From: Patescibacteria group bacterium
Lineage (GTDB): Bacteria > Patescibacteriota > Patescibacteriia > 2-02-FULL-49-11
Length of the DNA: 64,000 nucleotides
Reading direction: 5' to 3'
NCBI GenBank assembly: GCA_041645165.1
Contig: JBAZQN010000008.1
Coordinates: 2,374 to 66,373, forward strand
Shown here: piece after piece, positions 1-64,000 of the stretch
How positions within the stretch are numbered: position 1 is the first letter of the stretch
Layout of the letters: each line of letters opens with the position of its first letter
Notes under the pieces: generated by a model
What the model was told of the DNA's origin: nothing
Database searches by the model: none
What the model saw: only the letters and a program-made list of their open reading frames with translations
Translations under genes and position numbers: made by a program

Positions 1-896
1 TCTGGACGCTAAAATGGAAGGCGATAAAAGATGTGCGAAAAGGAGATTATCTGACCATTCCCATACCGCAAGGGACTATGAAACGCACCTCAATCACTTT
101 TCCTATAAAAATGAAAGGTGCCAGAAAAGGAACAATCAAAACGTTGAACAAAACGGTTGCACTCACGCCTGAATTTGTCAGGCTCATCGGATACTATTTG
201 GCAGAAGGCTCGGTTGACCGCGGTTTTTACACAAGTTTTTCGTTTAGCATATATGAAACAAACCTTGTACACGACGTCGAATATTGCCTCAAAGAAGTAT
301 TCGGCATTCGTAAAACATACAAGCCGGTTCATAAAACAAACCATGGCATATCAGTAGTTGTTTCGAGCGCAGAAGTGTCGCGCATATTTGCATATTTCGG
401 CAAGGGCGCACAGAATAAGAAACTTCCTTCATGGGCAATCATTCTGCCCCATCGTCTCCAACAGCAGTTGATTACCGCGTATTTCCGCGGAGACGGCAAT
501 TATTATAATAGAAAAAATAAGCATGGACAGAAGGAAATCTGTCGATTCAGCACTATTTCGGAAACGTTGGCATATCAGGTTCGCGATATTTTGCTGCGTC
601 TTGGCATTGTTGCTACAATAAACGCTCGAAAGCGCGCGCATGAGCAAGGGCGGCATACTATGTATACCGTCGGCATAGGAGGTGCATATCTGAAACAGTT
701 TGGGGAAATAGTGGGCTTGCCGCTCAGCTGCTTCATGTACGGTAAAAATCGCGCCAGTCTCTTCGGCAACAATGAGCTCTATGCATTCGTCCCCGTAAAA
801 AATATTAAGAGGAGAATCGTTAGGAAATTTCCTGTTTTTAATTTTAGCGTAAAAAATTTCGAGAGCTATGCTGCAAGCGGCATTGTAGTACATAAT
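1..896 (+). mobile_element. Intein, partial (HINT plus LAGLIDADG endonuclease), inside sufB.
   Basis: Two LAGLIDADG motifs are present. The segment ends ...GIVVHN followed by Cys, then SufB extein sequence resumes. The N-terminal splice junction lies upstream of the window. Confidence 0.7.
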
Positions 897-1604
897 TGCA
901 CCGCGCCAATTTATACCGCCGACTCCCTTCACGCCGCAGTCGTAGAAATCATCGTCAAGCCTCACGCGCGCGTGCGCTACACCACGATACAAAATTGGAG
1001 TAATAATGTGTATAACCTGGTTACCAAGCGGATGCGTGTTGAAGAAAATGCCGTGGGTGAATGGCTCGACTGCAATTTAGGATCAAAGGTTACTATGAAA
1101 TACCCCAGCTGCTTCCTTGTAGGGCCGCATGCCCACGGGGAAATACTCTCGCTCGCAGTCGCGGGAGAGGCGCAGCATCAGGATGCGGGGGGAAAAATGA
1201 TCCATTGTGCGCCTGACACCACCAGCACGATCATATCAAAATCAGTGAGCCAATCTGGCGGCAGAACTTCGTACCGGGGACTGGTGAGGATTAAAAAGGG
1301 CGCATTGCGCGCACGGTCGAAGGTGGTTTGCGACGCGCTAATTGTTGATGAGCGTTCCAGGTCCGATACGTACCCTAATATGGTTATTGATGAACGCGAG
1401 GTAACCGTCGAGCACGAGGCAAGCGTGTCTAAAATAGGTGAAGAGCAATTGTTTTACCTTCAATCGCGCGGTCTTGACAAGACGGCCGCGGAAGCCATGA
1501 TTGTCAACGGCTTTATTGAACCTGTGGTAAAAGAGCTCCCCATGGAGTACGCCGTTGAGATGAATCGCCTTATTGCGCAGCAAATGGACGGGTCTGTAGG
1601 ATAA
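1..1604 (+). CDS. sufB: Fe-S cluster assembly protein SufB, 5'-truncated by the window edge. It carries an intein with a LAGLIDADG homing-endonuclease domain.
   Basis: The reading frame is open from nt 3. Residues downstream of ...VVHN|C match the SufB C-terminal domain (GEAQHQDAGGKMIHCAPDTTSTIISKS, CDALIVDERSRSDTYP, FYLQSRGL, EPVVKELPMEYAVEMNRL). The upstream part has LAGLIDADG-type blocks (LIGYYLAEGSVD, LITAYFRGDGNYY). The intein C-terminal HN lies at nt 891-896, followed by the +1 Cys at 897-899. Confidence 0.8.
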   Translation, partial: WTLKWKAIKDVRKGDYLTIPIPQGTMKRTSITFPIKMKGARKGTIKTLNKTVALTPEFVRLIGYYLAEGSVDRGFYTSFSFSIYETNLVHDVEYCLKEVFGIRKTYKPVHKTNHGISVVVSSAEVSRIFAYFGKGAQNKKLPSWAIILPHRLQQQLITAYFRGDGNYYNRKNKHGQKEICRFSTISETLAYQVRDILLRLGIVATINARKRAHEQGRHTMYTVGIGGAYLKQFGEIVGLPLSCFMYGKNRASLFGNNELYAFVPVKNIKRRIVRKFPVFNFSVKNFESYAASGIVVHNCTAPIYTADSLHAAVVEIIVKPHARVRYTTIQNWSNNVYNLVTKRMRVEENAVGEWLDCNLGSKVTMKYPSCFLVGPHAHGEILSLAVAGEAQHQDAGGKMIHCAPDTTSTIISKSVSQSGGRTSYRGLVRIKKGALRARSKVVCDALIVDERSRSDTYPNMVIDEREVTVEHEASVSKIGEEQLFYLQSRGLDKTAAEAMIVNGFIEPVVKELPMEYAVEMNRLIAQQMDGSVG

Positions 1605-1789
1605 TCCAGTGAGCAGAGAATTATCCCTATGACCTAGGTGACATAAGGGCGTTTAAAAAAATAACATTTCACTTGTCCCATAGGTTTGTCCTTATTTTGT
1701 TGACGTACGGCGTAGATGGCGGGATATGTTATTTTTTTACGGCACCTAAGCGCATATAGGCATATTATCTTCGGGAATGCTATGGCTAA

Positions 1790-2449
1790 ATGGCTACACT
1801 GTTATATTGTTACTGTGATTGTATGAACCAGGCATTAACATATATTCATCTTACAGAAATTCAAGATGAGCTCACTATTACTGTGCCAGCATATAACAGG
1901 GCATATATTCTTATTTATGGCTTTTGCGATGGTATAAAAAAATTAAGAGTAAATGTGGCGCATGAGGGGGCATACGCATGCATCCTAGGCATGATAATTG
2001 GGCTACGCGGCACTTGCGGCATTTCCACTTTCCAGAATCATAGCGCACCGCATACCACCAGCGATCTTTTGGTAAAAACCATATTATTGGATAATGCCGC
2101 GTTTAATTATGAAGGGACAATACGCATTGAAAAAGCTGCACAAGGGTCGAATGCGTATCAAAGAAATGAAAATATAATGATCAGCCCTTCCGCGCGCGTA
2201 ACTACGCGGCCGTATTTGGAAATTTTGGCTAATGACGTGCGTTGCACCCATGGCGCGACGGTCGGCACTTTTGGAGAGGAAGAATATTTTTATCTGGGAT
2301 CAAGGGGTATTGCGCAGAGGCAAGCCACTTTACTTCTGGCGCAAGGATTTCTGCAAAGTATCATACAGAAGATACCCGAAGAGCTTATTACTGATCGCAT
2401 GAAAACGATAATTAAAGAGCAATTAGCCGTCTTTCAGTATGCCCCGTAA
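1790..2449 (+). CDS. sufD: SufD-like protein (SufBD-family C-terminal domain only; short).
   Basis: Shows SufBD C-terminal signature similarity (TRPYLEILANDVRCTHGATVGTFGEEEYFYLGSRGI...QGFL). Only about 219 aa, so the N-terminal half of a canonical SufD appears missing or the start is mis-set. Confidence 0.55.
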   Translation: MATLLYCYCDCMNQALTYIHLTEIQDELTITVPAYNRAYILIYGFCDGIKKLRVNVAHEGAYACILGMIIGLRGTCGISTFQNHSAPHTTSDLLVKTILLDNAAFNYEGTIRIEKAAQGSNAYQRNENIMISPSARVTTRPYLEILANDVRCTHGATVGTFGEEEYFYLGSRGIAQRQATLLLAQGFLQSIIQKIPEELITDRMKTIIKEQLAVFQYAP

Positions 2450-2638
2450 TACAACATCCAAGAGGGAAGCAAGACCTAAATTTATTGAGAGGTGATTATG
2501 GGGGTGTATAAAGATGTCATGTAAGAATGGTTTAAAGCAGGCTTCCCTAACCGATCGCCACACCCACGATAAACCTTGATATGCATTATTCTATGCCAGT
2601 CGCATTCATTTACCATAATCATCTAACGTCCTCCGTGT

Positions 2639-3934
2639 GTGGCGTTGGATGTTGATATACGGGGTATGAATAATATACTGAGTGATTTTCCGATATTAAA
2701 ACGCACCGTCCATGGGAAACGGCTCGTGTATCTGGATAATGCCGCGAGCACCCAAAAACCTCACGCCGTTATTGATGCGCTTAGCTTTTTTTACGAACAT
2801 ACAAACGCGAACATCCATCGCGGTATCCACACCTTGGCGGAGGAAGCGACCAGGCAATATGAAAAAACAAGGGATGAGGTGGCGCAGTTTTTTGGCGCTT
2901 CCAGCCGCGATGAAATTATTTTTACCAGAAATACCACGGAAGCGCTCAATCTAATAGCGTTTGCGTATGGGCGCACATTCTTGAAGTCGGGTGACGAGAT
3001 AATTGTGTCTATTGCGGAGCATCATGCCAATTTTGTCCCATGGCAGCAATTAGCGCACGAAACTGGCGCAGTCGTGAAAGTGATTGATATTGATAAGGAA
3101 GGGAGGTTATGCATCCATAGCACGAAGAACAAGGAACAAGGAACAAGGAACAAGAGAGAAGTCGAAATCGGTTGTTTAGAATCGTTAATAACAAATCGTA
3201 CGCGCCTTATCGCGCTTTCGCACGCGTCGAACGTTCTGGGGACGCTCCATGATATTGCGGCCGTGGTGGCGCTTGCAAGGCCTCGCGGCATTATCGTTGC
3301 CGTGGATGGCGCGCAAGCAGCGCCTCATATGGAAATAAACGTTAAAAAGCTGGGTGTGGATTTTTATGCCTGCTCTTCGCATAAAATGCTCGGGCCCTTA
3401 GGTGTCGGCGTATTATATGGGCGGAGGGAAATATTGAAGAAATGCCCGCCGTTCCTTACTGGCGGTAATATGATTAAACGAGTAACTCTTGAAAAAACCG
3501 AATGGAATGATCTGCCGTGGAAATTTGAGGCGGGAACCCCGGATATCGCGGGTGTAGTCGCTTTTGGGGCCGCATTGGAATATATCCGCAAGGTGGGATG
3601 GGGGGTCATTGTCCAACATGAGCAGGAATTAGGCGCATACGCGCTCGCACAACTCACACGGCTGCCCGGTCTTACGCTTTATGGCCCGCATTCAATGGAA
3701 CAGCGGTTTGCAGTATTCTCTTTCAATCTTAAGGATATACATGCGCATGACCTAGCCACCATCCTCGACGAGGAAGGCATAGCGATACGTTCAGGGTCAC
3801 ATTGCGCGCATCCCTTGATGGAACGCTTGGGTACTGGTGCGGTGGCACGGGCTAGTTTTTATATTTATAATACTAAAGAAGACGTTGATGCCCTCATCCT
3901 AGGTCTTAAGAAGGCTCAGCAGTTGTTGGGTTGA
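2639..3934 (+). CDS. sufS: Cysteine desulfurase SufS (class V aminotransferase).
   Basis: Motifs HRGIHTLAEEAT, SSHKMLGPLGVGVLYGRRE (PLP-binding Lys) and RSGSHCAHPL (catalytic Cys loop). Located in the suf operon. Confidence 0.85.
   Translation: MALDVDIRGMNNILSDFPILKRTVHGKRLVYLDNAASTQKPHAVIDALSFFYEHTNANIHRGIHTLAEEATRQYEKTRDEVAQFFGASSRDEIIFTRNTTEALNLIAFAYGRTFLKSGDEIIVSIAEHHANFVPWQQLAHETGAVVKVIDIDKEGRLCIHSTKNKEQGTRNKREVEIGCLESLITNRTRLIALSHASNVLGTLHDIAAVVALARPRGIIVAVDGAQAAPHMEINVKKLGVDFYACSSHKMLGPLGVGVLYGRREILKKCPPFLTGGNMIKRVTLEKTEWNDLPWKFEAGTPDIAGVVAFGAALEYIRKVGWGVIVQHEQELGAYALAQLTRLPGLTLYGPHSMEQRFAVFSFNLKDIHAHDLATILDEEGIAIRSGSHCAHPLMERLGTGAVARASFYIYNTKEDVDALILGLKKAQQLLG
3137..3164. repeat. (GAACAAG)x4 heptanucleotide microsatellite inside the sufS CDS.
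   Basis: Direct reading: gaacaaggaacaaggaacaaggaacaag. Encodes NKEQGTRNKEQ in a surface-loop region absent from typical SufS. Confidence 0.9.
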
Positions 3935-3980
3935 TCATTATTCGTAATTAAATTAATATTTATCAACTTGGACAATAAAT

Positions 3981-4760
3981 ATGACAGAAACTAGCAAATT
4001 TGAAAAACTTGGAAAATTAAGCCATAGCGACAGGCAAACGGCTCATTTTGATGGAGAGAAAGTTCAACATTATGAAGAAGTGTACGATTACCGCTCTAAA
4101 ACCTTTAAATGGATGATTGAAATCATTCTACCTTTGTTAAAAAATACTAAATCCATCCTTGATATAGGTACTGGCACTGGTGATTTGGTGAGAGCTATTA
4201 AGACAGAAGGTACTGTTACCGGTTTAGATATTTCTAATGATATGCTAAAAGTAGCAAAAGAAAAAAATCAAGATGGATGTTTTGTGCAAGGAGATGCTTA
4301 TAAATTACCTTTTAATGATAAAACATATGATGCGGTAACCTATAAATATGCCTTGCACCACCTTGATCAGCCCATCAAGGCTCTTACCGAGGCGTTTAGA
4401 GTATTAAAAGATAATGGCTGCATTATTATTGCTGATGTAGCGTCATTTAAAGAGGAAGTCAATCATTTAATTTTTAACAAATTAAATAGCCTTAGAGAAC
4501 CAGCAAATTATGAATATCGAACCATTAAAACTATTGAACAATTATTAAAAGTAGTTAGCTTTAATAATGTAACGGTTGTGCAAAAAGATTTTGATTTAGT
4601 ATTGGAAGATTGGCTTAATAATTTTTATAATCCTCAAGATACTATCAATCTGGTTTTGAATTCATCAGATTCCTTTAAAAATTCAATAAAATTGAAAGAA
4701 TTAAAAGATGGGAAGCATCAAATTACATTATCCTCTTTTATTATTAATGCAGTAAAATAA
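3981..4760 (+). CDS. Class I SAM-dependent methyltransferase. Low-GC (about 30-33%) insert between sufS and sufU.
   Basis: Motif I LDIGTGTGDL, an acidic motif II and Methyltransf_11-like architecture. AT content is much higher than the flanking suf genes. Confidence 0.65.
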   Translation: MTETSKFEKLGKLSHSDRQTAHFDGEKVQHYEEVYDYRSKTFKWMIEIILPLLKNTKSILDIGTGTGDLVRAIKTEGTVTGLDISNDMLKVAKEKNQDGCFVQGDAYKLPFNDKTYDAVTYKYALHHLDQPIKALTEAFRVLKDNGCIIIADVASFKEEVNHLIFNKLNSLREPANYEYRTIKTIEQLLKVVSFNNVTVVQKDFDLVLEDWLNNFYNPQDTINLVLNSSDSFKNSIKLKELKDGKHQITLSSFIINAVK

Positions 4761-4820
4761 ATAATTATATTTTGTATATTTGGATGTTTGTAGTCTATTA
4801 GAAATTACTCAACTTTTAGT

Positions 4821-5429
4821 ATGGCCTCATTATATCGTGAAGAAATTCTGGACCATTATAAGCATCCTCGCAATTTTGGCGTGCTTGATAATCCAACCGT
4901 GACAGTTGATGAAGACAATAGTACCTGCGGTGATCAAATGAAGATCGCGCTAAAGGTACATAATGGAGTGTTGGCTGGAATCCTCTGGTCAGGCAGCGGC
5001 TGTGCGCTTTCTATGGCGGGGGCTTCAATGCTCTCAGAGTATATTAAGGGTAAAAAAATGTATGATATTGAATCAATCACTGAATCTGATATACTGCAAA
5101 TGATGGGCGGAACCATTACGCAAGGGAGGATTAATTGCGCGCTTCTGTGTTTGAGGACACTTCAGAAAGGATTAAAGGTATTGCGCATAAAGCAATCGCA
5201 AAAATCTTCGCCTGTGGTGGTCAATAAAGAAATGAATATTAGCGAACTTGTTGCGCGATGGCCCGAGACTCGCATGGTCCTTTCTGAGTATAATTTGCAT
5301 TGCGTTGGATGCCATGCCTCATCTTTCGACACTCTCGAGGCAGGCGCGAAAGTGCATGGGATGAGTGAGGATGAAATTAATCAAATGATGGATGATCTTA
5401 ATCTAATTATTTCCGATAAAAAACAATAA
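4821..5429 (+). CDS. sufU: SufU/IscU-type Fe-S scaffold fused to a C-terminal DUF1858-like redox-disulfide domain.
   Basis: N-terminal LYREEILDHYKHPRNFG...CGD...GSGCALSMAGASM is the SufU/NifU signature. The C-terminal ~60 aa carries a CVGC motif typical of the DUF1858 / hybrid-cluster-protein-associated domain. Confidence 0.65.
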   Translation: MASLYREEILDHYKHPRNFGVLDNPTVTVDEDNSTCGDQMKIALKVHNGVLAGILWSGSGCALSMAGASMLSEYIKGKKMYDIESITESDILQMMGGTITQGRINCALLCLRTLQKGLKVLRIKQSQKSSPVVVNKEMNISELVARWPETRMVLSEYNLHCVGCHASSFDTLEAGAKVHGMSEDEINQMMDDLNLIISDKKQ

Positions 5430-5430
5430 T

Positions 5431-5652
5431 ATGTCTCCTATAGGAAAAATTGTGGTGGAGCGCGAACTCTGCATCGGTGCGGCGTCATGCGTCGCCATCG
5501 CGCCAGGGGTATTTGAGCTCGATAAGGATAATATCGCCATCATCAAAGATGCGAAGGGCGGCGATGATACGACTATAATGGCGGCGGCAGAATCCTGTCC
5601 CACAAAGGCAATATTCATTTACGATATTGATGGGAAACAGGTATATCCGTAA
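5431..5652 (+). CDS. Small ferredoxin (single Fe-S cluster, CxxAxxC...CP type).
   Basis: 73 aa with CIGAASC...ESCPTKAI, resembling Pyrococcus/Thermotoga-type ferredoxins. Follows sufU directly with a 1-nt gap. Confidence 0.7.
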   Translation: MSPIGKIVVERELCIGAASCVAIAPGVFELDKDNIAIIKDAKGGDDTTIMAAAESCPTKAIFIYDIDGKQVYP

Positions 5653-5674
5653 TAAGGTAAATGTAACAATAAAA

Positions 5675-5693
5675 CCCCCTCACGGGGGTTTTT
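5675..5693. terminator. Bidirectional rho-independent terminator.
   Basis: AAAACCCCCTCACGGGGGTTTTT: a 5-bp GC stem with a 4-nt loop, an A-run on one side and a T-run on the other. It sits between the convergent ferredoxin (+) gene and the pilus-operon (-) gene. Confidence 0.8.
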
Positions 5694-5707
5694 ACGTATA
5701 TGGTATT

Positions 5708-5989
5708 TTATAATGGCATAAACGGGTCACGGAGTTCTGATTCATTTACTTTGTCGTGGACGGTCAATTTGAGGAGACGCTCTTTGATAAGCGTATCCCA
5801 TAATTTCATATTGAGTCGTTCCCGGGCAACGGTCCTTTCGAGTTGCTCCACAGTTTCAACTTGAGCGATAGTAAGATAAAAATTTTTATACAAAAATATC
5901 AATGTAACAACTACAATAATCACCACTATACTAAGATAAGTTATGGGTGCAATGCGCAATATAAGTAAGGAGGGTTTATGGAGGGGCAT
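5708..5989 (-). CDS. Hypothetical single-pass membrane protein with a coiled coil (last gene of the pilus operon; possibly PilP-like).
   Basis: N-terminal hydrophobic helix (ITYLSIVVIIVVVTLIFLY) followed by a charged helical segment. Position after the pilO-like gene. Confidence 0.35.
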   Translation of the reverse strand: MPLHKPSLLILRIAPITYLSIVVIIVVVTLIFLYKNFYLTIAQVETVEQLERTVARERLNMKLWDTLIKERLLKLTVHDKVNESELRDPFMPL

Positions 5990-6001
5990 AACGATTTAAG
6001 G

Positions 6002-6676
6002 TTAAAGCGATGAAGGGCGCCAATAGGTGGCAGCAGTAAGGGAAATTTTTAATAACGGTGCGGTGGGTAAAGAGTTGTCATCGGAAGGGAAATTAATATA
6101 TGAACTGCGGGATGCATTTGCGAGGTAGATAGTAAGAACATTCACATAAGGGTGCATTGCTTCTAATTCATGCAGATATGCAATAAATTGCGCATAGGTG
6201 CCTTCTATATCAAGTCTTAGCAATACTCTTCGTGAGAGAGGTTCAGGGTCTTCTATATCAAGTCTTAGCAATACTCTTCGTGAGAGAGGTTCAGGGGGAG
6301 ATTCTTCTGTAGAAACGTTTTGCGCGGTATCGAGATTTATTATTTGCTGCACGCCTACTTCAGTTGCCGCTGCTTCAAGCGCGGTAATAAATTCAAGCTC
6401 GTTACCTAAGGTAAGGAAAGAGGAGGCTACGAGAGGGATATCCTTTTTTACATTTTCGTATTCAGTCGAGCTTGTGCGAATATTTTGGCCGCGTTGATAA
6501 AGCATTTCCAACGCTTGCCGTTGAGTATGAATGCGTTCATTTAAATTTCGAATATCACGAATGGCAGGAACTATTACTAATATGCCAATAATCGCGGCCA
6601 TAAGCGCGCTTGTCACGATAATAATTATGGGGCGTAAATGGAGCATACTCAGTATATCAACCCAGCAGGAGAGCAA
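6002..6676 (-). CDS. PilO-like type IV pilus assembly protein.
   Basis: Single N-terminal TM, then a coiled-coil region. Position downstream of pilM and the pilN-like gene. Contains an in-frame 48-bp tandem duplication. Confidence 0.5.
   Translation of the reverse strand: MLSCWVDILSMLHLRPIIIIVTSALMAAIIGILVIVPAIRDIRNLNERIHTQRQALEMLYQRGQNIRTSSTEYENVKKDIPLVASSFLTLGNELEFITALEAAATEVGVQQIINLDTAQNVSTEESPPEPLSRRVLLRLDIEDPEPLSRRVLLRLDIEGTYAQFIAYLHELEAMHPYVNVLTIYLANASRSSYINFPSDDNSLPTAPLLKISLTAATYWRPSSL
6203..6298. repeat. Perfect 48-bp tandem duplication (2 copies) inside the pilO-like CDS.
   Basis: TTCTATATCAAGTCTTAGCAATACTCTTCGTGAGAGAGGTTCAGGG(TC/GG) x2; in-frame, encoding a duplicated PEPLSRRVLLRLDIE(D/G) segment. 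Confidence 0.9.
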
Positions 6677-6791
6677 AGCACCCTACTGGGCTTTGCACCC
6701 AACACTGATAAGTGGAATAAATGGTGGTAAGTTTCAATTTAATCATGGATGCGGAGCGACTGATAAGGAGCGGTATAACTGGGCATATAAA

Positions 6792-7355
6792 TTACTCTAA
6801 AGAGGAATTCTGGAGGCGGTTTGTAAGGGATTCGGGATTAATTGTCACAGAAAATTTAAATTTAATATTTTCTTTAAGTAATAAATTTGAAAGCGGGAAT
6901 TGAATTTCCTTAATAAGGGAAGAAGCTTCGAGATTTGCTTTAAATTTAAGAAGGTCATCACGTGTTTTGCTCTTACCATCTATTTGGAGGATACGTTCGT
7001 TTCTTTGCAGATCCATAGTCACTATTTGGTTACCGCGAGGAACGAGTGAAGAAAAAGAAGCAAGCCAGTGAGACCACTCGGTATATTCTTGAGACATGTA
7101 TTCATTACTGTTTAGCTCGTCGTTTAACTCCCTAATCGCTTGCATGATTGGTTGGTTATTGCTGGCGATCACATTTGTCCTTTTCGCGGTTTCATTGAGA
7201 TCATTAGAGAGAATAGATTTGCTTATAGAAAGAAGCATGCCAATCACTGCCACTACGATGAGGGTAATGGCGGTAATATCTTTAAGCAGCAAAAAAACAT
7301 ATTCCTTGAATAATTGTTGCCGGTGCGGTTGGTCGAGAAGATTAAGGGTTATCAT
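6792..7355 (-). CDS. PilN-like type IV pilus assembly protein.
   Basis: Starts with ...LLDQPHRQQL then a TM (ITAITLIVVAVIGMLLSI), as in PilN. Sits immediately downstream of pilM. Confidence 0.55.
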   Translation of the reverse strand: MITLNLLDQPHRQQLFKEYVFLLLKDITAITLIVVAVIGMLLSISKSILSNDLNETAKRTNVIASNNQPIMQAIRELNDELNSNEYMSQEYTEWSHWLASFSSLVPRGNQIVTMDLQRNERILQIDGKSKTRDDLLKFKANLEASSLIKEIQFPLSNLLLKENIKFKFSVTINPESLTNRLQNSSLE

Positions 7356-7369
7356 AAATTAAAAGCGCA

Positions 7370-8506
7370 TTAAAATTTTTCTGCATTATTCCGCAAACCC
7401 AGGCCTATCGCGGTCGCGTACGAAAGTGCTTCATGTTTGGGAAAGCTTGAAGACTTGGAAGCAGCGTTAATATTCACAAGAGGGTTGCCTAATGCCACGG
7501 GTAGAGATAACTGTGTTCCTAAAAATGTTTCAGCCCCCGTTAATTTTGCTCCCCCGCCCGTGAGTAAAATTTTTTGCACCTTATTGCCACGGGGAAAGTG
7601 CGTCTCGTAAAAATGGAGCGCGCGTTCTATTTCTACCGCGCAATTGGTGAGCATGCCTTCGAGTACTCCCGCGACAACCCCTTTGCCTTTTTTCGCATCA
7701 AGCCCACAGATATGTTTAGCCCGTTCTGCTTCTTCAGAGGTGAGTTTTAATCGGTCCGCGATGCGTTGAGTTGCCTCAACCCCTGAAAGCGCAACGCTGG
7801 AAGTAAATTGAATCGCATTCCAGTCTACCATGATAAGGCTCGTGTGTGTCGCTCCGAGATCAACAATCAGTTGTGCTGCGGGAACGGGCGCGGTGGCAGG
7901 TACCGATTCTCTCGTATGGCGGTAAAAACGGAATAGTTTCTGTACGAACTTATTACTAGTCTTTAATTGATTATCACGAGTGAGCGGTGTTATCGCTCTT
8001 AATATGGCCTCGGCCTCAATTTCAAAGGCGATAGGTTTAAGTGAAAGTTCATTAAAAAGGGCAGTGTACGAATACACAATCACTTTAGGAACAGCTCCCA
8101 CGAGAACTAATTTATGATCTTTGAATTCTTTAACTACTTGCCAGTCAATAATAAGTTCATCAAGCGGCAGCGGGATGTGATTTGGCAATTCATTTTCTAC
8201 GCCGTTTGCGATATCAGCTTGCTCGTTTTCCAACTCAATAACTTTGATAAACGTTTTCGATTCAGGAAGGGAGGCCACGACATAGGGAGTGGTGAGGGTA
8301 GTGGATACTTTGTTGAGTATTTCGTGCAATGCACTACGCACTTGTTCTTGCTGTACAATTTCACCTTCCACTATAGCGCCTTGAGGAAAATCACATGATG
8401 CCCAGGAAGAAATTTCCCGTTCATTCCGAATATTATTTTTTATGCACACCAATTTCGCAGATAAGTCAGAAATATCAAGCCCAAATGATTGGAGTAGAGA
8501 GGTGAA
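7370..8506 (-). CDS. pilM: Type IV pilus assembly ATPase-fold protein PilM.
   Basis: Actin-like fold motifs (FGLDISDLSAKLVCI, IVDLGATHTSL, ILLTGGGAKL). The start is probably the Met before FTSLLQSFGLDIS (~8506). The ORF-track start at 8536 would run into the repeat element. Confidence 0.75.
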   Translation of the reverse strand, partial: FTSLLQSFGLDISDLSAKLVCIKNNIRNEREISSWASCDFPQGAIVEGEIVQQEQVRSALHEILNKVSTTLTTPYVVASLPESKTFIKVIELENEQADIANGVENELPNHIPLPLDELIIDWQVVKEFKDHKLVLVGAVPKVIVYSYTALFNELSLKPIAFEIEAEAILRAITPLTRDNQLKTSNKFVQKLFRFYRHTRESVPATAPVPAAQLIVDLGATHTSLIMVDWNAIQFTSSVALSGVEATQRIADRLKLTSEEAERAKHICGLDAKKGKGVVAGVLEGMLTNCAVEIERALHFYETHFPRGNKVQKILLTGGGAKLTGAETFLGTQLSLPVALGNPLVNINAASKSSSFPKHEALSYATAIGLGLRNNAEKF

Positions 8507-8523
8507 CATATTTAATTGAAAAT

Positions 8524-8720
8524 TCCAAATCCTCACCGCTCAGGCGGGATCCCGCATACCTTAGAAAAAAGAATAAATGAGCGGGACAATTTCCAATGAC
8601 CAATTAAATCCCAATCCCAAAAATCCCAATACATTTGGTCATTCATGTTTTTTGAGTATTGATTGGTCATTGGGGTTTGGACATTGGTCATTTGATATTT
8701 GGATTTCTCACTTAACTTCT
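8524..8720 (+). repeat. Composite intergenic repeat element, copy A: ~75-nt conserved core followed by a tandem-repeat palindromic arm region.
   Basis: Core TCCAAATCCTCACCGCTCAGGCGGGATCCCGCATACCTTAGAAAAAAGAATAAATGAGCGGGACAATTTCCAAT, then (AAATCCCAAT)n ... (ATTGG..TTTGGA)n complementary arms. Confidence 0.75.
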
Positions 8721-10171
8721 TCCCATGAGAGTAAGGTGTATTGGTCGGAGGTTAATGGAAATGAGGGGGGCGGCGCATAAAGGAGGCTTGCATCATAGGT
8801 GATATTCCTCGTTTGATAGCCAGTGCCATCGGTATACGCAAAGCCATACCTTTGATTGGTTGCGAGCATGCCCCAAAGGGTTATTACTGACCGTATATAG
8901 GACGATCCGCACGTTATCCAATAATAGTATCGCCCAATTCTGCCATTCTTGGCAACTAACGCGGCATCAATCCGTAAATCATTTTCACTCGCCAATCCCA
9001 CATTTACATTATTTTGCGCAATGAGACCCAAAACCGCAGATCCGTCGTACGCGCCGTAAATAAGGTCATTATTAATGGTGATGCTCGTATTAGTGGAAGG
9101 ATTTTCTGGAAATTTTCCCGAAGCAATAGTAAGCCGCGCACTCGATATTTGCCCGTCAACCCAAATATGATCTTCAAAAAAAAGCACATTCGCGGAAGGA
9201 AACGGATACGTGCCAAGGGTTGTCTGCGCGCTGCCGCCTGTGCCAATACTCCAAGTGCCCCAGCCTGATTGGCTTAATTGGTTCGTGCACCATCTTGGAG
9301 GGGGTTGGAGAGAATTTACGCGCTTTAAAATGAAAGTGTCATTTGATTGCAAAGTGATGTGGTATCCCAAGGCGCCAGAGCTTGAGTAATAACCATTACT
9401 CGCTTGCGCTTGTGCCTTTATATCCGCTAAATCATTAATCATTCCCGTAAAGTCAACTGCGGGAACGGGGAATTGGCGCCCTGCCATAAATATATCAGTC
9501 CGGTTCGGCACCGCAGCGGGCGGGAGGGGGTCTGTGGGCGCGTCATGGGTATGTACGCCAAATTCATTCGCGCCGCTGTGGTCTGGGTCATCATAGGAAG
9601 TGCGCGCGCTTGTGATGAGGTTATGGGCGAGGCCGTCAAAGCGAATGCCGCCGTTTGAATGCGTTGGCCCAAACACTTCCGTGCCTTCTCCGAAACGCAT
9701 GTCCGCATTTGCGGCGATGGCAAATTTTGCCAGAGAAGGAATCGCATAGCGTACGCGTATCACGCGTTCCGCATGCGGCGCTTCGAGCGTAACGCCGCTT
9801 GATTCTACGTTCACCATGGTTGAACCGGTAGGGGGAGGGGTAATAGTGAGGGTAAAGGTGCCGATTTGCTCGCCCGCCCGATTGTTGAATGTATGGACAT
9901 AAGGTCCTGTAGAGCCGGTACCGTCCTGAAAATCATTTGGCGCGTGGGCAAGGTGCCAGCGATAATAGTCAACTCCCGCTTCTGCGATTTCAAACGCCAT
10001 TTCTTTCAAACTTCTTTGCCTTGCGAGGCGGCTTTGGCCTATGGACCACTGCGCTAAACCGCCGATTATGACAATGCCAATGCCCCCAAATACTATAAGG
10101 TGGATCAGCAACGCGCCATGAGCGGCTTGTTTTAAAAATTTAATCAAATAAGTGTGCGTATCCTTAACCAT
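8708..10171 (-). CDS. PilX-N-like minor pilin / pilus-associated protein (no canonical prepilin cleavage motif).
   Basis: N-terminal hydrophobic helix followed by QSRLARQRSLKEMAFEIAEAGVDYY, resembling the PilX_N domain. Large Gly/Ser/Thr-rich extracellular part. Confidence 0.45.
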   Translation of the reverse strand: MVKDTHTYLIKFLKQAAHGALLIHLIVFGGIGIVIIGGLAQWSIGQSRLARQRSLKEMAFEIAEAGVDYYRWHLAHAPNDFQDGTGSTGPYVHTFNNRAGEQIGTFTLTITPPPTGSTMVNVESSGVTLEAPHAERVIRVRYAIPSLAKFAIAANADMRFGEGTEVFGPTHSNGGIRFDGLAHNLITSARTSYDDPDHSGANEFGVHTHDAPTDPLPPAAVPNRTDIFMAGRQFPVPAVDFTGMINDLADIKAQAQASNGYYSSSGALGYHITLQSNDTFILKRVNSLQPPPRWCTNQLSQSGWGTWSIGTGGSAQTTLGTYPFPSANVLFFEDHIWVDGQISSARLTIASGKFPENPSTNTSITINNDLIYGAYDGSAVLGLIAQNNVNVGLASENDLRIDAALVAKNGRIGRYYYWITCGSSYIRSVITLWGMLATNQRYGFAYTDGTGYQTRNITYDASLLYAPPPSFPLTSDQYTLLSWEEVK

Positions 10172-10185
10172 ATTGTTAAGAGGTC

Positions 10186-10815
10186 TTATAAATTATCTTT
10201 CAGATTTCTAAGGTTTATGCCGCTGCGCGTTTGCAATGCTGCGGGAGGACGAGTGAGGTCTTTGTCAACGATAAGAGTTACTGTGAGAAAACGCACCACG
10301 CGCGCATCAACGGGCTGTGAGAGAGGCGCTTCAATCCCGGAATAATTTGTGTTGTAGTAAGAAAATACCGGCGTCGCGCCATTCACGAGGTTGTTAAGAA
10401 TAGTCGTTATGGTTTCATTTGCGCTCGGATACGTGACAGGGCTGCCCACCGGCTCGATGATGCCGCGCCGCAAGGTCGTTCCCGACACAAAGTAACGTAT
10501 CCTCTCTATGCCTGTATCACTGTCAACATTGCTGTAAAAGATTAACGACGAATCTAATACTGATTCAAGCGGGTAGGCGCCGTTGCCCGCGGTGGCGGCG
10601 ACTCTGGCTTCTGCAATAATTTTTTCAATTGCCTGCCTGCTCTCGAATTGCCCTGTCAATTGATTATTTAAAGTAGTATTAAATCTGAAAATATTCCCCT
10701 GAAATAGGCCAACCGCTAGAATTATTAACCCTAATATCGCGATTGCGATAACAGTCTCCAGCAGGGAAAATCCCTGATATCTGCACGAATAGAATCGTCT
10801 CACATAGCGAAGCAT
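10186..10815 (-). CDS. Type IV pseudopilin (prepilin-type N-terminal cleavage/methylation domain).
   Basis: Leader ...YQG|FSLLETVIAIAILGLIILAV matches the class III signal peptide G|F(S/T)L(L/I)E. Confidence 0.75.
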   Translation of the reverse strand: MLRYVRRFYSCRYQGFSLLETVIAIAILGLIILAVGLFQGNIFRFNTTLNNQLTGQFESRQAIEKIIAEARVAATAGNGAYPLESVLDSSLIFYSNVDSDTGIERIRYFVSGTTLRRGIIEPVGSPVTYPSANETITTILNNLVNGATPVFSYYNTNYSGIEAPLSQPVDARVVRFLTVTLIVDKDLTRPPAALQTRSGINLRNLKDNL

Positions 10816-10830
10816 AAAGTGCGTAATGTT

Positions 10831-12609
10831 TTAGGGCGACAATATGACTGAATACGCGTTGTTTCCTGTTATGTTGAGGCTGTCAGTAGACGTGGCATAC
10901 CCATCATGGTTCACCTCCACGGTATAATCATTTGCAGTGAGATTGGAAAAAAATGCCTGGCCCGGCGGCACGCAGCCGTTTACAAATGTAATGCCGATAT
11001 CAGAAACATTCGGCGATACCGTCGGATCAAGAGTGCTTAAGTAAATTTTGTACCTCATATAACGATTATTATTGTGGCTTGCATGCACGGAAGAGATACC
11101 CGGCGTATAAAAGCTGGATGAGGTGCCATCAGGGCCCGAGAAGCTCCATGTCGTATTGTCATTATTCGAGGCAAGCTGCATGCGCACGCTGTTAGCGCCT
11201 GTTTGAGGCAATTGGTCTGTAGGTTTCCAAAAGACTGACACATAATTAGTGCCGTTTCCAGTGTCTAGTGTTGATGAAATGAGTGTTCCGTTTGATTGGT
11301 AATTGCTTCCGCTGTGCGCAAGGAACAGATCGCCCGGCGTGGTAGTGGCATCAATACCGCCGTCATTATCATAATAACGGGTTTCGTCGGTAAACTGTTC
11401 CTGGCTCCCGCCTCCTGACCAATCGGTTTGCCATGCATAGCCGCGATTCGTTATTAAAGTAAGGTCGTAACCGCTGCGGGAAATATGCACTTGGCTATCA
11501 AGCAATGGTAGTTGCGTAGCGTTGTCGAGCACCGTGACGAGCAGCGAGTAAGAGGTATGGCTTTTGAGTACTAGCGTGATAGGCAATACGGCATCAGGCG
11601 ATACTATAACTGGCGATAAAGGGATGGAGCCGGCAAGATCATACCCTGTGTCGGTTAAGGTAAAAGTATACGTATCCCATTCAAGATTGGTCAGTTCGCG
11701 CACGCCATTGCCGTCAGTAAAAAAATTTTCAGAATATTTCAGCAATGTTGGGTTGGTGCCTATAAGTTTTGTCCCCTCGCTATGCAAATCGACAAAAGTA
11801 AGAGGATTGCAGAGTTGGTTTGTGGTCGTAAGGTGGATCGTGCTCACCTTATCAATCGAAAAGCTTACCTGCGTTACTTGTTGAGTAAGCACGGAAGCGT
11901 GCGGCTTTACCGGGTTTGGATTGCCAGGCGCTTCAGGCAGATATGTTTGTTCTGTCGAATACCCGTCTTTGGTGGCCCTGATGGCATACGATTCGTCTGA
12001 AGGCGGCACGTCAATGAGTTGCAATAACCCCTCGTTATTCGTCACATCATCAATCGCTATGGAAGGCGATACGATAGAATTTTCGACATGCACGGACGCT
12101 TGGGGCACGGCATGTCCGTTTGCGTCAAAAACGCGAATAAAAAGTGATCCGTTATTGGTCGAGACTTCTAAATTTTTTGGGGAAATGGTTGTGGTGAAGA
12201 CGAGGGGAGGGTTTCCCGTGCATGAGGCACAACTGACAGAAATTTCAACCAGCTTGTAATCAGCGGGGGCAGTATCATTGGGAGTCCCGCCGATTGTTCC
12301 GTCAAAAGGATCATCCACATTGCGGATCGTGGTATTCACGTTAAAAGAAATGCCATCACGCAGCAATGTCTGGGTTTGCGGTAAGGAACCGGCAGGGATT
12401 CCGCCGGAAGTGCCTACCGATGCGTAGGGTAAATTACGTATAATCTCTATTTGTTCATTCACGAGCGCGGTTGCCGCAACTCGCGCGCGTGAGGCATGGA
12501 TTAATTTGGTTGTTTGCGTGACGACTGAATAGATGCCAATCGCGATGAGAGTGAATACTGCCACGCCGACTATAGTTTCGATAAGAGTAAAGCCGTTCTT
12601 TTTTTTCAC
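10831..12609 (-). CDS. Giant type IV pilin/pseudopilin (about 590 aa mature protein).
   Basis: Prepilin motif KKKNG|FTLIETIVGVAVFTLIAIGIY. The most plausible start is GTG at 12609, giving the leader M-K-K-K-N-G. The ORF track extends the start to 12741 through a repeat element. Thr/Ser/Asn-rich beta-like body. Confidence 0.7.
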   Translation of the reverse strand: MKKKNGFTLIETIVGVAVFTLIAIGIYSVVTQTTKLIHASRARVAATALVNEQIEIIRNLPYASVGTSGGIPAGSLPQTQTLLRDGISFNVNTTIRNVDDPFDGTIGGTPNDTAPADYKLVEISVSCASCTGNPPLVFTTTISPKNLEVSTNNGSLFIRVFDANGHAVPQASVHVENSIVSPSIAIDDVTNNEGLLQLIDVPPSDESYAIRATKDGYSTEQTYLPEAPGNPNPVKPHASVLTQQVTQVSFSIDKVSTIHLTTTNQLCNPLTFVDLHSEGTKLIGTNPTLLKYSENFFTDGNGVRELTNLEWDTYTFTLTDTGYDLAGSIPLSPVIVSPDAVLPITLVLKSHTSYSLLVTVLDNATQLPLLDSQVHISRSGYDLTLITNRGYAWQTDWSGGGSQEQFTDETRYYDNDGGIDATTTPGDLFLAHSGSNYQSNGTLISSTLDTGNGTNYVSVFWKPTDQLPQTGANSVRMQLASNNDNTTWSFSGPDGTSSSFYTPGISSVHASHNNNRYMRYKIYLSTLDPTVSPNVSDIGITFVNGCVPPGQAFFSNLTANDYTVEVNHDGYATSTDSLNITGNNAYSVILSP

Positions 12610-12737
12610 TGTTGAAATTTTCAAATTACAATTTCTAATTTTCAAATAATTTTCAATGTCCCAATTTTCAAACATCTGCGGCTTATGAAATTGTGACATT
12701 GATTGAAAATTGAAAATTGAAAATTGATAATTTTGAT
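12610..12737. repeat. Palindromic tandem-arm element: (AATTTTCAA)x4 ... (TTGAAAATT)x3.
   Basis: The left arm is tandem copies of a 9-10-mer and the right arm is tandem copies of its reverse complement. Lies between pilC and the giant pilin gene. Confidence 0.7.
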
Positions 12738-13835
12738 TCATATCGTCTGGGTGAGTGAATACATCGGCATGATGATAGCGACAGCCATAGCACCCACACC
12801 CGCGCCAAGGATTAAAATCAGCAGCGGTTCTATGATGGAAGGGAGGTTTTTCATTATCTGATCAACTTCCTCTTCATAAAAAAGCGCAAGTTGGGAAAGG
12901 ACATTGTCAAGTGCTCCTGATTCTTCACCCACGCGCGTGAGCTGGCTGACCACCGGCGGGAAAAGGTGGGGATATGATGAAAACACCACATGTACCGGTG
13001 ATCCTTTTTTGAGGCGTTCTGCAAGATCAAGCAGTGCTTCGCGGTAATAGATATTTTTTATTGTGCGGGACGTAATTATTGACGCCTGTACGATGGGAAT
13101 GTCTGTCGTGAGGAGCGATGAAAAGGTACGGCTTATGCGAGCTAAGTTTACTTTATGGATGATAGGACCGAAAATGGGCAAACGAAGTAACAATGTATGT
13201 AGTATATGTGTACCTAAAGCAGTTTTAGCAAAAGCACGGAAGGCGACAATAAGCAACACCAATCCAATAAGTACAAAGGGACCATTTTTCGTAGTGAAGT
13301 TACTCGTGGCGATAAGAATTCTGGTAGGGAGCGGCAGCGTCGCTTTAAATTCTGCAAAAACACTTATAAGTCTCGGGATCACAAATATCATCATGGCAGT
13401 TCCAATGCCGATCATGGCAATTATGACAATAGAAGGGTAGAGCATGGCGCCGCGCACCTTGGAGATAAGTTCGTGGTCTTTTTTCATCTGTTCGGTTACG
13501 TGCTGCAGCACTTCGTCGAGTTTTCCTGAAAGTTCTCCGCTCTCAATCATGCTGACAGTAAGATCAGGAAAAACTGAAGGATGCATCGAGAGTGCCCGTG
13601 CGAATGGCGTTCCTTTCTCTACTTGTTCGTAAATGTTGTGTATTACATAATGGAATCGTTTATGCGTAGATTGATCTGCAAGGGTCCGCAATGCCATAGC
13701 AAGAGAGAGGCCTGCCTTCACCATTACCTGGAGATTTTGTATGAAAAAGATTTTTTCTGTAAGTGAAATCGGATGATGGCGGCTTATCCACGATAAAGTG
13801 TTTTGGGGAGTTTTGTTGTAATTTTGTTCTGGCAT
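12738..13835 (-). CDS. pilC: Type IV pilus inner-membrane platform protein PilC (GspF family).
   Basis: Two T2SSF-like repeats with membrane helices. Located between pilB and the pilin genes. Confidence 0.8.
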   Translation of the reverse strand: MPEQNYNKTPQNTLSWISRHHPISLTEKIFFIQNLQVMVKAGLSLAMALRTLADQSTHKRFHYVIHNIYEQVEKGTPFARALSMHPSVFPDLTVSMIESGELSGKLDEVLQHVTEQMKKDHELISKVRGAMLYPSIVIIAMIGIGTAMMIFVIPRLISVFAEFKATLPLPTRILIATSNFTTKNGPFVLIGLVLLIVAFRAFAKTALGTHILHTLLLRLPIFGPIIHKVNLARISRTFSSLLTTDIPIVQASIITSRTIKNIYYREALLDLAERLKKGSPVHVVFSSYPHLFPPVVSQLTRVGEESGALDNVLSQLALFYEEEVDQIMKNLPSIIEPLLILILGAGVGAMAVAIIMPMYSLTQTI

Positions 13836-13856
13836 GGCGCGTCAAAATTAACAATA

Positions 13857-15590
13857 TCAATCTTTGGCAACACGGAGAAGCTCCTCGATGGTAGTGATGC
13901 CTTGCTTTGCCTTAATAAACCCGTCTTGGAACATGGTGTACATGCCTTCTTTTTTTGCGCATGCGTTTATTTCTTCAGCAGATGCCCGTTTTAAAATAAG
14001 CTCAGTGATCGCAGGTGTTATGGAGAGAACCTCATAAATGCCTATACGCCCTTTATACCCTTCCTGGTTGCATTGTTTACAGCCCTTTCCTTTCCAGAAT
14101 TCCAGCGATTCGAATCGGGTTTTAGGGGAATCAACCAATTTTTCTTTTGCAAATATTTCAATTATCGCGGAAAGGTCAAATTGGTTATTTAATTCTTGCA
14201 CCGTATTGCGATCGAGTTTTATCGGTTGTTTGCAATTTTGACAAATTTTACGCGTAAGCCGCTGCGCGAGCACCAGATTAACAGTTGAGGTAATGAGGAA
14301 AGAAGCGACTTGCATATCCTGCAGTCGTGGAAACGCGGTGGCGGCGTCGTTCGTGTGGAGTGTAGAGAGCACTAAGTGTCCTGTCATAGCTGCATTTACC
14401 GCTATATCTGCAGTTTCTGAATCTCGTATTTCACCGACCATGATGACATTGGGATCTTGGCGCAAAAAAGACCTTAATCCTGCAGCGAAGGTATAGCCTA
14501 TTTTCGGGTTTACCTGGCTCTGGTTCACTCTAGGCATCCGATATTCTATGGGGTCTTCAATGGTAGTGATATTTACATTTGGCGTATTTATAATATTGAG
14601 AATGGTATAGAGTGTTGTCGTTTTTCCGGAACCGGTAGGGCCGGTTATTAATATCATCCCATGGGGTTTGGTGATGTTGAATTTGATTTTATCAAGAGAT
14701 TTTCCGTAAAACCCGAGCTGTTCGAGCGTGAGTATCTGTGCGGATTCGTTTAAGAGCCGCAATACTATTTTTTCACCGTCAAACACGGGAATGACCGAGA
14801 CACGGAATGAAATACGGTATTCATTGGTGCTTATTTTGAATCTGCCATCCTGCGGCATTCGGTGTTCGTCGAGTTTTAAATTAGCAAGAATTTTTATGCG
14901 CGCGACTATGCCTGATTGGGTTTTTTTTGGCAATGTCATGACATCGCGCAATATGCCGTCTACGCGATATCTGACTACCACTTCTTTTTCTGTGGGTTCA
15001 ATATGGATATCAGATGCGCCTTCAAAAATGGCATATTCGAGCAGGGTATCCACAATGCGAATGATGGGAAGGTCCTGCGCGAGCTCTTTTAGTTTTTCGT
15101 GATCTTCATCATTTATTACTTCAGCTTTTGTGATTTCCTCAAATTCAGCCTTTAATGATTTATGGTATTGTTTCAGTATTTCGTGTATGTCGGTAGGCGT
15201 GGTGATGTATATTTCAATATCCAGCCCTGTGCGTTTTTTTATAAATTCAAAAGTTTGAAGATCGTCGGGGTCAAGGGTCGCCACTTTCAATGCGGTATCC
15301 GTGCGGTTGAACGCGACAATGAGATGGGAAGAAGCAATCGGTTCAGGAATGAGATTAAGAATATCTTTTCGGATATTGAGCGCGTTGAGCTTCACATAAG
15401 GATATCCTAAAAGTTCTGCCTGAATTTCAGCCAGCTGATCCTCGGTGATCAATTTTTTTTCAAGCAAAACCTGCTCTAACTGCTTATGGGATGATTCTGC
15501 CTCCTTTAATGCCGCATCCAGTTCTTTTTTTGAAGCAATTTTTCCCTTTATTATCGCTTCAAAGAGATTTTTAGATTGAGAGAGGGGCAT
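13857..15590 (-). CDS. pilB: Type IV pilus assembly ATPase PilB (GspE family).
   Basis: Walker A GPTGSGKTTTLY, Asp/His boxes, a tetracysteine motif (CKQCNQEGYKGRIGIYEV) and an N-terminal GspII_E domain. Confidence 0.9.
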   Translation of the reverse strand: MPLSQSKNLFEAIIKGKIASKKELDAALKEAESSHKQLEQVLLEKKLITEDQLAEIQAELLGYPYVKLNALNIRKDILNLIPEPIASSHLIVAFNRTDTALKVATLDPDDLQTFEFIKKRTGLDIEIYITTPTDIHEILKQYHKSLKAEFEEITKAEVINDEDHEKLKELAQDLPIIRIVDTLLEYAIFEGASDIHIEPTEKEVVVRYRVDGILRDVMTLPKKTQSGIVARIKILANLKLDEHRMPQDGRFKISTNEYRISFRVSVIPVFDGEKIVLRLLNESAQILTLEQLGFYGKSLDKIKFNITKPHGMILITGPTGSGKTTTLYTILNIINTPNVNITTIEDPIEYRMPRVNQSQVNPKIGYTFAAGLRSFLRQDPNVIMVGEIRDSETADIAVNAAMTGHLVLSTLHTNDAATAFPRLQDMQVASFLITSTVNLVLAQRLTRKICQNCKQPIKLDRNTVQELNNQFDLSAIIEIFAKEKLVDSPKTRFESLEFWKGKGCKQCNQEGYKGRIGIYEVLSITPAITELILKRASAEEINACAKKEGMYTMFQDGFIKAKQGITTIEELLRVAKD

Positions 15591-15651
15591 GGGTTTGGTA
15601 TAGACGTTATGTTGTATATATTATACCATAGAATATGACGTTGCGCATGAG

Positions 15652-16038
15652 ATGCTAGTAAAACTCCCATTTATGCCACTTTTCCCCTCATTACGAAAGG
15701 ATTTATACCACCGGCTTCCATGGGTTATATGGAATGTGGCGATTTCGTTTGTTTTAAATGCGGCAACCTGGGTCTATGTGTATTTTACCATTGAGCCATC
15801 GGTAGATCCGATCCCGCTGCATATCACCGTGTATTTCGGAATAGATTTTATAGGCCCTTTTTGGTATTTTTACCTGCTTGCGGCATCAGGCACCCTCATG
15901 ACCATATTCAATGGCGGTGTGGGAAGGATGCTTTATCGCGATGAGCCAAGGCTTGCTGCGGCATTACTTACGTTCACAACGGTAATGAATGCGTTTTTGT
16001 GCGCCATCACGGTTTACCTTTCAACATTTGTGTTATGA
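15652..16038 (+). CDS. Hypothetical integral membrane protein (4 predicted TM).
   Basis: Hydrophobic profile only. Confidence 0.3.
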   Translation: MLVKLPFMPLFPSLRKDLYHRLPWVIWNVAISFVLNAATWVYVYFTIEPSVDPIPLHITVYFGIDFIGPFWYFYLLAASGTLMTIFNGGVGRMLYRDEPRLAAALLTFTTVMNAFLCAITVYLSTFVL

Positions 16039-16724
16039 GCGATCATGAGCCGTATCATTATTTTAATGAAATTTCGATTGGCCACGACTCAAGCGTTATG
16101 ATAGGGCGCAAATATGAGGAAGGTTATGTTTTTACGAGACGGGGGCCGCACATTATGCGACAGGTGCGCTCGGTAAGAGTTTCCATAGGCTCCTTTCAAT
16201 TATCAAGCGAGAATCGTCGGATCTTGAAAAACTATGCTTTCCTTAATCTCCATTATGAAGCACTGCCTTATCCAGGCTATCATTGGACAATTGGAAAAAT
16301 TGCAGTTGATTTTTATAAAAAGAAAACGGGCTCACGCGCCATGAGCGCCCAGAAAATAAAGACCCTATTCACCTCGCCTCATGAAAGCATGAATGGCGTT
16401 TTTATATATCAATGGAAACAAGTAGAACGCCCTCTCGGCTACAGCCTTCTTTTTTCATCTGCGCGTATGCTTCATTATGCGTATCCTTTTTACGACGTGG
16501 CACATGCACGCGCATTAACGCTTCCTTCCTTGGGAATGGCAATGATGCTCAAGGCGATCCTTTGGGCGCAAGAAAAAAATATGGACTATGTATATCTGGG
16601 AAGTATCCACAATGAACGCTCACTCTATAAATTTCAGTTTAAAGGAGTGGAGTGGTTTAATGGTAAAAAATGGCAGCAGGGGAAACCTGAAAAATCCCAA
16701 ATCCAAATTTCAAAGTTCAAATAA
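16035..16724 (+). CDS. Arginyl/leucyl-tRNA--protein transferase-like protein (ATE1/Bpt family, ATE_C-like).
   Basis: C-terminal DYVYLGSIHNERSLYKFQFKGVEWF resembles the ATE_C motif (YLGYYI...YK..F.P.E.L). The start is probably the internal Met at 16035. The last ~11 codons are read from a repeat element. Confidence 0.4.
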   Translation: MSDHEPYHYFNEISIGHDSSVMIGRKYEEGYVFTRRGPHIMRQVRSVRVSIGSFQLSSENRRILKNYAFLNLHYEALPYPGYHWTIGKIAVDFYKKKTGSRAMSAQKIKTLFTSPHESMNGVFIYQWKQVERPLGYSLLFSSARMLHYAYPFYDVAHARALTLPSLGMAMMLKAILWAQEKNMDYVYLGSIHNERSLYKFQFKGVEWFNGKKWQQGKPEKSQIQISKFK

Positions 16725-16810
16725 AATCCAAAATCCCAATGTCAAATTTGATATTGGACATTTGAACTTGAGATTTTATTTGATATTTGGATTTTGACAT
16801 TGGGATTTAA
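16691..16810. repeat. Palindromic tandem-arm element (AAATCCCAAT / ATTGGGATTT type).
   Basis: aaatcccaaatccaaa...atccaaaatcccaatgtcaaatttgatat | atatttggattttgacattgggattt. Long imperfect palindrome. Confidence 0.7.
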
Positions 16811-16847
16811 GCAAATAATGTAGAGAATTTTCGAGAGGATAGTTTTC

Positions 16848-18257
16848 ATGCTTATGATCGCAAAAAGACACATTCATTTTATAGGAATATGCGGCACTGC
16901 CATGGCGCCAGTCGCTAAAATGTTTTGGGATTTGGGATGGCGCGTAACTGGTTCTGACAAAGGCATTTATCCCCCTATATCGGATTATTTAAAACAGAAT
17001 AAGATTGCATATTATGTTGGATTTCATCCTGAGCGGATAGGGAATCCTGATAAGGTAGTGGTGGGGAATTATATCAGCCTTGTAAATCCTGAATTTTCTG
17101 CGATAAGGGAGCGCGGTATTCCTTATCAGTCCTACCCTGAGGCATTACGGGAATACGTAATAAAATCAAACTCAATCGTGGTTGCGGGAAGTTTTGGAAA
17201 AACCACCACGACCGCACTTCTTGCGTGGATTTGGGAATGCGCGGGGAGACGCCCTTCATTCATGGCAGGCGGAATGATGCGCAATTTTCCTAATAGCGTG
17301 CGATCAAATGATTCGTTATGGAGCATTGTAGAAGGTGACGAGTATCCGGCATGCCGATGGAATCCTGTCCCAAAATTTTCATTTTATGACCCGCATTTTT
17401 TAGTGTTAACCGGCGTGCAGTGGGATCACGCAGATATCTATACGACAGAAGAATCCTACATTGAAATGTTTAAAAAGTTGGTTGCATCGATGCCTCCCAA
17501 TGGACTCATCTGCGCGGCTTTGGACCGACCACATATGCGCGATGTTCTCAACAAGGCATCTGCACCGGTGGTATGGTACGGAAGGACTGGGAGCGGTGCA
17601 GATTGGAGCACAGAGGTGTTATATCAAAAAAAAGCAACCAAAATGACATTTTACGGACCTTCAAATGAAACAATAGGCCCGGTGAGTGTGCCTCTTTTGG
17701 GCAGTATTGCATTCGATCACTTTACCGGTGCAGTAGCGCTTGCGCGTGCTTCCGGCATTGATCAAACTGCCATCATGCAAGCGCTCACCTCGTTCCAGGG
17801 AGTATGCAGGCGGCTTGAAGTAAGGGGTGTGGTGAACAAGGTGAGCATAATAGACGACTTCGCCCATTCACCGAGCAAGGCAAAATCTGCTATTGATGCG
17901 GTGAAGCAAACATTTAATCGCGGACGCGTCATAGTCGTTTTTGAACCGAACGTAGGGAATCGGCTTCGTTCGTTAGCGCCCTCATATAGAGATGCGTTTA
18001 ATTCCGCGAATACCGTTATTGTGCCGCGTTTATCAGCAACGAAACACAATGAAAATACAGAGGCAAGGTTGGATGGCGCACAACTTGCGCAAATTATCAG
18101 TTCATCGAATACTCATATAGAGGAAGTCGTTTATATCGATGATGATATTCAGGTTGTCCAAAAGCTGCAAAAAATCGCCCAACCGGGCGACTGCATACTT
18201 TTTCTCGGCTCGCATGGATTCAGAGGGATGATCGAACAGACACTAGAGTGTCTGTAA
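16848..18257 (+). CDS. Mur ligase family protein (Mpl/MurC-like; UDP-N-acetylmuramate-peptide or L-Ala ligase).
   Basis: N-terminal HIHFIGICGTAMAPVA...VTGSD, P-loop VVAGSFGKTTTTAL and a Mur ligase middle/C-terminal domain. The ICGT motif favours Mpl. Confidence 0.7.
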   Translation: MLMIAKRHIHFIGICGTAMAPVAKMFWDLGWRVTGSDKGIYPPISDYLKQNKIAYYVGFHPERIGNPDKVVVGNYISLVNPEFSAIRERGIPYQSYPEALREYVIKSNSIVVAGSFGKTTTTALLAWIWECAGRRPSFMAGGMMRNFPNSVRSNDSLWSIVEGDEYPACRWNPVPKFSFYDPHFLVLTGVQWDHADIYTTEESYIEMFKKLVASMPPNGLICAALDRPHMRDVLNKASAPVVWYGRTGSGADWSTEVLYQKKATKMTFYGPSNETIGPVSVPLLGSIAFDHFTGAVALARASGIDQTAIMQALTSFQGVCRRLEVRGVVNKVSIIDDFAHSPSKAKSAIDAVKQTFNRGRVIVVFEPNVGNRLRSLAPSYRDAFNSANTVIVPRLSATKHNENTEARLDGAQLAQIISSSNTHIEEVVYIDDDIQVVQKLQKIAQPGDCILFLGSHGFRGMIEQTLECL

Positions 18258-18367
18258 TGCCAAAGTTCAAATTTCCAATTTCAAATTGACATGTGACATT
18301 TGTCCCGCTCCTTGAATTTGGTTATCTAAAGTATGCGGGATCCCGCTGAAGCGGGAAATTTTGAGCT
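18258..18367 (-). repeat. Same repeat family, copy B (reverse orientation).
   Basis: Reverse complement reads TCAAAATTTCCCGCTTCAGCGGGATCCCGCATACTTTAGATAACCAAATTCAAGGAGCGGGACAAATGTCAC..., collinear with copy A. Confidence 0.75.
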
Positions 18368-18386
18368 TTGTCATTCCCCGTAGGGG

Positions 18387-18557
18387 CTATTTCTCCTCTT
18401 CCACGATGACCGTAGTAAAATTTCCTTGCGCGTCAATTCCAGTCACTTCTAGTGTCATGCCGCACTGTTCGCATTCAACAACTTCGCCTTTGCTTAAAGC
18501 GCCACGCTCATAATCAAGCTCATTTTTGCATTCAGGGCATGTGGTATGGTAATCCAT
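18387..18557 (-). CDS. LysW-like small zinc-ribbon protein (56 aa; absent from the ORF track because it is under 60 aa).
   Basis: MDYHTTCPECKNELDYERGALSKGEVVECEQCGMTLEVTGIDAQGNFTTVIVEEEK. The CPEC...CEQC spacing and the ...LEV.G.D... pattern resemble the alpha-aminoadipate carrier protein LysW. Acidic C-terminal tail ending in EEEK (LysW ends in Glu). Confidence 0.5.
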   Translation of the reverse strand: MDYHTTCPECKNELDYERGALSKGEVVECEQCGMTLEVTGIDAQGNFTTVIVEEEK

Positions 18558-18638
18558 ATGAAATATTGTTAAATTGTTACATTGCTGTACTGTTAAGCAA
18601 TAACAGTGTAGCCATATTACAGTGTATCAATCAATCCA

Positions 18639-19586
18639 ATGAAATTGCAACCCACCCCCCTTCAGAAATGCATTTTTCCTCTCCTCCCGGAAAACTGTAT
18701 GGGTAGAATAATATATATCAAGCGAGAGGACTTGAATCCTTCCGGTTCCCATAAAGATAGGGCGCTTTTTCCCTATGTCGATAAATTAGTGAAGAAGGGG
18801 GAGGAGGCATTTTGCCTAAGCTCTTCGGGCAACTTTGCCGTTTCTGCCGCGTATTATGCGCACCATCATACACAGGTTCAATTCCATCTTTTTCTTCCTC
18901 CAACGATTTCCCAAGAAAAAAAAGACAGATTAAACGAATACAAGACTGACAACGTAATTATTCACTGGTCAAAATTGGCAAAAAGCGAAGCAGGTCAATT
19001 TAGCCGTAAAACACATATACGTCTATTACGAGGGTCGAAGGACGATTGCTTACTTGAAGGGTACTATGAGTTAGTAAGAGAATTAGTAGAACAGACTAAA
19101 GGTAAAGGAGGGAGTGTTTTTATGGCTGTATCTTCAGGAACAATGTTGGTAGGGTTATGGGAGGGATTTCAAAATAATCCAAAATCCAAAATCTCCCGCC
19201 ATAGCGGGATCTCGCATATCTTAGAGAATCAGATTCAAGGTGCGGGACAAATACCCAATTTTTATATTGTGCAATCGACGAGGGTGCATCCTATCGCGAG
19301 TGAGTTTGATAGCGATTTTACGCCAACAAAATCTTCCATAGCATCAGCCATTGTGGATCGCGTCGCAAATCGTAAAGATCAGGTGGTCAACGCGGTTAAA
19401 GAAAGCCACGGATCGGGATGGATCGTATCTGATGAAGAAATTACAATTGCGATGAAAAAGTTAGCCGGAGTTCTGCATGAAAACGTGAGTCCGGAAAGCG
19501 CCATGTCGCTCGCGGGTTTACAAAAGGCTTGTTCAAAAGGTTTTCATGTAAAGAAACCGATTGTATTAATTTTTACTGGGAAATAG
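18639..19586 (+). CDS. Fold-type II PLP-dependent enzyme (Trp-synthase-beta / Cys-synthase / Thr-synthase superfamily).
   Basis: TPL...IYIKREDLNPSGSHKDRA (PLP-Lys motif) and the glycine loop AVSSGTMLVGL. Contains an in-frame ~69-nt repeat-element insertion after the NNPKSKI segment. Confidence 0.7.
   Translation: MKLQPTPLQKCIFPLLPENCMGRIIYIKREDLNPSGSHKDRALFPYVDKLVKKGEEAFCLSSSGNFAVSAAYYAHHHTQVQFHLFLPPTISQEKKDRLNEYKTDNVIIHWSKLAKSEAGQFSRKTHIRLLRGSKDDCLLEGYYELVRELVEQTKGKGGSVFMAVSSGTMLVGLWEGFQNNPKSKISRHSGISHILENQIQGAGQIPNFYIVQSTRVHPIASEFDSDFTPTKSSIASAIVDRVANRKDQVVNAVKESHGSGWIVSDEEITIAMKKLAGVLHENVSPESAMSLAGLQKACSKGFHVKKPIVLIFTGK
19182..19262 (+). repeat. Same repeat family, copy C, located inside the PLP-enzyme CDS and read in-frame.
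   Basis: TCCAAAATCTCCCGCCATAGCGGGATCTCGCATATCTTAGAGAATCAGATTCAAGGTGCGGGACAAATACCCAAT is collinear with copies A and B. Encodes ...SKISRHSGISHILENQIQGAGQIPN. Confidence 0.7.
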
Positions 19587-19771
19587 TATGCCCAGTTATA
19601 CAATATCCAAGAGGGAGGCTCATACCTTTAGATGGGAAATTAATAGATTTCTAAGAATCAGTTTGAGAGCATCGAAAAACGCTTTCATTGCCTCCCTCAT
19701 CAAACGCCAAACGTGATCTTCAAGCTTTGTTATGAATCAATTCTCCAAGGTCGCATTTATTTCATGGATTT

Positions 19772-21163
19772 ATGCAATGCCAGCCCCGTTTGGCGTTGGA
19801 TATTGATATTCTGGGTATGGCGTTTTTCTATATTACTCGCGACATTGAGCGCGCAGCAGGATTTTTGGGCATACGTAATGATTATTATGTGATTACCTAT
19901 CCAAGTCCGCTGGCAGAGGCAATAAAGCACAAATTTAGTAAGCAAATCATTTTAATAAATCAAGTTACAAGCAACAAGAAACAAGTTACAAAATTGAGAG
20001 TGCGAAGTACGCTCGCATTGATAAGGAGTGAATATGTGCAGGAAAAGGTTCATGAGTTGCCAGATAAAGAGCAACCGAATATTTTAGTGTTTAAAAATTC
20101 TCATCAGATTGAAGAAGAGTGCGAAAAATTAAATTGGAAGCTGCTAAATCCTTCCGCAGAACTTTCTGGGAAGATTGAAAATAAGATTAGTCAATATAGT
20201 TGGCTTAGAGAAGAAAAGAGCGCTTCACTTGAGGTATTGACTCCTATAAGCATTATTGGCGAGGTTGGTCAATTTGAATATGAAGATTTAATGCGCCAGT
20301 TTGGAAAAGATTTTATTATGCAATATAACATCGGCCATACTGGGTCTGGAACGAAACGTATTATCAATGAACAATTGTGGAAAAATGAGGTTGTAAGGTT
20401 TCCCAAACGTATAGTAAAGATTTCGGAGTATATTAAGGGTAGGATGTATACTATCAATGCATGTGTGATAGGGGATAATAATGTAGTATGTGGAGGCACT
20501 AGCGAACAGATCACAGGTTTGAAGGAGCTCACAGGCAATCAGCTAGCGACAGTTGGGAATGATTGGAACAGCGTGAGCGAAGAGACGCATAATAAGGTAA
20601 AAAAAATTGCCGTGGAAATAGGCAAATATATGATGCAGAACGGATGGAGGGGATTATTTGGCATTGACGTGATCATTGATGCGGCCGCAGACCGGGCATA
20701 TCTTATAGAAATAAACGCACGGCAGCCGGCATCGGTTAGCTTAGAGTCGCAATTACAAAATGAAAACGACGAAATAAATATTATGGAATGGCATGTAAAT
20801 ACGTTATGTGGTAATAACGCCCCCCAACCCCCTCTTATATTAAGAGGGAGAGATTGGAGAGTTACAGGATCTCAATTATTTTTCCGCAATATTGAAAATC
20901 ATCCAGTTTCGTTGCAAAATGAATTTTTGCCGGGTCGCTACAAGGCAGACAAACAAGGACATGAGTTTATTGAAAAAGCAACAAGTGTGGCTGAAACGCA
21001 AAAAGGTGAAATATTTGCTTTTTCGGTTTCTCAAAATGAAAAGGTAAAACCAGGCGGAGAACTCTTGAGAATACAGTCAAAACAAGGTATAGTTGACACG
21101 TTTGGTAAAAATTATCTCGATGTTATGAGAAGTATTCGTAAAGAAATACAGATTGAAATATGA
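19772..21163 (+). CDS. ATP-grasp family ligase.
   Basis: GWRGLFGIDVIIDAAADRAYLIEINARQ is the ATP-grasp C-terminal signature. The upstream central domain carries a Lys-rich ATP-binding region. The start codon is uncertain (the ORF track gives the longest version). Confidence 0.65.
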   Translation: MQCQPRLALDIDILGMAFFYITRDIERAAGFLGIRNDYYVITYPSPLAEAIKHKFSKQIILINQVTSNKKQVTKLRVRSTLALIRSEYVQEKVHELPDKEQPNILVFKNSHQIEEECEKLNWKLLNPSAELSGKIENKISQYSWLREEKSASLEVLTPISIIGEVGQFEYEDLMRQFGKDFIMQYNIGHTGSGTKRIINEQLWKNEVVRFPKRIVKISEYIKGRMYTINACVIGDNNVVCGGTSEQITGLKELTGNQLATVGNDWNSVSEETHNKVKKIAVEIGKYMMQNGWRGLFGIDVIIDAAADRAYLIEINARQPASVSLESQLQNENDEINIMEWHVNTLCGNNAPQPPLILRGRDWRVTGSQLFFRNIENHPVSLQNEFLPGRYKADKQGHEFIEKATSVAETQKGEIFAFSVSQNEKVKPGGELLRIQSKQGIVDTFGKNYLDVMRSIRKEIQIEI

Positions 21164-21912
21164 TCTTCACATTGCCAGAATTCTGCCAAAATGTAATGAA
21201 CGCCTATGAATCTCTTGATTTCGGTCTTAGGCGTCATGTGAGGTGTCCTTATTACATGAATGCAGGGGTTCGGAAACGCGCAGCATCTGCGGTCGAATCG
21301 GGAAAGGGATCGCCGGAAGAGATTATAAAAGAAGTGAAATCATGCGCGCTGATTAAGAAAATTGATTTAGCCAAACTTTCAGGAAATGAAATTAGGCAAT
21401 TGATGGTTGACGAACGCATAGGCATTGATTGTTCGGGATTGGTCTCCCATATTCTTGATCCATGGGTAAAGGAAGCATCCCATACCACACTTGGACAGTC
21501 ATTGCTGCGCACGCAATATTCATTAAAAAGAAAATTATTATTACATTTTCGCCCTTTTCAGAATATTGACGTCACATTGCTTACCTCCCTGGAAAATGCG
21601 CATGGTGTTTTGCTCACTGATATTAAGCCTGGCGATTTGATACGCACGCGCGGGGGGAAACACGTGCTTCTTATTTATGAAGTTGAAAAAGACCAAGAGC
21701 GTATCATTTCCTTTTCCTTTGTTCATTCAAGCGACCGTTTTGGAGATAACTCGGGAATACAGCGAGGAAAAGTTCTCTTTACGAATTCCAGGGGTGAGCT
21801 TCATGAACAACAATGGCAGGAATCATTGCCAGACCAGAAACCTGCGTTAGAAGGTTGGCTTGAAGAAAGAGAAAAAAACGGGATTTTTAGACTGAAATGC
21901 GTGGCTTTATGA
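21160..21912 (+). CDS. Papain-fold (NlpC/P60- or CHAP-like) cysteine peptidase/amidase.
   Basis: IGIDCSGLVSHIL (catalytic Cys context) and a downstream GDLIRTRGGKHVLLIYEV (His). Overlaps the ATP-grasp stop by 4 nt and mraY by 16 nt (operon). Confidence 0.45.
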   Translation: MIFTLPEFCQNVMNAYESLDFGLRRHVRCPYYMNAGVRKRAASAVESGKGSPEEIIKEVKSCALIKKIDLAKLSGNEIRQLMVDERIGIDCSGLVSHILDPWVKEASHTTLGQSLLRTQYSLKRKLLLHFRPFQNIDVTLLTSLENAHGVLLTDIKPGDLIRTRGGKHVLLIYEVEKDQERIISFSFVHSSDRFGDNSGIQRGKVLFTNSRGELHEQQWQESLPDQKPALEGWLEEREKNGIFRLKCVAL

Positions 21913-23027
21913 CATCTTTGAATATTATTGTAATAAGTTTAGGTTATCTCATTCTTGCCTGCGTCGTCGCGTTTGCGTGGGCGCCGTTGTTAACCACGAT
22001 CCTGTACCGTTGGAAAATATTGCGTACAGGCGACCACAGGTTTGCCATCCCGCTTCCCGGACGCCAAGCAAAACACGGGACTCCTATCATGGGAGGATTA
22101 TTGGTGGTGGTCACCGTGGCGGCGTTAAGCTTCTTATTTAATTGGAACCAGCGTTTCACGTGGGTTCCTATTGGCGTGATGCTTCTCTCTAGCGCGCTGG
22201 GAGGCATTGATGACATATTGAATATTTATGGAAGCAAACGGCTCATGCGATCCCTTGAGCATACGATGACTCTCGCGCGCGTCCATCGTGATTGGTGGAT
22301 GAGATGGTATTACCGCCTTTCCATCCCATGGGTTGCCTATAAGCGTTTCTTTTTTCACATGGGCTCTTATCCGGGGAAGGGGATACAAGCGCATGAAAAA
22401 ATATTGTTTCAATTCATTGCAGGTGCGATTACTGCATGGTGGATCTACGCAAAGCTTGGTCCTGAATGGAAAGCCATTTGGTTGCCATGGAGCGGAGAGC
22501 TTTCATTGGGGATACTTCTCGTTCCCCTCATCATTCTTACGGTTATGGCAACGGCTAATGCGGTTAATATTGCCGATGGGCTTGACGGTTTGGCGGGAGG
22601 TACGCTGCTCACTGCGTTTGGCGGCTTGCTTATGCTCTCATGGATACAAGGGAACGTGGCATTCGCCATCCTCAATGCCACGGTGATAGGAAGCCTCTTT
22701 ACGTATACCTATTTTAATATCAAACCTGCGCGGTTCCAGATGGGTGACGTGGGATCATTGGGCCTTGGTGCGCTGTTGGCAGTTATGAGTATCGCGCAAA
22801 ACCGCATTGCGGTGCTGCCGTTGTTCGGATTTATTTTTTTTATAGAGCTCGCAAGTGTTATTATCCAATCAATTGGCAAGCGCATTCTCAACAAACGGAT
22901 ATTTATTCTTGCCCCTCTCCATCATCATTTTGAAGCACGCGGCTGGAGCGAAGAAAAAATTGTGATGCGCGCATGGGTGCTGAATGCCATCGCAGTTATG
23001 ATCGGGATATGGGTAGCGTTACATTGA
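21897..23027 (+). CDS. mraY: Phospho-N-acetylmuramoyl-pentapeptide transferase MraY.
   Basis: NAVNIADGLDGLAGG, FQMGDVGSLGLGALLA and HHHFE are GT4 MraY/WecA motifs. About 10 TM helices. Ends with tandem stops TGA-TAA. Confidence 0.85.
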   Translation: MRGFMTSLNIIVISLGYLILACVVAFAWAPLLTTILYRWKILRTGDHRFAIPLPGRQAKHGTPIMGGLLVVVTVAALSFLFNWNQRFTWVPIGVMLLSSALGGIDDILNIYGSKRLMRSLEHTMTLARVHRDWWMRWYYRLSIPWVAYKRFFFHMGSYPGKGIQAHEKILFQFIAGAITAWWIYAKLGPEWKAIWLPWSGELSLGILLVPLIILTVMATANAVNIADGLDGLAGGTLLTAFGGLLMLSWIQGNVAFAILNATVIGSLFTYTYFNIKPARFQMGDVGSLGLGALLAVMSIAQNRIAVLPLFGFIFFIELASVIIQSIGKRILNKRIFILAPLHHHFEARGWSEEKIVMRAWVLNAIAVMIGIWVALH

Positions 23028-23029
23028 TA

Positions 23030-23133
23030 AATTCCAAATCCCAATATCCAATTCCCAATAAAGCTCCAAGCCCCAATTTCCAAAATTGATTATTTGACAT
23101 TTGGATTTTGAAATTGGGATTTATTCACGAAAT
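23030..23133. repeat. Palindromic tandem-arm element (AAATCCCAAT / ATTGGGATTT type) between mraY and ftsW.
   Basis: ccaaatcccaatatccaattcccaat...ccaaaattgattatttgacatttggattttgaaattgggattt. The 3' end is nearly identical to the 16691-16810 element. Confidence 0.7.
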
Positions 23134-24237
23134 ATGCCTCTCTCCTCAACCGTGCATGCCGTTGATTACAAACTCCTAGGACTTATATTATTACTGACCA
23201 TTTTTGGCCTCGTGATGCTCGCCTCTGCTTCAAACGTGCTTGGTTTTGAACGTTTTGGCGATACTTACTATTTCACCAAACAGCAGCTTTTACATGTAGG
23301 TGTTGGGTTGATCGCGATGCTGGTAAGCATAAAAATTTCACCTGCGCTATGGCAAAAATTGGCTTTCCCCGCATTTGCGGTGACGTTAGTATTGCTCGTA
23401 TTAGTGTTCATCCCCGGTATTGGCATCACCATAAATAATGCAAAAAGCTGGATCAATGTCGGCGTGAGTACCTTACAGCCGTCAGAAATTGCCAAACTTA
23501 CGTTTCTCCTCTACATATGCGTCTGGTTTAAAAAACGTAAAACACATCTTACCAGCACGCTCTACGGCCTTTTGCCTTTTTTGACCCTTCTGGGGCTGCT
23601 TGCAGGATTGGTGTTCCTGCAACCAGATCCAGGCACGGTAGCAATAATCATTATTATGTCACTCGGAGTATTTTATGGCGCAGGAGCCAAATATACCCAT
23701 ATATTTTCTCTTACAATTATTGCAGTTATGCTTATTGGTTCTGCTATCCTTATTTCACCTTATCGTAAAGACAGGGTTGCGGTGTTTTTAAACCCTGAGA
23801 GAGACCCTACCGGCGTTGGGTACCACGTAAATCAATCCATGATTGCGATTGGCTCCGGCGGTTGGTGGGGTTTGGGATTAGGAAAATCTCGCCAAAAATT
23901 CAGCTATTTGCCGGAATCAGCAGGCGACTCGATTTTTGCGGTTATTGGTGAAGAAGGCGGATTTATCGTATCTGTGGGATTGATAATTCTTTTAGGGATA
24001 TTGATCTATAGACTATTTGATATAGCATCAAGGGTGCCGGATGAATTTAGCCGTTACTTTGTGTTGGGCGTTATTTTTTGGATTGGGGTCCAGTCATTTG
24101 TAAATATGGCCGCGATGATAGGAATTGTTCCGCTCACCGGTCTTCCTTTGCCCCTGGTGAGTTTTGGGGGGACCGCGGTACTCAGTACACTTACTGCGTT
24201 GGGTGTTTGTCTAAGCATATCTCGCACTACTGCATAA
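23101..24237 (+). CDS. ftsW: SEDS-family peptidoglycan polymerase FtsW/RodA.
   Basis: GSGGWWGLGLGKSRQKFSYLPESAGDSIFAVIGEEGGF is the SEDS signature. The real start is probably around 23134 (MPLSSTV...). Confidence 0.85.
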   Translation: MDFEIGIYSRNMPLSSTVHAVDYKLLGLILLLTIFGLVMLASASNVLGFERFGDTYYFTKQQLLHVGVGLIAMLVSIKISPALWQKLAFPAFAVTLVLLVLVFIPGIGITINNAKSWINVGVSTLQPSEIAKLTFLLYICVWFKKRKTHLTSTLYGLLPFLTLLGLLAGLVFLQPDPGTVAIIIIMSLGVFYGAGAKYTHIFSLTIIAVMLIGSAILISPYRKDRVAVFLNPERDPTGVGYHVNQSMIAIGSGGWWGLGLGKSRQKFSYLPESAGDSIFAVIGEEGGFIVSVGLIILLGILIYRLFDIASRVPDEFSRYFVLGVIFWIGVQSFVNMAAMIGIVPLTGLPLPLVSFGGTAVLSTLTALGVCLSISRTTA

Positions 24238-24244
24238 TAATATT

Positions 24245-25324
24245 ATGAAGATACGTCCAATTATTTTTTCAGGAGGAGGAACCCTTGGATCAGTCATGCC
24301 GTTGGTCAGCGTTATCGAACAATTCAAAAAGCGCTATTCAAATGAAATATGTTGGTGCGGCACGTATAAAGGGCCTGAGCGAAACGTGCTTCGTTCGCTG
24401 TCAATCCATTATACGCCTTTTTTAGGCGGTAAATTCCGCAGGTATATTTCATGGAAAACATTCATTGATCCGCTCTTCATAGTAATGGGGTTTTTCCAAT
24501 CGGTGTTTTTTTTCTTATTCAAAAAACCTGTTGCGATAGTTTCTGCGGGAAGCTTTATTTCAGTGCCCCTCCTGTGGGTAGCGTGGTTTTTTCAAATCCC
24601 CACCATTGCATTACAGCTTGACGTTAAGCTTGGTTTGGCGAATCGTCTGGTACTCCCATTCCTTTCGCAATTTGGGTCTCTGTTCCCTTTGCCCCAACAT
24701 TCCGTCCCCATAGCATGCCCTGTGCGGAGTGCCATTCTCGCACTATCCAGTGAGAGGGATAAAATGAAAAAGGAAGCCCTGCTCCGATTTTCATTTGCCA
24801 CAAAGCCCACCATTCTCGTCTTAGGCGGAGGAATTGGCGCTGAACCGCTGAACGCACTTGTGCAGGAATCAATCCATAGCCTCCTTCTCACGTTTAACGT
24901 TTTACACAGTACAGGAACATCAATTAGCCAGAAGGGTAAGCAATTATCCGGATATCGAGCACAGCCATTTTTTGGCGATGATCTGATCTTTGCTTACGCG
25001 GCCGCAGACATAATTATCAGCCGTGCGGGCATGGGCACCATTACTGAAGCCGCCGCTCTCAAAGCGCCGCTCATCCTTATACCGCTTCCACATTCTCCAC
25101 AGGAGCACAATGCTGTACTGCTTGCCAAGTCCGGCGCTGCAGTGGTCCTGCATCAAAATAATTTGACATCTTCCATGTTTATTAATACCCTCACGAAACT
25201 ATTAGCTGATCAAGTTTCCCTTAATGCGCTAGGTGCTTCTCTTCACAGAGCTATTCCGGTCGATGACGGTTCATCGGTGATTTCACTGATAAATAATTGT
25301 TCACCAAAACTTATAACACGATAA
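24245..25324 (+). CDS. murG: UDP-GlcNAc:undecaprenyl-PP-MurNAc-pentapeptide GlcNAc transferase MurG.
   Basis: GGGTLGSVMPL N-terminal G-loop and the C-terminal GT28 domain (RAGMGTITEAAALKAPLILIPLPHS). Confidence 0.85.
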   Translation: MKIRPIIFSGGGTLGSVMPLVSVIEQFKKRYSNEICWCGTYKGPERNVLRSLSIHYTPFLGGKFRRYISWKTFIDPLFIVMGFFQSVFFFLFKKPVAIVSAGSFISVPLLWVAWFFQIPTIALQLDVKLGLANRLVLPFLSQFGSLFPLPQHSVPIACPVRSAILALSSERDKMKKEALLRFSFATKPTILVLGGGIGAEPLNALVQESIHSLLLTFNVLHSTGTSISQKGKQLSGYRAQPFFGDDLIFAYAAADIIISRAGMGTITEAAALKAPLILIPLPHSPQEHNAVLLAKSGAAVVLHQNNLTSSMFINTLTKLLADQVSLNALGASLHRAIPVDDGSSVISLINNCSPKLITR

Positions 25325-25441
25325 TTCACAATATTGGAACTTCAATCTTTCGCGTTATTCTGCGTCATCATCAGCGTTCTTCCGCATCTATGAGGCATAG
25401 AAGCAGATGCACGCAGAAGTAAACTAAAGTATGTAATTTAT

Positions 25442-26854
25442 ATGGTAATGCATAAAAAACAAGTTGATTTTTCTAAAGTGTCCAACATATATTTTATCGG
25501 CATAGGCGACGAATTTTGTGCTGCAATAGCCGAATGTCTGCATCATTGGGGGAAAAAAGTCAGCGGTTCCGATACAGTGGCAAACGCGCGCACTGCGCAT
25601 CTTTCCCAAATAGGAATAATGTGCCATATTAGTCCGTCACAATCCTTTGTCCCCGTACACACTGATATGGTCATTTTTTCACCGCGTGCGCATACGCACC
25701 CTGATGTCCTTAACGCCAAGCACTGGGGATTGCCTTTACACACTCCCTATGAATGTATCGGATTCATGAGTACGATCCGCACCACCATAGCAGTATCCGG
25801 CTGCCATGGCAAAACTACGGTGGCGGCTTACATAGGTTCGCTGCTTGAAAAAGCGGGTCGCGACCCAAGCGTCGTGGTAAGGACCGATGTTGACGCCTGG
25901 AAAAGCAATGTGCGCACCGGTTTCGGCAGTTATTTTGTGGTAGAAGCCGATGAGAATAAGAAGCATTTCCTTTCGCTCGTTCCCTCGATAGCGTTGTTCC
26001 TGAACATAGAACCGGATCATTTGGACTATTTTGAAAATATACAAAATATCATCAATGCATACCACGCCTTTGCGAAAAATGTAAAACGCGATGGCGCGGT
26101 TATCGCCAATGGCGATGATGAAAATATCATAGCTGCACTTAAAAAAGTTAATAACCGCATTATTTGGTTTGGCCGGCGTGAAGGCGTCGACGTGCGAGCG
26201 TTGAACGTGCAGTCGACGCGAGGACGCACTTCTTTTTCCGTGCACATCAAAAAGGGTGAGCACGATGAAGAATACCATATGGAACTGCCAGGCGAACACC
26301 AGCTTACTAATGCGCTTGCCGTTATTGCCACCGCTCATTATCTGGAGATTCCTTTTAATCTTGCACGTGAAATACTCCTTTCCTACCATGGCGCCAATAG
26401 GCATGTAAGCCTTATAGGAAAGGCAAATGGCATCGATGTTATAGATGACGCAGCAGATTATCCATCAACCATTAAAACTGTTCTTAAAGGCATTAAAGAA
26501 CAATACCCGGATAAGCCTCTTTGGTGCATATTCCAAGCCTATGGCAAAAAACGCACAGACTTTATGCAGGATGAGCTCGCACAAGCTTTTACCCATGCAG
26601 ACCATGTGATTCTTCGCCCTGTGAAAATGAACGATGAGGAAAGAGGCGGGGTTTCGTCTTCTCATAACCTAATCCACGCGGTCAAGGCGTATCATCCATT
26701 GGTAACCGACGGTCAAAATGACTATACATTGGCAAAAATTCTGGCTCAAATTCCTTCTAGTGCCGTATTGGTAACCATGGGCGCAGAACCGGTGAGAAGC
26801 GTAGGCGAGCATTTCTTAAAGCTTAGGCAGAAAAAACACAGTGTAGATACTTGA
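25442..26854 (+). CDS. murC: UDP-N-acetylmuramate--L-alanine ligase MurC (Mur ligase family).
   Basis: IYFIGIGDEF...SGSD N-terminal domain and P-loop AVSGCHGKTTVAAY. Position after murG. Confidence 0.75.
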   Translation: MVMHKKQVDFSKVSNIYFIGIGDEFCAAIAECLHHWGKKVSGSDTVANARTAHLSQIGIMCHISPSQSFVPVHTDMVIFSPRAHTHPDVLNAKHWGLPLHTPYECIGFMSTIRTTIAVSGCHGKTTVAAYIGSLLEKAGRDPSVVVRTDVDAWKSNVRTGFGSYFVVEADENKKHFLSLVPSIALFLNIEPDHLDYFENIQNIINAYHAFAKNVKRDGAVIANGDDENIIAALKKVNNRIIWFGRREGVDVRALNVQSTRGRTSFSVHIKKGEHDEEYHMELPGEHQLTNALAVIATAHYLEIPFNLAREILLSYHGANRHVSLIGKANGIDVIDDAADYPSTIKTVLKGIKEQYPDKPLWCIFQAYGKKRTDFMQDELAQAFTHADHVILRPVKMNDEERGGVSSSHNLIHAVKAYHPLVTDGQNDYTLAKILAQIPSSAVLVTMGAEPVRSVGEHFLKLRQKKHSVDT

Positions 26855-26891
26855 ATATCGCATTAAAAGGTGTACACTATTTATTATTAAC

Positions 26892-28301
26892 TTGTCGAAT
26901 CATAACTTATACGATATGAAAAAAAGAAATTTGCGGAAATTTTGGAAATTGGGGAATGCCGACTATGCCACGAAGCATTTTGACGTGAATAAAGATGGCG
27001 AGCTTATCGTGCGCGAGGGTAACTATCAATATAATGTCAAAGATTTGTGCGATCGTTTTGGCACATCATTGGAGCTGTTATTTCCCCACGTGATTGAAGA
27101 GCGTCTTAACGAAACATTTGACGCGTTCCATGCGGCGATGCGAGCGCAGCGCTATCGGGGAAAATTTTTTTTCCATTACCCTATGAAGGCGAACCAAACG
27201 AAAGAATTTATACTTCCCGCTGTTTCAGAAGGCGCCCATCTTGAAACGAGCTCGGCGAATGAGCTCTGGATTGTCAAACGTATGTGGGAACAGGAGCAAT
27301 TTTCCACTAAAATAAAGGTATTGTGCAACGGTCCGAAAACCAATAAATATTTATCTTTGATTGAGGAATTGAAGCTCAAGAATTTGGATATTGTTCCCAT
27401 CGTAGAAAATTATTGGGAGTTTGAATATCTCCGTAGCTACCGCGGCGATATTGGCATCCGATGGGCACCTACCACCCGTATACGCTCACATTGGGACAAG
27501 CCGACCGATCAATTCGGTTTTCCCACTAAGGATTTGATCGGGCTTGGGAAGATAAGAAATCTCAAATTAATGAGTTACCACGCTGCCTCACAGGTAACGA
27601 GCGCACAAGATTTGATTACGCTTGCACGCGAGGCAATGGGGGTATACCTGCGGGTGAAGAAGAATAATCCAATGCTCGATGCGCTGAATATTGGAGGAGG
27701 GTTTGCCGTGCCGTATGAAAAGAAGAAAAAAATATACACTGTACAACAAGTAGCTCCGCGTATCGTACGGACGATTAAGTCTGCCGCAGAGCGCGGTGGG
27801 GTGCCACATCCGGATATCATTGTCGAGTGGGGACGGTATCTTATGGCACCAGCACAAATCACTGTTTATAAAATCATCGCCGAGAAAGAGATAGCCATCA
27901 ACGGTCATTCCAGGGATTCAAAACACTGGTACTTTATTGACGGAAGCATTATGAATGATTTACCGGATACCTGGGGAGTAAACCAGCGTTGGCATGTAAT
28001 TCCGATTAATTATATGGATGCAGTAAAATTATCACGCGTCTGGCTATCCGGATCAAGCTGTGATTCGGACGATAAGTACACCAATGGCGGTGAATGCGTT
28101 CGTTTACCGCGCCTGCAGGATCTGCGAGAAGGTGAGCCATTGTATGTAGCGGTGCTTGATACGGGAGCCTACCAGGATGCACTGGCGAGCCTTCATTGTA
28201 TGCTTTCAAGCCCTGAAAAACTCGTAATCCAAAACGGGGTTATCACTGTTGCGTGCAAACGCGATACGCCAGAAGAAGTGGGGATGAAATTTGGGTGGTA
28301 G
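26892..28301 (+). CDS. Fold-type III PLP-dependent decarboxylase (Orn/DAP/Arg decarboxylase family); arginine decarboxylase suspected from context.
   Basis: HYPMKANQ (PLP-Lys, cf. YAVKAN), NIGGGF and SGSSCDSDD (cf. the CGPTCDSxD substrate loop). Neighbours are agmatine-pathway genes. Confidence 0.6.
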   Translation: MSNHNLYDMKKRNLRKFWKLGNADYATKHFDVNKDGELIVREGNYQYNVKDLCDRFGTSLELLFPHVIEERLNETFDAFHAAMRAQRYRGKFFFHYPMKANQTKEFILPAVSEGAHLETSSANELWIVKRMWEQEQFSTKIKVLCNGPKTNKYLSLIEELKLKNLDIVPIVENYWEFEYLRSYRGDIGIRWAPTTRIRSHWDKPTDQFGFPTKDLIGLGKIRNLKLMSYHAASQVTSAQDLITLAREAMGVYLRVKKNNPMLDALNIGGGFAVPYEKKKKIYTVQQVAPRIVRTIKSAAERGGVPHPDIIVEWGRYLMAPAQITVYKIIAEKEIAINGHSRDSKHWYFIDGSIMNDLPDTWGVNQRWHVIPINYMDAVKLSRVWLSGSSCDSDDKYTNGGECVRLPRLQDLREGEPLYVAVLDTGAYQDALASLHCMLSSPEKLVIQNGVITVACKRDTPEEVGMKFGW

Positions 28302-28357
28302 TGCGCTCGGTTTTCATACCATCATGGCGTGTCATAAAAAAGAACAGTAGAGGAAAT

Positions 28358-29014
28358 TTATGAAGTTATGGACTTAATAACCGAAAAAGCTTGGTCTACA
28401 TCAGTATTCATGAAAAACATGTTTAATTCCCAGCCAATTGATATGACTTCGATGACACCTATTCCATTCCAGGCCAATGCTTTCAGTATTAAATAATACA
28501 CATCTGGTGGAGAAGTAAGGGTCATTTTTGTTGATAGTTTTATGGTGATTGAGGATAGATCTTTTACTTTTACTACATTCTTCTGATTTTTTAAGATTTT
28601 TTCTACATCTTTTTCTAATTCACTGCTTACGATAATAGTCGCTTCAGTAAGCCCTACTGATATATTGAAAAATGTATCTTTTTTATTCTCTGTCTTTTTC
28701 AGAATCTCTTGGTGTATATTGATAACACTCGGAGAATTGAGAAACATAAATTCGACAAGATTTGAGCGTACGGTAATGTTCTTTGAATCCTTCAATACTT
28801 CTACATTGGAAGTTGGCGGCTTTAATTTTCTTTTGATTCGGTGGAGGGCCATAGCTACCGCCTCCTCGGAAATTTCTTCGAGCAGTTTTTTCTCTATTTG
28901 AGGGCGCAGTTGCCTCGCTACTCCGGAAATATTTACCATATCTGCATACAGCACCTCCGACAAAAAGGGCGAACGGTCGATAAGGTCTTGTACAACTTGG
29001 GAAATGGTTGTCAT
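28358..29014 (-). CDS. Hypothetical protein (possible tandem ACT-like regulatory domains).
   Basis: No firm motif. A beta-alpha-beta-beta-alpha-beta pattern is suggested by alternating hydrophobic stretches. Confidence 0.25.
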   Translation of the reverse strand: MTTISQVVQDLIDRSPFLSEVLYADMVNISGVARQLRPQIEKKLLEEISEEAVAMALHRIKRKLKPPTSNVEVLKDSKNITVRSNLVEFMFLNSPSVINIHQEILKKTENKKDTFFNISVGLTEATIIVSSELEKDVEKILKNQKNVVKVKDLSSITIKLSTKMTLTSPPDVYYLILKALAWNGIGVIEVISIGWELNMFFMNTDVDQAFSVIKSITS

Positions 29015-29134
29015 GTTGGAATTATAACAATGTGTGATAATTTTGTCAATATTGTTATAAAATTTGCTTAATATAGTGAATCCTTATAAACTGTGCGTAG
29101 TTCTTTAAAATATGTTTAATTTAAGGAGATTTTC

Positions 29135-29737
29135 ATGGAAGGTTTCAGAGCGATCGTAGGCCCACTAGCGGGCGCGTTAGCAGCATTCGCAATCGCCCGA
29201 TATATATGGGCGATTTTCCAGACGATGAGGCTACCGTCTGGACAGAGAGTCACGCCGAACCGCGTGACGTGGGGAGTAATCTCTGTTATTGGCTGGACCT
29301 TTCTAGCCAATAACGTAGCTATGGGGGCGACCTACACTCTGTGGCTACCCATGGTGTACGCCATGGGACCAACAATAGTCGCTCTGATCTCAATCCGACA
29401 TGGGGTTGGAGGGCGAGATAAGAATGACATCGTTGCCGGAACCATCGCAGTATTAAGCCTTATACTGTGGTGGTGGCTAGGCCTTTCGGCGGGATTCGCC
29501 GCCAACTTGATGGCCGACATTGCGGCGATCTACCCGACCATCAGGAAGGCCTACCGTCAACCCGGAACGGAAGACCGCACAGCATGGGTGTGCACAACCA
29601 TTGGCTGCGTGATCAACCTGATGGCGGTTCCTGCTCCCTGGTCGGGAGTAGGTGCCTACGCTGCCTATCAGGTGGTCGCAAACGGGACCATCGCGGTTCT
29701 CGCGTTGCGACGCAAAAACGTGAAAAATACCAGCTAA
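29135..29737 (+). CDS. Hypothetical polytopic membrane protein; GC-rich (high-50s %) compositional outlier.
   Basis: About 6 hydrophobic helices. GC is clearly above the window average. Confidence 0.4.
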   Translation: MEGFRAIVGPLAGALAAFAIARYIWAIFQTMRLPSGQRVTPNRVTWGVISVIGWTFLANNVAMGATYTLWLPMVYAMGPTIVALISIRHGVGGRDKNDIVAGTIAVLSLILWWWLGLSAGFAANLMADIAAIYPTIRKAYRQPGTEDRTAWVCTTIGCVINLMAVPAPWSGVGAYAAYQVVANGTIAVLALRRKNVKNTS

Positions 29738-29859
29738 GTCTTTTAGACCTCGCTGGTATTACATTTTCAGGTAAGCAATTTTCCCCTAGATTTTGAAATT
29801 GATGAAGATTTTTGTTATACTGAGACTATCATTTGTTTAAACAATAATACAGAGGCCAT

Positions 29860-31119
29860 ATGAGATTAGGCGAATATCCAGCGCAAGATGTGAGAGATAT
29901 TCTTCTGCGTGCTCAGCAGGGGACTGAAGTCGTACTCACCCCTGATTCGAGATCATTAGTAGATTTTCACGCTCTCCTCATAAAAAAATTTAGACCCGGT
30001 GAAGTTGAGCCTCTTGAAGTTTTTCAGGATGAGATGAGCCGCAATCAAAATCAGGATTCAAATGTGCGCTTTATCGGTGTTGTAGCAAGAGATCCTTTAA
30101 ATAACGAGGTAATAAGCGGCGCGTATGGTTCTGTGCAAGACGGTATTTTGGCAATACGTTTTACTTTAACTGAAGGAGACGAGTATCTTGGTACCCCTGC
30201 TACTGAACAAGCGGAAAAACAAGGATACCAAGGCTTCAGTGCATATCGTAGTACTGGAGTAAGTCAGTGGGTGGATGAGCTTCTTGTAGAAGTAGCACGG
30301 GAGCAACAGAAACTAATGAATCCTGAAAAGGATTTAGTTGCGTTGGTGTGTGAAGCGGTACCAAAATCTCAACATTATTGGAATAAGTTAGAAATAGAGC
30401 CGGGTAATGGGATGAGAAGACTGTACAAGCCAGAGTCAGGAGAAGAAGTGCATTATGAATTGCCTCCACTTGCTTGGAATAAAGATGGTACGCCTGCTCA
30501 GGAAGGTATTACTGAGCATCTTCAAATCGCAGTAAAAGGCCACCAAGACAGTGTTCTCGTGTCAGAATTAGAAAAAATTCTGAAAGATTGGTGGAAAGCG
30601 TGGTATATTCGCCCACGAGACCAGTTTGAGAGCAATGAGGCGTGGGAGCTTCACAAAAGAACAGTCTGGAATATTCTTGAAAATAATATTATTGCTCCAA
30701 TACGCGACGCCGGAGAATTAAAATTAATAGCAAATGCAATTACAAGAAGCGAGCTCCCAAAATCAAGGCGTATTAATAGTTTAGATAAAGTTGTAGTTGG
30801 CGAAATTCTCTCAATCTCAAATCACCCGTATGCAAAAAGAATTCGAATTGCTCGAGTTAATGTCGGTGAGGAGACATTGCAAATAATATTTGGCGGACCC
30901 AATATTGGGAAAGTGGGTGACAAGGTGGCTGTGGCCTTGCCGGGAACTATGACTGACCATGGCAAATTAAAACCACAACATTTCCGACAAGAAGCTTCCG
31001 AAGCAATGATATGTTCTGCGGTTGAATTAGGATTTGTTGAAGGGGGTCCTGATGAGATTTTGATTCTTTCACATGATTCAAAGCCTGGTGCGTCCATATC
31101 AAAGCCGGAAAATGGATAA
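29860..31119 (+). CDS. Hypothetical protein with a C-terminal tRNA-binding OB-fold domain (CsaA/Trbp111/EMAPII-like).
   Basis: C-terminal VVVGEILSISNHPYAKRIRIARVNVGEETLQIIFGGPNIGKVGDKVAVALPGT matches the tRNA_bind domain found in MetRS/PheT/CsaA. The N-terminal ~300 aa has no recognisable family. Confidence 0.5.
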   Translation: MRLGEYPAQDVRDILLRAQQGTEVVLTPDSRSLVDFHALLIKKFRPGEVEPLEVFQDEMSRNQNQDSNVRFIGVVARDPLNNEVISGAYGSVQDGILAIRFTLTEGDEYLGTPATEQAEKQGYQGFSAYRSTGVSQWVDELLVEVAREQQKLMNPEKDLVALVCEAVPKSQHYWNKLEIEPGNGMRRLYKPESGEEVHYELPPLAWNKDGTPAQEGITEHLQIAVKGHQDSVLVSELEKILKDWWKAWYIRPRDQFESNEAWELHKRTVWNILENNIIAPIRDAGELKLIANAITRSELPKSRRINSLDKVVVGEILSISNHPYAKRIRIARVNVGEETLQIIFGGPNIGKVGDKVAVALPGTMTDHGKLKPQHFRQEASEAMICSAVELGFVEGGPDEILILSHDSKPGASISKPENG

Positions 31120-31191
31120 GAAACCCTAAAATAATGTTATGTCTATTTCTCTTGACCTTTCACCACCGCAATATTCCGACAGAAGTGGATT

Positions 31192-32337
31192 GTGATCACA
31201 AGCGATTTAATTCTAAACTTATGCTATATGAATAAAGCAAAACTCAATAAACTATCTCATGGGCTCAAACAGTTGATTATCCAGGAATCAGGTGCTGGAA
31301 AAGTCGCTAAAGGCACATTAAGCGATTATATAAAACGAAGCAAAACGCCGGTAGTGGCATTAGCCGAGCGAACCTTAAATCATTGCAACGCAGGCGCCAC
31401 GCTCCAGGCTGCCCAATGGTTGAAGCAACATGTGGAAAATGGAGGCAAAATAGTAGTAACAATTGCAGGCGCACTTAGTTCATTTCAAATCGGCGTTATG
31501 CTCGCGGAGCTTATCCGGAAAGATAAAGTGCATCTTATATCAGCCACCGCCGCCAATCACGAAGAGTCTTATTATCGCTATGTCGCGCATTCGCACTATG
31601 CGTATATTCCTCGTTATACGGAATTAACCCCAGAGCAGGAAGCAGAATTGCGCGATGCGGGATTGCGGCGCATTACCGACACGTTTCTTCCGGAAGACGA
31701 GAGCGTCCGCATCATGGAGCCGCATTTGGTGAAAATGTGGAAAGAAGCGCAGGCGAAGGGCGAGCGTTATTTCCCCCACGAATATTTCCGTCGGTTGTTT
31801 GAGAAAAATCTTATTAAACCCGATACAGGCGCGAACCCTGACGATTGCTGGGCGTATGCGGCGTATAAAAAAAATATTCCCATTGTTATTCCGGGATTCG
31901 AAGATTCCACCATGGGTAATATTTTTGCGAGTTATACTTATGGCGGTAAATACCGTTTGAACAAAGATCCGCTTTTTGACCCCCACATCATCAAGACCGG
32001 CCTTGAATACTTTACCTGGCTCTACGAATGGTACATGGCGACTGCCAAAAAAAGCTCTCTCGCGTTTCTTCAGTTAGGCGGAGGCATTGCGGCTGATTTC
32101 CCCATCTGTGTCGTGCCGTCATTGATACATGACCTTCAGCTGCACGGGAAAGTCCGCCCCTGGGCGGGATTTATTGAAATTGGCTCTTCCCCAATGTCCT
32201 ACGGTTCGTACTCCGGCGCCGGTGGCAAGGAGAAAATCACCTGGGACAAACTTACTCCTGAAAGTTATTATCAGATCATCCAGAGCGACGCCACGGTCGT
32301 CTTCCCCTGGATTGCCGCAGTCTTGCTGGATTTATAG
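31192..32337 (+). CDS. Deoxyhypusine synthase-like (DHS-like) protein.
   Basis: Blocks align by eye to eukaryotic DHS: VVTIAGALSS...ISATAANHEES (cf. VTTAGGVEED), IPIVIPGFEDSTMGNIFASYTY (cf. [22 protein letters not shown]), LGGGIAADF (cf. LGGGVVKHH), GSYSGAGGKEKITWDKL (cf. GSDSGARPDEAVSWGKI). Confidence 0.6.
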   Translation: MITSDLILNLCYMNKAKLNKLSHGLKQLIIQESGAGKVAKGTLSDYIKRSKTPVVALAERTLNHCNAGATLQAAQWLKQHVENGGKIVVTIAGALSSFQIGVMLAELIRKDKVHLISATAANHEESYYRYVAHSHYAYIPRYTELTPEQEAELRDAGLRRITDTFLPEDESVRIMEPHLVKMWKEAQAKGERYFPHEYFRRLFEKNLIKPDTGANPDDCWAYAAYKKNIPIVIPGFEDSTMGNIFASYTYGGKYRLNKDPLFDPHIIKTGLEYFTWLYEWYMATAKKSSLAFLQLGGGIAADFPICVVPSLIHDLQLHGKVRPWAGFIEIGSSPMSYGSYSGAGGKEKITWDKLTPESYYQIIQSDATVVFPWIAAVLLDL

Positions 32338-32422
32338 ACTTTGAATTACCCAAAGTAATGCACTTATTTGTATAAAATACCAATTCGACTCAGCTCACTA
32401 TGACATGAATCGCGAAACGTAA

Positions 32423-32758
32423 ATGACATCAGAAATCGCTTTAAAATTTATTTTCTTTGGCTTAATCGTCCTAGCGGTTGCTCTCGAAGTGACCGGTGAT
32501 ATTTTTTTCAAAAAATGGTCTATTGACAGTAGAAACGTTTTACTTTATTTTGGCCTTTTGATTTATTTTATTGGAACCATTTTTTGGGCGATTTCGCTGA
32601 AATATGAATATTTATCAAAAGCAATCTCTGTATTTACTGTTTTGAATTTAGTTATTGTTGCTCTTGTGGGCGTTCTCTATTTCAAAGAAGATTTGTCTTT
32701 GATAAATAAAATTGGAATCGGGTTAGGAATTTTGAGTGTTGTTCTTATTGAAATTTAA
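32423..32758 (+). CDS. SMR-family (EmrE/MdtI/MdtJ-like) small multidrug/spermidine exporter; low GC.
   Basis: 111 aa with 4 TM helices and a conserved Glu in TM1 (LAVALEVTGDIFFKKW). Confidence 0.6.
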   Translation: MTSEIALKFIFFGLIVLAVALEVTGDIFFKKWSIDSRNVLLYFGLLIYFIGTIFWAISLKYEYLSKAISVFTVLNLVIVALVGVLYFKEDLSLINKIGIGLGILSVVLIEI

Positions 32759-32768
32759 TGTGACAAAC

Positions 32769-33623
32769 ATGAGCAGTCAAAAAATTAAAATAGGCCTTGT
32801 GCAGATGCGCTGCAGTGAAAATAGCGTTAAAAATCTGGCTCATGCGATCGAGGAGATTAAGAAAACAGCGGACAGTGGCGCACAAATAGTATGTTTGCCA
32901 GAATTTTTTTTATCGAAATATTTTTGCCAAGGGCCGAAAGATGATAAAAATTTCAAACTAGCGGAACCGATTCCCGGACCGACCACTGAAGTGCTGGGGA
33001 AGCTCGCGCTTCAATATAAAATAGTCATACTCTGCTCATTGTTTGAACAAGCTGACAGAGGCAAATATTTTAATTCCATTGCGGTTATTGATACGCAAGG
33101 CAAAATCGCTGGTGTTTACCATAAAATGCACATTCCTTCAATCCCGTCGGGGCTTTACTCGGAGGATTATTATTTTCATAAAGGCGATAAAGGAGTCATC
33201 GTAGTTGATACGCCTTACGGTAAAATCGCGCCGTTGATTTGTTACGACCAATGGTTTCCCGAACTTGCGCGCATTGCAGCGGTGAAGGGAGCTCAAATCA
33301 TTTTTTATCCGACTGCCATTGGATGGCCGCACGATAATCCAAAATGGAAAAGACAAGCCGAACATGAAGCCTGGCAGATAATCCAACGCAGCCATGCAAT
33401 TGCCAATAATGTGTTTGTAGCGGCGGTCAATAGAATTGGCGTAGAGGGGGATCTGAAATTTTGGGGAACGTCGTTTGTAAGCGACCCGTATGGAAGAGTG
33501 ATTACTATGGCCGCAACAGACAAAGAAGAAAATGTGGTAGTGGAATGTGACTTAACTTTAATAGACAAAATGAGAAAAGATTGGCCCTTTTTGAAGGAAA
33601 GGAGAATTATGTGTGAAATTTAA
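32769..33623 (+). CDS. aguB: Carbon-nitrogen hydrolase; N-carbamoylputrescine amidase (AguB)-like.
   Basis: IKIGLVQMRCSENSVKNL...GAQIVCLPEFFLSKYFCQ closely resembles AguB N-termini. CN-hydrolase Glu/Lys/Cys (ICYDQWFPE) triad context. Confidence 0.7.
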   Translation: MSSQKIKIGLVQMRCSENSVKNLAHAIEEIKKTADSGAQIVCLPEFFLSKYFCQGPKDDKNFKLAEPIPGPTTEVLGKLALQYKIVILCSLFEQADRGKYFNSIAVIDTQGKIAGVYHKMHIPSIPSGLYSEDYYFHKGDKGVIVVDTPYGKIAPLICYDQWFPELARIAAVKGAQIIFYPTAIGWPHDNPKWKRQAEHEAWQIIQRSHAIANNVFVAAVNRIGVEGDLKFWGTSFVSDPYGRVITMAATDKEENVVVECDLTLIDKMRKDWPFLKERRIMCEI

Positions 33624-33696
33624 TTGTCAAATAAAGGTACATTATTTTCACGATCGTGAAAATAATTGCTCTTGTTAAAAATAACTCAATACCGAT

Positions 33697-34710
33697 ATGA
33701 GATATTTTATGCCGGCGGAATGGGAGCCTCATAAGGGTACGTGGATTGCCTGGCCGCATAACCGCGATCATTGGCCCGGTAAGTTCGATTCCATCCCTGG
33801 AGTTTTCGCTGAAATAATACAAAAACTTACAAAAAGTGAGAAAGTTTTTTTATTGGTGAACGACGATGCAATGGAACAAGAAGCTCGCCGTATATTAAAT
33901 GAAAAGAATACTTTAATGTCGCAGGTTGAATTTGTACAGATTCCCACGAATACCTCTTGGACGCGCGATTACGGTCCAATTTTTATCCGCGATACGCAGG
34001 GTAAATTAAGCGTTATGGATTGGATCTTTACTTCATGGGGAAATAAATATCCGCCGTTCGATCTTGATGATATAGTCCCGAAAAAAATATGTCAGCAATT
34101 CGAATTTTCGCTTATAGAGCCGGGCATAGTACTGGAAGGCGGGTCCATAGACGTAAACGGGAAGGGATCGTTATTGACTACCGAACAATGCCTTTTAAAT
34201 AAAAATCGCAATCCGCAGCTCAACCGCACTCAAATTGAAGTTAATTTAAAAAAATATCTCGGCGCTTCGAATATTTTGTGGCTAAAGCGGGGGATTGCGG
34301 GAGACGATACGGATGGACACATAGATGATTCAGCGCGATTTACAGATCCGTCGACTATTGTATGCGCCGTGGCGGAAAGCACAGATGATCCCGATTATGA
34401 TGTATTGCGGCATAATTATGAAGATTTAAATAAATTTCGTGATCAAGATGGAGAACCTTTTAGAGTAATTCCATTTCCAACCCCTGACCCCGTGATATAT
34501 GAAGGTCAAAGGCTTCCGGCGAGTTACATAAATTTTTACATCGCAAATAAGAGTGTACTTTTACCTACCTTTAGGTGTAAAAAAGATCAAGAAGCGCAGC
34601 GTATACTTCAAGAGCTTTTCTCCACTCGTTCCGTTATTGGTATAGATTGTACTGATCTTATCTGGGGTCTGGGGGCCATACATTGTTCAACGCAGCAGCA
34701 GCCTTTATGA
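33697..34710 (+). CDS. aguA: Agmatine deiminase (AguA; PAD_porph family).
   Basis: MPAEWEPHKGTWIAWPHN N-terminal hallmark and the C-terminal GLGAIHCSTQQQP catalytic Cys motif. Confidence 0.85.
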   Translation: MRYFMPAEWEPHKGTWIAWPHNRDHWPGKFDSIPGVFAEIIQKLTKSEKVFLLVNDDAMEQEARRILNEKNTLMSQVEFVQIPTNTSWTRDYGPIFIRDTQGKLSVMDWIFTSWGNKYPPFDLDDIVPKKICQQFEFSLIEPGIVLEGGSIDVNGKGSLLTTEQCLLNKNRNPQLNRTQIEVNLKKYLGASNILWLKRGIAGDDTDGHIDDSARFTDPSTIVCAVAESTDDPDYDVLRHNYEDLNKFRDQDGEPFRVIPFPTPDPVIYEGQRLPASYINFYIANKSVLLPTFRCKKDQEAQRILQELFSTRSVIGIDCTDLIWGLGAIHCSTQQQPL

Positions 34711-34861
34711 GCCATTTTGTCTGAAACGGCTCGAATGAATAGCTTAAATAATGAAATATAAATTACCTATCGTACATGGCGGTTTTTTTGTTTTTATGGT
34801 ACTCTGTGAGTGAAATTATTGATTAATGAGCCATTTGGCGCGAAATGGCTTGATTATAAAT

Positions 34862-37624
34862 ATGTCACTATTAACTAAAATTTTTGGCGACCCAAACGAG
34901 CGTTTTATTAAGGAAGTAACCCCACAGGTTGAACGGATTAATTCGCTTGAAGCAGAAAATAAAAAGCTCTCTGACGACGCGCTGAAGGCAAAGACGCAGG
35001 AATTTAAGGGCCGCGTTGAACAGGGCACCACGCTTGATGATTTATTACCAGAAGCCTTCGCCGCCGTGCGGGAAGCGGCGGGACGCACTATCGAACAACG
35101 CCATTTTGACGTGCAGCTCATTGGAGGCATGGCGCTTCACCGTGGCATGATCGCGGAAATGAGGACAGGAGAAGGAAAAACATTGACTGCCACGCTGCCT
35201 TTATATCTCAATGCGCTCGCAGGGAAAGGCGCTCATTTGGTCACAGTCAACGATTATCTTGCGCGTCTGCATGCGTCTTGGATGGGAAGGGTATATCATG
35301 CGCTTGGTCTTACCGTAGGCTGCACACAGCAGCAGTTAGTGTCGTATATTTATGATCCGGAAGCAAAAAAACAGGAAATCCCGAAAGACGGATCTGATGC
35401 CGAGGAAAAAGAAATTGCACGATATACCGTTGACATGGATTTTCTACGTCCCGTCACCCGTAAAGAGGCTTATGCGGCGGATATCACCTATGGCACGAAT
35501 AATGAATTCGGATTCGATTACCTGCGGGATAACATGGTAGGGGATCTTGCGGAAATGGCGCAGAGAGAATTGTGCTATGCCATTGTCGACGAGGTGGACT
35601 CTATCCTTATTGATGAGGCGCGCACGCCTCTTATTATTTCCGCTCCCGCGGAGGAGTCCGGTGATTTATATTATAAATTTGCCGATCTGGTTACGACGCT
35701 TTCCGAAGGCCCTGATTATAACGTGGATGAAAAAATGCGCACTGCAACGCTTACCGAGGAAGGCGTTCATAAAATGGAACGCGCGCTTAATATCACCAAT
35801 CTGTACGCGGAAGGAGGCTTAAATCTCGTGCATCATCTGGAGCAGGCGCTCCGTGCGCATGCGCTCTTTAAGCGCGACCGTGATTATGTGGTAAAAGACA
35901 ATGAAGTCATCATTGTGGATGAATTCACCGGCCGGCTCATGTTTGGGCGCCGTTATTCAGAAGGGCTCCATCAGGCCATTGAGGCAAAGGAAAAAGTGGA
36001 GATACAGCGCGAATCGCGTACGCTTGCCACGGTGACCTTCCAAAACTATTTTAGGCTTTATAAAAAACTCGCGGGCATGACAGGCACTGCAGTGACAGAA
36101 GCGGAAGAATTCCATAAAATATATAACCTTGATGTGGTATCGATCCCTACCCACCGCCCGATGATCCGCAAAGATTTGCCAGACCGGATTTACAAATCGG
36201 CAAATGGTAAATGGCAGTCAATAGTACAGGAGGTTAAAGTGCGCCATGAATCTGGACAACCAATTCTCATTGGCACGGTCTCCATTGAAAAAAACGAGCA
36301 TTTGTCGCATTTGCTTTCACTCGAGGGCATTCCTCATAACGTATTAAATGCTAAACGCCATGAAGAAGAGGCAAGATTCATCGCGCAAGCGGGAAAACGC
36401 GGTAGCGTGACGGTCGCTACAAATATGGCAGGGCGCGGCGTAGACATTATTTTGGGCGGCAACCCGCCGGCGGCAGATGAGGCGGCGCTCATTAAAAGCT
36501 TGGGAGGACTCCATGTGATCGGCACTGAGCGGCATGAAGCGCGGCGTATTGATAACCAACTGCGCGGACGTGCGGGACGCCAAGGCGATCCGGGATCGAG
36601 CCAATTTTTCCTTTCCATGGAAGACGACCTTATGCGCATTTTCGGTTCAGACCGCATGAAAGGGCTGATGGAGCGCATGGGTATGCCTGAGGACATGCCC
36701 ATTGAGAACCGCATGGTCTCCAAATCAATCGAATCAGCACAGAGGAAGGTGGAGGGACATAATTTCGACATCCGTAAACATTTAGTGGAATATGACGACA
36801 TTATCAATAAACACCGCGAAGTTATTTATAAAAAAAGAAGGGAAATACTCAACACTACCCAATCGCCTGACCCTTCCGCAATATCAAAAATACTGCTGAA
36901 TATGATCGAAGAAGAAATAAGCGCCGTGGTACTGTTTCATACCTCCGCACAAGCGACAGACGAATGGAATCTTGATGAGATTTATGAAACGGTTGATAGC
37001 ATTGTGCCCTTGCCGTTACAATCAAGGATTAAGATAGATGAGATACATGACGTTAAAAGTGAAAAAATGGGCGATGCGCCAAAACGAACGGCCATTGTGG
37101 GCTACCTCATGGGGTATGTTGAATCGCATTTTAAGGAATTAGAGACAAGCATAAATATCGCACTAAAATCTCCTGTATTCATAAATATCGAACGGGGCAT
37201 TCTCTTGCGCGCGATTGACACGCTTTGGATCGAGCATTTGGATGCCATGGATCACTTACGTACCGGTATTGGCCTGCGCGGGTATGGCCAGCGTGATCCT
37301 TTGGTGGAATATAAGCGGGAGTCATACCGTATGTTTACTGAATTGCTCACCGCCATTAGAAAAGAAGTGGTGTACTCTATTTTCAAAATCGGCGCTGCCC
37401 AGCGATTTGCGCAAAGCACGCTAGCGCGCGAACAGCCAATGATACTTTCAGGGCCTGCAAAAGAAATGGAACGGGCGCGCGCGGCCTCACAAGCGCAAAA
37501 CGCCGCCATATCAAAAACCACTTCATTTAATGGCAAAAAGGTGGGACGCAACGATCCCTGCCCATGCGGAGCAAAAAAACTAGATGGTACTCCGATAAAG
37601 TATAAGCACTGCCATGGGAAGTAG
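34862..37624 (+). CDS. secA: Preprotein translocase ATPase SecA.
   Basis: Start MSLLTKIFGDPNERFIKE, DEAD motor motifs (MRTGEGKTLTATLP, VDEVDSILIDEARTPLIIS) and a C-terminal Zn finger CPCGAKK...HCHGK. Confidence 0.95.
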   Translation: MSLLTKIFGDPNERFIKEVTPQVERINSLEAENKKLSDDALKAKTQEFKGRVEQGTTLDDLLPEAFAAVREAAGRTIEQRHFDVQLIGGMALHRGMIAEMRTGEGKTLTATLPLYLNALAGKGAHLVTVNDYLARLHASWMGRVYHALGLTVGCTQQQLVSYIYDPEAKKQEIPKDGSDAEEKEIARYTVDMDFLRPVTRKEAYAADITYGTNNEFGFDYLRDNMVGDLAEMAQRELCYAIVDEVDSILIDEARTPLIISAPAEESGDLYYKFADLVTTLSEGPDYNVDEKMRTATLTEEGVHKMERALNITNLYAEGGLNLVHHLEQALRAHALFKRDRDYVVKDNEVIIVDEFTGRLMFGRRYSEGLHQAIEAKEKVEIQRESRTLATVTFQNYFRLYKKLAGMTGTAVTEAEEFHKIYNLDVVSIPTHRPMIRKDLPDRIYKSANGKWQSIVQEVKVRHESGQPILIGTVSIEKNEHLSHLLSLEGIPHNVLNAKRHEEEARFIAQAGKRGSVTVATNMAGRGVDIILGGNPPAADEAALIKSLGGLHVIGTERHEARRIDNQLRGRAGRQGDPGSSQFFLSMEDDLMRIFGSDRMKGLMERMGMPEDMPIENRMVSKSIESAQRKVEGHNFDIRKHLVEYDDIINKHREVIYKKRREILNTTQSPDPSAISKILLNMIEEEISAVVLFHTSAQATDEWNLDEIYETVDSIVPLPLQSRIKIDEIHDVKSEKMGDAPKRTAIVGYLMGYVESHFKELETSINIALKSPVFINIERGILLRAIDTLWIEHLDAMDHLRTGIGLRGYGQRDPLVEYKRESYRMFTELLTAIRKEVVYSIFKIGAAQRFAQSTLAREQPMILSGPAKEMERARAASQAQNAAISKTTSFNGKKVGRNDPCPCGAKKLDGTPIKYKHCHGK

Positions 37625-38093
37625 AAGTATCACAAAACTACTAACACTCTGTATAATTCATCAGCATCCGAAAATATTGCTTGCAATGAAAAAGCGTGGA
37701 TTTGGAGCAGGAAGATGGAATGGTTTTGGTGGTAAGGTTTCTGCGGGGGAAACGATAAAAGATGCGGCGAGAAGAGAAATGCGAGAAGAAGCTGGGATAG
37801 AAACTAAAAACATGGATAAGGTTGGAATTTTAGAGTTTGAATACAGGGGTAACCCTGAAATTCTAGAAGTTCATATTTTTAAATCGGATAATTTTTCAGG
37901 AGTACCAGTTGAAACGGAAGAAATGAAACCGCAATGGTTTCACTTTGATGAGATTCCATTCAATGAAATGTGGCCAGATGATATACATTGGATGCCATTA
38001 TTATTGAGCGGAAAGAAATTCAAAGGAAAATTTCTTTTCGGAGAATCCGATAATATTCTTGAGCAAGAATTAATGGAGGTTAAAGAGATATAA
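37614..38093 (+). CDS. NUDIX hydrolase (MutT-like).
   Basis: Nudix box GGKVSAGETIKDAARREMREEAGI. Confidence 0.8.
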   Translation: MGSRSITKLLTLCIIHQHPKILLAMKKRGFGAGRWNGFGGKVSAGETIKDAARREMREEAGIETKNMDKVGILEFEYRGNPEILEVHIFKSDNFSGVPVETEEMKPQWFHFDEIPFNEMWPDDIHWMPLLLSGKKFKGKFLFGESDNILEQELMEVKEI

Positions 38094-38103
38094 TTCCTTA
38101 GAG

Positions 38104-38670
38104 ATGACTAAAGAATTACCAAAAAAATTTTATCAAAAAGGTGCAATTGAATTAGCTCCAAAATTTCTTGGAAAGTACTTGGTGCACAAGACAACTAAAG
38201 GAATCATTTCAGGTATGATCACGGATGTTGAAGCTTATCCTGCATATATAGACAAAGTATCGCATGGGAACATCAGGACGAAAAGAACTGAGGTAATGTA
38301 TCGTGAGGGTGGTTATGGCTATGTATATAAGATTTACGGTATCCATTATCAATTTGCAATAGTAGTAAATCAAAAAGATATTCCTGAAGTAGTCTTCATA
38401 AGAGCGGTGAAACCAGAAGAAGGGATTGATATGATGAGAAAGAATTTCGGCAAAGAGGTTGACACGACGACCCTTACGAAATCCCCGGGAAATCTATGTA
38501 AATCATTCGGAATTACTGATGCTTTTTATGGCATTGATTTAACTGGCGATATACTTTGGCTGGAAGATCGAAATGTGGTTATAGACAAAAAGGATATTTT
38601 GACCGATCAGAGAGTTGGGATAAATAAAAAACTTCAAGGGAGTGAAAAGAAGTTTAGATTTTTCCTGTAA
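38104..38670 (+). CDS. mpg: DNA-3-methyladenine glycosylase (Mpg/AAG family).
   Basis: FYQKGAIELAPKFLGKYLV...ITDVEAY...MYREGGYGYVY.IYGIHYQF pattern is typical of PF02245. Confidence 0.7.
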   Translation: MTKELPKKFYQKGAIELAPKFLGKYLVHKTTKGIISGMITDVEAYPAYIDKVSHGNIRTKRTEVMYREGGYGYVYKIYGIHYQFAIVVNQKDIPEVVFIRAVKPEEGIDMMRKNFGKEVDTTTLTKSPGNLCKSFGITDAFYGIDLTGDILWLEDRNVVIDKKDILTDQRVGINKKLQGSEKKFRFFL

Positions 38671-38693
38671 AAAAAGATATTTCGATATGTCTA

Positions 38694-39014
38694 TATTTCG
38701 AAATGTCGAAATTCTCGTATATGGCTACGATACAAAAGTTTGAAGATTTGATTTGCTGGCAACGGGCTCGAGGATTGGCGAATTTCATATTTGATATAAC
38801 GGACAACGTTTCTTTTAAAGATTTCGACTTGAAACGACAAATCCGCCGAGCAGCAATTTCGCCGATGTCCAACATTGCAGAAGGTTTTGATCGCGGCACA
38901 CAGGCTGAATTCATTGACGCACTTTTTATTGCCAAAGGCGAGACAGGAGAAGTGGGGAGTCAATTGTATATTGCCCACGATTGAAGATATATCGACATTT
39001 CGACATTTCAAAAT
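38694..39014. repeat. Inverted repeat pair flanking the 5' two-thirds of the four-helix-bundle gene.
   Basis: Left ATATTTCGAAATGTCGAAAT (38694-38713, contains the ATG at 38703) versus right ATTTCGACATTTCAAAAT (38997-39014, immediately after the in-frame TGA). About 17/20 complementary. Confidence 0.6.
38721..38984 (+). pseudogene. Four-helix-bundle protein (TIGR02436 / '23S rRNA intervening-sequence protein' family) interrupted by an in-frame TGA. The conserved C-terminal third continues in the same frame to 39188.
   Basis: FEDLICWQRARGLANFIF...LKRQIRRAAISPMSNIAEGFDRGTQAEFIDALFIAKGE...LYIAHD-TGA-RYIDISTFQNGLRLTDECSRLIQSFADKV. The post-TGA peptide matches the family C-terminus (...YI..eey..L.e.ceev.kmLngLIksl). 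Confidence 0.6.
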
Positions 39015-39215
39015 GGTCTTCGTCTGACGGACGAGTGTTCGCGCTTGATCCAAAGTTTCGCCGACAAGGTGAAGGGCGGCTCTTGTCGAGGTATGCAATT
39101 CAAACGTGTTCTCCCGCCTGATCCGGGCAAAGCAATTTTGAAACACTATAATCCAGAACTTTTTAAGAAATGGTATCCAGATGAAACATGATGAATATTT
39201 TTAAATGCTGTAAAT

Positions 39216-39644
39216 ATGAAAAATAAGATTCCTCAATGGATTGTGGTATCGGCTTGCATTACTGATACACAAGGCCGTATTTTCATGCAACGCCGTTTTG
39301 ATCCTCAAATACCTCTTGCTCATGGCAAATGGGAGTTTCCGGGAGGAAAGATTGAATCTGGAGAAAACCCCACTAAGGCCCTTAAGAGAGAATGCAAAGA
39401 AGAAATTGGTTGTGATATTACGATAAAACGCCTTATTCCGTATGTGTGGACCAATATTTGGAAAGAACGACACGGTAAACAAATACAAGCATTTCTTCTC
39501 TGCTATCATTGCTCCATAAAAAAAGGCAAACCACACCCTACAAATCCAGAAGTTTCGGAAATCCGCTGGTGTTCCCAAAAAGAAATAAAGAAATTAAAAG
39601 TGCTTCCCGGTACTCATGAATTTATTCAGCATGCGCATTTATAA
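39216..39644 (+). CDS. NUDIX hydrolase (NudG/MutT-like).
   Basis: Nudix box GGKIESGENPTKALKRECKEEIG. Confidence 0.8.
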   Translation: MKNKIPQWIVVSACITDTQGRIFMQRRFDPQIPLAHGKWEFPGGKIESGENPTKALKRECKEEIGCDITIKRLIPYVWTNIWKERHGKQIQAFLLCYHCSIKKGKPHPTNPEVSEIRWCSQKEIKKLKVLPGTHEFIQHAHL

Positions 39645-40968
39645 AGTCATCATTTTCATAATCGTTTTTGCAACACCTTTCACACTTCATGCCGAGGATG
39701 TACAGCAGCCCTTGCAGGCTGTTTTTGTTTCAAGTTCATCATTGAGTGCACTGCAGCGAATTACAGTACCCATACCCGAAGGATTGGGAAATGAATGGGA
39801 TGTAACTGCAATTGATCGCACTCTATTTTTTACCGCTACCCATGGCAATATTTACGCCTGGAGTCTTGATGAAAAGACGTTTAGCACGTTTCCGACCTAT
39901 GGGAAAGGATTCGATAATCCAATAGCCTATACCGCTTGCCGAAAACAAAACAGCACCTTTATTGCGGTAGTGCCGAGTTATGGGAATGCCCATGTGCTTA
40001 CCTTCGCACCCTCGGGAAGACTGTTGAATCCCGGTTTCTTTTTTGCGTCAAAGCCAAAATCGTATCGCACTATAACATGCGTTGATATAAATAATGATCA
40101 GAATGATGAATTAGTGATAGGGGAGAGGATAGGCAGCGCACTCACCATCACTATTTTGAATTTTATTGATGGAAAGCCAATTCAAACATTTAATATCAAC
40201 GATTGGGGACCGTTTGATTTTGAACTTAATCGTATTGATTTAGGAGGCGACGGCATTGATGAAATTCTTATCGGAAGCGGGGGATTGCGAGATCCTGAAA
40301 TTCGGATTTATCGCAGTGACGGTTCATTGATAAATTCTCTCATGGCGTTTCCAAATGAATTTAAGGGCGGCATCTACGTGCAAAGCGGCGATTTGGATTA
40401 TGACGGGAAAGAAGAATTAATCGTTGGATCGGGCCCGGGAAGCGGGCAGCTCCGCGTACTGGATGGATTTGGCAATGAAAAGATGACGAATAAATTCTTC
40501 CCCTTAGGAGCAAATTTTCGGGGCGGTGTAATTCCATTAAAGGTGAATGATGAAATCATAGCTTTGCAGTCATCACGGCTCATAGAGGATAGTTCACTTT
40601 CTAAATCCATATCTATTAACACTACAGACCAAACATTATCTGTGCTTGCGTATGGCTACTTATTTGCCTCTTTTCCCATCTCTACAGGCACATGGGATTA
40701 TCCCACTCCTCTTGGGAATCACAAGGTAATCAATAAAATCCCACGCGCGTATTCGCGCCGTTGGGGGCTTTTCATGCCGTGGTGGATGGCAATCGTGCCA
40801 TCCGGCACCTATGGCATCCACGAGCTGCCAGAGTGGCCTAATGGAACAAAAGAGGGCGAAGACCACCTTGGGAGCCGCCGTTCCCACGGCTGTATACGGG
40901 TGGGGGTAGGAGTTGCAAAAGCGCTCTACGATTGGACTCCAATTGGCACTCCCATTATAGTTAAATAA
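39616..40968 (+). CDS. Secreted L,D-transpeptidase (YkuD domain) with N-terminal FG-GAP/VCBS-like repeats.
   Basis: Signal peptide. Repeats DGIDEILIGSGG / DYDGKEELIVGSGPG. C-terminal catalytic motif YGIHE...GSRRSHGCIRV. Confidence 0.75.
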   Translation: MNLFSMRIYKVIIFIIVFATPFTLHAEDVQQPLQAVFVSSSSLSALQRITVPIPEGLGNEWDVTAIDRTLFFTATHGNIYAWSLDEKTFSTFPTYGKGFDNPIAYTACRKQNSTFIAVVPSYGNAHVLTFAPSGRLLNPGFFFASKPKSYRTITCVDINNDQNDELVIGERIGSALTITILNFIDGKPIQTFNINDWGPFDFELNRIDLGGDGIDEILIGSGGLRDPEIRIYRSDGSLINSLMAFPNEFKGGIYVQSGDLDYDGKEELIVGSGPGSGQLRVLDGFGNEKMTNKFFPLGANFRGGVIPLKVNDEIIALQSSRLIEDSSLSKSISINTTDQTLSVLAYGYLFASFPISTGTWDYPTPLGNHKVINKIPRAYSRRWGLFMPWWMAIVPSGTYGIHELPEWPNGTKEGEDHLGSRRSHGCIRVGVGVAKALYDWTPIGTPIIVK

Positions 40969-41024
40969 TAAATTGAGGTGCCGTAACTATTCAATGTTCC
41001 AAAATAAACGAATTATGGACACCA

Positions 41025-41047
41025 CCCCTTGTCCCCTCCTTAGCAAG
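41025..41047. promoter_or_regulatory. Perfect 9-bp stem hairpin (CCCCTCCTT-agc-AAGGAGGGG) in the leader ~50 nt upstream of secD.
   Basis: Direct reading. The 3' arm contains an AAGGAGG Shine-Dalgarno-like sequence, so the hairpin could sequester an SD or act as a terminator for the upstream gene. Confidence 0.4.
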
Positions 41048-41139
41048 GAGGGGATGGGGAGGTCTCCTTTGGAAAAAGGTGAACTCTAGGTACTTTTTTG
41101 ACTTTTTTAGAGATTTTGATACAATGCGTAAGGATTTCT

Positions 41140-42858
41140 ATGACTAATAAACAAAGGCTTTGGATGTATGTAGGGCTCATCATAGCGCTCTTTTTAATTG
41201 CACTTATTTTTGCCGCGCCTAAACTCCCCACTGCGGTTCCCGCGGCTTCTTTTTTTGCTAAATTTCCTTATAAATTAGGCTTGGATCTCAAGGGAGGCGC
41301 CCACCTTATTTACCAAGCAGACACCTCGCAAGTGCCCTTTGCAGACAAACAATCCGCAATCAACGGCGTCCGCGATGTAATCGAACGGCGGGTCAATGCG
41401 TTCGGCATTTCAGAACCTCTGGTGCAAACTAACCAATCAGGCGATGAATACCGCGTCATTGTGGAGCTTGCAGGCGTATTTAATGTTGATGAGGCGATAA
41501 AACTTATCGGAGAAACTCCGTTGCTTGAATTTAAAACGCAAAACCCCGTAGCGGATGCACCGCTTACTGAAGAACAAAAGCAACAGCTTATAAAAGATAA
41601 TGAAACAGTCCTGAAGAGCGCTCAAGAAGTACTCGTGCAATCACATGCACCCAATGCTGATTTTAGCGCATTGGCAAAACAATATTCAGAAGACCCTGGA
41701 TCCAAAGAGCAGGGAGGGGATTTAGGATGGGCAAAAAAGGGAGTATTTGTGCCTGAATTCGATAAGGCGATTTTTGAAACCCTTAAAGCAGGGGAAACCA
41801 CCAAAGAATTAGTGCAAACCCAATTCGGCTACCATATTATCAAAAAGATTGAAGAGCGCGAGGTGGAAGGCGCGGCGAAAGGTGAACCGGAAAAGGAAGT
41901 CCATGCCGCGCATATACTCCTCCGCACCATCGCTGAACAAGATATCTCATCTCAAGTTGACCCGTGGGTTAATACCGCGCTCTCGGGAAAACAACTTAAG
42001 CGCGCCAGTGTTCAATTCAACTCACAAACAGGGGAACCGAATGTCAATCTGGAATTCAATGATGAGGGATCGAAACTTTTTGCGGAGCTCACCGGCGCCA
42101 ACATCGGCAAACCTATTGCTATATTTCTTGACGGGCAGGCAATTTCAGTGCCTACGGTTCAGGAAAAAATTGAAGGCGGCAGCGCAGTCATCACCGGGAG
42201 GTTTAATATAAAAGAAGCCCGCACGCTCGCAGAACGCCTCAATGCGGGCGCGCTGCCCGTCCCCATTCATTTGATTGCGCAAACCACCGTAGGCCCCACC
42301 CTCGGTTCTTTGTCTTTAAACCAGAGCCTGCGCGCAGGTATGATAGGAATACTTATCGTAATGTTATTCATGATATTGTACTATCGTTTACCCGGCATCA
42401 TCGCTTCGTTCGCGTTATTGCTCTATGCGAGCATCGTACTTGTTCTTTTTAAACTCATACCCGTGACACTCACGCTCGCAGGCATAGCCGGCTTTATCCT
42501 TTCAGTGGGCATGGCAGTTGACGCGAATATCCTTATTTTTGAGCGTCTCAAAGAAGAGCTAAAAGCGGGAAGGGACCTGCCCACGGCCGTTGAAGAAGGC
42601 TTTAAACGCGCGTGGACCTCCATCCGAGATTCGAATTTTTCGTCTCTCATCACCTGTGCGGTCCTTATGTGGTTTGGCAGCTCTGTCATCAAAGGTTTTG
42701 CAGTTACCCTGATCATCGGTATTCTTTCATCCATGTTTACCGCCATTACCGTAAGCAGAACCATTTTAAAGGCAATCGCCTTAACCGGAGCGAAGAGGCA
42801 TTTATGGATGTTTGGTTACCACCGCATTGAGACTAAGAGTGGCGATATGAAAATGTAA
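41140..42858 (+). CDS. secD: Protein-export membrane protein SecD with an embedded PpiC/parvulin-type PPIase domain.
   Basis: SecD blocks (LGLDLKGGAHLIYQAD; ...GKPIAIFLDGQAISVPTVQEKIEGGSAVITG; 6 C-terminal TM). The inserted ~90 aa carry ...FSALAKQYSEDPGSKEQGGDLGWAKKGVFVPEFDKAIFETLKAGE...FGYHIIKKIE, the parvulin signature. Confidence 0.75.
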   Translation: MTNKQRLWMYVGLIIALFLIALIFAAPKLPTAVPAASFFAKFPYKLGLDLKGGAHLIYQADTSQVPFADKQSAINGVRDVIERRVNAFGISEPLVQTNQSGDEYRVIVELAGVFNVDEAIKLIGETPLLEFKTQNPVADAPLTEEQKQQLIKDNETVLKSAQEVLVQSHAPNADFSALAKQYSEDPGSKEQGGDLGWAKKGVFVPEFDKAIFETLKAGETTKELVQTQFGYHIIKKIEEREVEGAAKGEPEKEVHAAHILLRTIAEQDISSQVDPWVNTALSGKQLKRASVQFNSQTGEPNVNLEFNDEGSKLFAELTGANIGKPIAIFLDGQAISVPTVQEKIEGGSAVITGRFNIKEARTLAERLNAGALPVPIHLIAQTTVGPTLGSLSLNQSLRAGMIGILIVMLFMILYYRLPGIIASFALLLYASIVLVLFKLIPVTLTLAGIAGFILSVGMAVDANILIFERLKEELKAGRDLPTAVEEGFKRAWTSIRDSNFSSLITCAVLMWFGSSVIKGFAVTLIIGILSSMFTAITVSRTILKAIALTGAKRHLWMFGYHRIETKSGDMKM

Positions 42859-42981
42859 AGATATGATTTTTCTGAGTCGTTTCAGTGTATATTTCAGTGT
42901 ACTTCCAGTGTGAAAAGGCTCACTCACAGAAAAATCTGAATCCTAAACGGAAAACACTGAAGTCGCAAATTTCTTAAATAA

Positions 42982-43920
42982 ATGACTATGCTTGCTATAA
43001 TCCCTAATAGAAAATACAATCTTGGATTCTCAGCGCTGCTCATAGTGCTGTCCGCTACGGCATTATTTGTGTGGGGATTAAAATTTGGCATTGATTTTAC
43101 CGGCGGTGCCATGGTAGAGCTTGAGTCTACATTAATAAATCCGCCTGCATCGTATGAAATTCAACAGAAGCTCATAAGTGATGGATTTGATGTTGCTTCA
43201 ATCCAAATGAGCAATCAAAATACGTATCTCATACGGTTAGGCATCATGGATGAAGGCGAACACCAGCGATTTACAAAGAGCATGGAGGAGAATTTTAATT
43301 CGCTGCAAAAAAGCGAGGGAGCTGACAAGGCCTATATTGAAAAGCGTTTTGAATCAATCGGTCCGACCATCAGTAATGAATTCCGACAAAAATCATATTT
43401 GGCAATCATTATTGCGCTTCTCGCAATCATCGCGTATATCGGATACTCCTTCAGGAAGGTTTCAAAGCCCGTGGCGAGCTGGAAATACGGGGTATGCGCG
43501 GTGATCGCGCTCATGCACGATGTTGCCATCCCCACAGGCATTTTTGCAGTGCTTGGACATTATGCGGGCTGGGAAGTGGATCTGCTATTCATCACGGCGC
43601 TGCTTACCGTCTTAGGGTTCTCTGTACACGATACTATCGTCGTATATGACAGGATCAGGGAAAATTTGCTAAAGATCGGAGGTCGAAATTTCGCGGAAAT
43701 AGCGAACATAAGCGTCAATCAAACCCTCGCCCGATCCATCAATACTTCCTTGGTGACTATTATCGTGCTTGCGGCTCTTTTTGTGCTTGGCGGCGAGACC
43801 ACAAGGCATTTCGTGCTTGTGCTTATCACCGGCATCGTATTCGGCACCTATTCTTCCATATTTATCGCTTCGCCTCTTTTGGTTATCTGGAACAATATAA
43901 GTCAAAAAAATAAAAAATAG
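42982..43920 (+). CDS. secF: Protein-export membrane protein SecF.
   Basis: LKFGIDFTGGAMVEL start and 6 TM helices of the SecDF family. Position after secD. Confidence 0.85.
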   Translation: MTMLAIIPNRKYNLGFSALLIVLSATALFVWGLKFGIDFTGGAMVELESTLINPPASYEIQQKLISDGFDVASIQMSNQNTYLIRLGIMDEGEHQRFTKSMEENFNSLQKSEGADKAYIEKRFESIGPTISNEFRQKSYLAIIIALLAIIAYIGYSFRKVSKPVASWKYGVCAVIALMHDVAIPTGIFAVLGHYAGWEVDLLFITALLTVLGFSVHDTIVVYDRIRENLLKIGGRNFAEIANISVNQTLARSINTSLVTIIVLAALFVLGGETTRHFVLVLITGIVFGTYSSIFIASPLLVIWNNISQKNKK

Positions 43921-43962
43921 TGCGATTGAGCACTACAACATACCAAGAAGATGCGTTGATTT

Positions 43963-44880
43963 TTATTCTGCGATTCCTCTCCATGCAATGCGTTGCGCAT
44001 TGCCGCCGACAGGATAGCAGGTGACCAGAGTAAGGGTAGGCGTATCACTAATGGCAAATAATCTTTTATCATCAGGATACACAACCATGGATTCAGTGAG
44101 AATATAGCGGACGAACCGCTTTTTTTTATTCTGGTAGGTATACGTAAATTCCACCGCATCTCCTTTTTTAAGATCAGGAAGATCCTTGAAGATATCAGTA
44201 TACGGGCCTTGCTGCCATACATAGTCTGAAGAATGCCCTGTGATAAAGCTGTTTCCGCGCTCACCCGGGCTGGCAGTCCCGGGATAATGGATAGCACCTC
44301 TTTTGAGATCTTGCTCTATGCGTTTAACATCATCAGATTCAGACCAAACCACAGGAGCGAGTACCCTAAGCGAGGGGATGGATATCGTAAGCGCGGGCCT
44401 CCCTTTCCCCGTGGGATCAAATCCATTTTCCACCTCAAGCCCGTCAGGAAATGTGTCTCCATCGCTGTCGGCAATGTCACTCCCTGTGCCTATAATTTGT
44501 TCTAATGCGTCACTCAAGCCGTCACTATCCTTGTCAGAGACCTTTGTGTTTTTCACTGCAAATTCAGCAGGAAGAGAACCAGCGCCCAATGGATTTTGAT
44601 TGCGTAAAATCTCATCGCCGTCATGCGTCCCATCAGCGTCAGAGTCGGGCAAATAAGTATTAGTGCCATAAAGTCGCTCTTCAGGATCCGATAAGCCGTC
44701 ATGATCACTGTCGCTCATGAATGATTCCACCCTTTCAAATGATCCTACATACGCGCGCACCGTTGACCAATTCATGATGAAAGTGGCGATGAGTCCGGTA
44801 AAGAGGGAACAGAAGATCGCAAATGTCGTTCGCGACATTTGCGGAAGTGGCAATGATGGCGTCTGTTTTAACGTTAACAT
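43963..44880 (-). CDS. Sortase-family transpeptidase with N-terminal TM and Asp-rich calcium-binding-like repeats.
   Basis: C-terminal catalytic TLTLVTCYP (TLxTC) preceded by His and Arg contexts. Four DxDxDG-type repeats (SDSDHDGLSD, DSDADGTHDGDE, DKDSDGLSD, DSDGDTFPDG). Confidence 0.65.
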   Translation of the reverse strand: MLTLKQTPSLPLPQMSRTTFAIFCSLFTGLIATFIMNWSTVRAYVGSFERVESFMSDSDHDGLSDPEERLYGTNTYLPDSDADGTHDGDEILRNQNPLGAGSLPAEFAVKNTKVSDKDSDGLSDALEQIIGTGSDIADSDGDTFPDGLEVENGFDPTGKGRPALTISIPSLRVLAPVVWSESDDVKRIEQDLKRGAIHYPGTASPGERGNSFITGHSSDYVWQQGPYTDIFKDLPDLKKGDAVEFTYTYQNKKKRFVRYILTESMVVYPDDKRLFAISDTPTLTLVTCYPVGGNAQRIAWRGIAE

Positions 44881-44890
44881 GCCTGTATAT

Positions 44891-46243
44891 TTAGACTAAC
44901 GAATTATTTTTAGTCTTGTAGAGGAAACCCAGCACACCGGCGAATATGCTGAATACCAGGATAGAGAGAAGCGCTGAAGGGCCTGTCCTTGGCGATTCTT
45001 GAATAGCTGCTCTGACACGGGGCGTACCGGAAAGGATAGTAGTAATAATCTCCGTGCTATCGATTTGATAATTCTTAGCGCTTGCACTCACGGTAAGCGC
45101 GACAGGCGTTTGATAGGGAGCATTTGAGGTCACTTGAAATACTGGATTCCATGTCCTCACTTCCCCATTATCGAGCTGATCGATTTCCCAATAAAGCGTA
45201 TTTTTTTCTTTAATCCCGCCTTGAGAATCAAGAATGTCAAAATATAAAGGGTCAAAATGAAGTGACACTAAAATACCTTCTGCGCGCGACCCTGAATAAT
45301 TAGTTACTATGATCTCGCTATTGACCCTTTCGCCACGATAAGCAGTATGCGAAGTTACTCGATATTCATTTTCGTCACTCACGAGCATGCGAACTGACAA
45401 TGAGTCATTCCCCTCAATGGCATCAAGCAGTGTTGTGCTGGTAAGGTAATCAAACCTCGTGGCATTATCCGCAGTAATAGTGACCATATTCGTCAGCTTG
45501 TCCAGTGTGGATGATCCGCGCACCCTCACCGTAACCGTCTGAATGGCTTTTTGTCCCGGATAAAAATTTCCCACACTCCAGCGCACTTCACCGGCCTGCA
45601 CCGAACCGCCTGTGCTTGTCTGAATAATATCAGCATTTTGTTCGTCAAAATCGTCTGTAAGGATCGTATTGCGTGCTATGGTATTTCCATCATTCCGGTA
45701 GGAGATGGTATAGGCAATTAAATCACCCTGCCTTACTGTATCCTTGTCTGCGCTTACGGTGGCAACCAGCACCGGCTTAGCCTGCGCAGATATATTAACA
45801 GTAGGTGTGGTAAGTGATGACACATTATCCGCGCTTAATCGCGCGAAGGCTGAAATAGTCGTAGTGCCGCTGGGCAACTGCTCTTTTATGGTGAACCAAA
45901 ACACTCTCACTTCTGTGGTTTTTTGCGTTAAACGCTCCTGAGTATATATAACCGTTCCCAAACTTTGCACCGCACTGCCAATATCATGGGGAGTAAGCAG
46001 GTGCTCGTCATAGTCCAAAATAATGCGTATGTTGTCAGCGTTTTCAAACGCGGTATTTGCATAGGTAACAGTATAACCAATTATATCACCCGGCGATGCT
46101 TCATTTTTTGTCACTGAGAGCCCCAGAGAAAGAATCGCATTCGCTGATGCGTTCGATACGAATAAAGTACTAGTGAATGCGGTTGAAATTACGGCAAACA
46201 TAGCTGCGTAAGAGAATGCCTTGTGAATAGGTATTAATTTCAT
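44891..46243 (-). CDS. Cell-surface protein with signal peptide and C-terminal sorting signal (likely substrate of the adjacent sortase).
   Basis: N-terminal signal peptide (...FVSNASA). C-terminal ...QESPRTGPSALLSILVFSIFAGVLGFLYKTKNN: xPxTG-like motif, then a hydrophobic helix and a basic tail. Repetitive beta-rich body. Confidence 0.6.
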   Translation of the reverse strand: MKLIPIHKAFSYAAMFAVISTAFTSTLFVSNASANAILSLGLSVTKNEASPGDIIGYTVTYANTAFENADNIRIILDYDEHLLTPHDIGSAVQSLGTVIYTQERLTQKTTEVRVFWFTIKEQLPSGTTTISAFARLSADNVSSLTTPTVNISAQAKPVLVATVSADKDTVRQGDLIAYTISYRNDGNTIARNTILTDDFDEQNADIIQTSTGGSVQAGEVRWSVGNFYPGQKAIQTVTVRVRGSSTLDKLTNMVTITADNATRFDYLTSTTLLDAIEGNDSLSVRMLVSDENEYRVTSHTAYRGERVNSEIIVTNYSGSRAEGILVSLHFDPLYFDILDSQGGIKEKNTLYWEIDQLDNGEVRTWNPVFQVTSNAPYQTPVALTVSASAKNYQIDSTEIITTILSGTPRVRAAIQESPRTGPSALLSILVFSIFAGVLGFLYKTKNNSLV

Positions 46244-46498
46244 AATAAATGGTTAAGGTTATAAAACAGAGTATTATTACTGATATTTCAATATTTGTCA
46301 ATATGGACGCAAGTTGACAAAAAGTTAATAATATGCTACTTTTGAACTTAGAATCCAAGGTAAGGATAGGGATATTTATGAGATAGCAGAAGTATATCTG
46401 CGTTGACCTGCGTTCGGCCGCATAACGCACTGTACTACTATTCTTAAAACCAGGTTGTTACGGTCGATTATCCGTTATATATTCTACGTTCATAATAT

Positions 46499-47698
46499 AT
46501 GAATTCGATTCTTGAAAAAGTTCTCCTTTCTCAAGAGATTACAGAGCGGCAGAAGTTGAGCCCTGTAGATATCTGCACCCAGTTATTAAAACTGCTTACC
46601 AATCGCGAGGCAGATGTGCTTCGTTTGCGTTTTGGCCTAGACGGAAATGGCACACATACGCTTGAGATTATCGGCAAAAGGTACACAATTACAAGGGAAC
46701 GCGTACGGCAGATTGAGCATCAAAGCATCCAAAAACTTAAACAATCCAAACAGTTCCAGGAAATTTCAGAAGGCATTTCCACGCTTGTTACACATAACCT
46801 TACGCAGCACGGCGGCATGCGCCGCCAAGACGTGCTTCTTAATGACTTACTCTCGCTCTCGGGCGATTCGTCTGTTAACCGCAACTGCTTATCATTTATC
46901 ATCGAACAGCTTTTAAATACGGCCATTGAAGAAATAAAATCTGAAGCAATTCTGCCAAGCTGGAAACTGAAAGAATTTTCCTCGCAGCTTTTCACGGAAA
47001 CAATTGCATCTATCGAATCATTGTTGGAATCAAAAGGACAGCCGGTCAGCTTTGATGCGTTGCTTAATGAATTTTTGCGCAGCAATTTTTATCAGGAACA
47101 TGCGCAGGAGTACCAATCATTTGTACTCTTCTCATCATCCCCCGAACAAGATGAGCGCTCGATGGTTGAGCGCGTGCTTAATACCTACCTTGAATGCTCC
47201 ACCTCAGTGCTGCAAAATCCCTTCAATGAATGGGGAATGTCCCGCTGGCATAGCATTAAGCCAAAAAGAATGAGTGATAAAATTTATCTCGTGCTTAAGA
47301 AATACGGCAAGCCAATGCATTTTACCGAGATCACGGAGCAAATTAATAAGACTCGCTTCGACCACAAAGTGGCGCATGCGCCAACCGTACATAATGAACT
47401 TATTCTCGACAAGCGTTTTGTTCTTGTCGGAAGAGGAATATACGCGCTTCAAGAATGGGGATATAAGCCGGGCGTAGTTGCTGATGTGATCGCTTCCATC
47501 CTGAGTCGTGCGCCAAACCCTTTAAGCCGTGAGGAAATTATCGATGAAGTGCTCAAACAACGGTTTGTGAAAAAAGGCACCATTTTACTTGCATTGACGT
47601 CACATGATACTTTTTTACACCTTCCGGACGGTCGTTTTATGTTCAAAAAAATTGTCTCTCAAGCTCCGGAAACCGTCCACACAGAACAAAATAAATAA
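46499..47698 (+). CDS. Hypothetical protein with an N-terminal sigma-70 region-4-like HTH.
   Basis: EADVLRLRFGLDGNGTHTLEIIGKRYTITRERVRQIEHQSIQKLK matches sigma70_r4. The rest has no recognised family. Confidence 0.5.
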   Translation: MNSILEKVLLSQEITERQKLSPVDICTQLLKLLTNREADVLRLRFGLDGNGTHTLEIIGKRYTITRERVRQIEHQSIQKLKQSKQFQEISEGISTLVTHNLTQHGGMRRQDVLLNDLLSLSGDSSVNRNCLSFIIEQLLNTAIEEIKSEAILPSWKLKEFSSQLFTETIASIESLLESKGQPVSFDALLNEFLRSNFYQEHAQEYQSFVLFSSSPEQDERSMVERVLNTYLECSTSVLQNPFNEWGMSRWHSIKPKRMSDKIYLVLKKYGKPMHFTEITEQINKTRFDHKVAHAPTVHNELILDKRFVLVGRGIYALQEWGYKPGVVADVIASILSRAPNPLSREEIIDEVLKQRFVKKGTILLALTSHDTFLHLPDGRFMFKKIVSQAPETVHTEQNK

Positions 47699-47707
47699 AC
47701 ATTCGTT

Positions 47708-49096
47708 GTGGATATCACTATCAATCTCGCGCCTTTTTTCGATGCGGCCGCAAATAACCCACTCACGGTAGGGTGGTTTCTTCTTATCCACGGGGGATGG
47801 ATGCCTGTTCTTGTGGTAATATTGAGCACATTTTGGCATGTACGATTGCGTAATATCAGAGCAGCATACCTCCATCATCTTAACTATACAATTTTTGCAA
47901 TCGATGTTCCGAAGTTAAACGAACAATCTACCAGAGCAGTAGAGCAAATATTCGCGCAATTAGCAGGAGCGTTCTCCGGCGTTAACCTGATTGAGAAATA
48001 TATCCAGGGCAAAAATCAGGAAAGTTTCTCATTTGAAATAGTTTCTCTCGGAGGCTATATCCAATTTTTAGTGCGTACCCCAACCCATTTTCGCGATCTC
48101 ATTGAGGCGGCAATTTATGCACAATATCCTGATGCAGAAATTACCGAGGTGGAAGACTACACAGGCATGATTCCCCGGCAATACCCCTCTGATGAATTTA
48201 ATTTATGGGGCACTGAGCTCAAGCTTAACCGTAAAAGCGTGTATCCCATTCGAACCTATCCGCTCTTCGAGCACACCCTTACACAAAAATTTGCCGACCC
48301 AATGGCTGCGCTCCTGGAAATTATGAGCCATATGCACCCAGGTGAAAATATTTGGATCCAATGGGTAATTACGCCCATTGGAGACGGGTGGAAAGAAAAA
48401 GGCATCAATGAAGCGAAAAAATTGATTGGCGCACATGTAAAACAGGCGCCCACGCTTACTGCACGGGCGCTGCAACCGGTTCGCATAGTAACTGGAGGGG
48501 CAAGCGAAGTGCTCCTCCATGGATTGGGTATTTCTCCATATCATGTTGAAGGTGCGGCAGCGAAAGACATGCCAAGTCACATACAATATCTGTCTCCTGG
48601 AGAACGCGCGATCGTTGAGGCCATTGAAGCAAAAATTTCTAAAGTCGGTTTCCACGCTAAATGCCGCATTATTTATGTCGCGAAAAAAGAAATATTCGAT
48701 AAAGCGCGCGGTGTTGCGGGTATTTTGGGCGCCTTTAGCCAATTTAGCGCATTGAATCTCAACAGTTTTGAACCCGCAGGCAAGGTGACCACAAAAGCAA
48801 ATTATTTCTTCACTAAACGCAGAATCGCCAAACGCCAAAAAAAAATAGCGCGCGCATTCCGCCAACGAAGCAAAGAATTAGGATGGGGTCATGGCATGAT
48901 ATTGAATACCGAGGAATTGGCAACGGTGTGGCATTTCCCCGTTGCAGAGGTGAAAGCCCCGTTAGTGAAGATGACTGAAGCGAAAAAAGGAGAGCCCCCG
49001 GCTGAGTTGCCGATAGAAATTATGGAGCCTGCCGCAAGTGATGCACAGACATCCAAAATACAAGAAGCGGAAACGCCGGAAAATTTACCCGTATAA
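47708..49096 (+). CDS. Hypothetical membrane-anchored protein (possible partner or N-terminal module of the downstream coupling-protein-like ATPase).
   Basis: N-terminal TM (VGWFLLIHGGWMPVLVVILSTFW). Otherwise unassigned. Confidence 0.3.
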   Translation: MDITINLAPFFDAAANNPLTVGWFLLIHGGWMPVLVVILSTFWHVRLRNIRAAYLHHLNYTIFAIDVPKLNEQSTRAVEQIFAQLAGAFSGVNLIEKYIQGKNQESFSFEIVSLGGYIQFLVRTPTHFRDLIEAAIYAQYPDAEITEVEDYTGMIPRQYPSDEFNLWGTELKLNRKSVYPIRTYPLFEHTLTQKFADPMAALLEIMSHMHPGENIWIQWVITPIGDGWKEKGINEAKKLIGAHVKQAPTLTARALQPVRIVTGGASEVLLHGLGISPYHVEGAAAKDMPSHIQYLSPGERAIVEAIEAKISKVGFHAKCRIIYVAKKEIFDKARGVAGILGAFSQFSALNLNSFEPAGKVTTKANYFFTKRRIAKRQKKIARAFRQRSKELGWGHGMILNTEELATVWHFPVAEVKAPLVKMTEAKKGEPPAELPIEIMEPAASDAQTSKIQEAETPENLPV

Positions 49097-49200
49097 TCCA
49101 AAATTTAAAGTCCAAAAATCAAAATGCGAGATCAAAATGCAAAAATTTTTGATTATTAATTTTCATTTTTAGATTTTAGGTTTTACATTTTGCATTTTTA
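49085..49200. repeat. Palindromic A-rich / T-rich arm element (CAAAATGCAAAAA / TTTTTGCATTTTG type).
   Basis: tccaaaatttaaagtccaaaaatcaaaatgcgagatcaaaatgcaaaaattttt...ttttacattttgcatttttac. Confidence 0.55.
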
Positions 49201-49221
49201 CTGAATAAGAGAGGGTTCAAC

Positions 49222-51207
49222 ATGAATAACACTATGACTGATCAAATTTCCCAAAACAATGACATCTGCTACTTTGCGATGACTAATTTTCGCGGCCAAA
49301 ATCGCAAATTTGGCATACGCACTGATGACCGCCGCAAACACATGTACCTCATTGGTAAAACCGGCATGGGGAAATCAACGACCCTCGAGAATATGATCAT
49401 ACAGGATATACGCGAAGGAAGGGGAGTGGGAGTAGTGGATCCTCATGGCGATTTGGTTGAAAAAATATTGGACTATATCCCCCCGCACCGCATCAACGAT
49501 GTCATATATTTTAATCCCGCTGACATTGATTACCCTATTGCATTCAATATTCTTGAAAACGTAGATCCCCGCTATAAGCACCTTGTCGCGTCCGGACTTA
49601 TGGGAGTATTCACAAAAATTTGGGCAAATGTTTGGTCAGCACGAATGGAATATATCATGAATAATTGCATCCTCGCCCTGCTTGATTCTCCCGGCAATAC
49701 CCTTCTAGGGATCAACCGCATATTAGTTGATAAGGAATACCGGCATAAAATTGTAAGCCGCATTTTAGATCCTGTCGTGCGGTCGTTCTGGGTGAATGAA
49801 TACGCGAATTACAACGACCGATTCCGCACTGAAGCAATCGCGCCAATCCAAAATAAGGTTGGGCAATTTCTTTCGACCGCAATTGTGAGAAATATTGTCG
49901 GGCAGACGCAATCGACCATAGATATGCGGGAAATCATGGATACCAAAAAAATCCTCATCCTCAATCTTGCGAAAGGACGCATAGGCGAGGACAATTCGTC
50001 GCTTTTGGGCGCGATGATGATTACCAAGCTGCAGCTTGCAGTCATGAGCAGGGTAGATATTCCTGAAAAAGAAAGGAATGATTTCTTCCTTTATGTGGAT
50101 GAATTTCAAAATTTTGCGACGACCTCATTTTCAGACATCCTCTCTGAAGCAAGAAAATATCGCCTCTCGCTCATTATGGCGCACCAATACATAGAACAAC
50201 TTGAGGAAGAGGTGGCTGCGGCGGTATTTGGCAACGTCGGCACTATCGCCTGTTTCCGCGTGGGCGCCACCGATGCGGAAGAGCTGGTAAAGGAATTTAC
50301 CCCTTATTTCACTGAAGAAGATTTGGTAAATCTCACTAAATATGACATTTATCTGCGGCTTATGATCAACGGCGTGGCGTCAAGGCCATTTTCGGCCACG
50401 TCGCTCCCGCCGCTTCGCACCGATGAAATGACAGGGAATCGTGAAAAAGTAATCGCGGTGTCAAGAGAGCGGTATACGAAACCGCGAGAGGAAGTTGAAG
50501 AGAAAATTATCAGATGGACCGGTATAGAAGATATGTATTCCACCACTGCTGAATTGGATAATATCGCTGGTATTGCCGAGGATGAGCAGCGGTATCGCGA
50601 ACTTCCCGCAGCTCCTCTACCTACTGAAAAACCGACAAATGAACCTGCCGTTTCTCAAGGGCCAGAACCAAAAAATGCCACATGTGACAATTGCGGTCGC
50701 GGTACGCTTATCACATTTACCCCGGATGAAAAACGCAACGTATTTTGCAAAAGCTGTCTGAAAAAATTTCGTCAGGGCCTTATCGACATCACCACTTTAA
50801 AAAAACGCAATATCCCTGAAGTGTATGATGCTCCTCCTGCGCACACACAAGCCGCTCCCACAGACAATACTGCTCATAAGACACAAAGCGCCCCTGTTTC
50901 CGCAAGCCCTAATTTTGTCATACTGAAACCACCGCCCAAACTCTCTCCATCGCAGCATGATGAGCAAGTGCGAAAGATACCCATACTTCCCGTATCCTAT
51001 CCTAGTGAGTTATCGCTGCGAGACGCCCTTCAAACCGAGCCAATTCCTTTCCATAAATTACGCGGCAATAAATTAAAAAGGCGCCTTACGACAGAAACCA
51101 CGCCCTTTGAAACACAAAAAGAACCCGCTGAATATGCTCCGCCCATGCCTAAACCGCGCCATTATGTCATCAAAGGGATTCCTCCCAAAAAAGTGGTTCC
51201 ATTATAA
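49222..51207 (+). CDS. VirD4/TraD/TraG-like (type IV coupling protein-like; FtsK/HerA superfamily) P-loop ATPase with a C-terminal zinc ribbon and a Pro-rich tail.
   Basis: Walker A LIGKTGMGKST, a downstream VVDPHGDL box, Walker B FLYVDEFQNF and SLIMAHQYIEQL (T4CP-like sensor). C-terminal CDNCGRG...CKSC. Confidence 0.55.
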   Translation: MNNTMTDQISQNNDICYFAMTNFRGQNRKFGIRTDDRRKHMYLIGKTGMGKSTTLENMIIQDIREGRGVGVVDPHGDLVEKILDYIPPHRINDVIYFNPADIDYPIAFNILENVDPRYKHLVASGLMGVFTKIWANVWSARMEYIMNNCILALLDSPGNTLLGINRILVDKEYRHKIVSRILDPVVRSFWVNEYANYNDRFRTEAIAPIQNKVGQFLSTAIVRNIVGQTQSTIDMREIMDTKKILILNLAKGRIGEDNSSLLGAMMITKLQLAVMSRVDIPEKERNDFFLYVDEFQNFATTSFSDILSEARKYRLSLIMAHQYIEQLEEEVAAAVFGNVGTIACFRVGATDAEELVKEFTPYFTEEDLVNLTKYDIYLRLMINGVASRPFSATSLPPLRTDEMTGNREKVIAVSRERYTKPREEVEEKIIRWTGIEDMYSTTAELDNIAGIAEDEQRYRELPAAPLPTEKPTNEPAVSQGPEPKNATCDNCGRGTLITFTPDEKRNVFCKSCLKKFRQGLIDITTLKKRNIPEVYDAPPAHTQAAPTDNTAHKTQSAPVSASPNFVILKPPPKLSPSQHDEQVRKIPILPVSYPSELSLRDALQTEPIPFHKLRGNKLKRRLTTETTPFETQKEPAEYAPPMPKPRHYVIKGIPPKKVVPL

Positions 51208-51241
51208 TAATATTGAGGATATGATATACTATATATAAGTA

Positions 51242-51553
51242 TTGATATATATCTTATTACCTCTTAAATGTATGCCTGAATCACAGACAGAATACCAAAA
51301 TCTACTTACCGAACTAATACAGAAACAAATAGTTATCCTGGGACCCGATATTGCCATAATGAAAGCGCGTAACGTATCAGGATTATCTGTGGCAGGTGAT
51401 GGAACGGTAACTCAAATGAACGGCAATCCTCCCGACCTTATCAATCAGCTTATAGAACAATATGTCTCCCTTTCAGGCCTTATTGTAAAAAAGGCAATGG
51501 AGCCGTTATTGGCAAAATATCCTTCATTAACTATTGGGAAAAACAACTCATAG
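51242..51553 (+). CDS. Hypothetical protein.
   Basis: ORF only. The start is possibly the internal Met (MPESQTEY). Confidence 0.25.
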   Translation: MIYILLPLKCMPESQTEYQNLLTELIQKQIVILGPDIAIMKARNVSGLSVAGDGTVTQMNGNPPDLINQLIEQYVSLSGLIVKKAMEPLLAKYPSLTIGKNNS

Positions 51554-51558
51554 CGTTT

Positions 51559-51882
51559 TTGGATTTTTTAATTTATAGCATATTTTATATGACTTCAACG
51601 CTTTCGCTTATTACATTTATTTTTTGGGTTATTGCAGGAATTACGACTTTTATAGTATGCATAATGAATGCATATAAAACACGGGGAGGAAGGTTTTCGG
51701 CCGCATTTATATCGCTCGGATTCGGTACGCTTCTCCTTGCGACTTCTGCCATAATCGCTACGTTTTTTAATTCCCAGTTTGGGCAGGGTATCACGCAACT
51801 ACTGCACGATGGTGGATTTGTCATCGGATTCATCCTCGTGCTTTCCGCTTCCAATCGCTTCTTAAAGGCAATGACAGGATAA
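51559..51882 (+). CDS. Hypothetical small membrane protein (3 TM).
   Basis: Hydrophobicity. Directly upstream of the histidine kinase. Confidence 0.3.
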   Translation: MDFLIYSIFYMTSTLSLITFIFWVIAGITTFIVCIMNAYKTRGGRFSAAFISLGFGTLLLATSAIIATFFNSQFGQGITQLLHDGGFVIGFILVLSASNRFLKAMTG

Positions 51883-51892
51883 TTTCCCTTCA

Positions 51893-53632
51893 GTGTCCCT
51901 TTGGATTCCCATTCTTTTACTCCTTTTTATTCTTGCTTTAGGCGCGAGTATTTTTGAGTTGCTGGCCTTACGTAAGGCAAGAACATATCTCACAAAACGC
52001 GAATCAGATCTTGAGGCGAAAATTTATGAAATCGCCATACTCAAGGAGCTAGGCGAGAGGATTGGTTATTCGCTCAATACGCGAAAAATTGTTGAGATTA
52101 TTACCGGAAGTCTTGGCCAATTCATCGACTACTCGGCAGTATCTTATCTGCTTATAGAGCCGCAGTTATTGCTTTTCCATTGCAATTTGGAATCATCTGT
52201 TGATGCCACGTTTGTCAGTACCATTCGCGACAGGATGCGCGCGGCGCTCAATGCCCTTACGAATGACGAATATATAAAATTTCGCATTGAGGAGACGGTC
52301 ACCGGCGCCATTATTACAGAATCATTGCACCAACCAGTCCGGTCGTTTTTTAACATCCCGCTCGTTATCCGAAATCGCACGGTAGGCATCATCACCGTCG
52401 CAAGCACAAAATCAGACCTCTACCACGAGGATGAAATGACCCTTCTTTACAAAATAACCTCGCAAGCGTCACAAGCAGTATCGCGTTTGGAGGAAGTGCT
52501 TGCTGTCGAGGAAGAAAAATTAAACGCAATGGTTGCCAGTATGCCAGATGGTCTTCTCATGACAGATCCTGAATTTCGGATAGTGGTCATCAATCCCGCG
52601 CTCCAGCGCACGTTAGGCCTTGAAGGGAATTCAACAGTTTCTATCTTTAACATCATTGACTGTCTGGGCGGTGTGCTTGATATCAGGGGAAAACTGGATG
52701 AAGCGATAAACCTTGATAAACTTATAGTGGCTGAAAATGTTTCATTCCGCCAAAAAACTTATCAAGTCCTTATTTCCCCGGTAAAACCATTGGCTCCGTC
52801 CGATATCCCGGGCAAACAAAACACCTTCGGTTCAGTTGCCCTTTTCCATGATATCACCCACGAAAGGGAGCTTGAAAAAATGCGGGAAGATTTCACTTCC
52901 ATGATGGTGCACGAGCTCCGGTCACCGCTTGACGGCATATGTAAAATAACGGAATTACTGACGTCAAAGCAACGGAAAGGGAAATCATACCATGAATTCA
53001 CCCACATGATCCATCAGAGCGCGTCTGAAATGCTCACGCTGGTATCCACATTACTGGATATTGCAAAAATCGATGCGGGTAAATTTGAAATTCTTCCTGT
53101 GGTAAGCAACACTCGGACGCTGCTGGAGGAAAAGCTGAAATTTTATCGACCGCTTGCCGCTGACCGCCATATACAAATGAGCGACTCTCTCGATCCTGCA
53201 CTTCCTGACATCTTGTTAGACCCCCATCGTATTGGCCAAGTGATTAATAACCTTCTTTCTAACGCGATAAAGTTTTCACCTGTCGCGGGAACGATACATG
53301 TGAGCGCCTTTCGCCATGCCTCGGGTGGAAATATTAATCAAGAAGGAAAAACCGCAGATCCCTTATGGCATGCTATCTCGACGCCACTTCCGCTCACAGA
53401 TGCGCTCGTGGTCGCGGTATCAGATATGGGCATTGGCATTACGCACGATGAAATACCGCAATTATTTACTAAATTCCAGAGATTGAGTGCAGGCAAACTT
53501 TCCCAAAAAGGCACAGGACTGGGCCTGGTCATTGCGCGTGGCATTATCGAGGCGCATCATGGTATAATGACACTAGGATCCACAGAAAGCAAGGGCACGA
53601 CTTTTGTCTTTACCATACCTTTATCACATTAA
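51893..53632 (+). CDS. Sensor histidine kinase (TM, GAF/PAS-like, HisKA, HATPase_c).
   Basis: H-box MVHELRSPLDGI. N/G boxes (NLLSNAIKFS, SDMGIGI, GTGLGL). Confidence 0.85.
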   Translation: MSLWIPILLLLFILALGASIFELLALRKARTYLTKRESDLEAKIYEIAILKELGERIGYSLNTRKIVEIITGSLGQFIDYSAVSYLLIEPQLLLFHCNLESSVDATFVSTIRDRMRAALNALTNDEYIKFRIEETVTGAIITESLHQPVRSFFNIPLVIRNRTVGIITVASTKSDLYHEDEMTLLYKITSQASQAVSRLEEVLAVEEEKLNAMVASMPDGLLMTDPEFRIVVINPALQRTLGLEGNSTVSIFNIIDCLGGVLDIRGKLDEAINLDKLIVAENVSFRQKTYQVLISPVKPLAPSDIPGKQNTFGSVALFHDITHERELEKMREDFTSMMVHELRSPLDGICKITELLTSKQRKGKSYHEFTHMIHQSASEMLTLVSTLLDIAKIDAGKFEILPVVSNTRTLLEEKLKFYRPLAADRHIQMSDSLDPALPDILLDPHRIGQVINNLLSNAIKFSPVAGTIHVSAFRHASGGNINQEGKTADPLWHAISTPLPLTDALVVAVSDMGIGITHDEIPQLFTKFQRLSAGKLSQKGTGLGLVIARGIIEAHHGIMTLGSTESKGTTFVFTIPLSH

Positions 53633-53655
53633 TAATTAACCCTCATTCATCACGT

Positions 53656-54039
53656 ATGCCTAAATTACAAACAATTTTAGTTATCGAAGACGAACAAACA
53701 ATATTAAAAGCTATTTCCATTGCACTAGAGGAAGCGGGATTTAAAGTGCTGTCGGCAATTGACGGGGAAACCGGCGAACAAATGGCGGTCACACACGCGC
53801 CAGATCTTATACTTCTCGATATTATACTTCCGCGTAAAAATGGATTGGACGTGCTTAAAGGCCTGAAAGGCAACGAGGCGACAAACGCAATTCCTGTCAT
53901 CCTCCTTACCAACCTTTCAGATACTGAAACAGTAAGCCAAGGCGTAGCGCTGGGCGCGCGAGGATATCTAGTGAAAGCAAACTACAGCCTTGACGAGGTA
54001 GTGACGAAAGTAAAAGATGTGTTGAAAAAGAGTAAGTAA
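53656..54039 (+). CDS. Single-domain response regulator (CheY-like receiver).
   Basis: ILVIEDE...DLILLDIILPRKNGLDV (phospho-Asp context) and a conserved Thr/Lys downstream. Confidence 0.85.
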   Translation: MPKLQTILVIEDEQTILKAISIALEEAGFKVLSAIDGETGEQMAVTHAPDLILLDIILPRKNGLDVLKGLKGNEATNAIPVILLTNLSDTETVSQGVALGARGYLVKANYSLDEVVTKVKDVLKKSK

Positions 54040-54063
54040 TCCTTCCATAATCAACTAGTTTTT

Positions 54064-54100
54064 TACACCGGTGTAACGTTCATCGGTGTTTTTTGTATGC
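54064..54100 (+). terminator. Rho-independent terminator after the two-component pair.
   Basis: ACACCGgtgtaacgttcatCGGTGT hairpin followed by TTTTTTG. Confidence 0.6.
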
Positions 54101-54141
54101 TATACTGAGAACGTAGAACAATACAGTAGAAAGGTATTCAC

Positions 54142-54285
54142 GCGGATTCACGCAAATAGCCGGCCGTATGTAGCGTCGGAGCTTGTCTCCGACCAATCAA
54201 TAGCTGTGATCCGTTGGTGGTTGGTGGCAGATGAACTGCCACGCTACAATTGATACCGTAACGGGACCGGACGCGGATTAACGCG
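54142..54285 (+). ncRNA. Candidate structured RNA element (three hairpins closed by a 7-bp helix) flanked by direct repeats ACGCGGATT(C/A)ACGC, in a 276-bp non-coding gap.
   Basis: GTAGCGT / ACGCTAC closing helix. Internal hairpins CGGAG-cttgt-CTCCG, ACCAA-(17 nt)-TTGGT and GGCAG-atgaa-CTGCC. Not a canonical tRNA (wrong loop sizes). Confidence 0.3.
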
Positions 54286-54315
54286 GATATTCTTCTACTA
54301 TCTCATACTGTAATC

Positions 54316-55917
54316 ATGATTCATAAAAAACAAGCGATTATTTACGGGTGCGTGGTATTGCTTGCGTTTGCATTGCGCGCGTATTCTCCTACTCCTATAG
54401 ACCTGATAGGCGATGACGCAACGTATGCGTTTCGAAGCGTAGGATATTTTGACCATATGGCATCACAGCTGCAAACCACACCTTACCAGTGGTTTGAAGC
54501 AGTACCCTGGTGGGCAAAACTTTCATTCCATGACCATCCGCCCGTCGCATTTCTTGCTTTCCATATTATTTTTGGCATTTTCGGAATGACCACGCTGGTG
54601 GCACACAGCATTCCGATTCTCTTAGGCACCTTGAGCGTGGCGCTTTGCATTGCGGTCGGCGCAAGGTTAAGTTCGCCGCGCGTAGGAATTATTGCAGGAT
54701 TCCTTTTTGCGGTCACCAGCCTGTCAATATGGATATCCCGCGTCTTGTATTTGGAAACTATACTGATCCCTTTATTGTTATTCACTATCTATTGCGCGCT
54801 TCGCGCGCGTCTATCGCCTTCATGGTGGATTATTACAGGATTCTCATTTGGTTTATCCATAGCTACCAAATATACTGCAATATTTCTTTTACCCGCGTTG
54901 TGTTATCTCGCGTATCCTTTGTGGCATACGAAAAAACAGATCAGGTTCGGCATTTTTGTGGCAATAGCTGCCCTCACCCCCGTCATAATCTATAACATTT
55001 TTCTCTACCAGACGCGAGGTCATTTTGATTATCAGCTTACACGCCTTTTCCGCATAACGACGCAAGATTGGCCCCGATTAGCCGTCACTTCAAGTCCTGC
55101 GTCTTTAATCAGTATTTTTTCCAGCATCCAAGACGCGGTTTCGTGGCCAGCTGCCATTCTTTTCCTTCTCGCCGCATGGTGGTCCTTTTTCCGTTGGATA
55201 CGGAATAAAAATAATGAACAAGGCGTTATTGCGCTCTTGCTTCTTTTTTTTAACCTAGAAATTATTTTTTTAGGAAATGCAGTTCGTTTCTTAAGCCCTA
55301 TAATTCCGTTTCTTTGCCTTAGCGCAGGAATACTTTTGGATGATATATGGAAAGGTGCGTTAGGTTTTACAAAAATCGCACTTCTCGCCGGAGCATCTTT
55401 TGCAGTAATTGCAATGTGCGCATATAGCATTAATACTCATTTCTTGGCACAACCTTGGGGGCGTGCGGGCCTTGCGTTCTCCTCGACCAGAGGAGAAAAT
55501 TATGGATATGAACAATTAGACCAATACTTGCTTACTCTCTACCAAGAACGAGATTCAGTTGATGATTTATGGGACGTCGCAGCGGTTGAAAAAACATTGT
55601 ATATATTTGATTCTAATATAAATTACTTCCCCAAAATGTGGTATGTCCAGAGACGCGTGACGTACCAGGGCATACCCTTCACTTCATCACTTGAATTCCG
55701 CAAACTTATTCAGGAAAACGGTGAAAGTTATTTCCCTCAAAAAGGCTATACCTATTATGTGCTTATTCATGCGCTGTCGGGAACGTTAATGGTTCCTGCA
55801 GACATTCGAAATAAAGTCGCCGATCAGATGGCCCTCACTCTAGAGGAACAAAGTATGCAAAACGTGACGATACAAAGAAGCGATGGGGAGCCTGCATTCC
55901 GCGTCTACTTTTTTTAA
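54316..55917 (+). CDS. GT-C membrane glycosyltransferase (ArnT/PMT, GT39/GT83-like).
   Basis: About 11 TM helices with an N-terminal loop motif (DDATYAF...DHPP). A periplasmic C-terminal domain. Confidence 0.55.
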   Translation: MIHKKQAIIYGCVVLLAFALRAYSPTPIDLIGDDATYAFRSVGYFDHMASQLQTTPYQWFEAVPWWAKLSFHDHPPVAFLAFHIIFGIFGMTTLVAHSIPILLGTLSVALCIAVGARLSSPRVGIIAGFLFAVTSLSIWISRVLYLETILIPLLLFTIYCALRARLSPSWWIITGFSFGLSIATKYTAIFLLPALCYLAYPLWHTKKQIRFGIFVAIAALTPVIIYNIFLYQTRGHFDYQLTRLFRITTQDWPRLAVTSSPASLISIFSSIQDAVSWPAAILFLLAAWWSFFRWIRNKNNEQGVIALLLLFFNLEIIFLGNAVRFLSPIIPFLCLSAGILLDDIWKGALGFTKIALLAGASFAVIAMCAYSINTHFLAQPWGRAGLAFSSTRGENYGYEQLDQYLLTLYQERDSVDDLWDVAAVEKTLYIFDSNINYFPKMWYVQRRVTYQGIPFTSSLEFRKLIQENGESYFPQKGYTYYVLIHALSGTLMVPADIRNKVADQMALTLEEQSMQNVTIQRSDGEPAFRVYFF

Positions 55918-55928
55918 TTAAACATGAC

Positions 55929-57014
55929 ATGAAAAATAAAATAATAGTTGGGCTGTCCGGGGGGGTAGACTCTGCGGTTGCCGCATTACTCTTAAAATTA
56001 TCAGGCTACGCGGTCAAGGGTATTTTTATGAGGAATTGGACTGAAACGACCCCTTCGTGCAATTGGGAATGGGATTATGAATCCGCAAAAATGGCCGCAC
56101 AGCATCTCGCTATCCCGCTGGAACTCTGGGATTTTGAACAGGAATATCGTACGCAGGTATTCGAGCCTGCGCTCGCGTCCTTTTCTGAAGGCTTCACGCC
56201 CAATCCTGACATTGTCTGCAATAAACTAATTAAATTTGGAATATTTTCTGACCGCGCGCGTAATGAAGGCGCTGCCTGGATCGCCACGGGCCACTATGCC
56301 AGAATTAAACTGCGAATAGGAAAAATAGGTTCTACCCTGTCCCTGCTGTCCGGGAGAGATACCACTAAAGACCAAAGTTATTTCTTGAGCACGCTTACTC
56401 AACCGCAGCTTGCTCAATGCCTGTTTCCACTGGGTAATCTTACAAAACGCACAGTGCGCGCTATCGCGCAAAGCGCCAAACTGCCGAATGCCGATAGAAA
56501 AGACAGCTACGGAATCTGCTTTATTGGCGAACAGCCATTAAAAACTTTCCTGCGCTCACGCGTGCAAAGCAAACCCGGTCCTATCCAAACTGCGGAAGGG
56601 GAGACACTCGGCGCTCATGAGGGACTTGCCTTTTATACTATAGGGCAGCGGAAAGGCACCCAAATTGGCGGTAAAGGCCCGTTCTATGTGGTAGCGAAGG
56701 ATATCGCACATAATAAGCTTATAGTCGCACACGGACCGAATCATCCCTCACTTTTTACCCAAAGCCTTACCTTGCCTGAAGTGCATTGGATTGAAGGCCC
56801 TCCATCATTTCCTTTCTCCTGTTTCATCCGGCATCGTCATCTCCAACCGCTGCAAGCGGCTACCATAACCTATGATATAAATAGCAATATTATGATACAA
56901 TTCAATCAGCCTCAACGCGCCGTCACCCCCGGTCAATTTTTAGCCATATACGGCCAGGATAAAGAAACATGTTTCGGCGGAGGCACTATCGTAGAAATTT
57001 CGCAATATGAATAA
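55929..57014 (+). CDS. mnmA: tRNA-specific 2-thiouridylase MnmA.
   Basis: PP-loop IIVGLSGGVDSAVAA and catalytic Cys contexts (CNWEWDY..., YGICFIGE). Confidence 0.85.
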   Translation: MKNKIIVGLSGGVDSAVAALLLKLSGYAVKGIFMRNWTETTPSCNWEWDYESAKMAAQHLAIPLELWDFEQEYRTQVFEPALASFSEGFTPNPDIVCNKLIKFGIFSDRARNEGAAWIATGHYARIKLRIGKIGSTLSLLSGRDTTKDQSYFLSTLTQPQLAQCLFPLGNLTKRTVRAIAQSAKLPNADRKDSYGICFIGEQPLKTFLRSRVQSKPGPIQTAEGETLGAHEGLAFYTIGQRKGTQIGGKGPFYVVAKDIAHNKLIVAHGPNHPSLFTQSLTLPEVHWIEGPPSFPFSCFIRHRHLQPLQAATITYDINSNIMIQFNQPQRAVTPGQFLAIYGQDKETCFGGGTIVEISQYE

Positions 57015-57276
57015 AGTGATAATAACATTTTACGGACGCGTACAAGGGGTTGGTCTTCGCGTGTTTATCGCACAATGCGCTGGCGAACATAATGTCACAG
57101 GCACTGTGCAGAATAAGCCTGACGGGACAGTGCAAGCGGAACTCTGGGGCGATAAAGATCAATTAGCAAAATATATTGAAATATCTGCGCGCGGTTCACG
57201 CTTCTCCCGCATTGAAAATATCACGACCGTCTGGGGTGTAGCTGATCACGCACCTAATAATTTTAGAATCCTATGA
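57007..57276 (+). CDS. acyP: Acylphosphatase.
   Basis: VIITFYGRVQGVGLRVF...GTVQNKPDGTVQAELWG signature. Confidence 0.8.
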   Translation: MNKVIITFYGRVQGVGLRVFIAQCAGEHNVTGTVQNKPDGTVQAELWGDKDQLAKYIEISARGSRFSRIENITTVWGVADHAPNNFRIL

Positions 57277-58766
57277 GATACGGCACGAACAGGGTAGTAG
57301 AAATTTTACCTGGCGCACTTACCTGGACCACCCTTATCGCAGTGGTCACTTTATCTTTTGTCAAACCTGTTTGGGTAATCGTATTTGTCATTTTATTTGA
57401 TTTATATTGGCTGATACGCGTCTTGTATTTCGTCACATGGCTTTTTGTATCATGGATGCGGTATAGGCAAGAGGTAAAAATATCTTGGTTAGACAAACTG
57501 AAGACAATTCCTTTATGGCACGATCTGTGGCATATCGTATTCCTCCCCACTTATAAAGACACAGAAGAGGTGCTCGAAACCACATTCCGCGCCCTTGATG
57601 AAAGCAATTACCCTCATGACCGCATTATTATCGTATTGGCGGGCGAAGAGCGTGACCAAGAGCGATTTGAACACATTTCCCAATCAATCATACATCGTTA
57701 TGAAAACCGGTTTGCCCAAATCATCACCACGCTCCATCCTTCAGATCTTCCTGATGAGATTCCCGGGAAGGGATCGAACCTCTACTGGGCGGGAAAGCGC
57801 ACACAAGAATTTATTGATGCAAAACAAATTCCATATGACCGTATTGTAGTATCAGCTTTTGATATAGACACTGTCGTACATCCGCAATATTTTGCCAGAT
57901 TGAGTTATGCATTTCTCACGCACCCCACTCCATTAAGAACAAGCTATCAGCCTCTCGCGCTTTTTAATAATAACATCTGGGACACTCCATCCTTCAGCCG
58001 GGTAGTCGCAAATTCAACTACCTTTTGGCTTATGACGGAACTCGCGCGCCCTGAGCGCCTGCTCACCTTTTCCTCGCATGCGATGCCGTGGCAAGCCCTT
58101 GTAGACGTGGGATTTTGGCAAAAAGACATTGTCAATGAAGATGCGCGCATTTCCATGCAATGTCTCGTGCACTACCATGGCGACTACCGCGTGACGCCAC
58201 TTTATATACCGGTATCTATGGATACCTGTTACGGTGGAAGCGTATTAAAAACTATTACCAACCAATATAAACAAATGAGGCGCTGGGCATGGTCTGTGGA
58301 ACATCTGCCCTATTTGGTTTCCAGTTTTAAAAACGATTCTCTCACGCCGTTAAGAATAAAATTTAAATATATCTGGATCATTGGGGAGGGGACCTACTCG
58401 TGGGCCACCGCGGCAATGCTCATTACCCTAAGTCGACTCCCTTTATGGGTAGCAGCCCACGTATCATCCACTTCGCTCCTTGTGCAAAATGCGCCCTTTG
58501 TACTTGAATGGCTTATGCGTCTGGCGATGCTTGGCATTGCGGTCAGCGCATTCGTGAGTGTAAGTATGCTTCCTCCTGCGCCTCGCCATAAAACATACAA
58601 AATTCTTACTATGGTGGCGCAGTGGTTTCTTTTGCCAATTACCCTTCTCGTATTTGGTTCCATCCCCGCCATAGATGCGCAAACCCGCCTTATGTTCGGC
58701 AAATACCTAGGTTTCTGGTCAACAGAAAAAGTGAGAACAAAAAATCGTGTACCACACGTGTCATAG
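57273..58766 (+). CDS. Membrane GT2 family glycosyltransferase (processive, cellulose/chitin-synthase-like).
   Basis: DID / DED motifs and QYKQMRRWAWS (QxxRW) flanked by TM helices. Confidence 0.65.
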   Translation: MRYGTNRVVEILPGALTWTTLIAVVTLSFVKPVWVIVFVILFDLYWLIRVLYFVTWLFVSWMRYRQEVKISWLDKLKTIPLWHDLWHIVFLPTYKDTEEVLETTFRALDESNYPHDRIIIVLAGEERDQERFEHISQSIIHRYENRFAQIITTLHPSDLPDEIPGKGSNLYWAGKRTQEFIDAKQIPYDRIVVSAFDIDTVVHPQYFARLSYAFLTHPTPLRTSYQPLALFNNNIWDTPSFSRVVANSTTFWLMTELARPERLLTFSSHAMPWQALVDVGFWQKDIVNEDARISMQCLVHYHGDYRVTPLYIPVSMDTCYGGSVLKTITNQYKQMRRWAWSVEHLPYLVSSFKNDSLTPLRIKFKYIWIIGEGTYSWATAAMLITLSRLPLWVAAHVSSTSLLVQNAPFVLEWLMRLAMLGIAVSAFVSVSMLPPAPRHKTYKILTMVAQWFLLPITLLVFGSIPAIDAQTRLMFGKYLGFWSTEKVRTKNRVPHVS

Positions 58767-58919
58767 TGAGCCGAGTCGAGTGGTGAGCTTGTCGAACCAT
58801 CCGTTTGCGCTTTTCTTCACGGGTGGTAGGATAAAGGTATCATTGCGGAGGGATTATTTCTACCCTCATGCGCTCTTCAATCCTTAAACGCATCGCTTCC
58901 ATTCTCATTGACATAACCG

Positions 58920-59117
58920 ATGTGTGGGTGTTGCTCGCCTATGTCCCTCAAGCATGTTGCCCGCCATGCCCGTGTGAGCGGTCTTAAAGGCGTCGTCGCG
59001 GAGACGGAAGCCGAGAACATCCCTGCGCAGAGACTCTACAAGAGATGCAGTTTTCAGCGGATCAAAAATCCGAGGTTTGAAGGGCATACTTACCGGCTTA
59101 AGTTTCAACGGGGCTAA
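58920..59117 (+). pseudogene. Remnant of a GNAT N-acetyltransferase (C-terminal fragment only).
   Basis: ...VVAETEAENIPAQRLYKRCSFQRI is a GNAT motif C/D fragment. No N-terminal acetyl-CoA binding region. Confidence 0.45.
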
Positions 59118-59180
59118 AATCCTCAGTAATTTCCTTCGTAGACGAAATGAGACGTCACCATTGGTGAAAGGAGATAAGGT

Positions 59181-60167
59181 ATGAATATTGATCATGTATC
59201 ATCGGCGGTCGCCGAGCATTTTGGTGGTTTGTGGGAAATCACGGCTCAGCAACGAACGCTTAATGGCGTGATATTTTTCCTCCGCAGCGGCAGTCGTGAG
59301 ATGGTGGCGAAAGCGCCCGCTCTTCGTTTGTTCGCGCAGACGCCGATAGCCGATCGTATTCAAACAGCATATCGCATAAATCAAGATGCGGCTCGTTACC
59401 GCGAGCTCCTAAAAAAATATAATGTTCCTTTAGCCCATGAATTTAAGGCGATAATCTTGCCGGGAGGGGAAGCGTTGCATGTCGTTTCACACGAAGGACC
59501 CAACTGTTTGGCAATTCTTGAGAGTCAGCCTACCCTCGAGATTGTACGTACTGTCATCCGAGGCATCCTGGAAGCCGTTATGGGAGTGCTGCATCAACCT
59601 GATCCTCCTGAAGTGGGGATCGACTTGAAGCTCGATAATTTTACCAAGAACGGAGGGATATTTTATGTCGATCAATTCCCGCCGTTGTATTATGACGCCG
59701 CGCGTGGCGCGTACATTGTGCATGAACCGCAGCCGGAAGATCCCAATGAAGTAGCAAGACAGGTTCAACGCAAATTCACCGTAAACGGTAATTTGCGCAG
59801 ATTCCGGTCTTTTATTCTTAAGGTTTCCCGCGTTTTTGAAAATGTATGGCTTGAAGAGGTCGAGCGAGTGCTGGATCCGTCGCTCTGGCGGGAAGTGCGG
59901 GCATTCTTCGAAAATCTCCCCGGTCAACAATTACGCCCGCCAGTGCGGCGGGCTGATTTCTTGATGGCGATGGAGTCGTTGAAGCCTGACGATTATGACG
60001 GGATGCGCGATGTTGCGCTTCGGGTCGTTCCAGGTGGTTCACAACGAAAGGAGTTGCTGGACCAGGTCTTTCTTGCCGCTCGTTTCCGCGGACCTGACGG
60101 AAACCAGTTAGATGACCCAAAGTCATCTGTCATCAGGCTTCTCGTTCCTTTTTGCCGCAGCAGGTAG
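59181..60167 (+). CDS. Hypothetical protein-kinase-like-fold (APH/choline-kinase-like) enzyme.
   Basis: Catalytic-loop-like GIDLKLDNF and a downstream DQF. No Gly-rich P-loop seen. Confidence 0.3.
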   Translation: MNIDHVSSAVAEHFGGLWEITAQQRTLNGVIFFLRSGSREMVAKAPALRLFAQTPIADRIQTAYRINQDAARYRELLKKYNVPLAHEFKAIILPGGEALHVVSHEGPNCLAILESQPTLEIVRTVIRGILEAVMGVLHQPDPPEVGIDLKLDNFTKNGGIFYVDQFPPLYYDAARGAYIVHEPQPEDPNEVARQVQRKFTVNGNLRRFRSFILKVSRVFENVWLEEVERVLDPSLWREVRAFFENLPGQQLRPPVRRADFLMAMESLKPDDYDGMRDVALRVVPGGSQRKELLDQVFLAARFRGPDGNQLDDPKSSVIRLLVPFCRSR

Positions 60168-60170
60168 GTA

Positions 60171-60857
60171 TCAATTGTGAATATGTTTGATACCAAATTC
60201 TGGCACCACTATCGTATCGTCGAATTGCAGAATGAATTGAACCGCTTTTGCTACCTCCTCCGGATCGATGGCGTTGCGCATATTTTTTTCAATACCCGCT
60301 TTCTGGAAGAGGCGCGTGTTCAGCTTGCCGGGATAGACTCCGGTTACGCGAATATTGTGTTCTGCAAGTTCTGCCTGGATTGACTTCGTGAAACCAGTGA
60401 TCGCCCATTTGGAAGCAAAGTACACGGACATATTGGGTTTCGCGTACAAACCGGCTTGAGAAATAATGTTTACTATGGTTCCGCTCCTTCGTTTTTTCAT
60501 AAAGGGGATAACCGCTTTGGTCAAATATATCGTGCCCAAAGTATTTACTTCTATCGTTTTTTTGATATCCCGAAGGCTGTGGTCTTCCAAATTGCCTTGC
60601 GCCCAAACACCTGCGCAATTGATCAGGTAGTCTATGCGTTTATATTTTTTTAGAATGTTGCGTACGGCGCGTTGTACGCTGGGATACGCAGTGACATCGC
60701 CTATTTCATAGGCACATCCCAATTCTTGCGCAGTTGTGCGGAGTTTTTCTTTATGGGGTGACATGATGACTACCATGGAGGCGTCCCCCGTCAATTTGCG
60801 CGCGATTGCTTTACCCAGACCATCACTCCCGCCGGATATCACGATGACGTTTTTCAT
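60171..60857 (-). CDS. Short-chain dehydrogenase/reductase (SDR).
   Basis: VIVISGGSDGLGKAIA (TGxxxGxG-like) and the YASK catalytic motif (SVYFASKWA). Confidence 0.8.
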   Translation of the reverse strand: MKNVIVISGGSDGLGKAIARKLTGDASMVVIMSPHKEKLRTTAQELGCAYEIGDVTAYPSVQRAVRNILKKYKRIDYLINCAGVWAQGNLEDHSLRDIKKTIEVNTLGTIYLTKAVIPFMKKRRSGTIVNIISQAGLYAKPNMSVYFASKWAITGFTKSIQAELAEHNIRVTGVYPGKLNTRLFQKAGIEKNMRNAIDPEEVAKAVQFILQFDDTIVVPEFGIKHIHN

Positions 60858-61067
60858 AATGTCGCATTATTGTGAGTATTCACACGCTAAACCAAGTGTA
60901 AGCGATTCGGTGTATAAAAGCAATTTTCTTTTACCCATCACGTTCCCGCATAGCGTTATACATCGGCTAGTGTTGCGGGGAGCATTTTGGGGAATGCGTT
61001 GACAGAGTGAAATCGTATGGTAAGATGACAAACTATTTTTGTCGCCCCAACTTTACTTCGCGACCAT

Positions 61068-62612
61068 ATGGACATCGATCAGAGTAACTCCTCGACACGT
61101 GAGCCGGTCATAGTTTTTGATATCGGAGGGACATGGTTTCGAAGCGGGATCCTTCTTTCTAATAGTCGATTGATCGATGTTACAAAAACTCCGGCAGTCA
61201 ATTACAGAACTCATCCGAATCAGAAAGTATCCGAGCTACAAACTTCGCTCATGGTGTATCTCACGAAGGAAGCTCGTCGTTTAAGATCCGATTTTTCGGG
61301 AACGCGTTTGCGGACGGTGGGAGTTTCTATGGGTGCGGCGTTGAACGCCCACACAGGTCTCATTTTGAATTCTGGCCCACTCTGGGGGCCGGAATGTAAA
61401 CCATTTGATCTTAAGAGGAATCTCGCGAAGAGAGACCCTTCATTTAATTGGCTTATTCTGAACGATATTTCCGCTGCACTTATAAGGCATGTCGCGGATA
61501 TAAATTGTGAGCAGTATAAGAAAGTATCTCTCGTCACAGTGAGTACGGGGATCGGCGCACGCGCTATTGACGTGCGTACGCATGTTATGCCGCTTGATCC
61601 GCGTCACGGCATACAAGGAGAAATCGGTCACATTCCGATCGAATTTACCTTTCGTGGCGCACGCATTGAACGCGTATGCGACTGCGGCGGGCGCAACCAT
61701 CTTAACGCATTTTGTTCAGGGAGGGGGATTGAATCGCTGTTGGAGACTCTGCCCAGGAAATACCCGAATGCATCCAGGAGAATCACTCCCTCTCGCTTCT
61801 TGAAGGGAAAAACGCCGTTATCATTTTCCTCTTTCGCCCATGCAGTGAAACGGGAGGATGAATGGGCGAGGGAATTGCTCGATGCAGTAACGCTTCCGCT
61901 CGCAAGGTTACTCGTCACGGCTTTTACCTTTGATCCTGAGATGAGCGTTGTATTTGTGACCGGAGGTGTGGTTGATACTTTGGGCGAACATTATCGACGA
62001 AGCCTCCTTAAGAACCTCAATGCCATAGGACTCTATCAAATCACCGGACGCGAGCCTTCGTTTTTTGGAAAACGAGTACGCACCGGAATACACGATGACC
62101 GTTCCGGGTTGATTGGCGCCGGTCTCTATGCGCGCATGCACGACATTGCTGCACATCCTGATGCGCGTGACCATAAACAATGGACTGTTTCCGCTCAATC
62201 ACCCGTTCGTTACGACGTGAGAGAGGTGGACGGTCTTTTCGTCTCAGATCAATCGCCGTTATTTGCCTATCGGGGACCGAAAGCGAATCACTCAACCCGC
62301 AGATTTGTGGTAGTCGATCGCAGGGTACATCAATACTACGGCGCAGATATGAAACGGTTTTTCTCCCGACATGGCTTCCAGGCTCACCTCATGATTATGT
62401 CCATATCCGAACGACAAAAAACGATGGCGACCGTTTTGAAAATTGTGGCATCGTTCAGTACATTCGGACTTTCCCGCCGTAGCGAACCAGTGATCGCAGT
62501 TGGTGGGGGTGTTCTCCTCGATATCGTCGGTCTTGCCGCGAGTCTCTATAAGAGAGGCGTGCCCTATATTCGCGTTCCTACTACGCTCTCTCATTGGTGG
62601 ACGCGGGCGTAG
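61068..62612 (+). CDS. ROK-family sugar kinase domain fused to the N-terminal part of a DHQS-like sugar-phosphate cyclase. The 5' part of a frameshifted fusion gene.
   Basis: ROK features: VIVFDIGGTWFRSGIL and Zn motif CDCGGRNHLNAFCSG. The C-terminus ...VIAVGGGVLLDIVGLAASLYKRGVPYIRVPTTL is the DHQS NAD-binding block. The frame breaks at ~62590. Confidence 0.6.
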   Translation: MDIDQSNSSTREPVIVFDIGGTWFRSGILLSNSRLIDVTKTPAVNYRTHPNQKVSELQTSLMVYLTKEARRLRSDFSGTRLRTVGVSMGAALNAHTGLILNSGPLWGPECKPFDLKRNLAKRDPSFNWLILNDISAALIRHVADINCEQYKKVSLVTVSTGIGARAIDVRTHVMPLDPRHGIQGEIGHIPIEFTFRGARIERVCDCGGRNHLNAFCSGRGIESLLETLPRKYPNASRRITPSRFLKGKTPLSFSSFAHAVKREDEWARELLDAVTLPLARLLVTAFTFDPEMSVVFVTGGVVDTLGEHYRRSLLKNLNAIGLYQITGREPSFFGKRVRTGIHDDRSGLIGAGLYARMHDIAAHPDARDHKQWTVSAQSPVRYDVREVDGLFVSDQSPLFAYRGPKANHSTRRFVVVDRRVHQYYGADMKRFFSRHGFQAHLMIMSISERQKTMATVLKIVASFSTFGLSRRSEPVIAVGGGVLLDIVGLAASLYKRGVPYIRVPTTLSHWWTRA

Positions 62613-63304
62613 GGGTTAAAATAGGGGTGAATTTTAATGGTCACAAGAGTTGTCTTGGCGATTATTACGTACCTCTTGCCGTTTTTCTTGATGTCGGATT
62701 TTTGAAAACATTGCCCAGGCGTCATATACGTAATGGTGCGGCGGAAATCATTAAGATGGGGGTGATAAAGGATAAGGAGCTTTTTGAATTGCTCGAATCG
62801 CATGGAGAGGAACTTCAGCACAATAGATTTCAGAACAGCGCAATCGCTCGCCACGTCATACGACGTGCCATACAGGGAATACTTGAGGAATTGGAGCCGA
62901 ATCTCCAGGAAGAACGATTGGAACGCCTCGTTGATTTTGGGCATACCTTCAGTCCTCAAATTGAAATGCAAGCATTGCCTGCGCTTCTTCACGGTGAAGC
63001 GGTGGCGATCGATATGGCATTATCCACATGTATCGCGTATGAGCGAAATTTACTTTCTGAGAGCGAGAGAGACCGCATCATACGGCTGATACGTTTGTTC
63101 GGTCTGCCGGTGTTCCACCGCGTATGTACGTCTGCACTGCTCTCGCGCGCGTTACAGAAATCAACGCAGCACCGCGACGGACTGCAACGTTGTCCTCTTC
63201 CGATCCGTATAGGTATGACAACGTTTGTTAATGACATCACGGACGAGGAATTAAAAAATGCATTGAGAATATTAAAAAAGTATGCAAGATCAAGCGATAC
63301 GTGA
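62594..63304 (+). CDS. C-terminal part of the DHQS-like sugar-phosphate cyclase (continuation of the previous CDS in the +1 frame).
   Basis: VDAGVGVKIGVN (cf. VDSSVGGKTGIN), ...GAAEIIKMGVI... and HGEAVAIDMAL (metal-binding His block). Confidence 0.6.
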   Translation: MVDAGVGVKIGVNFNGHKSCLGDYYVPLAVFLDVGFLKTLPRRHIRNGAAEIIKMGVIKDKELFELLESHGEELQHNRFQNSAIARHVIRRAIQGILEELEPNLQEERLERLVDFGHTFSPQIEMQALPALLHGEAVAIDMALSTCIAYERNLLSESERDRIIRLIRLFGLPVFHRVCTSALLSRALQKSTQHRDGLQRCPLPIRIGMTTFVNDITDEELKNALRILKKYARSSDT

Positions 63305-64000
63305 GGCACCCGCGTGGCATGAGGGGCTTATCATCGCCGCAAGCGGAGAAGTGGTATGTGCACGAGTCCCTACGGCAAAGCCGCAAGAGGGAGAGCTATT
63401 AGTTTCAATTCTGCGCGCGGGAGTGTGTGGAACTGACGTGCAGATTCTCAAGGGCGAGCGGCACGATCGTACCAAAATCTTGGGGCATGAGGGATTGGGT
63501 GTGGTGATAGGTGCAGGATCCAAAGCAGATGAATCGTGGATGGGGAAATATGTGGTGTTCAATCCCGTTGATCCATGCGATCAAGAGCGGATTCTTGGGC
63601 ACAGCTACGACGGAATTTTTCAACAGTACTTTCTTGTTTCTCGTGACGCGCGGCGACGGGGGCTGCTCGTTCCCTATGATGTAGAATTACCGTATATATA
63701 CGGTCCCTTGGTCGAGCCGCTTGCTACCGTAGTGTATGCACATTCCCTCGTGGAGAGGAAAGTCAAGCCGAAAGCGGTCGCGGTGGTAGGAGCAGGTCCT
63801 ATAGGTATCATCCATGCGCTCGTTAGTAAGATATGCGACGATGCTTGTATATTCCTTATTAATAGGTCACCCGCACGCCTCCATTGGGCCATCGAGCATA
63901 GGATCATAACTCATGGAGAGGCAATTCAAGACATCGGTCATCTCGCTGAAGAAATGTTGCGTCGCACAGGCGGAATGGGGGTAGATGCGGTGTATTTGTG
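63282..64000 (+). CDS. Zn-dependent medium-chain dehydrogenase/reductase (ADH/sorbitol/threonine-dehydrogenase-like), 3'-truncated by the window edge.
   Basis: The frame from ATG 63282 (not in the ORF track because no stop falls within the window) carries GHEGLGVV (Zn-binding GHE), a Cys-rich structural-Zn region and the Rossmann motif VVGAGPIGII. Confidence 0.6.
   Translation, partial: MQDQAIREAPAWHEGLIIAASGEVVCARVPTAKPQEGELLVSILRAGVCGTDVQILKGERHDRTKILGHEGLGVVIGAGSKADESWMGKYVVFNPVDPCDQERILGHSYDGIFQQYFLVSRDARRRGLLVPYDVELPYIYGPLVEPLATVVYAHSLVERKVKPKAVAVVGAGPIGIIHALVSKICDDACIFLINRSPARLHWAIEHRIITHGEAIQDIGHLAEEMLRRTGGMGVDAVYL

Follow-up and report, generated by a model that had tools for sequence, protein, structure and literature searches.

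LysW and ArgW of Thermus, Sulfolobus and Thermococcus, together with AmCP of Streptomyces, are acidic zinc-ribbon proteins of about 55 residues (CxxC...CxxC) that carry an acidic C-terminal tail. Genes for an ATP-grasp ligase and a hydrolase accompany theirs, and the pathway includes a PLP enzyme; all of these features recur at the locus described here. Another use of a small carrier is known from the CysO-CysM-Mec+ system of M. tuberculosis, in which a fold-type-II PLP enzyme uses the carrier's C-terminus as its nucleophile and the amino acid so formed is then freed by a protease.

The locus lies in a 64-kb stretch of DNA from a Patescibacteria MAG, termed the window, where the region 18387-21912 codes for a 56-aa acidic zinc ribbon, a fold-type-II PLP enzyme, a 463-aa ATP-grasp ligase and an NlpC/P60 amidase; ORF calling returned the coordinates that an earlier note on this DNA had given for all four. 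These four genes form the lineage-specific core of a seven-gene peptidoglycan-precursor block (ATP-grasp, NlpC/P60, MraY, ATE-like transferase, MurC/Mpl-like ligase, mini-protein and PLP enzyme), which is kept across the sampled Patescibacteria lineages. The arrangement appears to be undescribed, as had been claimed, and no published account of a Lys-tailed LysW-like protein or of such a cell-wall block was found.

Organization of the Gene Block

The features of the block and its surroundings are as follows.

15999..16724, plus strand: ATE_C/Bpt-like (aminoacyl-tRNA-protein-transferase-like) protein; Pfam ATE_C 26.3 bits, cut-off 25
16848..18257, plus strand: MurC/Mpl-like Mur ligase, convergent with the mini-protein gene
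18335..18355, no strand: overlapping GC hairpins, GCGGG-AT-CCCGC and CCCGC-TGAA-GCGGG, in the gap where the Mur ligase and mini-protein genes converge
18387..18557, minus strand: 56-aa acidic LysW-like zinc-ribbon mini-protein; ORF with PF21344 and 3wwl matches
18558..18638, no strand: AT-rich 81-bp spacer between the divergent mini-protein and PLP genes, read from the sequence
18639..19586, plus strand: fold-type-II PLP enzyme (PALP); PF00291 140 bits
19772..21163, plus strand: ATP-grasp carboxylate-amine ligase, 463 aa, PurK/PylC/L-amino-acid-ligase branch; ATP-grasp_3
21160..21912, plus strand: cytoplasmic NlpC/P60 papain-fold amidase; ORF with the Cys/His pair intact
21897..23027, plus strand: mraY, overlapping the end of the amidase gene
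23101..26854, plus strand: ftsW, murG and a second murC-like ligase (murC 296.7 bits), continuing the operon in this lineage

The translational coupling proposed for this operon holds in part. The sequence shows an overlap, ATGA, at 21160-21163 and the amidase/mraY overlap, of 16 nt (ATG at 21897) or 4 nt (ATG at 21909), while the PLP and ATP-grasp genes are separated by 186 nt and hence are not translationally coupled here. The divergent spacer, which holds CTGTTA-N5-TAACAG and two copies of ACAGTGTA, is presumed to be a shared promoter/operator of the mini-protein and PLP genes; a promoter scan of it returned no enrichment. Such pairs are divergent in 51 of 53 cases, and their spacers have a median length of about 58 bp. 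On the other side of the mini-protein gene, the hairpins at 18335..18355 are possibly a bidirectional terminator serving this gene and the Mur ligase gene, and were not flagged by a terminator scan.

The Mini-Protein and Its Enzymes

The mini-protein, MDYHTTCPECKNELDYERGALSKGEVVECEQCGMTLEVTGIDAQGNFTTVIVEEEK, has a computed pI of 4.2 and shows the expected layout of CPEC, 18 residues, CEQC and an acidic tail with Lys as the last residue (VEEEK). The ORF had been taken for unannotated, but GenBank already carries it as the hypothetical protein MFA4873040.1. Its assignment as a LysW-type zinc ribbon is well founded, for it passes Pfam PF21344 Zn_ribbon_LysW (36.3 bits, gathering cut-off 27) and among solved structures Thermus LysW (PDB 3wwl, E=3.8e-6, residues 6-43) comes closest, in an alignment spanning the motif GEVVEC..CG..LEV.G.D quoted in the earlier note. 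Membership of LysW proper had to be given up: the protein fails TIGR01206, the lysW equivalog model (30.1 bits, cut-off 53.2), as well as NF041070 (30.9 bits, cut-off 75), ends in E-x-K instead of EDWGE, and is not accompanied by lysZ/Y/J/K. An alignment of 30 diverse members revealed the invariant columns C7, C10, E28, C29, C32, G33, E54 and K56, with E54 and K56 conserved as strictly as the four zinc cysteines. The E-x-K terminus occurs in all 176 tails (56/56 in ATP-grasp-seeded loci and 120/120 in pattern-seeded metagenome loci), which confirms the caveat that Lys replaces Glu at the C-terminus; the tail is under strong constraint.

In the basic PLP enzyme (computed pI 9.2), the PLP lysine is K39 of GSHK and the loop reads SSSGN. 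K39, S61-N65 and S165-T168 are invariant or almost so, so that the PLP lysine, the substrate loop and the phosphate loop are all present. The family profile matched ThrC (5e-26), Ser dehydratase (1e-18), Asp racemase (8e-16) and Ser racemase (7e-15) in the PDB, and the enzyme is derived from threonine synthase. It is not ThrC itself: the best score against the NCBIfam ThrC models is 96.9 bits (cut-off 358), and the phosphate-binding Arg of ThrC (N-S-x-N-P-x-R) falls on a position that is not conserved in the family alignment, where another invariant Arg, R131, lies two residues N-terminal of the conserved Ser.

The ATP-grasp ligase passes PF02655 (35.7 bits, cut-off 23.2), and invariant E313, N315 and R317 within EINARQPAS supply the E-x-N-x-R Mg/ATP motif. 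Fold comparison placed it nearest to PurK, PylC and L-amino-acid ligases; RimK, LysX and ArgX were not its closest relatives in fold or sequence, and neither the Ddl family models nor the E. coli DdlB sequence gave a match. The LysX/RimK-like or Ddl-like character considered earlier is thus not borne out.

The proposed NlpC/P60-like Cys/His amidase, in turn, was confirmed to have a papain-like fold with a catalytic Cys, His and third polar residue (predicted C91, H168 and H188). It carries a family-specific N-terminal extension, CPYY.N...GKG.P.EI, has no signal peptide and is likewise basic (computed pI 8.6). Although it falls below the PF00877 cut-off (13.9 against 23 bits; 21.3 bits for the fusion protein of L044), it is a divergent NlpC/P60 (clan CA, C40) member, and the closest fold is that of a putative gamma-D-Glu-L-diamino-acid endopeptidase.

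Conservation, Fusions and the Cell-Wall Context

Conservation was assessed from two independent seeds, the ATP-grasp ligase (88 loci, with the mini-ORF in 56) and the mini-protein pattern (120 metagenome loci). With the former, the mini-protein and the PLP enzyme were both found in 42 of the 45 loci with enough flank. With the latter, the PLP gene was adjacent and divergent in 71/75 loci, and where at least 6.5 kb was available the ATP-grasp, NlpC/P60 and MraY genes were present in 13/17, 14/17 and 16/17 loci, respectively. Both seeds agree that the neighbourhood is conserved in related genomes, far more widely than the earlier note could have foreseen, and the adjacency of the mini-ORF and its partner genes is far beyond chance. 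Across about 200 loci, the conserved neighbours of the mini-protein are the PLP enzyme, Mur ligase, ATE-like protein, MraY, ATP-grasp and NlpC/P60, whereas no LysX, LysZ, LysY, LysJ or LysK homologue stands beside it there or in the window. Moreover, the parts of the block are tied together by natural fusions of ATP-grasp with NlpC/P60 (in five species) and of the ATE-like domain with the Mur ligase (L031 and L065). Fusions of the ATP-grasp with a NUDIX domain, the Nudix box being intact, occur in about ten loci.

The block is interleaved with murB, mraY, murC-like and murD-like genes. Its mraY, whose orthologues are assigned to Glycos_transf_4, lies within the block in 72/88 loci, and the ATE-like gene, under the cut-off of the NCBIfam arginyltransferase model (5.5e-11), is present in 61/88. 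The Mur ligase at 16848..18257 directly adjoins the mini-protein gene in nearly every architecture and scores 284.8 bits on murC and 250.2 bits on mpl, neither reaching the cut-off; the second MurC scores 297 bits on murC and 138 bits on Mpl. The order ftsW-murG-murC-like recurs in L001-L004 and L008. In line with the earlier observation, the large ORFs identified in the 64-kb window include no ddl or murF, and no murD or murE, a result that concerns the window and not the genome. Elsewhere, the block is bordered by a true MurE and a MurF-like ligase in one Dojkabacteria genome and by a MurD-like ligase in Parcubacteria-type loci, and a canonical alanine racemase (Alr) is located 2.6 kb from mraY in another genome. 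Since MurE, MurF-like and Alr genes adjoin the block in other genomes, it is no simple substitute for murF or alr, and the proposal of a stand-in for the murF/ddl step is weakened accordingly.

A Proposed Carrier Cycle and Its Alternatives

The explanation that we favour, tentatively, is a carrier-protein cycle on a LysW-type zinc ribbon in which the invariant C-terminal Lys, not the Glu of LysW, is the reactive group. The proposal of a non-canonical carrier pathway survives in this form, strengthened by the invariant Lys and the ATP-grasp+NlpC/P60 fusions, with the proviso that the chemistry must differ from that of LysW. From the gene content, folds, invariant E54/K56, synteny and fusions observed, we infer covalent loading of the tail, the enzyme that would touch it, and the kind of substrate and product. 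The acidic mini-protein would dock to its partner enzymes and offer a short tail ...(D/E)-E-x-K-COOH, and the ATP-grasp would convert a carboxylate into an acyl-phosphate and then into an amide involving the tail Lys. The most likely site is the Lys epsilon-amine, comparable to PylC with free lysine, which would leave the alpha-amino group of the tethered amino acid free. The ThrC-derived PLP enzyme may then change the tethered residue or alkylate the tail Lys by beta-replacement (cf. CysM/CysO). Finally, the cytoplasmic NlpC/P60 enzyme, whose nearest folds cut gamma-D-Glu-diamino-acid bonds, would free the product and restore the carrier. The LysW-like carrier would thereby deliver, with its terminal Lys as the handle, a D- or diamino-type building block or branch residue, which the neighbouring Mur ligases and MraY would use.

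A fusion of ATP-grasp with NlpC/P60 is what one would expect if an amide is formed and cleaved in paired steps, and the opposite charges of the basic PLP enzyme and amidase and the acidic mini-protein also count in favour of such a cycle. Patescibacteria have no de novo amino-acid synthesis but have kept the peptidoglycan pathway (PMC9530719), which would provide the need for it. Several observations speak against the cycle. The ATP-grasp/NlpC pair stands without nearby mini-protein and PLP genes in L021 and L061. The mini-protein has the PLP enzyme and the Mur ligase as its nearest neighbours rather than the ATP-grasp, and whole-block synteny does not single out the enzyme that touches it. 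The tail past the last predicted strand comprises 4-5 residues, shorter than that of LysW, and the NUDIX fusions suggest a nucleotide-linked substrate, e.g. UDP-MurNAc-peptide. To our knowledge, few fold-type-II PLP enzymes act on substrates tethered to a protein.

A more specific version, which we regard as doubtful, inverts the polarity of LysW. The mini-protein would be a carboxyl- or alkyl-group carrier whose Lys epsilon-amine holds the substrate, or whose Lys is itself converted and released, the alpha-amine being masked by the protein. The ATP-grasp would load or recharge it, the ThrC-like PLP enzyme would work on the tethered residue, for example by L-to-D inversion of a side-chain-tethered Glu/Asp or by beta-replacement of Lys to a DAP-like diamino-dicarboxylic acid, and NlpC/P60 would release the product. 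If so, Patescibacteria, being amino-acid auxotrophs, would have a route of their own to a building block of the cell wall.

Tailoring of soluble precursors is a serious competitor, though on balance an unlikely one. Here the ATP-grasp would extend the stem peptide by a (D-)amino acid or make a dipeptide for a Mur ligase, the PLP enzyme would supply an unusual or D-amino acid, and NlpC/P60 would trim or proof-read. The mini-protein would be only an accessory, serving as a non-covalent subunit, as a regulator or as a mimic of the acceptor (E-x-K being similar to the Glu-Lys-COOH of the tripeptide). The Enterococcus D-aspartate ligase works with a racemase in its operon, and the ATP-grasp would resemble this enzyme, or Ddl and L-amino-acid ligases, the last of which are among its top fold matches. 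The NUDIX fusions, the racemase matches and SSGN loop of the PLP family, and the interleaving with mur genes all fit. What such tailoring leaves unexplained is the conservation of E54/K56 on a par with the zinc ligands and the choice of a LysW-type fold, and the ATP-grasp+amidase fusion is left without a clear role. Salvage of host-derived wall peptides, which would suit auxotrophic episymbionts, seems quite improbable. A cytoplasmic YkfC-like NlpC/P60 would cut imported muropeptides, the ATP-grasp and ATE-like proteins would rebuild the peptide, and an Mpl-like ligase would return it to UDP-MurNAc. The endopeptidase fold of the amidase, the missing amino-acid synthesis (PMC9530719), and the ATE-like domain fused to a Mur ligase that is unusually strong on Mpl relative to murC (250 vs 285) agree with it. 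On the other hand, no transporter is conserved within the block, the ligase is the only MurC-like gene near murB/murD in most Parcubacteria-type loci and may just be MurC, and no known recycling pathway has a place for the mini-protein or the PLP enzyme.

A canonical LysW/ArgW pathway for lysine or arginine synthesis is very remote. It could draw on the Pfam LysW-domain match, LysW as the best PDB match and the IMG name of one cluster member, 'lysine biosynthesis protein LysW', and was rejected on the model scores, the terminal Lys in place of a substrate-bearing Glu, the ATP-grasp branch and the gene content. A chance ORF or fortuitous adjacency of unrelated genes, for which only the small size speaks, has a negligible likelihood and is refuted by the invariant functional residues, the same gene order from both seeds and the natural fusions.

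Significance and Comparison with Known Systems

The ultra-small Patescibacteria (CPR) represent a large share of bacterial diversity and are almost uncultured. In hundreds of their species, four or five conserved genes that appear to be unstudied lie among murB, mraY, murC and murD, which suggests a step in the CPR precursor pathway that is absent from textbook bacteria; work on the CPR cell wall may find in the block a target or marker specific to the lineage. If the Lys-tailed ribbon is a covalent carrier, LysW-type carrier chemistry would reach beyond lysine/arginine synthesis into that of the cell wall, its reactive group being reversed.

PylC, the ATP-grasp enzyme of the pyrrolysine pathway, acts on free L-lysine and 3-methyl-D-ornithine and shares 12% sequence identity with the window ATP-grasp, while LdmS, the L-Asp-L-Met ligase of S. 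aureus, shows very weak similarity (18.8 bits) and differs in context and partners. Glutathionylspermidine synthetase/amidase (GspSA) has the reverse domain order to the ATP-grasp+NlpC/P60 fusion, unrelated substrates and no carrier protein. YkfC and other gamma-D-glutamyl-L-diamino-acid endopeptidases differ from the window amidase, which lies under the Pfam NlpC/P60 cut-off and has its own N-terminal domain. CysO-CysM-Mec+ resembles the block in combining a carrier C-terminus, a fold-type-II PLP enzyme and release by a protease; however, CysO is a ubiquitin-like beta-grasp protein with a GG-thiocarboxylate activated by adenylation, and that system has neither an ATP-grasp nor a cell-wall link. 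Compared with LysW/ArgW, Lys replaces the substrate-bearing Glu of the EDWGE tail, the ATP-grasp belongs to the PurK/PylC/L-amino-acid-ligase branch instead of LysX/RimK, LysZ/Y/J/K are absent, NlpC/P60 takes the place of the M20 hydrolase LysK, and the PLP enzyme is of fold type II rather than a fold-type-I aminotransferase. Unlike LysW/ArgW, the block is located in the mur/mraY cluster and is seen only in Patescibacteria.

Gene Organization of the Cluster

The window, from a Patescibacteria (CPR) metagenome-assembled genome, encodes a mini-protein of 56 aa, the gene of which is divergent from that of a PLP enzyme (PALP), and ORF calling recovered in the window all of the ORFs that the earlier note had named.

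Genes of the cluster in the window (ORF calls)
15999-16724, plus: ATE_C-like protein, 5' part of the cluster
16848-18257, plus: second MurC/Mpl-like ligase, converging on the mini-protein gene
18387-18557, minus: mini-protein, 56 aa
18639-19586, plus: PALP enzyme, 315 aa
19772-21163, plus: ATP-grasp, 463 aa
21160-21912, plus: NlpC/P60 protein, 250 aa, overlapping the ATP-grasp gene (ATGA) and also mraY
3' of mraY: ftsW, murG, a murC-like ligase, then a SpeA-like decarboxylase

The translational coupling formerly proposed for the operon holds for its distal part, where the amidase gene overlaps both neighbors, but not for the PLP gene, which is separated from the ATP-grasp gene by 186 nt in the window genome. 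The mini-protein ORF, once described as unannotated, is deposited in GenBank as a hypothetical protein; in public records the four proteins bear generic names ('hypothetical protein', 'PLP-dependent lyase/thiolase', 'ATP-grasp domain-containing protein'), and one, 'lysine biosynthesis protein LysW', is misleading. The reported lack of ddl and murF in the cluster was borne out, as neither these genes nor murD and murE occur among the large ORFs of the 64-kb window, which represents part of the genome. The nearest species representative, found by the GTDB scan with the ATP-grasp, is a Candidatus Uhrbacteria MAG.

The intergenic region of the convergent Mur ligase and mini-protein genes has overlapping GC hairpins (18335-18355). 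A possible operator is found in the 81-bp divergent spacer (18558-18638), with CTGTTA-N5-TAACAG as an inverted repeat and ACAGTGTA in two copies. Directly 3' of murC, a polyamine set (26892-34710) encodes the SpeA-like decarboxylase, a deoxyhypusine-synthase-like protein, a CN-hydrolase resembling N-carbamoylputrescine amidase, and an agmatine deiminase; the related loci L001-L004 also keep the decarboxylase beside murC.

Elsewhere in the window, a LAGLIDADG_3 homing-endonuclease domain (residues 146-228) within a SufB/D core protein (33-1604) suggests an intein. At 61068-63304, a ROK-family domain is followed in one ORF by the beginning of a 3-dehydroquinate-synthase domain, the remainder of which is in an overlapping ORF of another frame, owing to a frameshift, a split gene, or misassembly. 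A type IV pilus set, consisting of PilM, a PilC-like T2SSF protein, the PilB ATPase, and a large pilin-like protein in which CarboxypepD_reg domains occur, is encoded together with a coupling protein for type IV secretion at 7370-15590 and 49222-51207, a complement that is common in episymbiotic Patescibacteria.

Conservation of the Block

The gene order of the window is kept on contigs whose ATP-grasp homologues show 68%, 53%, and 44% identity, and on remoter Parcubacteria and WS6 contigs the association is retained in rearranged order. When the ATP-grasp alignment was used to scan the species representatives of GTDB, 387 relatives were obtained, from which 80 loci were retrieved; their source labels are overwhelmingly Patescibacteria lineages, with some third-party MAGs labelled generically as 'uncultured Gammaproteobacteria/Saccharibacteria'. 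The block was then counted by jackhmmer in six-frame ORFs of 88 loci, where gene absences fall mostly on truncated contigs.

Occurrence of the block genes in 88 loci
NlpC/P60-like: 84/88
MraY: 72/88
ATE-like: 61/88
MurC/Mpl-like ligase: 58/88
Mini-protein: 56/88
PLP enzyme: 56/88

Where at least 8.5 kb is available downstream of the ATP-grasp gene, the mini-protein and PLP genes occur together in 42 of the 45 loci. The commonest order is murB (minus), then ATP-grasp, NlpC/P60, mraY, ATE-like, and Mur ligase (plus), followed by the mini-protein (minus), the PLP enzyme (plus), and a murD-like gene (minus), and the two halves are swapped in the lineage of the window. An independent seed, in which a degenerate DNA pattern of the mini-protein was searched on metagenome contigs, yielded at least 120 loci; among the matches listed, the PLP gene occurs in 113 of 120 and is the divergent neighbor of the mini-protein gene in 71 of the 75 with enough flank. 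The listed loci with at least 6.5 kb on the other side carry MraY and ATE-like genes (16/17), NlpC/P60 (14/17), and ATP-grasp (13/17). The two seeds give one gene order in 42/45 and 71/75 informative loci, and the neighborhood that the earlier note had singled out is conserved in relatives. In one lineage, a radical-SAM gene on the opposite strand separates the PLP enzyme from the ATP-grasp (L003:5813-6715 and L004:382-1284).

Five species encode the ATP-grasp and NlpC/P60 domains in a single protein of 653-709 aa, as confirmed by Pfam. The ATE_C/Bpt-like gene, whose product resembles aminoacyl-tRNA-protein transferases, always stands ahead of the MurC/Mpl-like ligase (15999-18257 in the window), and the two domains are fused in two species (L031:5620-7761 and L065:13221-15263; 680-713 aa), a pairing which suggests that a tRNA-dependent step is coupled to the first stem-peptide ligation. 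The ATP-grasp of L087 (781-2607) bears a different C-terminal extension with a 'DGLHR' motif, which we take to be ParB/sulfiredoxin-like, a domain that Pfam did not detect there. Informative fusions of the mini-protein were not found.

The Mini-Protein and Its Tail

The kinship of the mini-protein with LysW was upheld at the level of the domain, with a score of 36.3 against a gathering score of 27 for Pfam Zn_ribbon_LysW and Thermus LysW as the best solved relative (E=3.8e-6), but not at the level of function models, since about 30 bits were obtained against the 53 and 75 of the two NCBIfam LysW models. A word-indexed homologue search returned 5 close matches, and 1.8 billion representative proteins had to be searched exhaustively with a profile to find 61 short proteins ending in E-x-K, which differ from canonical LysW (EDWGE) as well as from archaeal forms, whose acidic tails are long. 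The tail [VIATLM]-[DE]-E-x-K, chiefly VDEGK or VEEEK, is present in 56/56 members of the first locus set and in 120/120 matches listed for the second, whose seed pattern itself demanded E-x-K, so that the first set is the unbiased sample. When 30 diverse members were aligned, only the four zinc cysteines, E28, G33, E54, and K56 were invariant, which indicates that constraint on the third-from-last Glu and the terminal Lys equals that on the metal site. In a C-terminal alignment, E-D-W-G-E of LysW matches V-D-E-G-K of the mini-protein family, the substrate-bearing Glu of the former being replaced by Lys.

Identity of the Enzymes

The PLP enzyme belongs to fold type II, and threonine synthases are the best match of its family profile (5e-26), followed by serine dehydratases and then by aspartate and serine racemases; it falls far under every cut-off of the ThrC equivalog models, and the position of the phosphate-binding arginine of ThrC is not conserved in the family. 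The earlier note had asked whether the ATP-grasp is RimK/LysX-like or Ddl-like, and it could be separated from both: the comparison figures are 24.6 for PurK, 22.8 for PylC, 21.7 for L-amino-acid ligases, and 21.3 for BesA, against about 18 for Ddl, 17.4 and 16.5 for LysX and ArgX, and 16 for RimK, which makes it neither LysX-like nor a Ddl orthologue. The latter identity is ruled out by family models, fold comparison, and a search with E. coli DdlB. Against the PDB, the single ATP-grasp and amidase sequences gave no match and their profiles marginal matches only, and the ATE-like family profile gave no informative match.

Mur Ligases, Ddl, and Alr beside the Block

The Mur ligases merge in one profile when jackhmmer is run with E. 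coli MurC/D/E/F, and they were classified by NCBIfam instead. In L027, a WS6/Dojkabacteria locus, a true MurE (408 bits) and a MurF-like ligase adjoin the block (14222-17756); this MurE carries EDPR, a variant of the DAP-type DNPR motif, and scores higher with the meso-DAP ligase models than with the L-Lys model, a hint that position 3 may be occupied by a DAP-type residue. In Parcubacteria-type loci, the PLP gene is flanked by a MurD-like ligase, and in the block-bearing genome of L017 a canonical alanine racemase lies 2.6 kb from mraY. These neighbors weaken the earlier suggestion that the block stands in for a missing murF/ddl step, and with it a replacement of MurF (L027) or Alr (L017). 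Motif scans of the loci for Ddl, MurI, and DapA were empty, bar one Alr, and E. coli DdlB had no match in about 3.3 Mb of block-containing DNA, which signifies solely that the block itself lacks ddl. In a survey, some CPR genomes gave Van/Ddl-type ligase matches (PMC8651080).

The window also encodes an L,D-transpeptidase (YkuD) with FG-GAP repeats (39616-40968) and a sortase adjoining a DUF11 surface protein (43963-46243), consistent with a Gram-positive-like wall needing a diamino-acid acceptor.

Proposed Pathway and Alternative Explanations

The amino-group-carrier pathway put forward in the earlier note survives but has to be recast, its chemistry not being that of LysX/LysW. In the likeliest mechanism, the acidic zinc ribbon (pI 4.2) would offer its short tail to the basic PLP enzyme (pI 9.2) and amidase (pI 8.6). 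The ATP-grasp, from a branch that couples amines with small-molecule carboxylates and to which PylC, an enzyme that acylates the epsilon-amine of lysine, belongs, would make an amide involving K56, and the PLP enzyme would work on the tethered residue, which in this polarity would keep a free alpha-amino group. The lysine amine might instead serve as the nucleophile in a beta-replacement by the PLP enzyme, for which CysM with CysO and SbnA with an amine are precedents. The NlpC/P60 amidase would free the product, to be consumed by the neighboring Mur ligases and MraY. Patescibacteria lack amino-acid biosynthesis and keep peptidoglycan synthesis (PMC9530719), which provides a rationale for such a route. 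We regard the general carrier mechanism as a tentative proposal, somewhat short of probable, and a 'polarity-inverted LysW' with a defined building-block product as doubtful.

Soluble UDP-MurNAc-peptides could instead be tailored by the enzymes, with the mini-protein as an accessory or acceptor mimic. This explanation, favored by the NUDIX domain, its REx2EE box intact, at the C-terminus of the ATP-grasp in about ten loci of several lineages (e.g., L006:8001-9614), is possible yet rather unlikely. Muropeptide salvage through a YkfC-like amidase and the Mpl-like ligase is considered improbable. The canonical LysW pathway is discarded because the tail and the ATP-grasp clade differ, the HMM cut-offs are not reached, and lysZ/Y/J/K are missing, such a function having only a very slim chance, and a chance association is hardly conceivable.

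Comparison with Known Systems

No published description of the block was found in the literature on LysW, ATP-grasp, NlpC, CPR, and peptidoglycan. If the lysine tail were shown to be used covalently, the chemistry could be categorically new. The fused ATP-grasp and amidase parallels glutathionylspermidine synthetase/amidase, and the finding as a whole is classified as a variant, not described earlier as far as was found, of the LysW-type carrier systems.

Follow-up and report, generated by a model that had tools for sequence, protein, structure and literature searches.

The interval from position 26,892 to 34,710 of the window, the whole 64,000-nucleotide stretch of DNA analysed here, probably encodes a homospermidine module of the agmatine-dependent ('SpeY/diagmatine') type. 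The host is a candidate-phyla-radiation (CPR) bacterium, Peregrinibacteria-like. In the proposed route, the short SpeA-like PLP enzyme would convert arginine to agmatine. The enzyme related to deoxyhypusine synthase (DHS) would then use NAD to oxidise one agmatine at its primary amine, hold the 4-guanidinobutyl group on K341 (human K329) and pass it to a second agmatine, giving N1,N9-bis(guanidino)homospermidine (G44G, diagmatine). The AguA-like iminohydrolase would turn both guanidino groups into carbamoyl groups, and the AguB-like amidase would remove these from the resulting bis-carbamoyl-homospermidine to leave sym-homospermidine. Two accessory roles are possible: acylation of the polyamine or an intermediate by the GNAT-fold protein encoded just upstream of the DHS-like gene, and export of a cationic product by the small SMR/DMT protein.

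Gene content and conserved linkage

The preliminary description had listed five polyamine-type genes. All five are present where it placed them, on the plus strand, but three more genes inside the interval had been left out (Table 1).

Table 1. Genes of the interval (positions in the window)
Product	Position	Strand	Remarks
Short SpeA-like arginine decarboxylase (putative)	26916..28301	+	461 aa; alternative TTG start 26892
218-aa protein, no assigned function	28358..29014	-	Sub-threshold profile matches only
200-aa polytopic membrane protein, no assigned function	29135..29737	+	No Pfam/NCBIfam match
GNAT-fold and tRNA-binding protein	29860..31119	+	419 aa; Pfam tRNA_bind 48.7 bits
DHS-like NAD-dependent enzyme	31228..32337	+	369 aa from Met13; ORF opens 31192; Pfam DS
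Four-TM SMR/DMT-superfamily protein	32423..32758	+	111 aa; Pfam EamA and Multi_Drug_Res
AguB-like carbon-nitrogen hydrolase	32769..33623	+	Likely start Met12; ORF opens 32736; CN_hydrolase
AguA-like guanidino-group iminohydrolase	33697..34710	+	Pfam PAD_porph 415 bits

The decarboxylase matches Pfam Orn_Arg_deC_N with 76 bits (E 2.9e-21), and its top NCBIfam models are SpeA (189 and 175 bits, versus 116 for LysA). Its best PDB matches are the arginine decarboxylases (ADCs) 3NZQ, 3NZP and 3N2O of E. coli, C. jejuni and V. vulnificus. The ADC match is split in two and leaves out SpeA residues 379-485 (the four-helix bundle); this insertion is the only SpeA feature absent. The protein carries the motifs YPMKANQ, GGGF and SCDSD, and the gene caller gives the same length in L002, a contig of the same organism. 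By these comparisons, the protein appears to be a short ('ancestral') alanine-racemase-fold PLP arginine decarboxylase. A LysA identity was ruled out by the SpeA scores, the ADC structure matches and the SCDSD motif, and the arginine decarboxylase context proposed earlier stands, as does a polyamine module built on arginine decarboxylation.

In other CPR contigs, genes closely related to the DHS-like gene adjoin a decarboxylase together with AguA/AguB or agmatinase. As this linkage is repeated, the clustering of the polyamine genes is not chance. AguA, AguB and a decarboxylase lie beside genes of the DHS-like lineage in L007/8, L012 and L013. Agmatinase takes their place in L003/4 (with a LysA-like decarboxylase), in L016 (with a SpeA-like ADC) and in L014, where no decarboxylase was detected. 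The linkage, which extends to a SpeD homologue in L001 and to fusions with arginine-type decarboxylases, speaks for the agmatine route. Against it, the close homologues in L005/6, L011 and L015 have no polyamine gene within 10 kb.

Two of the additional genes have no assigned function. The 218-aa protein shows sub-threshold similarity to DUF7523 and, at E 0.002, to an aspartate kinase C-terminal/ACT-like region; tblastn found no counterpart in related loci, and its gene is outside the conserved cluster. The 200-aa membrane protein gave no match in the Pfam and NCBIfam searches and occurs elsewhere only in L002.

The third additional gene encodes a protein with an N-terminal GNAT-fold part of about 290 aa and a C-terminal tRNA-binding OB domain (residues 311-411). 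A Pfam search with the N-terminal domain found no match. In the AF2 model (pLDDT 90.8, pTM 0.88), the top 50 PDB matches by Foldseek are all GNAT acetyltransferases (probability 0.97-1.0). Among 5.8 billion proteins, 32 belong to the GNAT-domain family, which has a conserved R-x-x-G-x-S-Q motif. It is a tiny, CPR-only, acyltransferase-like family and a recurrent partner of DHS-like/SpeY clusters: its members adjoin a DHS-like gene (L007), a canonical SpeY gene (L091) and an AR-fold decarboxylase gene (P0282), and in P0294 a member is joined to an ADI/DDAH-like domain. The protein shares with SpeG/BltD-type polyamine N-acetyltransferases the GNAT fold, the R-x-x-G-x-S motif and a gene position within a polyamine cluster, next to that of a small efflux-type protein. 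It differs from them in its extra helices and the fusion to a tRNA-binding domain; there is no sequence-level family match, and SpeG is a low-ranked structural match only.

The SMR protein matches Pfam EamA (37.4 bits, cut-off 28.2) and Multi_Drug_Res (31 bits, cut-off 23.7), with weak NCBIfam similarity to Qac, MdtJ and ArnF, and the TM1 glutamate is visible in its sequence (ALEVTGD). The SMR gene is not conserved in related clusters; in L005/L006 a full-length EamA transporter gene abuts the DHS-like gene. The protein is a plausible candidate for a possible exporter of cations, either polyamines or guanidinium compounds.

Catalytic site and substrate pocket of the DHS-like enzyme

The DHS-like protein matches Pfam DS with 110 bits (E 1.8e-31). 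All curated DHS and SpeY models give 55-73 bits against cut-offs of 300-500, including 67 bits on the eukaryotic/archaeal model TIGR00321 (cut-off 304) and 64 bits on the SpeY model NF002699 (cut-off 500). Among PDB entries, DHS structures match its AF2 model (pLDDT 87.8) best, at target-normalised TM-scores of about 0.67-0.77. With eukaryotic and archaeal DHS (PDB 1RLZ, 6XXJ, 7CMC) it shares the fold, the lysine-imine NAD-dependent chemistry and the catalytic lysine.

This lysine had been thought missing or displaced, as the human motif GGGVVKHH reads GGGIAADF in the window protein. The motif exists, but its human counterpart is G282-H289 and holds K287 and H288 (the human sequence was checked and is identical to PDB 1rlz/9iex). 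The catalytic lysine of human DHS is Lys329, within SWGK (PMC7226451). In every alignment Lys329 falls on the lysine of ITWDKL, K341 in the window protein, and the next lysine 17 residues on (LHGKVRP), pointed out earlier, is irrelevant. All 126 close homologues carry the Lys329 equivalent, as do 103 of 108 more distant ones. Also retained in the window protein are the counterparts of T131, E136, E137, D238, G282-284, G314, E323, W327 and D342. With the lysine, E136/E137, D238, GGG, E323, W327 and D342 in place, the suggestion of a catalytically divergent paralogue fails. The substitution of human K287 and H288 by A and D might point to a dead or regulatory paralogue, but we regard this as highly improbable: across 234 lineage members, the catalytic lysine and nearly all NAD and catalysis positions vary little or not at all, and validated SpeY enzymes also lack H288, carrying N instead. 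The gene is evidently under strong purifying selection, judging from the best 120 of 7,926 homologues, which show 76-90% identity.

The enzyme thus appears very divergent yet catalytically intact, with a remodelled substrate pocket. The lineage signature, in human numbering, is D243N, K287A, H288D, H289F, N292C, D313Y and D316Y; D243 is replaced by N in 224 of the 234 members and D316 by Y in 226. In the human enzyme, spermidine is held at N1 by D316 and at N10 by D243 and N292, and E136/E137 contact putrescine (PMC7226451). The loss of both spermidine-anchoring aspartates from an intact catalytic core speaks for the agmatine route. In the agmatine-coupling Thermus CdmS/SpeY, both aspartates are replaced, by F204 and L286, and E293/K299 are kept (PMC10981699); canonical SpeY references have F and C/L at these positions. 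The window protein and SpeY/CdmS belong to the same DHS superfamily, conserve the equivalents of K329, E323, W327, D238 and GGG, lack both aspartates and the histidine at H288, are encoded with an arginine decarboxylase and agmatinase or AguA/AguB, and have the same rare GNAT neighbour. In L091 this GNAT gene lies directly upstream of a canonical SpeY gene (NF002699 574 bits, cut-off 500), as it does upstream of the window enzyme, which suggests a common function for both DHS lineages. Among the three options offered for the protein in the preliminary description, an agmatine-using DHS variant is the best supported.

There are also differences from canonical SpeY. The identity is only about 22%, D313 is replaced by Y, and the CPR sub-lineage has an N-terminal extension of about 45 aa. 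The pocket residues are N/Y/D/C rather than F/L(C)/N/D, and the likely counterpart of CdmS Ser67 is Ala; a different amine substrate is therefore possible.

A protein-modifying role, in which the enzyme places an aminobutyl-type group on a lysine of some protein (EF-P or a different translation factor, for example) and the polyamine genes merely supply the donor, seems improbable. It would accord with the intact catalytic Lys, E323 and W327, the DHS fold, the N-terminal extension and the tRNA-binding domain encoded next door. The DHS-like protein is also 79-81% identical between CPR genomes, whereas the neighbouring AguA and AguB are 41-47% identical. However, the lineage has lost the spermidine anchors D243, D316 and N292 and also the 'invariant' H288. 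No spermidine synthesis gene (SpeD, SpeE) and no EF-P gene was found within the window, and no eIF5A-type substrate is evident. The AdoMetDC-fold decarboxylase fusions (AdoMet_dc + DS in P0130, P0169 and P0126) and the synteny with agmatinase or AguA/AguB indicate small-molecule metabolism, and the lineage is abundant in Bacteroidota, where homospermidine is the major polyamine.

Lineage relatives and the choice between agmatine and putrescine

Within the DHS family, the protein falls into a third, deep lineage with members in CPR and Bacteroidota. Bacteroidota members 44-48% identical to it are widespread and have an identical active-site signature. In Salinimicrobium (L050) and Flavobacterium spp. 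a short SpeA-like ADC gene lies directly upstream, with the order ADC, agmatinase, DHS-like in L050. These clusters contain agmatinase (L050, L036, L020) or no hydrolase nearby, in contrast to AguA/AguB in the window, and lack the GNAT partner and the SMR gene. Winogradskyella algicola SpeY, described in the same ADC-agmatinase-DHS-like cluster, makes G44G in E. coli (PMC13625781), a product that human and plant DHS do not make (PMC13625781). The assayed enzyme probably belongs to the Bacteroidota DHS-like lineage; this tie to the window lineage is by family-level synteny only, which would count against the agmatine reading.

The AguA-like and AguB-like proteins could serve either substrate. 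The AguB-like protein matches CN_hydrolase with 189 bits and carries the E/K/C triad motifs CLPEF, YHKMHIP and LICYDQW; Medicago NCPAH (5h8i) is among its best PDB matches. It scores 249 bits on TIGR03381 (aguB), under the cut-off of 410, and would be an amidase for either N-carbamoylputrescine or N1,N9-bis(carbamoyl)homospermidine. The AguA-like protein conserves the catalytic Cys in GAIHC and scores 303 bits on TIGR03380 (cut-off 382). Its best PDB match is the uncharacterised Chlorobium tepidum 1xkn (419 bits), with characterised agmatine deiminases at 206-219, and it is about equally distant (33-39%) from the plasmid-borne AguA homologues listed. Its predicted iminohydrolase substrate is agmatine or diagmatine. 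Diagmatine iminohydrolase (DIH) and the C44C amidohydrolase belong to the same families as the two window proteins, PAD_porph and CN_hydrolase; they too have the catalytic Cys and the E-K-C triad intact and are encoded near a DHS homologue. Sequence alone does not tell their substrate preference from that of canonical AguA/AguB.

The gene context fits both agmatine to G44G to hydrolysis and agmatine to putrescine to condensation, and cannot tell them apart. In the latter, ADC, AguA and AguB would make putrescine via N-carbamoylputrescine, and the DHS-like enzyme would condense two putrescines (or N-carbamoylputrescine or another diamine) to homospermidine, acting like bacterial homospermidine synthase (HSS) on a DHS scaffold. 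We consider this unlikely. The three hydrolytic and decarboxylating genes it needs are all there with intact catalytic motifs, the pocket is unlike that of canonical SpeY, and E136/E137 are kept where SpeY has D-M/Q. In L001 the enzyme is paired with a SpeD homologue, and a SpeD homologue from Peribacteria has proved to be an ornithine decarboxylase (PMC10407285); if that of L001 is of this kind, it would supply putrescine, not agmatine. However, every bacterial DHS homologue tested so far needs agmatine and makes G44G, and those AguA and SpeB homologues that were assayed from species with SpeY are inactive on agmatine (PMC13625781). Flavobacterium, of the same lineage, has sym-homospermidine as its major polyamine and almost no putrescine (PMC8570120), and both AguA and AguB fall short of their equivalog cut-offs. 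Bacterial HSS shares the predicted end product, but according to PMC13625781 it is not homologous to DHS and depends strictly on putrescine; DS is the sole Pfam match of the window protein. The flux from arginine through agmatine and N-carbamoylputrescine to putrescine, as first proposed for these genes, is probably not the main route, because SpeY-associated AguA homologues take G44G, not agmatine, as substrate (PMC13625781). The agmatine-dependent reading is thus the one we favour. The module is an unusual member of a pathway type described in 2024-2026, and its enzyme is neither broken nor new.

Gene content of the polyamine interval

Eight ORFs lie in the interval from 26.9 to 34.7 kb, compared with the five polyamine-type genes named in the preliminary description, and profile searches bear out all five (see the table). 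An identical gene order is present in a Logan assembly contig. Neither the 200-aa membrane protein nor the 218-aa protein has a counterpart in the other, related loci. No Rfam family was found at gathering score in the window, and none at E ≤ 1 in 26000-35000, when regulatory RNAs and riboswitches were sought. Genes for EF-P, SpeD, SpeE and Pot were absent among the window ORFs scanned, which for EF-P comprised most ORFs of at least 110 aa.

Features of the interval, with side observations from the rest of the window and from related loci
Sequence	Positions	Strand	Feature	Remark
Window	26916-28301		Alanine-racemase (AR)-fold PLP decarboxylase, SpeA-like	Profile searches
Window	28358-29014	-	218-aa soluble protein, no family assignment	Interrupts cluster between decarboxylase and DHS-like gene
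Window	29135-29737		200-aa membrane protein, no family assignment	Interrupts cluster between decarboxylase and DHS-like gene
Window	29860-31119		419-aa protein, predicted GNAT-fold N-domain and C-terminal tRNA-binding domain	Between decarboxylase and DHS-like gene
Window	31228-32337		DHS-family protein	Pfam DS 110 bits; start Met13 by homologues and gene caller
Window	32423-32758		SMR/EamA-type membrane protein, 111 aa	Profile searches
Window	32769-33623		C-N hydrolase, AguB closest	Profile searches
Window	33697-34710		PAD_porph protein, AguA closest	Profile searches
Window	33-1604		SufB/D-core protein	Inserted LAGLIDADG homing-endonuclease (intein-like) domain
Window	1790-2449		Second, shorter SufBD-core ORF	Follows the SufB/D-core protein at 33-1604
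Window	6792-15590	-	Type IV pilus set	PilM, PilN, pilin-like proteins with N-methylation motifs, T2SS-F platform protein, T2SS-E ATPase
Window	15999-16724		241-aa ORF just upstream of Mur ligase genes	Arginyl-tRNA-protein transferase C-terminal domain, weakly matched (E 1.2e-5)
Window	41098-42858		SecD	PpiC/parvulin-type peptidyl-prolyl isomerase domain between first P1 segment and P1 head
Window	49222-51207		TrwB/VirD4-like coupling protein	Zinc finger
L003 (relative)	14826-16241	-	LysA-like decarboxylase	Beside agmatinase; 306 bits vs LysA cut-off 298
L007 (relative)	12171-13109	-	Orphan gene, GNAT family	Within polyamine cluster
L007 (relative)	13338-14870		LysA-like decarboxylase	Beside AguAB
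L033 (Blattabacterium cuenoti)	9998-10975		DHS-like gene	Between RNase Y and lipoamide dehydrogenase
L091 (Patescibacteria)	8001-8903		GNAT-family member	Directly upstream of canonical SpeY
L091 (Patescibacteria)	9385-10413		Canonical SpeY	NF002699, 574 bits

The best PDB matches of the decarboxylase are three biosynthetic arginine decarboxylase (ADC) structures. It aligns with E. coli SpeA in two blocks (90-378 and 486-585), skipping the four-helix bundle at 379-485, and conserves the PLP-lysine motif YPMKANQ and SCDSD. Full-length SpeA models place it under their cut-off, as expected because it is a short form. A LysA identity, which the preliminary description had kept open, was rejected: TIGR01048 gives 116 bits vs 298, PDB diaminopimelate decarboxylases (DAPDC) give at most 63 bits vs 109 for SpeA, and the active-site motif, which is of the CESGD type in LysA, reads CDSDD. 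By its sequence the enzyme is SpeA-like and fits the short "ancestral AR-fold ADC" encoded in the clusters of SpeY (PMC13625781), the bacterial DHS homologue that couples two agmatines.

The AguA-like protein stays below the equivalog cut-offs (303 bits vs 382 with TIGR03380, plus 317 vs 483), reaches 415 bits with Pfam PAD_porph, and conserves the catalytic Cys (GAIHC). A comparison meant to sort it as DIH or AIH did not separate the two, since it is 33-39% identical to all plasmid-borne AguA homologues listed. Among known structures it matches 1xkn, an uncharacterised protein of Chlorobium tepidum, at 419 bits vs 206-219 for characterised agmatine deiminases, and it is 41-44% identical to AguA of related candidate phyla radiation (CPR) clusters. 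Its closeness to 1xkn may point to horizontal acquisition or to a subfamily of its own that could be specific for diagmatine. The AguB-like protein (TIGR03381 249 bits, below the cut-off of 410) carries the E-K-C triad motifs, and plant NCPAH 5h8i is among its best PDB matches. The small membrane protein passes the cut-offs of both EamA (37.4 bits vs 28.2) and Multi_Drug_Res (31 bits vs 23.7) and has four TM helices; the membrane-embedded Glu of TM1 can be read directly from the sequence (ALEVTGD). It is a predicted SMR/DMT-type small transporter.

Catalytic site and lineage of the DHS-like protein

The DHS-like ORF gives a significant match over nearly the full domain of Pfam PF01916 (110 bits, cut-off 27; residues 66-376 of 381, profile positions 12-286 of 288). 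Its AF2 model (pLDDT 87.8) retrieves only DHS structures among the top 50 PDB matches of Foldseek, all at probability 1.0 and with target-normalised TM-scores of about 0.67-0.77. The preliminary description had aligned human GGGVVKHH with GGGIAADF and read the catalytic lysine there as replaced. This was a mis-registration. Human GGGVVKHH spans residues 282-289, so that its lysine is K287; the reference sequence had been confirmed as identical to PDB 1rlz/9iex before aligning. The catalytic lysine of human DHS is K329, within SWGK (PMC7226451; PMC10981699). Its equivalent is the K of ITWDKL (K341 of the window protein), as found by phmmer against three PDB DHS chains and by both MAFFT alignments, in which the window protein and other members of its lineage were set against human DHS and three canonical SpeY passing the curated SpeY cut-off. 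Loss of the catalytic lysine is thereby ruled out.

The lysine is kept in all 126 close members of the lineage, which comprises DHS-like proteins of CPR and Bacteroidota, and in 103 of the 108 more distant ones. Across the 234 aligned members, little or no variation is seen at the equivalents of human T131, E136, E137, D238, G282-284, G314, E323, W327, K329 and D342. E137, D238, D313 and D342 are residues that we take, from human DHS mutagenesis, to form the NAD site; in the alignment E137, D238, D342 and the GGG loop are kept, and the position of D313 holds Tyr or Phe across the lineage. Because the lysine and the other positions of the first list are so conserved and the AlphaFold model matches DHS structures, the enzyme is very probably active. 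A dead paralogue, which a replaced lysine would have suggested, is extremely unlikely.

The predicted substrate pocket is remodelled relative to human DHS. In the human enzyme, D316 anchors N1 of spermidine, D243 and N292 anchor N10, and H288 lies near C5 (PMC7226451). In the window lineage D243, D316, N292 and the proton-shuttle H288 are replaced by N, Y, C and D, respectively, and these replacements are near-invariant, as is Y/F at D313. The agmatine-coupling SpeY of Thermus (CdmS) departs from human DHS exactly at D243 (F204) and D316 (L286) and keeps E293 and K299 (PMC10981699), and in our alignment the canonical SpeY references have F, C/L and K-N-F there. The window lineage thus resembles SpeY in that both acidic anchors have given way to uncharged residues, H288 is not His, and E323 and K329 are kept. 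The change is of the same kind but uses other residues, N and Y at the anchors instead of F and L/C.

All curated DHS and SpeY models score the window protein at only 55-73 bits against cut-offs of 300-500. The models of true, eIF5A/aIF5A-modifying DHS are not reached (TIGR00321 67 bits vs 304; others 56-65 vs 350-434). A protein-modifying enzyme, as the DHS fold might suggest, is very unlikely alongside the altered spermidine anchors. Membership in canonical SpeY was also rejected (NF002699 64 bits vs 500; NF001980 73 vs 450). SpeY genes taken as controls from Sphingomonas, Trichormus and one CPR genome reached 564-592 bits with the SpeY model, and 200-246 with archaeal-type DHS. Because of these low scores, and because identity is 22-24% to both SpeY and human DHS, sequence comparison assigns the protein to a third, deep DHS lineage.

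Searched exhaustively, 1.84 billion representative proteins yielded 1,069 relatives at E ≤ 0.001, and the lineage occurs in at least 597 genomes among GTDB species representatives. The closest homologues bear Peregrinibacteria/Peribacteria names, which places the organism within that part of CPR, and the 419-aa protein has an identical counterpart in an NCBI entry of a Patescibacteria group bacterium. At 72-79% identity are proteins from the MAGs L011-L016, three labelled Patescibacteria/Peribacteria and three with other labels; Absconditabacteria/SR1 members follow at 57%, and at 44-48% the relatives are mostly Bacteroidota, with Flavobacterium, Chitinophagaceae, Salinimicrobium and even Blattabacterium among them. 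The 0.64-Mb genome of the cockroach endosymbiont Blattabacterium cuenoti has kept its member. No phage homologues were found when these were sought. Some members are fusions (proteins P0126, P0130 and P0169) of an AdoMetDC-fold decarboxylase with the DHS-like domain; one joins AdoMetDC, an NNMT/PNMT-type amine N-methyltransferase and the DHS-like domain, which hints at N-methylated polyamine products. Because the Patescibacteria locus L091 encodes a canonical SpeY, CPR holds both DHS-like lineages. NCBI records name the members only generically, for example "deoxyhypusine synthase family protein", and a lineage of this breadth escapes every NCBIfam DHS/SpeY model tested, with all scores under cut-off.

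Recurrent neighbors and a CPR-only GNAT-fold protein

The gene context is also SpeY-like. In the window the DHS-like enzyme is encoded with an ADC and AguA- and AguB-like proteins, and comparable partners occur in related loci: a decarboxylase and/or agmatinase or AguA/AguB recur beside the DHS-like gene, in support of the cluster recognized in the preliminary description. AguA, AguB and a decarboxylase adjoin it in L007/8, L012 and L013. An agmatinase is the partner in L003/4 with a LysA-like decarboxylase, in L016 with a SpeA-like ADC, and in L014 with no decarboxylase detected. Flavobacteriaceae have a short SpeA-like ADC directly upstream, and the gene order in Salinimicrobium (L050) is ADC, agmatinase, DHS-like. 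A SpeD homologue stands beside the DHS-like gene in L001; no convincing SpeD-sized ORF was seen by eye beside that of L073, a Planctomycetota member. The LysA-like decarboxylases of L003 and L007, the former above the LysA cut-off, suggest that LysA-type enzymes were recruited as arginine decarboxylases in related CPR clusters.

Between the window and L007, L012 and L013 the DHS-like proteins are 79-81% identical, whereas identity is only 41-47% for the AguA and AguB encoded beside them, and the decarboxylases belong to a different subfamily. Judging from these identities, the core enzyme seems to have been passed on vertically under strong constraint, with its partners being swapped; either the core is unusually constrained, or the partners were exchanged by transfer.

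The N-terminal approximately 290 residues of the 419-aa protein had no match to Pfam or another sequence family. Its AlphaFold model (pLDDT 90.8) matches GNAT proteins in all of the top 50 Foldseek hits (probability 0.97-1.0). A search for a GNAT motif-A-like R/Q-x-x-G-x-G/A/S pattern found R-x-x-G-x-S-Q conserved in the family, with R130, G133, S135 and Q136 nearly invariant. The domain is therefore a predicted member of the GNAT acyltransferase superfamily. The family consists of about 30 proteins, and those with source names are all from CPR; a C-terminal tRNA-binding domain (PF01588) is fused to just three of them, the window protein and the two relatives nearest to it. The window domain is 39% identical (E 8e-59) to the orphan gene of the L007 polyamine cluster. 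Other members lie directly upstream of the canonical SpeY of L091 and of an AR-fold decarboxylase, and another is a fusion with an ADI/DDAH-like guanidino-modifying domain. Since the same rare GNAT partner accompanies canonical SpeY and the window-type enzyme, there is independent support for equivalent jobs of the two DHS lineages. The GNAT protein could acylate polyamines, perhaps coupled to the adjacent SMR-type protein.

Proposed route to homospermidine

We propose that the short ADC would convert arginine to agmatine, and that the DHS-like enzyme, using NAD and an imine at K341, would couple two agmatines to diagmatine (N1,N9-bis(guanidino)homospermidine, G44G) with release of NH3. The AguA-like enzyme would then convert G44G to bis-carbamoyl-homospermidine, from which the AguB-like enzyme would produce homospermidine. 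Homospermidine is a highly probable end product, and the agmatine-first order of steps is the one we favor as reasonably likely.

Several published results bear on this order. Winogradskyella algicola has exactly the cluster of ADC, agmatinase and DHS-like gene, and agmatinase-deficient E. coli expressing its "SpeY" formed G44G (Li et al., PMC13625781). Family-level synteny indicates that this assayed SpeY likely belongs to the window lineage. The W. algicola agmatinase is active on G44G and not on agmatine, AguA homologues turn G44G into bis-carbamoyl-homospermidine, and one AguA homologue associated with SpeY does not act on agmatine (PMC13625781). The major polyamine of Flavobacterium is sym-homospermidine, with very little putrescine (PMC8570120). 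The main rival is a putrescine-first order, in line with the route from arginine through agmatine and N-carbamoylputrescine to putrescine read in the preliminary description from the same AguA- and AguB-like genes; next to these results it is unlikely. The observation of a polyamine cluster thus stands in part, without the lysine replacement, and its interpretation is partly supported.

A further reading combines the pocket and the GNAT protein. The lineage would be a third branch, specialised independently, and not a SpeY that evolves fast; the invariant residues of its pocket (N231, D290, C294, Y325 and Y328, window numbering) would select a non-agmatine amine, such as putrescine or N-carbamoylputrescine, and the CPR enzyme would work with the lineage-specific GNAT (here fused to a tRNA-binding domain), which would acylate the product or link polyamine chemistry to tRNA. 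The residues at the anchors differ from those of SpeY, and all bacterial DHS homologues tested make G44G (PMC13625781). We consider this reading quite doubtful. If true, selection of a non-agmatine amine would contradict the rule proposed for these enzymes, by which DHS homologues depend on agmatine and the bacterial homospermidine synthase (HSS) on putrescine.

Under the favored agmatine-first order, the window cluster is a strongly divergent representative of an already known pathway type, and the CPR-only GNAT family offers a new candidate for an accessory enzyme in polyamine metabolism. CPR bacteria would join the organisms likely making homospermidine by the recently described agmatine/diagmatine route. 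In these small, fast-evolving genomes, conservation of the DHS-like enzyme far exceeds that of its pathway partners, which suggests that either homospermidine or the enzyme as such is important to CPR.

Follow-up and report, generated by a model that had tools for sequence, protein, structure and literature searches.

An internal parvulin domain of predicted circularly permuted topology in the SecD protein of Patescibacteria

How unfolded chains, once exported, pass from the Sec channel to the folding factors outside the cytoplasm is still debated on the basis of cross-links, EM at low resolution and docking by AlphaFold. A locus in a contig of a Patescibacteria group bacterium raises the question of whether the two activities may reside in a single polypeptide. 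In the stretch of 64,000 nucleotides analyzed here (the window), a sequence-only reading had seen a secD gene with an internal parvulin-type peptidyl-prolyl isomerase (PPIase) domain and had proposed that it couples export and folding. We asked whether this fusion is genuine, how the parvulin is accommodated within SecD and what it could do there.

The product of the gene (Table 1) scored 404.0 bits against the NCBIfam model for SecD, TIGR01129 (cut-off, 244.4), with residues 46-543 covering the entire profile (positions 1-397 of 397). Pfam detected SecD_1st (PF21760; E = 6e-15), SecDF_P1_head (PF22599; E = 1.5e-33; profile positions 18-114 of 114, starting right after the insert) and SecD_SecF_C. 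With Thermus SecDF (3aqp), the protein shared an identity of 29-30% (phmmer E = 7e-86), and a Foldseek search with its AF2 model found SecDF structures at E values of 1e-22 to 1e-25. Together with the topology, the presence of both the base and the head of P1, the membrane aspartate and the adjoining secF gene, the HMM score above the cut-off identifies the protein as SecD. We place its start at the ATG rather than at an in-frame TTG at 41098, because homologues of 555-570 residues span 98-99% of the ATG version; the Shine-Dalgarno-like sequence also favors the ATG. A promoter-like site at 41098-41125 (10 of 12 matches) was discarded as not significant, eight such sites being present where 5.5 were expected, and also because transcription would start within the Shine-Dalgarno sequence. 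No match was found when the 64-kb window was searched against Rfam.

Table 1. Features of the secD locus (nucleotide positions are those of the window)
Feature	Nucleotides	Residues	Strand	Remarks
secA	34826-37624		+	932 aa; 3.5 kb upstream of secD; Pfam, four SecA domains, lowest E = 7e-121
Shine-Dalgarno-like AAGGA	41130-41134		+	5 nt before the ATG; read from the sequence
secD with parvulin insert	41140-42858		+	572 aa plus stop; ATG at 41140; single uninterrupted ORF
TM1	41161-41217	8-26	+	N-terminus inside; hydropathy maximum 2.71; preceded by K4 and R6; AF2 helix 3-25
P1 base, N-terminal part	41269-41544	44-135	+	Ends in the conserved PLLEFK strand; SecD_1st, residues 77-135
Whole insert (predicted permuted parvulin and two tethers)	41548-41964	137-275	+	Absent from Thermus and Deinococcus SecDF
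Parvulin core, helix 1 to strand 4	41587-41856	150-239	+	Rotamase_3 and Rotamase; matches to SurA, PrsA and Par10
D185	41692-41694	185	+	In the parvulin core
GGDLGW	41713-41730	192-197	+	In the parvulin core
FGYHII, with H232	41824-41841	229-234	+	In the parvulin core
Linker, old C-terminus (strand 4) to old N-terminus (strand 1)	41860-41895	241-252	+	Low pLDDT
Relocated parvulin strand 1, EVHAAHILLRTI	41896-41931	253-264	+	Catalytic H258 (nt 41911-41913)
P1 head	41971-42261	278-374	+	Retained; SecDF_P1_head; aligned with Thermus SecDF from residue 159
TM2-TM6 bundle	42271-42777	378-546	+	SecD_SecF_C; D461 (nt 42520-42522) in GMAVDANILIFER
secF	42982-43920		+	312 aa; 123 nt 3' of secD; TIGR00966, 270.7 bits (cut-off, 160); SecD_SecF_C, E = 1.7e-56

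After TM1, the protein is hydrophilic from residue 27 to about residue 392 (~365 residues), and hydrophobic segments lie between residues 393 and 543, a region in which AF2 predicted helices at 389-439, 446-475, 480-512 and 515-548. The part of the P1 base upstream of the insert aligned with residues 12-139 of Thermus SecDF (mean column identity, 0.81). Since the TM1-TM2 loop matches the periplasmic P1 domain of the solved Thermus SecDF, the insert is placed on the extracytoplasmic side, and hydropathy and the alignment agree on this, as had been anticipated. The host organisms are probably monoderm, because a sortase and its substrate are encoded next to secD; we therefore write extracytoplasmic rather than periplasmic. 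In the C-terminal bundle, the segment containing D461 aligned with GAAVDGNVLSFER of Thermus, and both D461 and N463 were invariant in 115 homologues. We take D461 to be the conserved membrane aspartate of the proton pathway, D340 in Thermus. The features of the SecD motor, namely the invariant D461, the adjoining secF and an intact P1 head, are kept, and the protein is predicted to function in proton transport. A SecF-like ORF was found directly 3' of secD in at least nine related loci, each viewed over ~8 kb. The secA gene is considered as context and is not necessarily co-transcribed with secD. Other envelope genes in the vicinity code for an L,D-transpeptidase, the sortase and the sortase substrate, and no second parvulin was found within the 64-kb window. 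The cell may lack most dedicated chaperones, as the sequence-only reading had it, but other CPR bacteria encode stand-alone PrsA-like foldases (see below).

The alignment to Thermus SecDF is interrupted between query residues 156 (Thermus residue 139) and 280 (residue 159), and a segment of ~140 residues (approximately residues 137-279) stands in place of ~20. It is located at the junction of the P1 base and the P1 head, with one tether on each side. The insert is thus longer than the ~90 residues given in the sequence-only reading; the reading was right to assign it to the first extracytoplasmic loop, between TM1 and TM2, but the P1 head that this loop forms is retained and follows the insert. 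Rotamase_3 (PF13616) matched residues 152-239 with an E value of 5e-22 (79.0 bits; gathering cut-off, 22.5), and Rotamase (PF00639) matched residues 150-237 with an E value of 2e-20 (74.1 bits; gathering cut-off, 21.7). The third rotamase model that had been named, PF13145, gave only 23.9 bits, under its cut-off of 27. With TIGR01129 at 404 bits and the two strong Rotamase matches (E ~1e-20 to 1e-22), the proposal of a SecD with an internal parvulin is borne out, and both halves of the signature GGDLGW…FGYHII are present.

The arrangement of the parvulin, which had gone unnoticed, is unusual. Canonical parvulins are built in the order strand 1, three helices, strand 2, helix 4 and strands 3 and 4. 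The Rotamase matches of the insert covered profile positions 11-96 of 97 only; as the match begins at position 11, strand 1 is missing from the front of the insert. A candidate for it is found downstream of strand 4, where the relocated strand (EVHAAHILLRT) aligned with the EVHARHILLKP strand of SurA P2. When the insert was re-ordered to the canonical order, a single alignment to SurA P2 ran through its entire length, and its score against the isolated SurA parvulin 4g2p was 68.0 bits, versus 59.0 bits for the native order, a gain of ~9 bits. In the AF2 model of SecD, in which the order of the strands was taken from DSSP strings and pLDDT, a strand at residues 251-262 comes eight residues after strand 4 (residues 230-242), with pLDDT of 91-97; strand 2 of the core was also predicted, as a paired strand. 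Residues 133-282 modeled in isolation gave a core with pLDDT of 95-97 and a pTM of 0.77. Foldseek, with the model of the insert, returned three significant matches only, all of them chains of one Bacteroides PPIase (8hm3/8hm4), and the small canonical parvulins were not among them. The insert does not follow the canonical order of elements, strand 1 coming after strand 4. As judged from the alignments and the models, it is a circular permutant, that is, a parvulin homologue of non-canonical topology, which would nevertheless fold as the native parvulin sheet. The linker that joins the old termini varies among homologues, with a spacing of 17-51 residues between the positions of I234 and H258.

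D185, H232 and H258, which we take to be the equivalents of C113, H157 and H59 of Pin1, were invariant in 115 homologues (~57% identity), as were G193, G230 and L260. The hydrophobic-pocket positions L195 and F207 were conserved in at least 90% of the same set, and the signature FSALAKQYSEDPGSKEQGGDLG was kept across the single-domain family. The pre-core helix and the tethers were conserved only to ~50%. The dN/dS of the parvulin core (0.065) was close to that of the base (0.059), compared to 0.034 for the TM region and 0.016 for the P1 head; that of the whole insert (residues 137-275), against the homologue L001, was 0.094. Purifying selection on the fusion gene is strong.

Among the top 80 species-representative genomes of GTDB, at least 63 had the full architecture, with the SecD parts on both sides of the insert, and a survey of homologues in NCBI, JGI, ENA and Logan found the same fusion in more than 100 SecD proteins from independent assemblies. 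Among the homologues found, the fusion forms a large family of the Patescibacteria/CPR only. Records labeled Gammaproteobacteria, Bdellovibrionales and Endomicrobiaceae were not accepted as spread beyond the CPR, as their fusion proteins share up to 97% identity with proteins from records named as CPR. A query spanning the junction was of no use for counting fusion clusters among representatives: at 50% identity the family merges, proteins with several parvulins score similarly, and the 16 matches at E ≤ 1e-30 were a mixed set. Further permuted parvulins were sought among tandem-parvulin proteins with a regular-expression screen; on inspection, the upstream strand of the candidates was canonical, with HIM or HIR as a variant, and they were rejected. 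The fusion proteins are always annotated plainly as SecD. Thousands of database entries named only for SecD conceal a second predicted function, probably an enzymatic one.

We think it probable that the protein is a functional SecD of the proton-driven SecDF motor, with the permuted parvulin as a predicted cis-acting foldase of the PrsA/PpiD/SurA type at the exit of the translocon. The chain would run from the base strand PLLEFK into helix 1 of the parvulin and on to strand 4 (FGYHII), and then, through the variable linker, to strand 1 (EVHAAHILL, with the second catalytic histidine) and the P1 head. An unfolded secretory chain leaving SecYEG would be handled by P1; the tethered parvulin would bind it and catalyze prolyl isomerisation, which would help the chain to be released and to fold where it exits. 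From the conserved residues we infer that the insert is probably enzymatically active, and by analogy with known foldases it may act on translocating substrates; a coupling of export with folding by the insert is a reasonable inference.

That the fusion is an artefact, be it a chimeric assembly, two genes joined by a frameshift or a decaying pseudogene, has practically no likelihood: the ORF is unbroken, more than 100 independent assemblies carry it, selection on it is strongly purifying and the AF2 models are confident. The fusion of SecD with a parvulin is confirmed as real. It is harder to decide what the insert does. Parvulin domains may be useful without being enzymes, as are those of PpiD and SurA P1, which are catalytically inactive, and the two histidines of parvulins have structural roles as well. 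Because of the example of PpiD and SurA P1, conserved residues alone are insufficient as proof of catalysis. The insert could mainly be a non-catalytic holdase, or a structural extension of the P1 head, enlarging the surface by which unfolded chains are gripped during the pulling cycle, with prolyl isomerisation being irrelevant. In line with this, the head of P1 has been proposed to bind the polypeptide, and the parvulin domains of SurA are predicted to dock there (PMC9987972); moreover, the tethers and the pre-core helix show a conservation of only ~50%.

The two-parvulin variants of SecD that exist bear on the same point from both sides. In their first unit the active site is degenerate (NGYEIFK and GGNLDW), and since this unit lacks the catalytic residues, catalysis must be dispensable for at least one copy; the second unit, however, retains FGYH and the strand-1 histidine. 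In the 115 single-domain sequences, the invariance of D185, H232 and H258 and the maintenance of the signature exceed what is typical of inactive parvulins, and we regard a purely non-catalytic role as unlikely. Alternatively, the insert could be a regulatory or docking module that modulates the P1 hinge or recruits sortase, cell-wall enzymes or a pilus assembly. Its location exactly at the base-head junction, tethered on either side, and the richness of this locus in envelope genes would suit such a role, but conservation is focused on the catalytic and substrate-pocket residues and not on a separate surface, which makes this the more improbable of the two roles.

Seen as a predicted foldase, the insert points to a physical union of export and folding in many CPR bacteria. 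A parvulin fused, in so many genomes, into the mobile P1 provides genomic evidence, independent of the cross-linking and docking studies, that the two processes belong together, and a single-polypeptide system with which their coupling can be tested. The fusion also extends the picture of how envelope functions are consolidated in the genome-reduced CPR bacteria. Somewhat speculatively, it could be read as a "Rosetta stone", in which the P1 of SecDF is, across bacteria, the docking and working site for parvulins (PrsA, PpiD and SurA) at the exit of the translocon, the fused, active parvulin replaces a separate PrsA, and the permutation is CPR-wide, arose once and moved from a PrsA-like protein into SecD; this is possible, although we hold it as doubtful. 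In the literature searched, with few subscription journals, we found no paper that describes the fusion of SecD with a parvulin, and none on the permuted parvulin, a variant of the fold that occurs both in SecD and in stand-alone foldases of the CPR (see below).

The protein is 25-30% identical to the SecD or SecDF proteins of Thermus thermophilus, Deinococcus radiodurans and E. coli (3AQP, 5YHF, 5XAM/5XAN and 5MG3), and its AF2 model is nearest to the F-form of the Thermus protein (3aqp_A; TM, 0.53). Like them, it has TM1, a large P1 with base and head, a five-helix C-terminal bundle, the conserved aspartate and a SecF partner; the solved SecDF proteins, in contrast, have no foldase domain, where this SecD carries the parvulin module at the start of the P1 head. 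The insert matched PrsA of Bacillus subtilis and other Firmicutes (4WO7, 5HTF and 6VJ6) at E values of 1e-12 to 1e-16. Both are extracytoplasmic parvulins, not phospho-specific, with the motifs SEDPGSK, GGDLG and FGYHII, and PrsA also acts on Sec substrates in monoderm cells. PrsA, however, is a separate, membrane-anchored lipoprotein, with its parvulin in the normal strand order within a SurA-N-like chaperone domain. Pfam found no SurA_N, SurA_N_2, SurA_N_3 or Trigger_C match in the SecD protein; having no SurA_N-type domain, it falls outside the PrsA/SurA/PpiD family, even if it may work alike.

The best sequence match of the insert (82 bits) was to E. coli SurA, with its tandem P1-P2 (1M5Y), and in its native order the insert resembles the core of SurA P1, the linker and strand 1 of P2. 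SurA is soluble, non-covalently recruited and of canonical strand order, whereas here one parvulin is held covalently within P1. SurA was mapped to SecDF by EM (PMC9987972). PpiD/YfgM of E. coli is a parvulin-containing chaperone that is tethered to the membrane at the SecYEG exit, where it favors both translocation and release (PMC9643414). PpiD is a separate protein and no part of SecDF, with which it competes and cooperates. In Mycoplasma pneumoniae, a minimal, wall-less host, the parvulin-type PPIase surface proteins Mpn444 and Mpn436 cross-link specifically to SecD and were proposed to fold chains leaving the translocon (bioRxiv 10.1101/2024.09.05.611430). Both differ from the insert in being trimeric lipoproteins of their own, with additional domains and a non-covalent association with SecD. 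SurA, Mpn444 and PpiD/YfgM serve as independent precedents for parvulins that work together with SecD.

Also related are the stand-alone PrsA-like foldases of the CPR (L064, L068 and P0271-P0390; Saccharimonadia and others), annotated as "peptidylprolyl isomerase" or "foldase protein PrsA", whose parvulin appears to be circularly permuted in the same way: 115 of 120 lack an upstream strand 1 and have, downstream, ...FGYHIIKVIDKxDDKVHAAHILIK. One of them, L064, was 38% identical to the SecD insert across 189 residues. Their layout, a TM anchor, a SurA_N chaperone domain and the parvulin, includes no SecD parts. Moreover, the connection from strand 4 to strand 1 is a tight turn in the stand-alone proteins (13 residues to the histidine), and a linker of 17-51 residues in SecD.

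The secD reading frame (+ strand, stop at 42858) has two candidate starts, TTG at 41098 and ATG at 41140. AAGGA sits 5 bases upstream of the ATG, and with the 572-aa product read from there close homologues (555-570 aa) cover 98-99% of the length; we therefore set the start at ATG 41140. A promoter-like match at 41098-41125 (+; TTGACT, 16-nt spacer, TG-TACAAT; 10/12) overlaps the alternative TTG start, and promoter-like sites numbered 8 against 5.5 expected. The match was rejected as the secD promoter, because transcripts initiated from it would begin inside the Shine-Dalgarno sequence or beyond it, and it probably arose by chance. Four Pfam domains follow one another on the product, the second being matched by both rotamase profiles, and the whole product scored 404 bits with the curated SecD model TIGR01129 (cut-off, 244). 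The rotamase and TIGR01129 matches thus bear out, far beyond chance, the sequence-only reading of a parvulin domain inside SecD; the motifs on which it drew, GGDLGW and FGYHII, are aa 192-197 and 229-234. D461 (in GMAVDANILIFER), the Asp of the proton pathway within the membrane, lines up with the Thermus motif and is invariant among the secD homologues, and the motor part looks intact. All testable defining features of SecD were found, and on its sequence the product is a member of that family. The DNA encodes the SecD motor subunit in full, together with the partner SecF.

Coordinates of the genes around secD and of the domains in its product
Feature	Position	Strand	Remarks
secA	34826-37624	+	932 aa; 3.5 kb upstream of secD-secF
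Secreted FG-GAP repeat protein with C-terminal YkuD L,D-transpeptidase domain	39616-40968	+	450 aa; immediately upstream of secD
secD	41140-42858	+	572 aa
SecD_1st	aa 77-135		Pfam, 6e-15
PpiC-type rotamase PF00639	aa 150-237		Pfam, 2e-20
PpiC-type rotamase PF13616	aa 152-239		Pfam, 5e-22
SecDF_P1_head	aa 278-374		Pfam, 1.5e-33
SecD_SecF_C	aa 378-546		Pfam
secF	42982-43920		downstream of secD; profile matches
Sortase	43963-44880	-	downstream of secD, opposite strand
DUF11-repeat surface protein	44891-46243	-	adjoins the sortase gene
Sigma-70 region 4 + HARE-HTH protein	46499-47698	+	first of three neighbours
462-aa ORF	47708-49096	+	without Pfam match
TraD/VirD4-like coupling ATPase	49222-51207	+	treble-clef zinc finger

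Hydropathy gave a single N-terminal TM helix (aa 8-26), with Lys and Arg ahead of it, followed by about 365 hydrophilic residues and a C-terminal hydrophobic bundle. Residues 15-156 and 280-557 of the product aligned with residues 12-139 and 159-437 of the solved Thermus SecDF (3aqp), which identifies the insert-bearing loop as P1, the large extracytoplasmic loop between TM1 and TM2. The placement of the insert in P1 was thus confirmed; its size was not, since about 140 residues (approximately aa 137-279), rather than 90, stand where Thermus SecDF has about 20. The conserved base strand PLLEFK directly precedes the insert and the P1 head follows it. As the head profile was matched over positions 18-114 of 114, the insert lies at the base-to-head junction and has not replaced the head, to which the sequence-only reading had assigned it. 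The closest structures to the AF2 model of the whole protein (mean pLDDT 83, about 90 over the parvulin) were SecDF (E ~1e-22 to 1e-25), the best being 3aqp_A (TM 0.53). The insert is an extracytoplasmic, conserved parvulin of the Par10/PrsA/SurA-P2 kind, tethered between the P1 base and head.

The Pfam rotamase match spans only profile positions 11-96 of 97, and the first strand is absent ahead of the domain. To our knowledge, this strand bears one of the two active-site histidines in every canonical parvulin. Downstream of FGYHII, the strand 4 motif of the core (helix 1 to strand 4), come a linker, EEREVEGAAKGEPEK, and then the strand EVHAAHILLRT. In its native order the insert matches the P1 core, the inter-domain linker and strand 1 of P2 (EVHARHILLKP) of E. 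coli SurA. When this strand was artificially moved ahead of the core, the re-ordered sequence gave one end-to-end stretch (6-119) on SurA P2, and scored 68.0 bits with the isolated SurA parvulin 4g2p, against 59.0 for the native order. Among 115 homologues, which average about 57% identity to the window's SecD, H258 and L260 of the relocated strand are invariant, as are H232, D185, G193 and G230; the catalytic residues are intact. The distance from strand 4 to the relocated histidine ranges from 17 to 51 residues among homologues, as fits a loop joining the old termini. In the AF2 model, a strand at 251-262 comes eight residues after strand 4 (aa 230-242), with a pLDDT of 91, or 97 when aa 133-282 were modelled alone (pTM 0.77); pairing is likewise predicted for strand 2 (aa 194-199). 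The canonical parvulin sheet has the strand order 2-1-4-3; the predicted strands are those that such a sheet needs, and we infer their arrangement in three dimensions. With the insert model (m489290502c9b), the only significant Foldseek matches were chains of 8hm3/8hm4 (TMq 0.62, 122 aligned columns), a periplasmic PPIase from Bacteroides fragilis and the target of the toxin BfUbb; no small canonical parvulins were among the matches. We conclude from the alignments and predicted models that the insert is a circularly permuted parvulin, a feature absent from the sequence-only reading. It is homologous to parvulins, yet, being permuted, departs from their canonical topology.

The same permuted parvulin occurs in a large family of CPR foldases that stand alone and are anchored in the membrane (P0271-P0390; L064:3305-4405, L068:2561-3622). 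They come from Saccharimonadia, Parcubacteria and others and go by the names "peptidylprolyl isomerase" or "foldase PrsA"; a TM helix, a SurA_N chaperone domain and the rotamase succeed one another in them. The upstream strand 1 is missing from 115/120 of these, which have FGYHIIKVIDKxDDKVHAAHILIK downstream; one shares 38% identity with the SecD insert along 189 aa, leading helix included. Several CPR SecDs (P0129, P0123, P0125, P0185, which is MBU2566878.1 from Patescibacteria, P0198 and P0244/P0392; full-length forms about 680-694 aa) carry two parvulins at the same site, in the order PLLEFK/PILEFK, core 1, strand 1 and core 2, trailing strand 1, P1 head. Core 1 is degenerate in catalytic residues (NGYEIFK) and core 2 is intact (FGYHLIY). 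Like the single-unit insert, these inserts begin at helix 1 and finish with strand 1, so that the permuted boundaries, shared with the stand-alone foldases, are a constant feature. In the simplest scenario, SecD would have received a pre-existing permuted module from a PrsA-like protein, and in some SecD lineages internal duplication or nested insertion would have followed. In some fusion-type SecDs (P0121, P0124 and P0137) the P1 head contains an extra acidic DxDxDG-like loop (such as DTDGDGVVTERD and DTNEDGKIDGND) that recalls calcium-binding loops. P0137, of 905 aa, joins SecD and SecF in one chain and has a parvulin and a long GVEGVKGVEG-type linker.

A search of SecD homologues for the same fusion found rotamase and SecD Pfam domains together in 120/120 of the best database homologues (55-91% identity). 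These are annotated solely as SecD, and those that are named belong to Patescibacteria/CPR (Uhr-, Kuenen-, Buchanan- and Komeilibacteria, Parcubacteria). In a survey of one genome per GTDB species, 506 of the first 600 pattern matches listed encoded a protein related to the query segment; these included ordinary parvulins from other phyla. The full architecture of N-part, insert and C-part was present in at least 63 of the best 80 loci. Kerfeld-, Veblen- and Nomurabacteria and Moraniibacteriota joined the names given above. Matches in Ignavibacteria, Acidobacteriota and Chloroflexota were ordinary parvulin proteins in canonical order, without SecD parts. Many MAG records titled Gammaproteobacteria, Bdellovibrionales or Endomicrobiaceae hold a CPR-type SecD (the records concerned are loci L007, L009, L015-L017, L020, L022-L024, L032-L034, L036, L038, L043, L044, L048, L051, L053, L058, L060-L062, L066 and L068). 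A spread beyond CPR was rejected and these titles were taken as unreliable, because the SecD proteins tested share up to 97% identity with those of CPR-named records; the titles look like mislabels or contamination. L068, titled Nanoarchaeia, carries a related CPR-type stand-alone foldase. The fusion is a CPR family, probably of single origin. Precomputed Pfam lists of the homologues already contain both families, so databases already had the architecture in latent form and the sequence itself was not new; full-text searches of literature largely outside the subscription journals found no description of a SecD-parvulin fusion or of a circularly permuted parvulin.

Selection was assessed against the closest relative, Candidatus Uhrbacteria RIFCSPLOWO2_02_FULL_49_11 (L001; 92.6% identity by BLASTP alignment), for which dS is not saturated. 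The dN/dS was 0.065 for the parvulin core and 0.094 for the whole insert, and 0.059, 0.016 and 0.034 for the P1 base, P1 head and TM region. Purifying selection acts on the insert about as it does on the remainder of SecD.

Two NUDIX-like ORFs, a methylpurine DNA glycosylase (38104-38670) and the transpeptidase separate secA from secD, and the stretch from secA to secD-secF forms a loose secretion and envelope neighbourhood. The sortase (PF04203, 3e-21) has a TLVTC motif and TSP3-like acidic repeats, and the DUF11-repeat protein ends in SPRTGP, a hydrophobic tail and basic residues; the two are probably a sortase and its substrate, with a sorting motif other than LPXTG, and they fit a monoderm envelope with wall anchoring. 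The three genes at 46499-51207 may be what is left of a conjugative or type IV-like DNA-transfer module. The 64-kb window encodes no second parvulin, and no Rfam families were detected in it.

The current view of P1, summarised in PMC9987972, is that it binds polypeptide and that its movement responds to proton transport. EM places SurA at the periplasmic domains of SecDF, with the parvulin domains of SurA predicted to lie on the P1 head (PMC9987972); PpiD/YfgM act at SecYEG (PMC9643414), and in Mycoplasma pneumoniae a parvulin lipoprotein whose PPIase activity has been measured forms specific cross-links with SecD (bioRxiv 10.1101/2024.09.05.611430). In CPR bacteria with the fusion, the foldase would be a built-in part of SecD that acts in cis on chains leaving SecYEG, binding them as they emerge and catalysing prolyl isomerisation while P1 cycles, a role that we consider reasonably probable. 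The main rival, that the parvulin is chiefly non-catalytic and serves as a holdase or structurally, seems rather unlikely to us; the degenerate first unit of the two-parvulin SecDs hints at it, and the PpiD and SurA P1 parvulins do function non-catalytically. That the insert is instead a regulatory or docking module appears improbable, and an artefactual fusion was excluded.

The SecD-parvulin fusion is real, and within CPR it is both conserved and widely distributed; the sequence-only reading stands once corrected for size, permutation and the retained head. The fusion is readily detected, and in outline its mechanism is no surprise; as a natural fusion it is useful for the unsettled question of how the translocon hands chains on to chaperones, and it brings to light a permuted parvulin fold that is apparently undescribed. 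It differs from Thermus SecDF in the parvulin module at the base-to-head site. Lacking the SurA_N domain of the PrsA/SurA/PpiD family, the secD product is not a member of it; plausibly, it works like those foldases.
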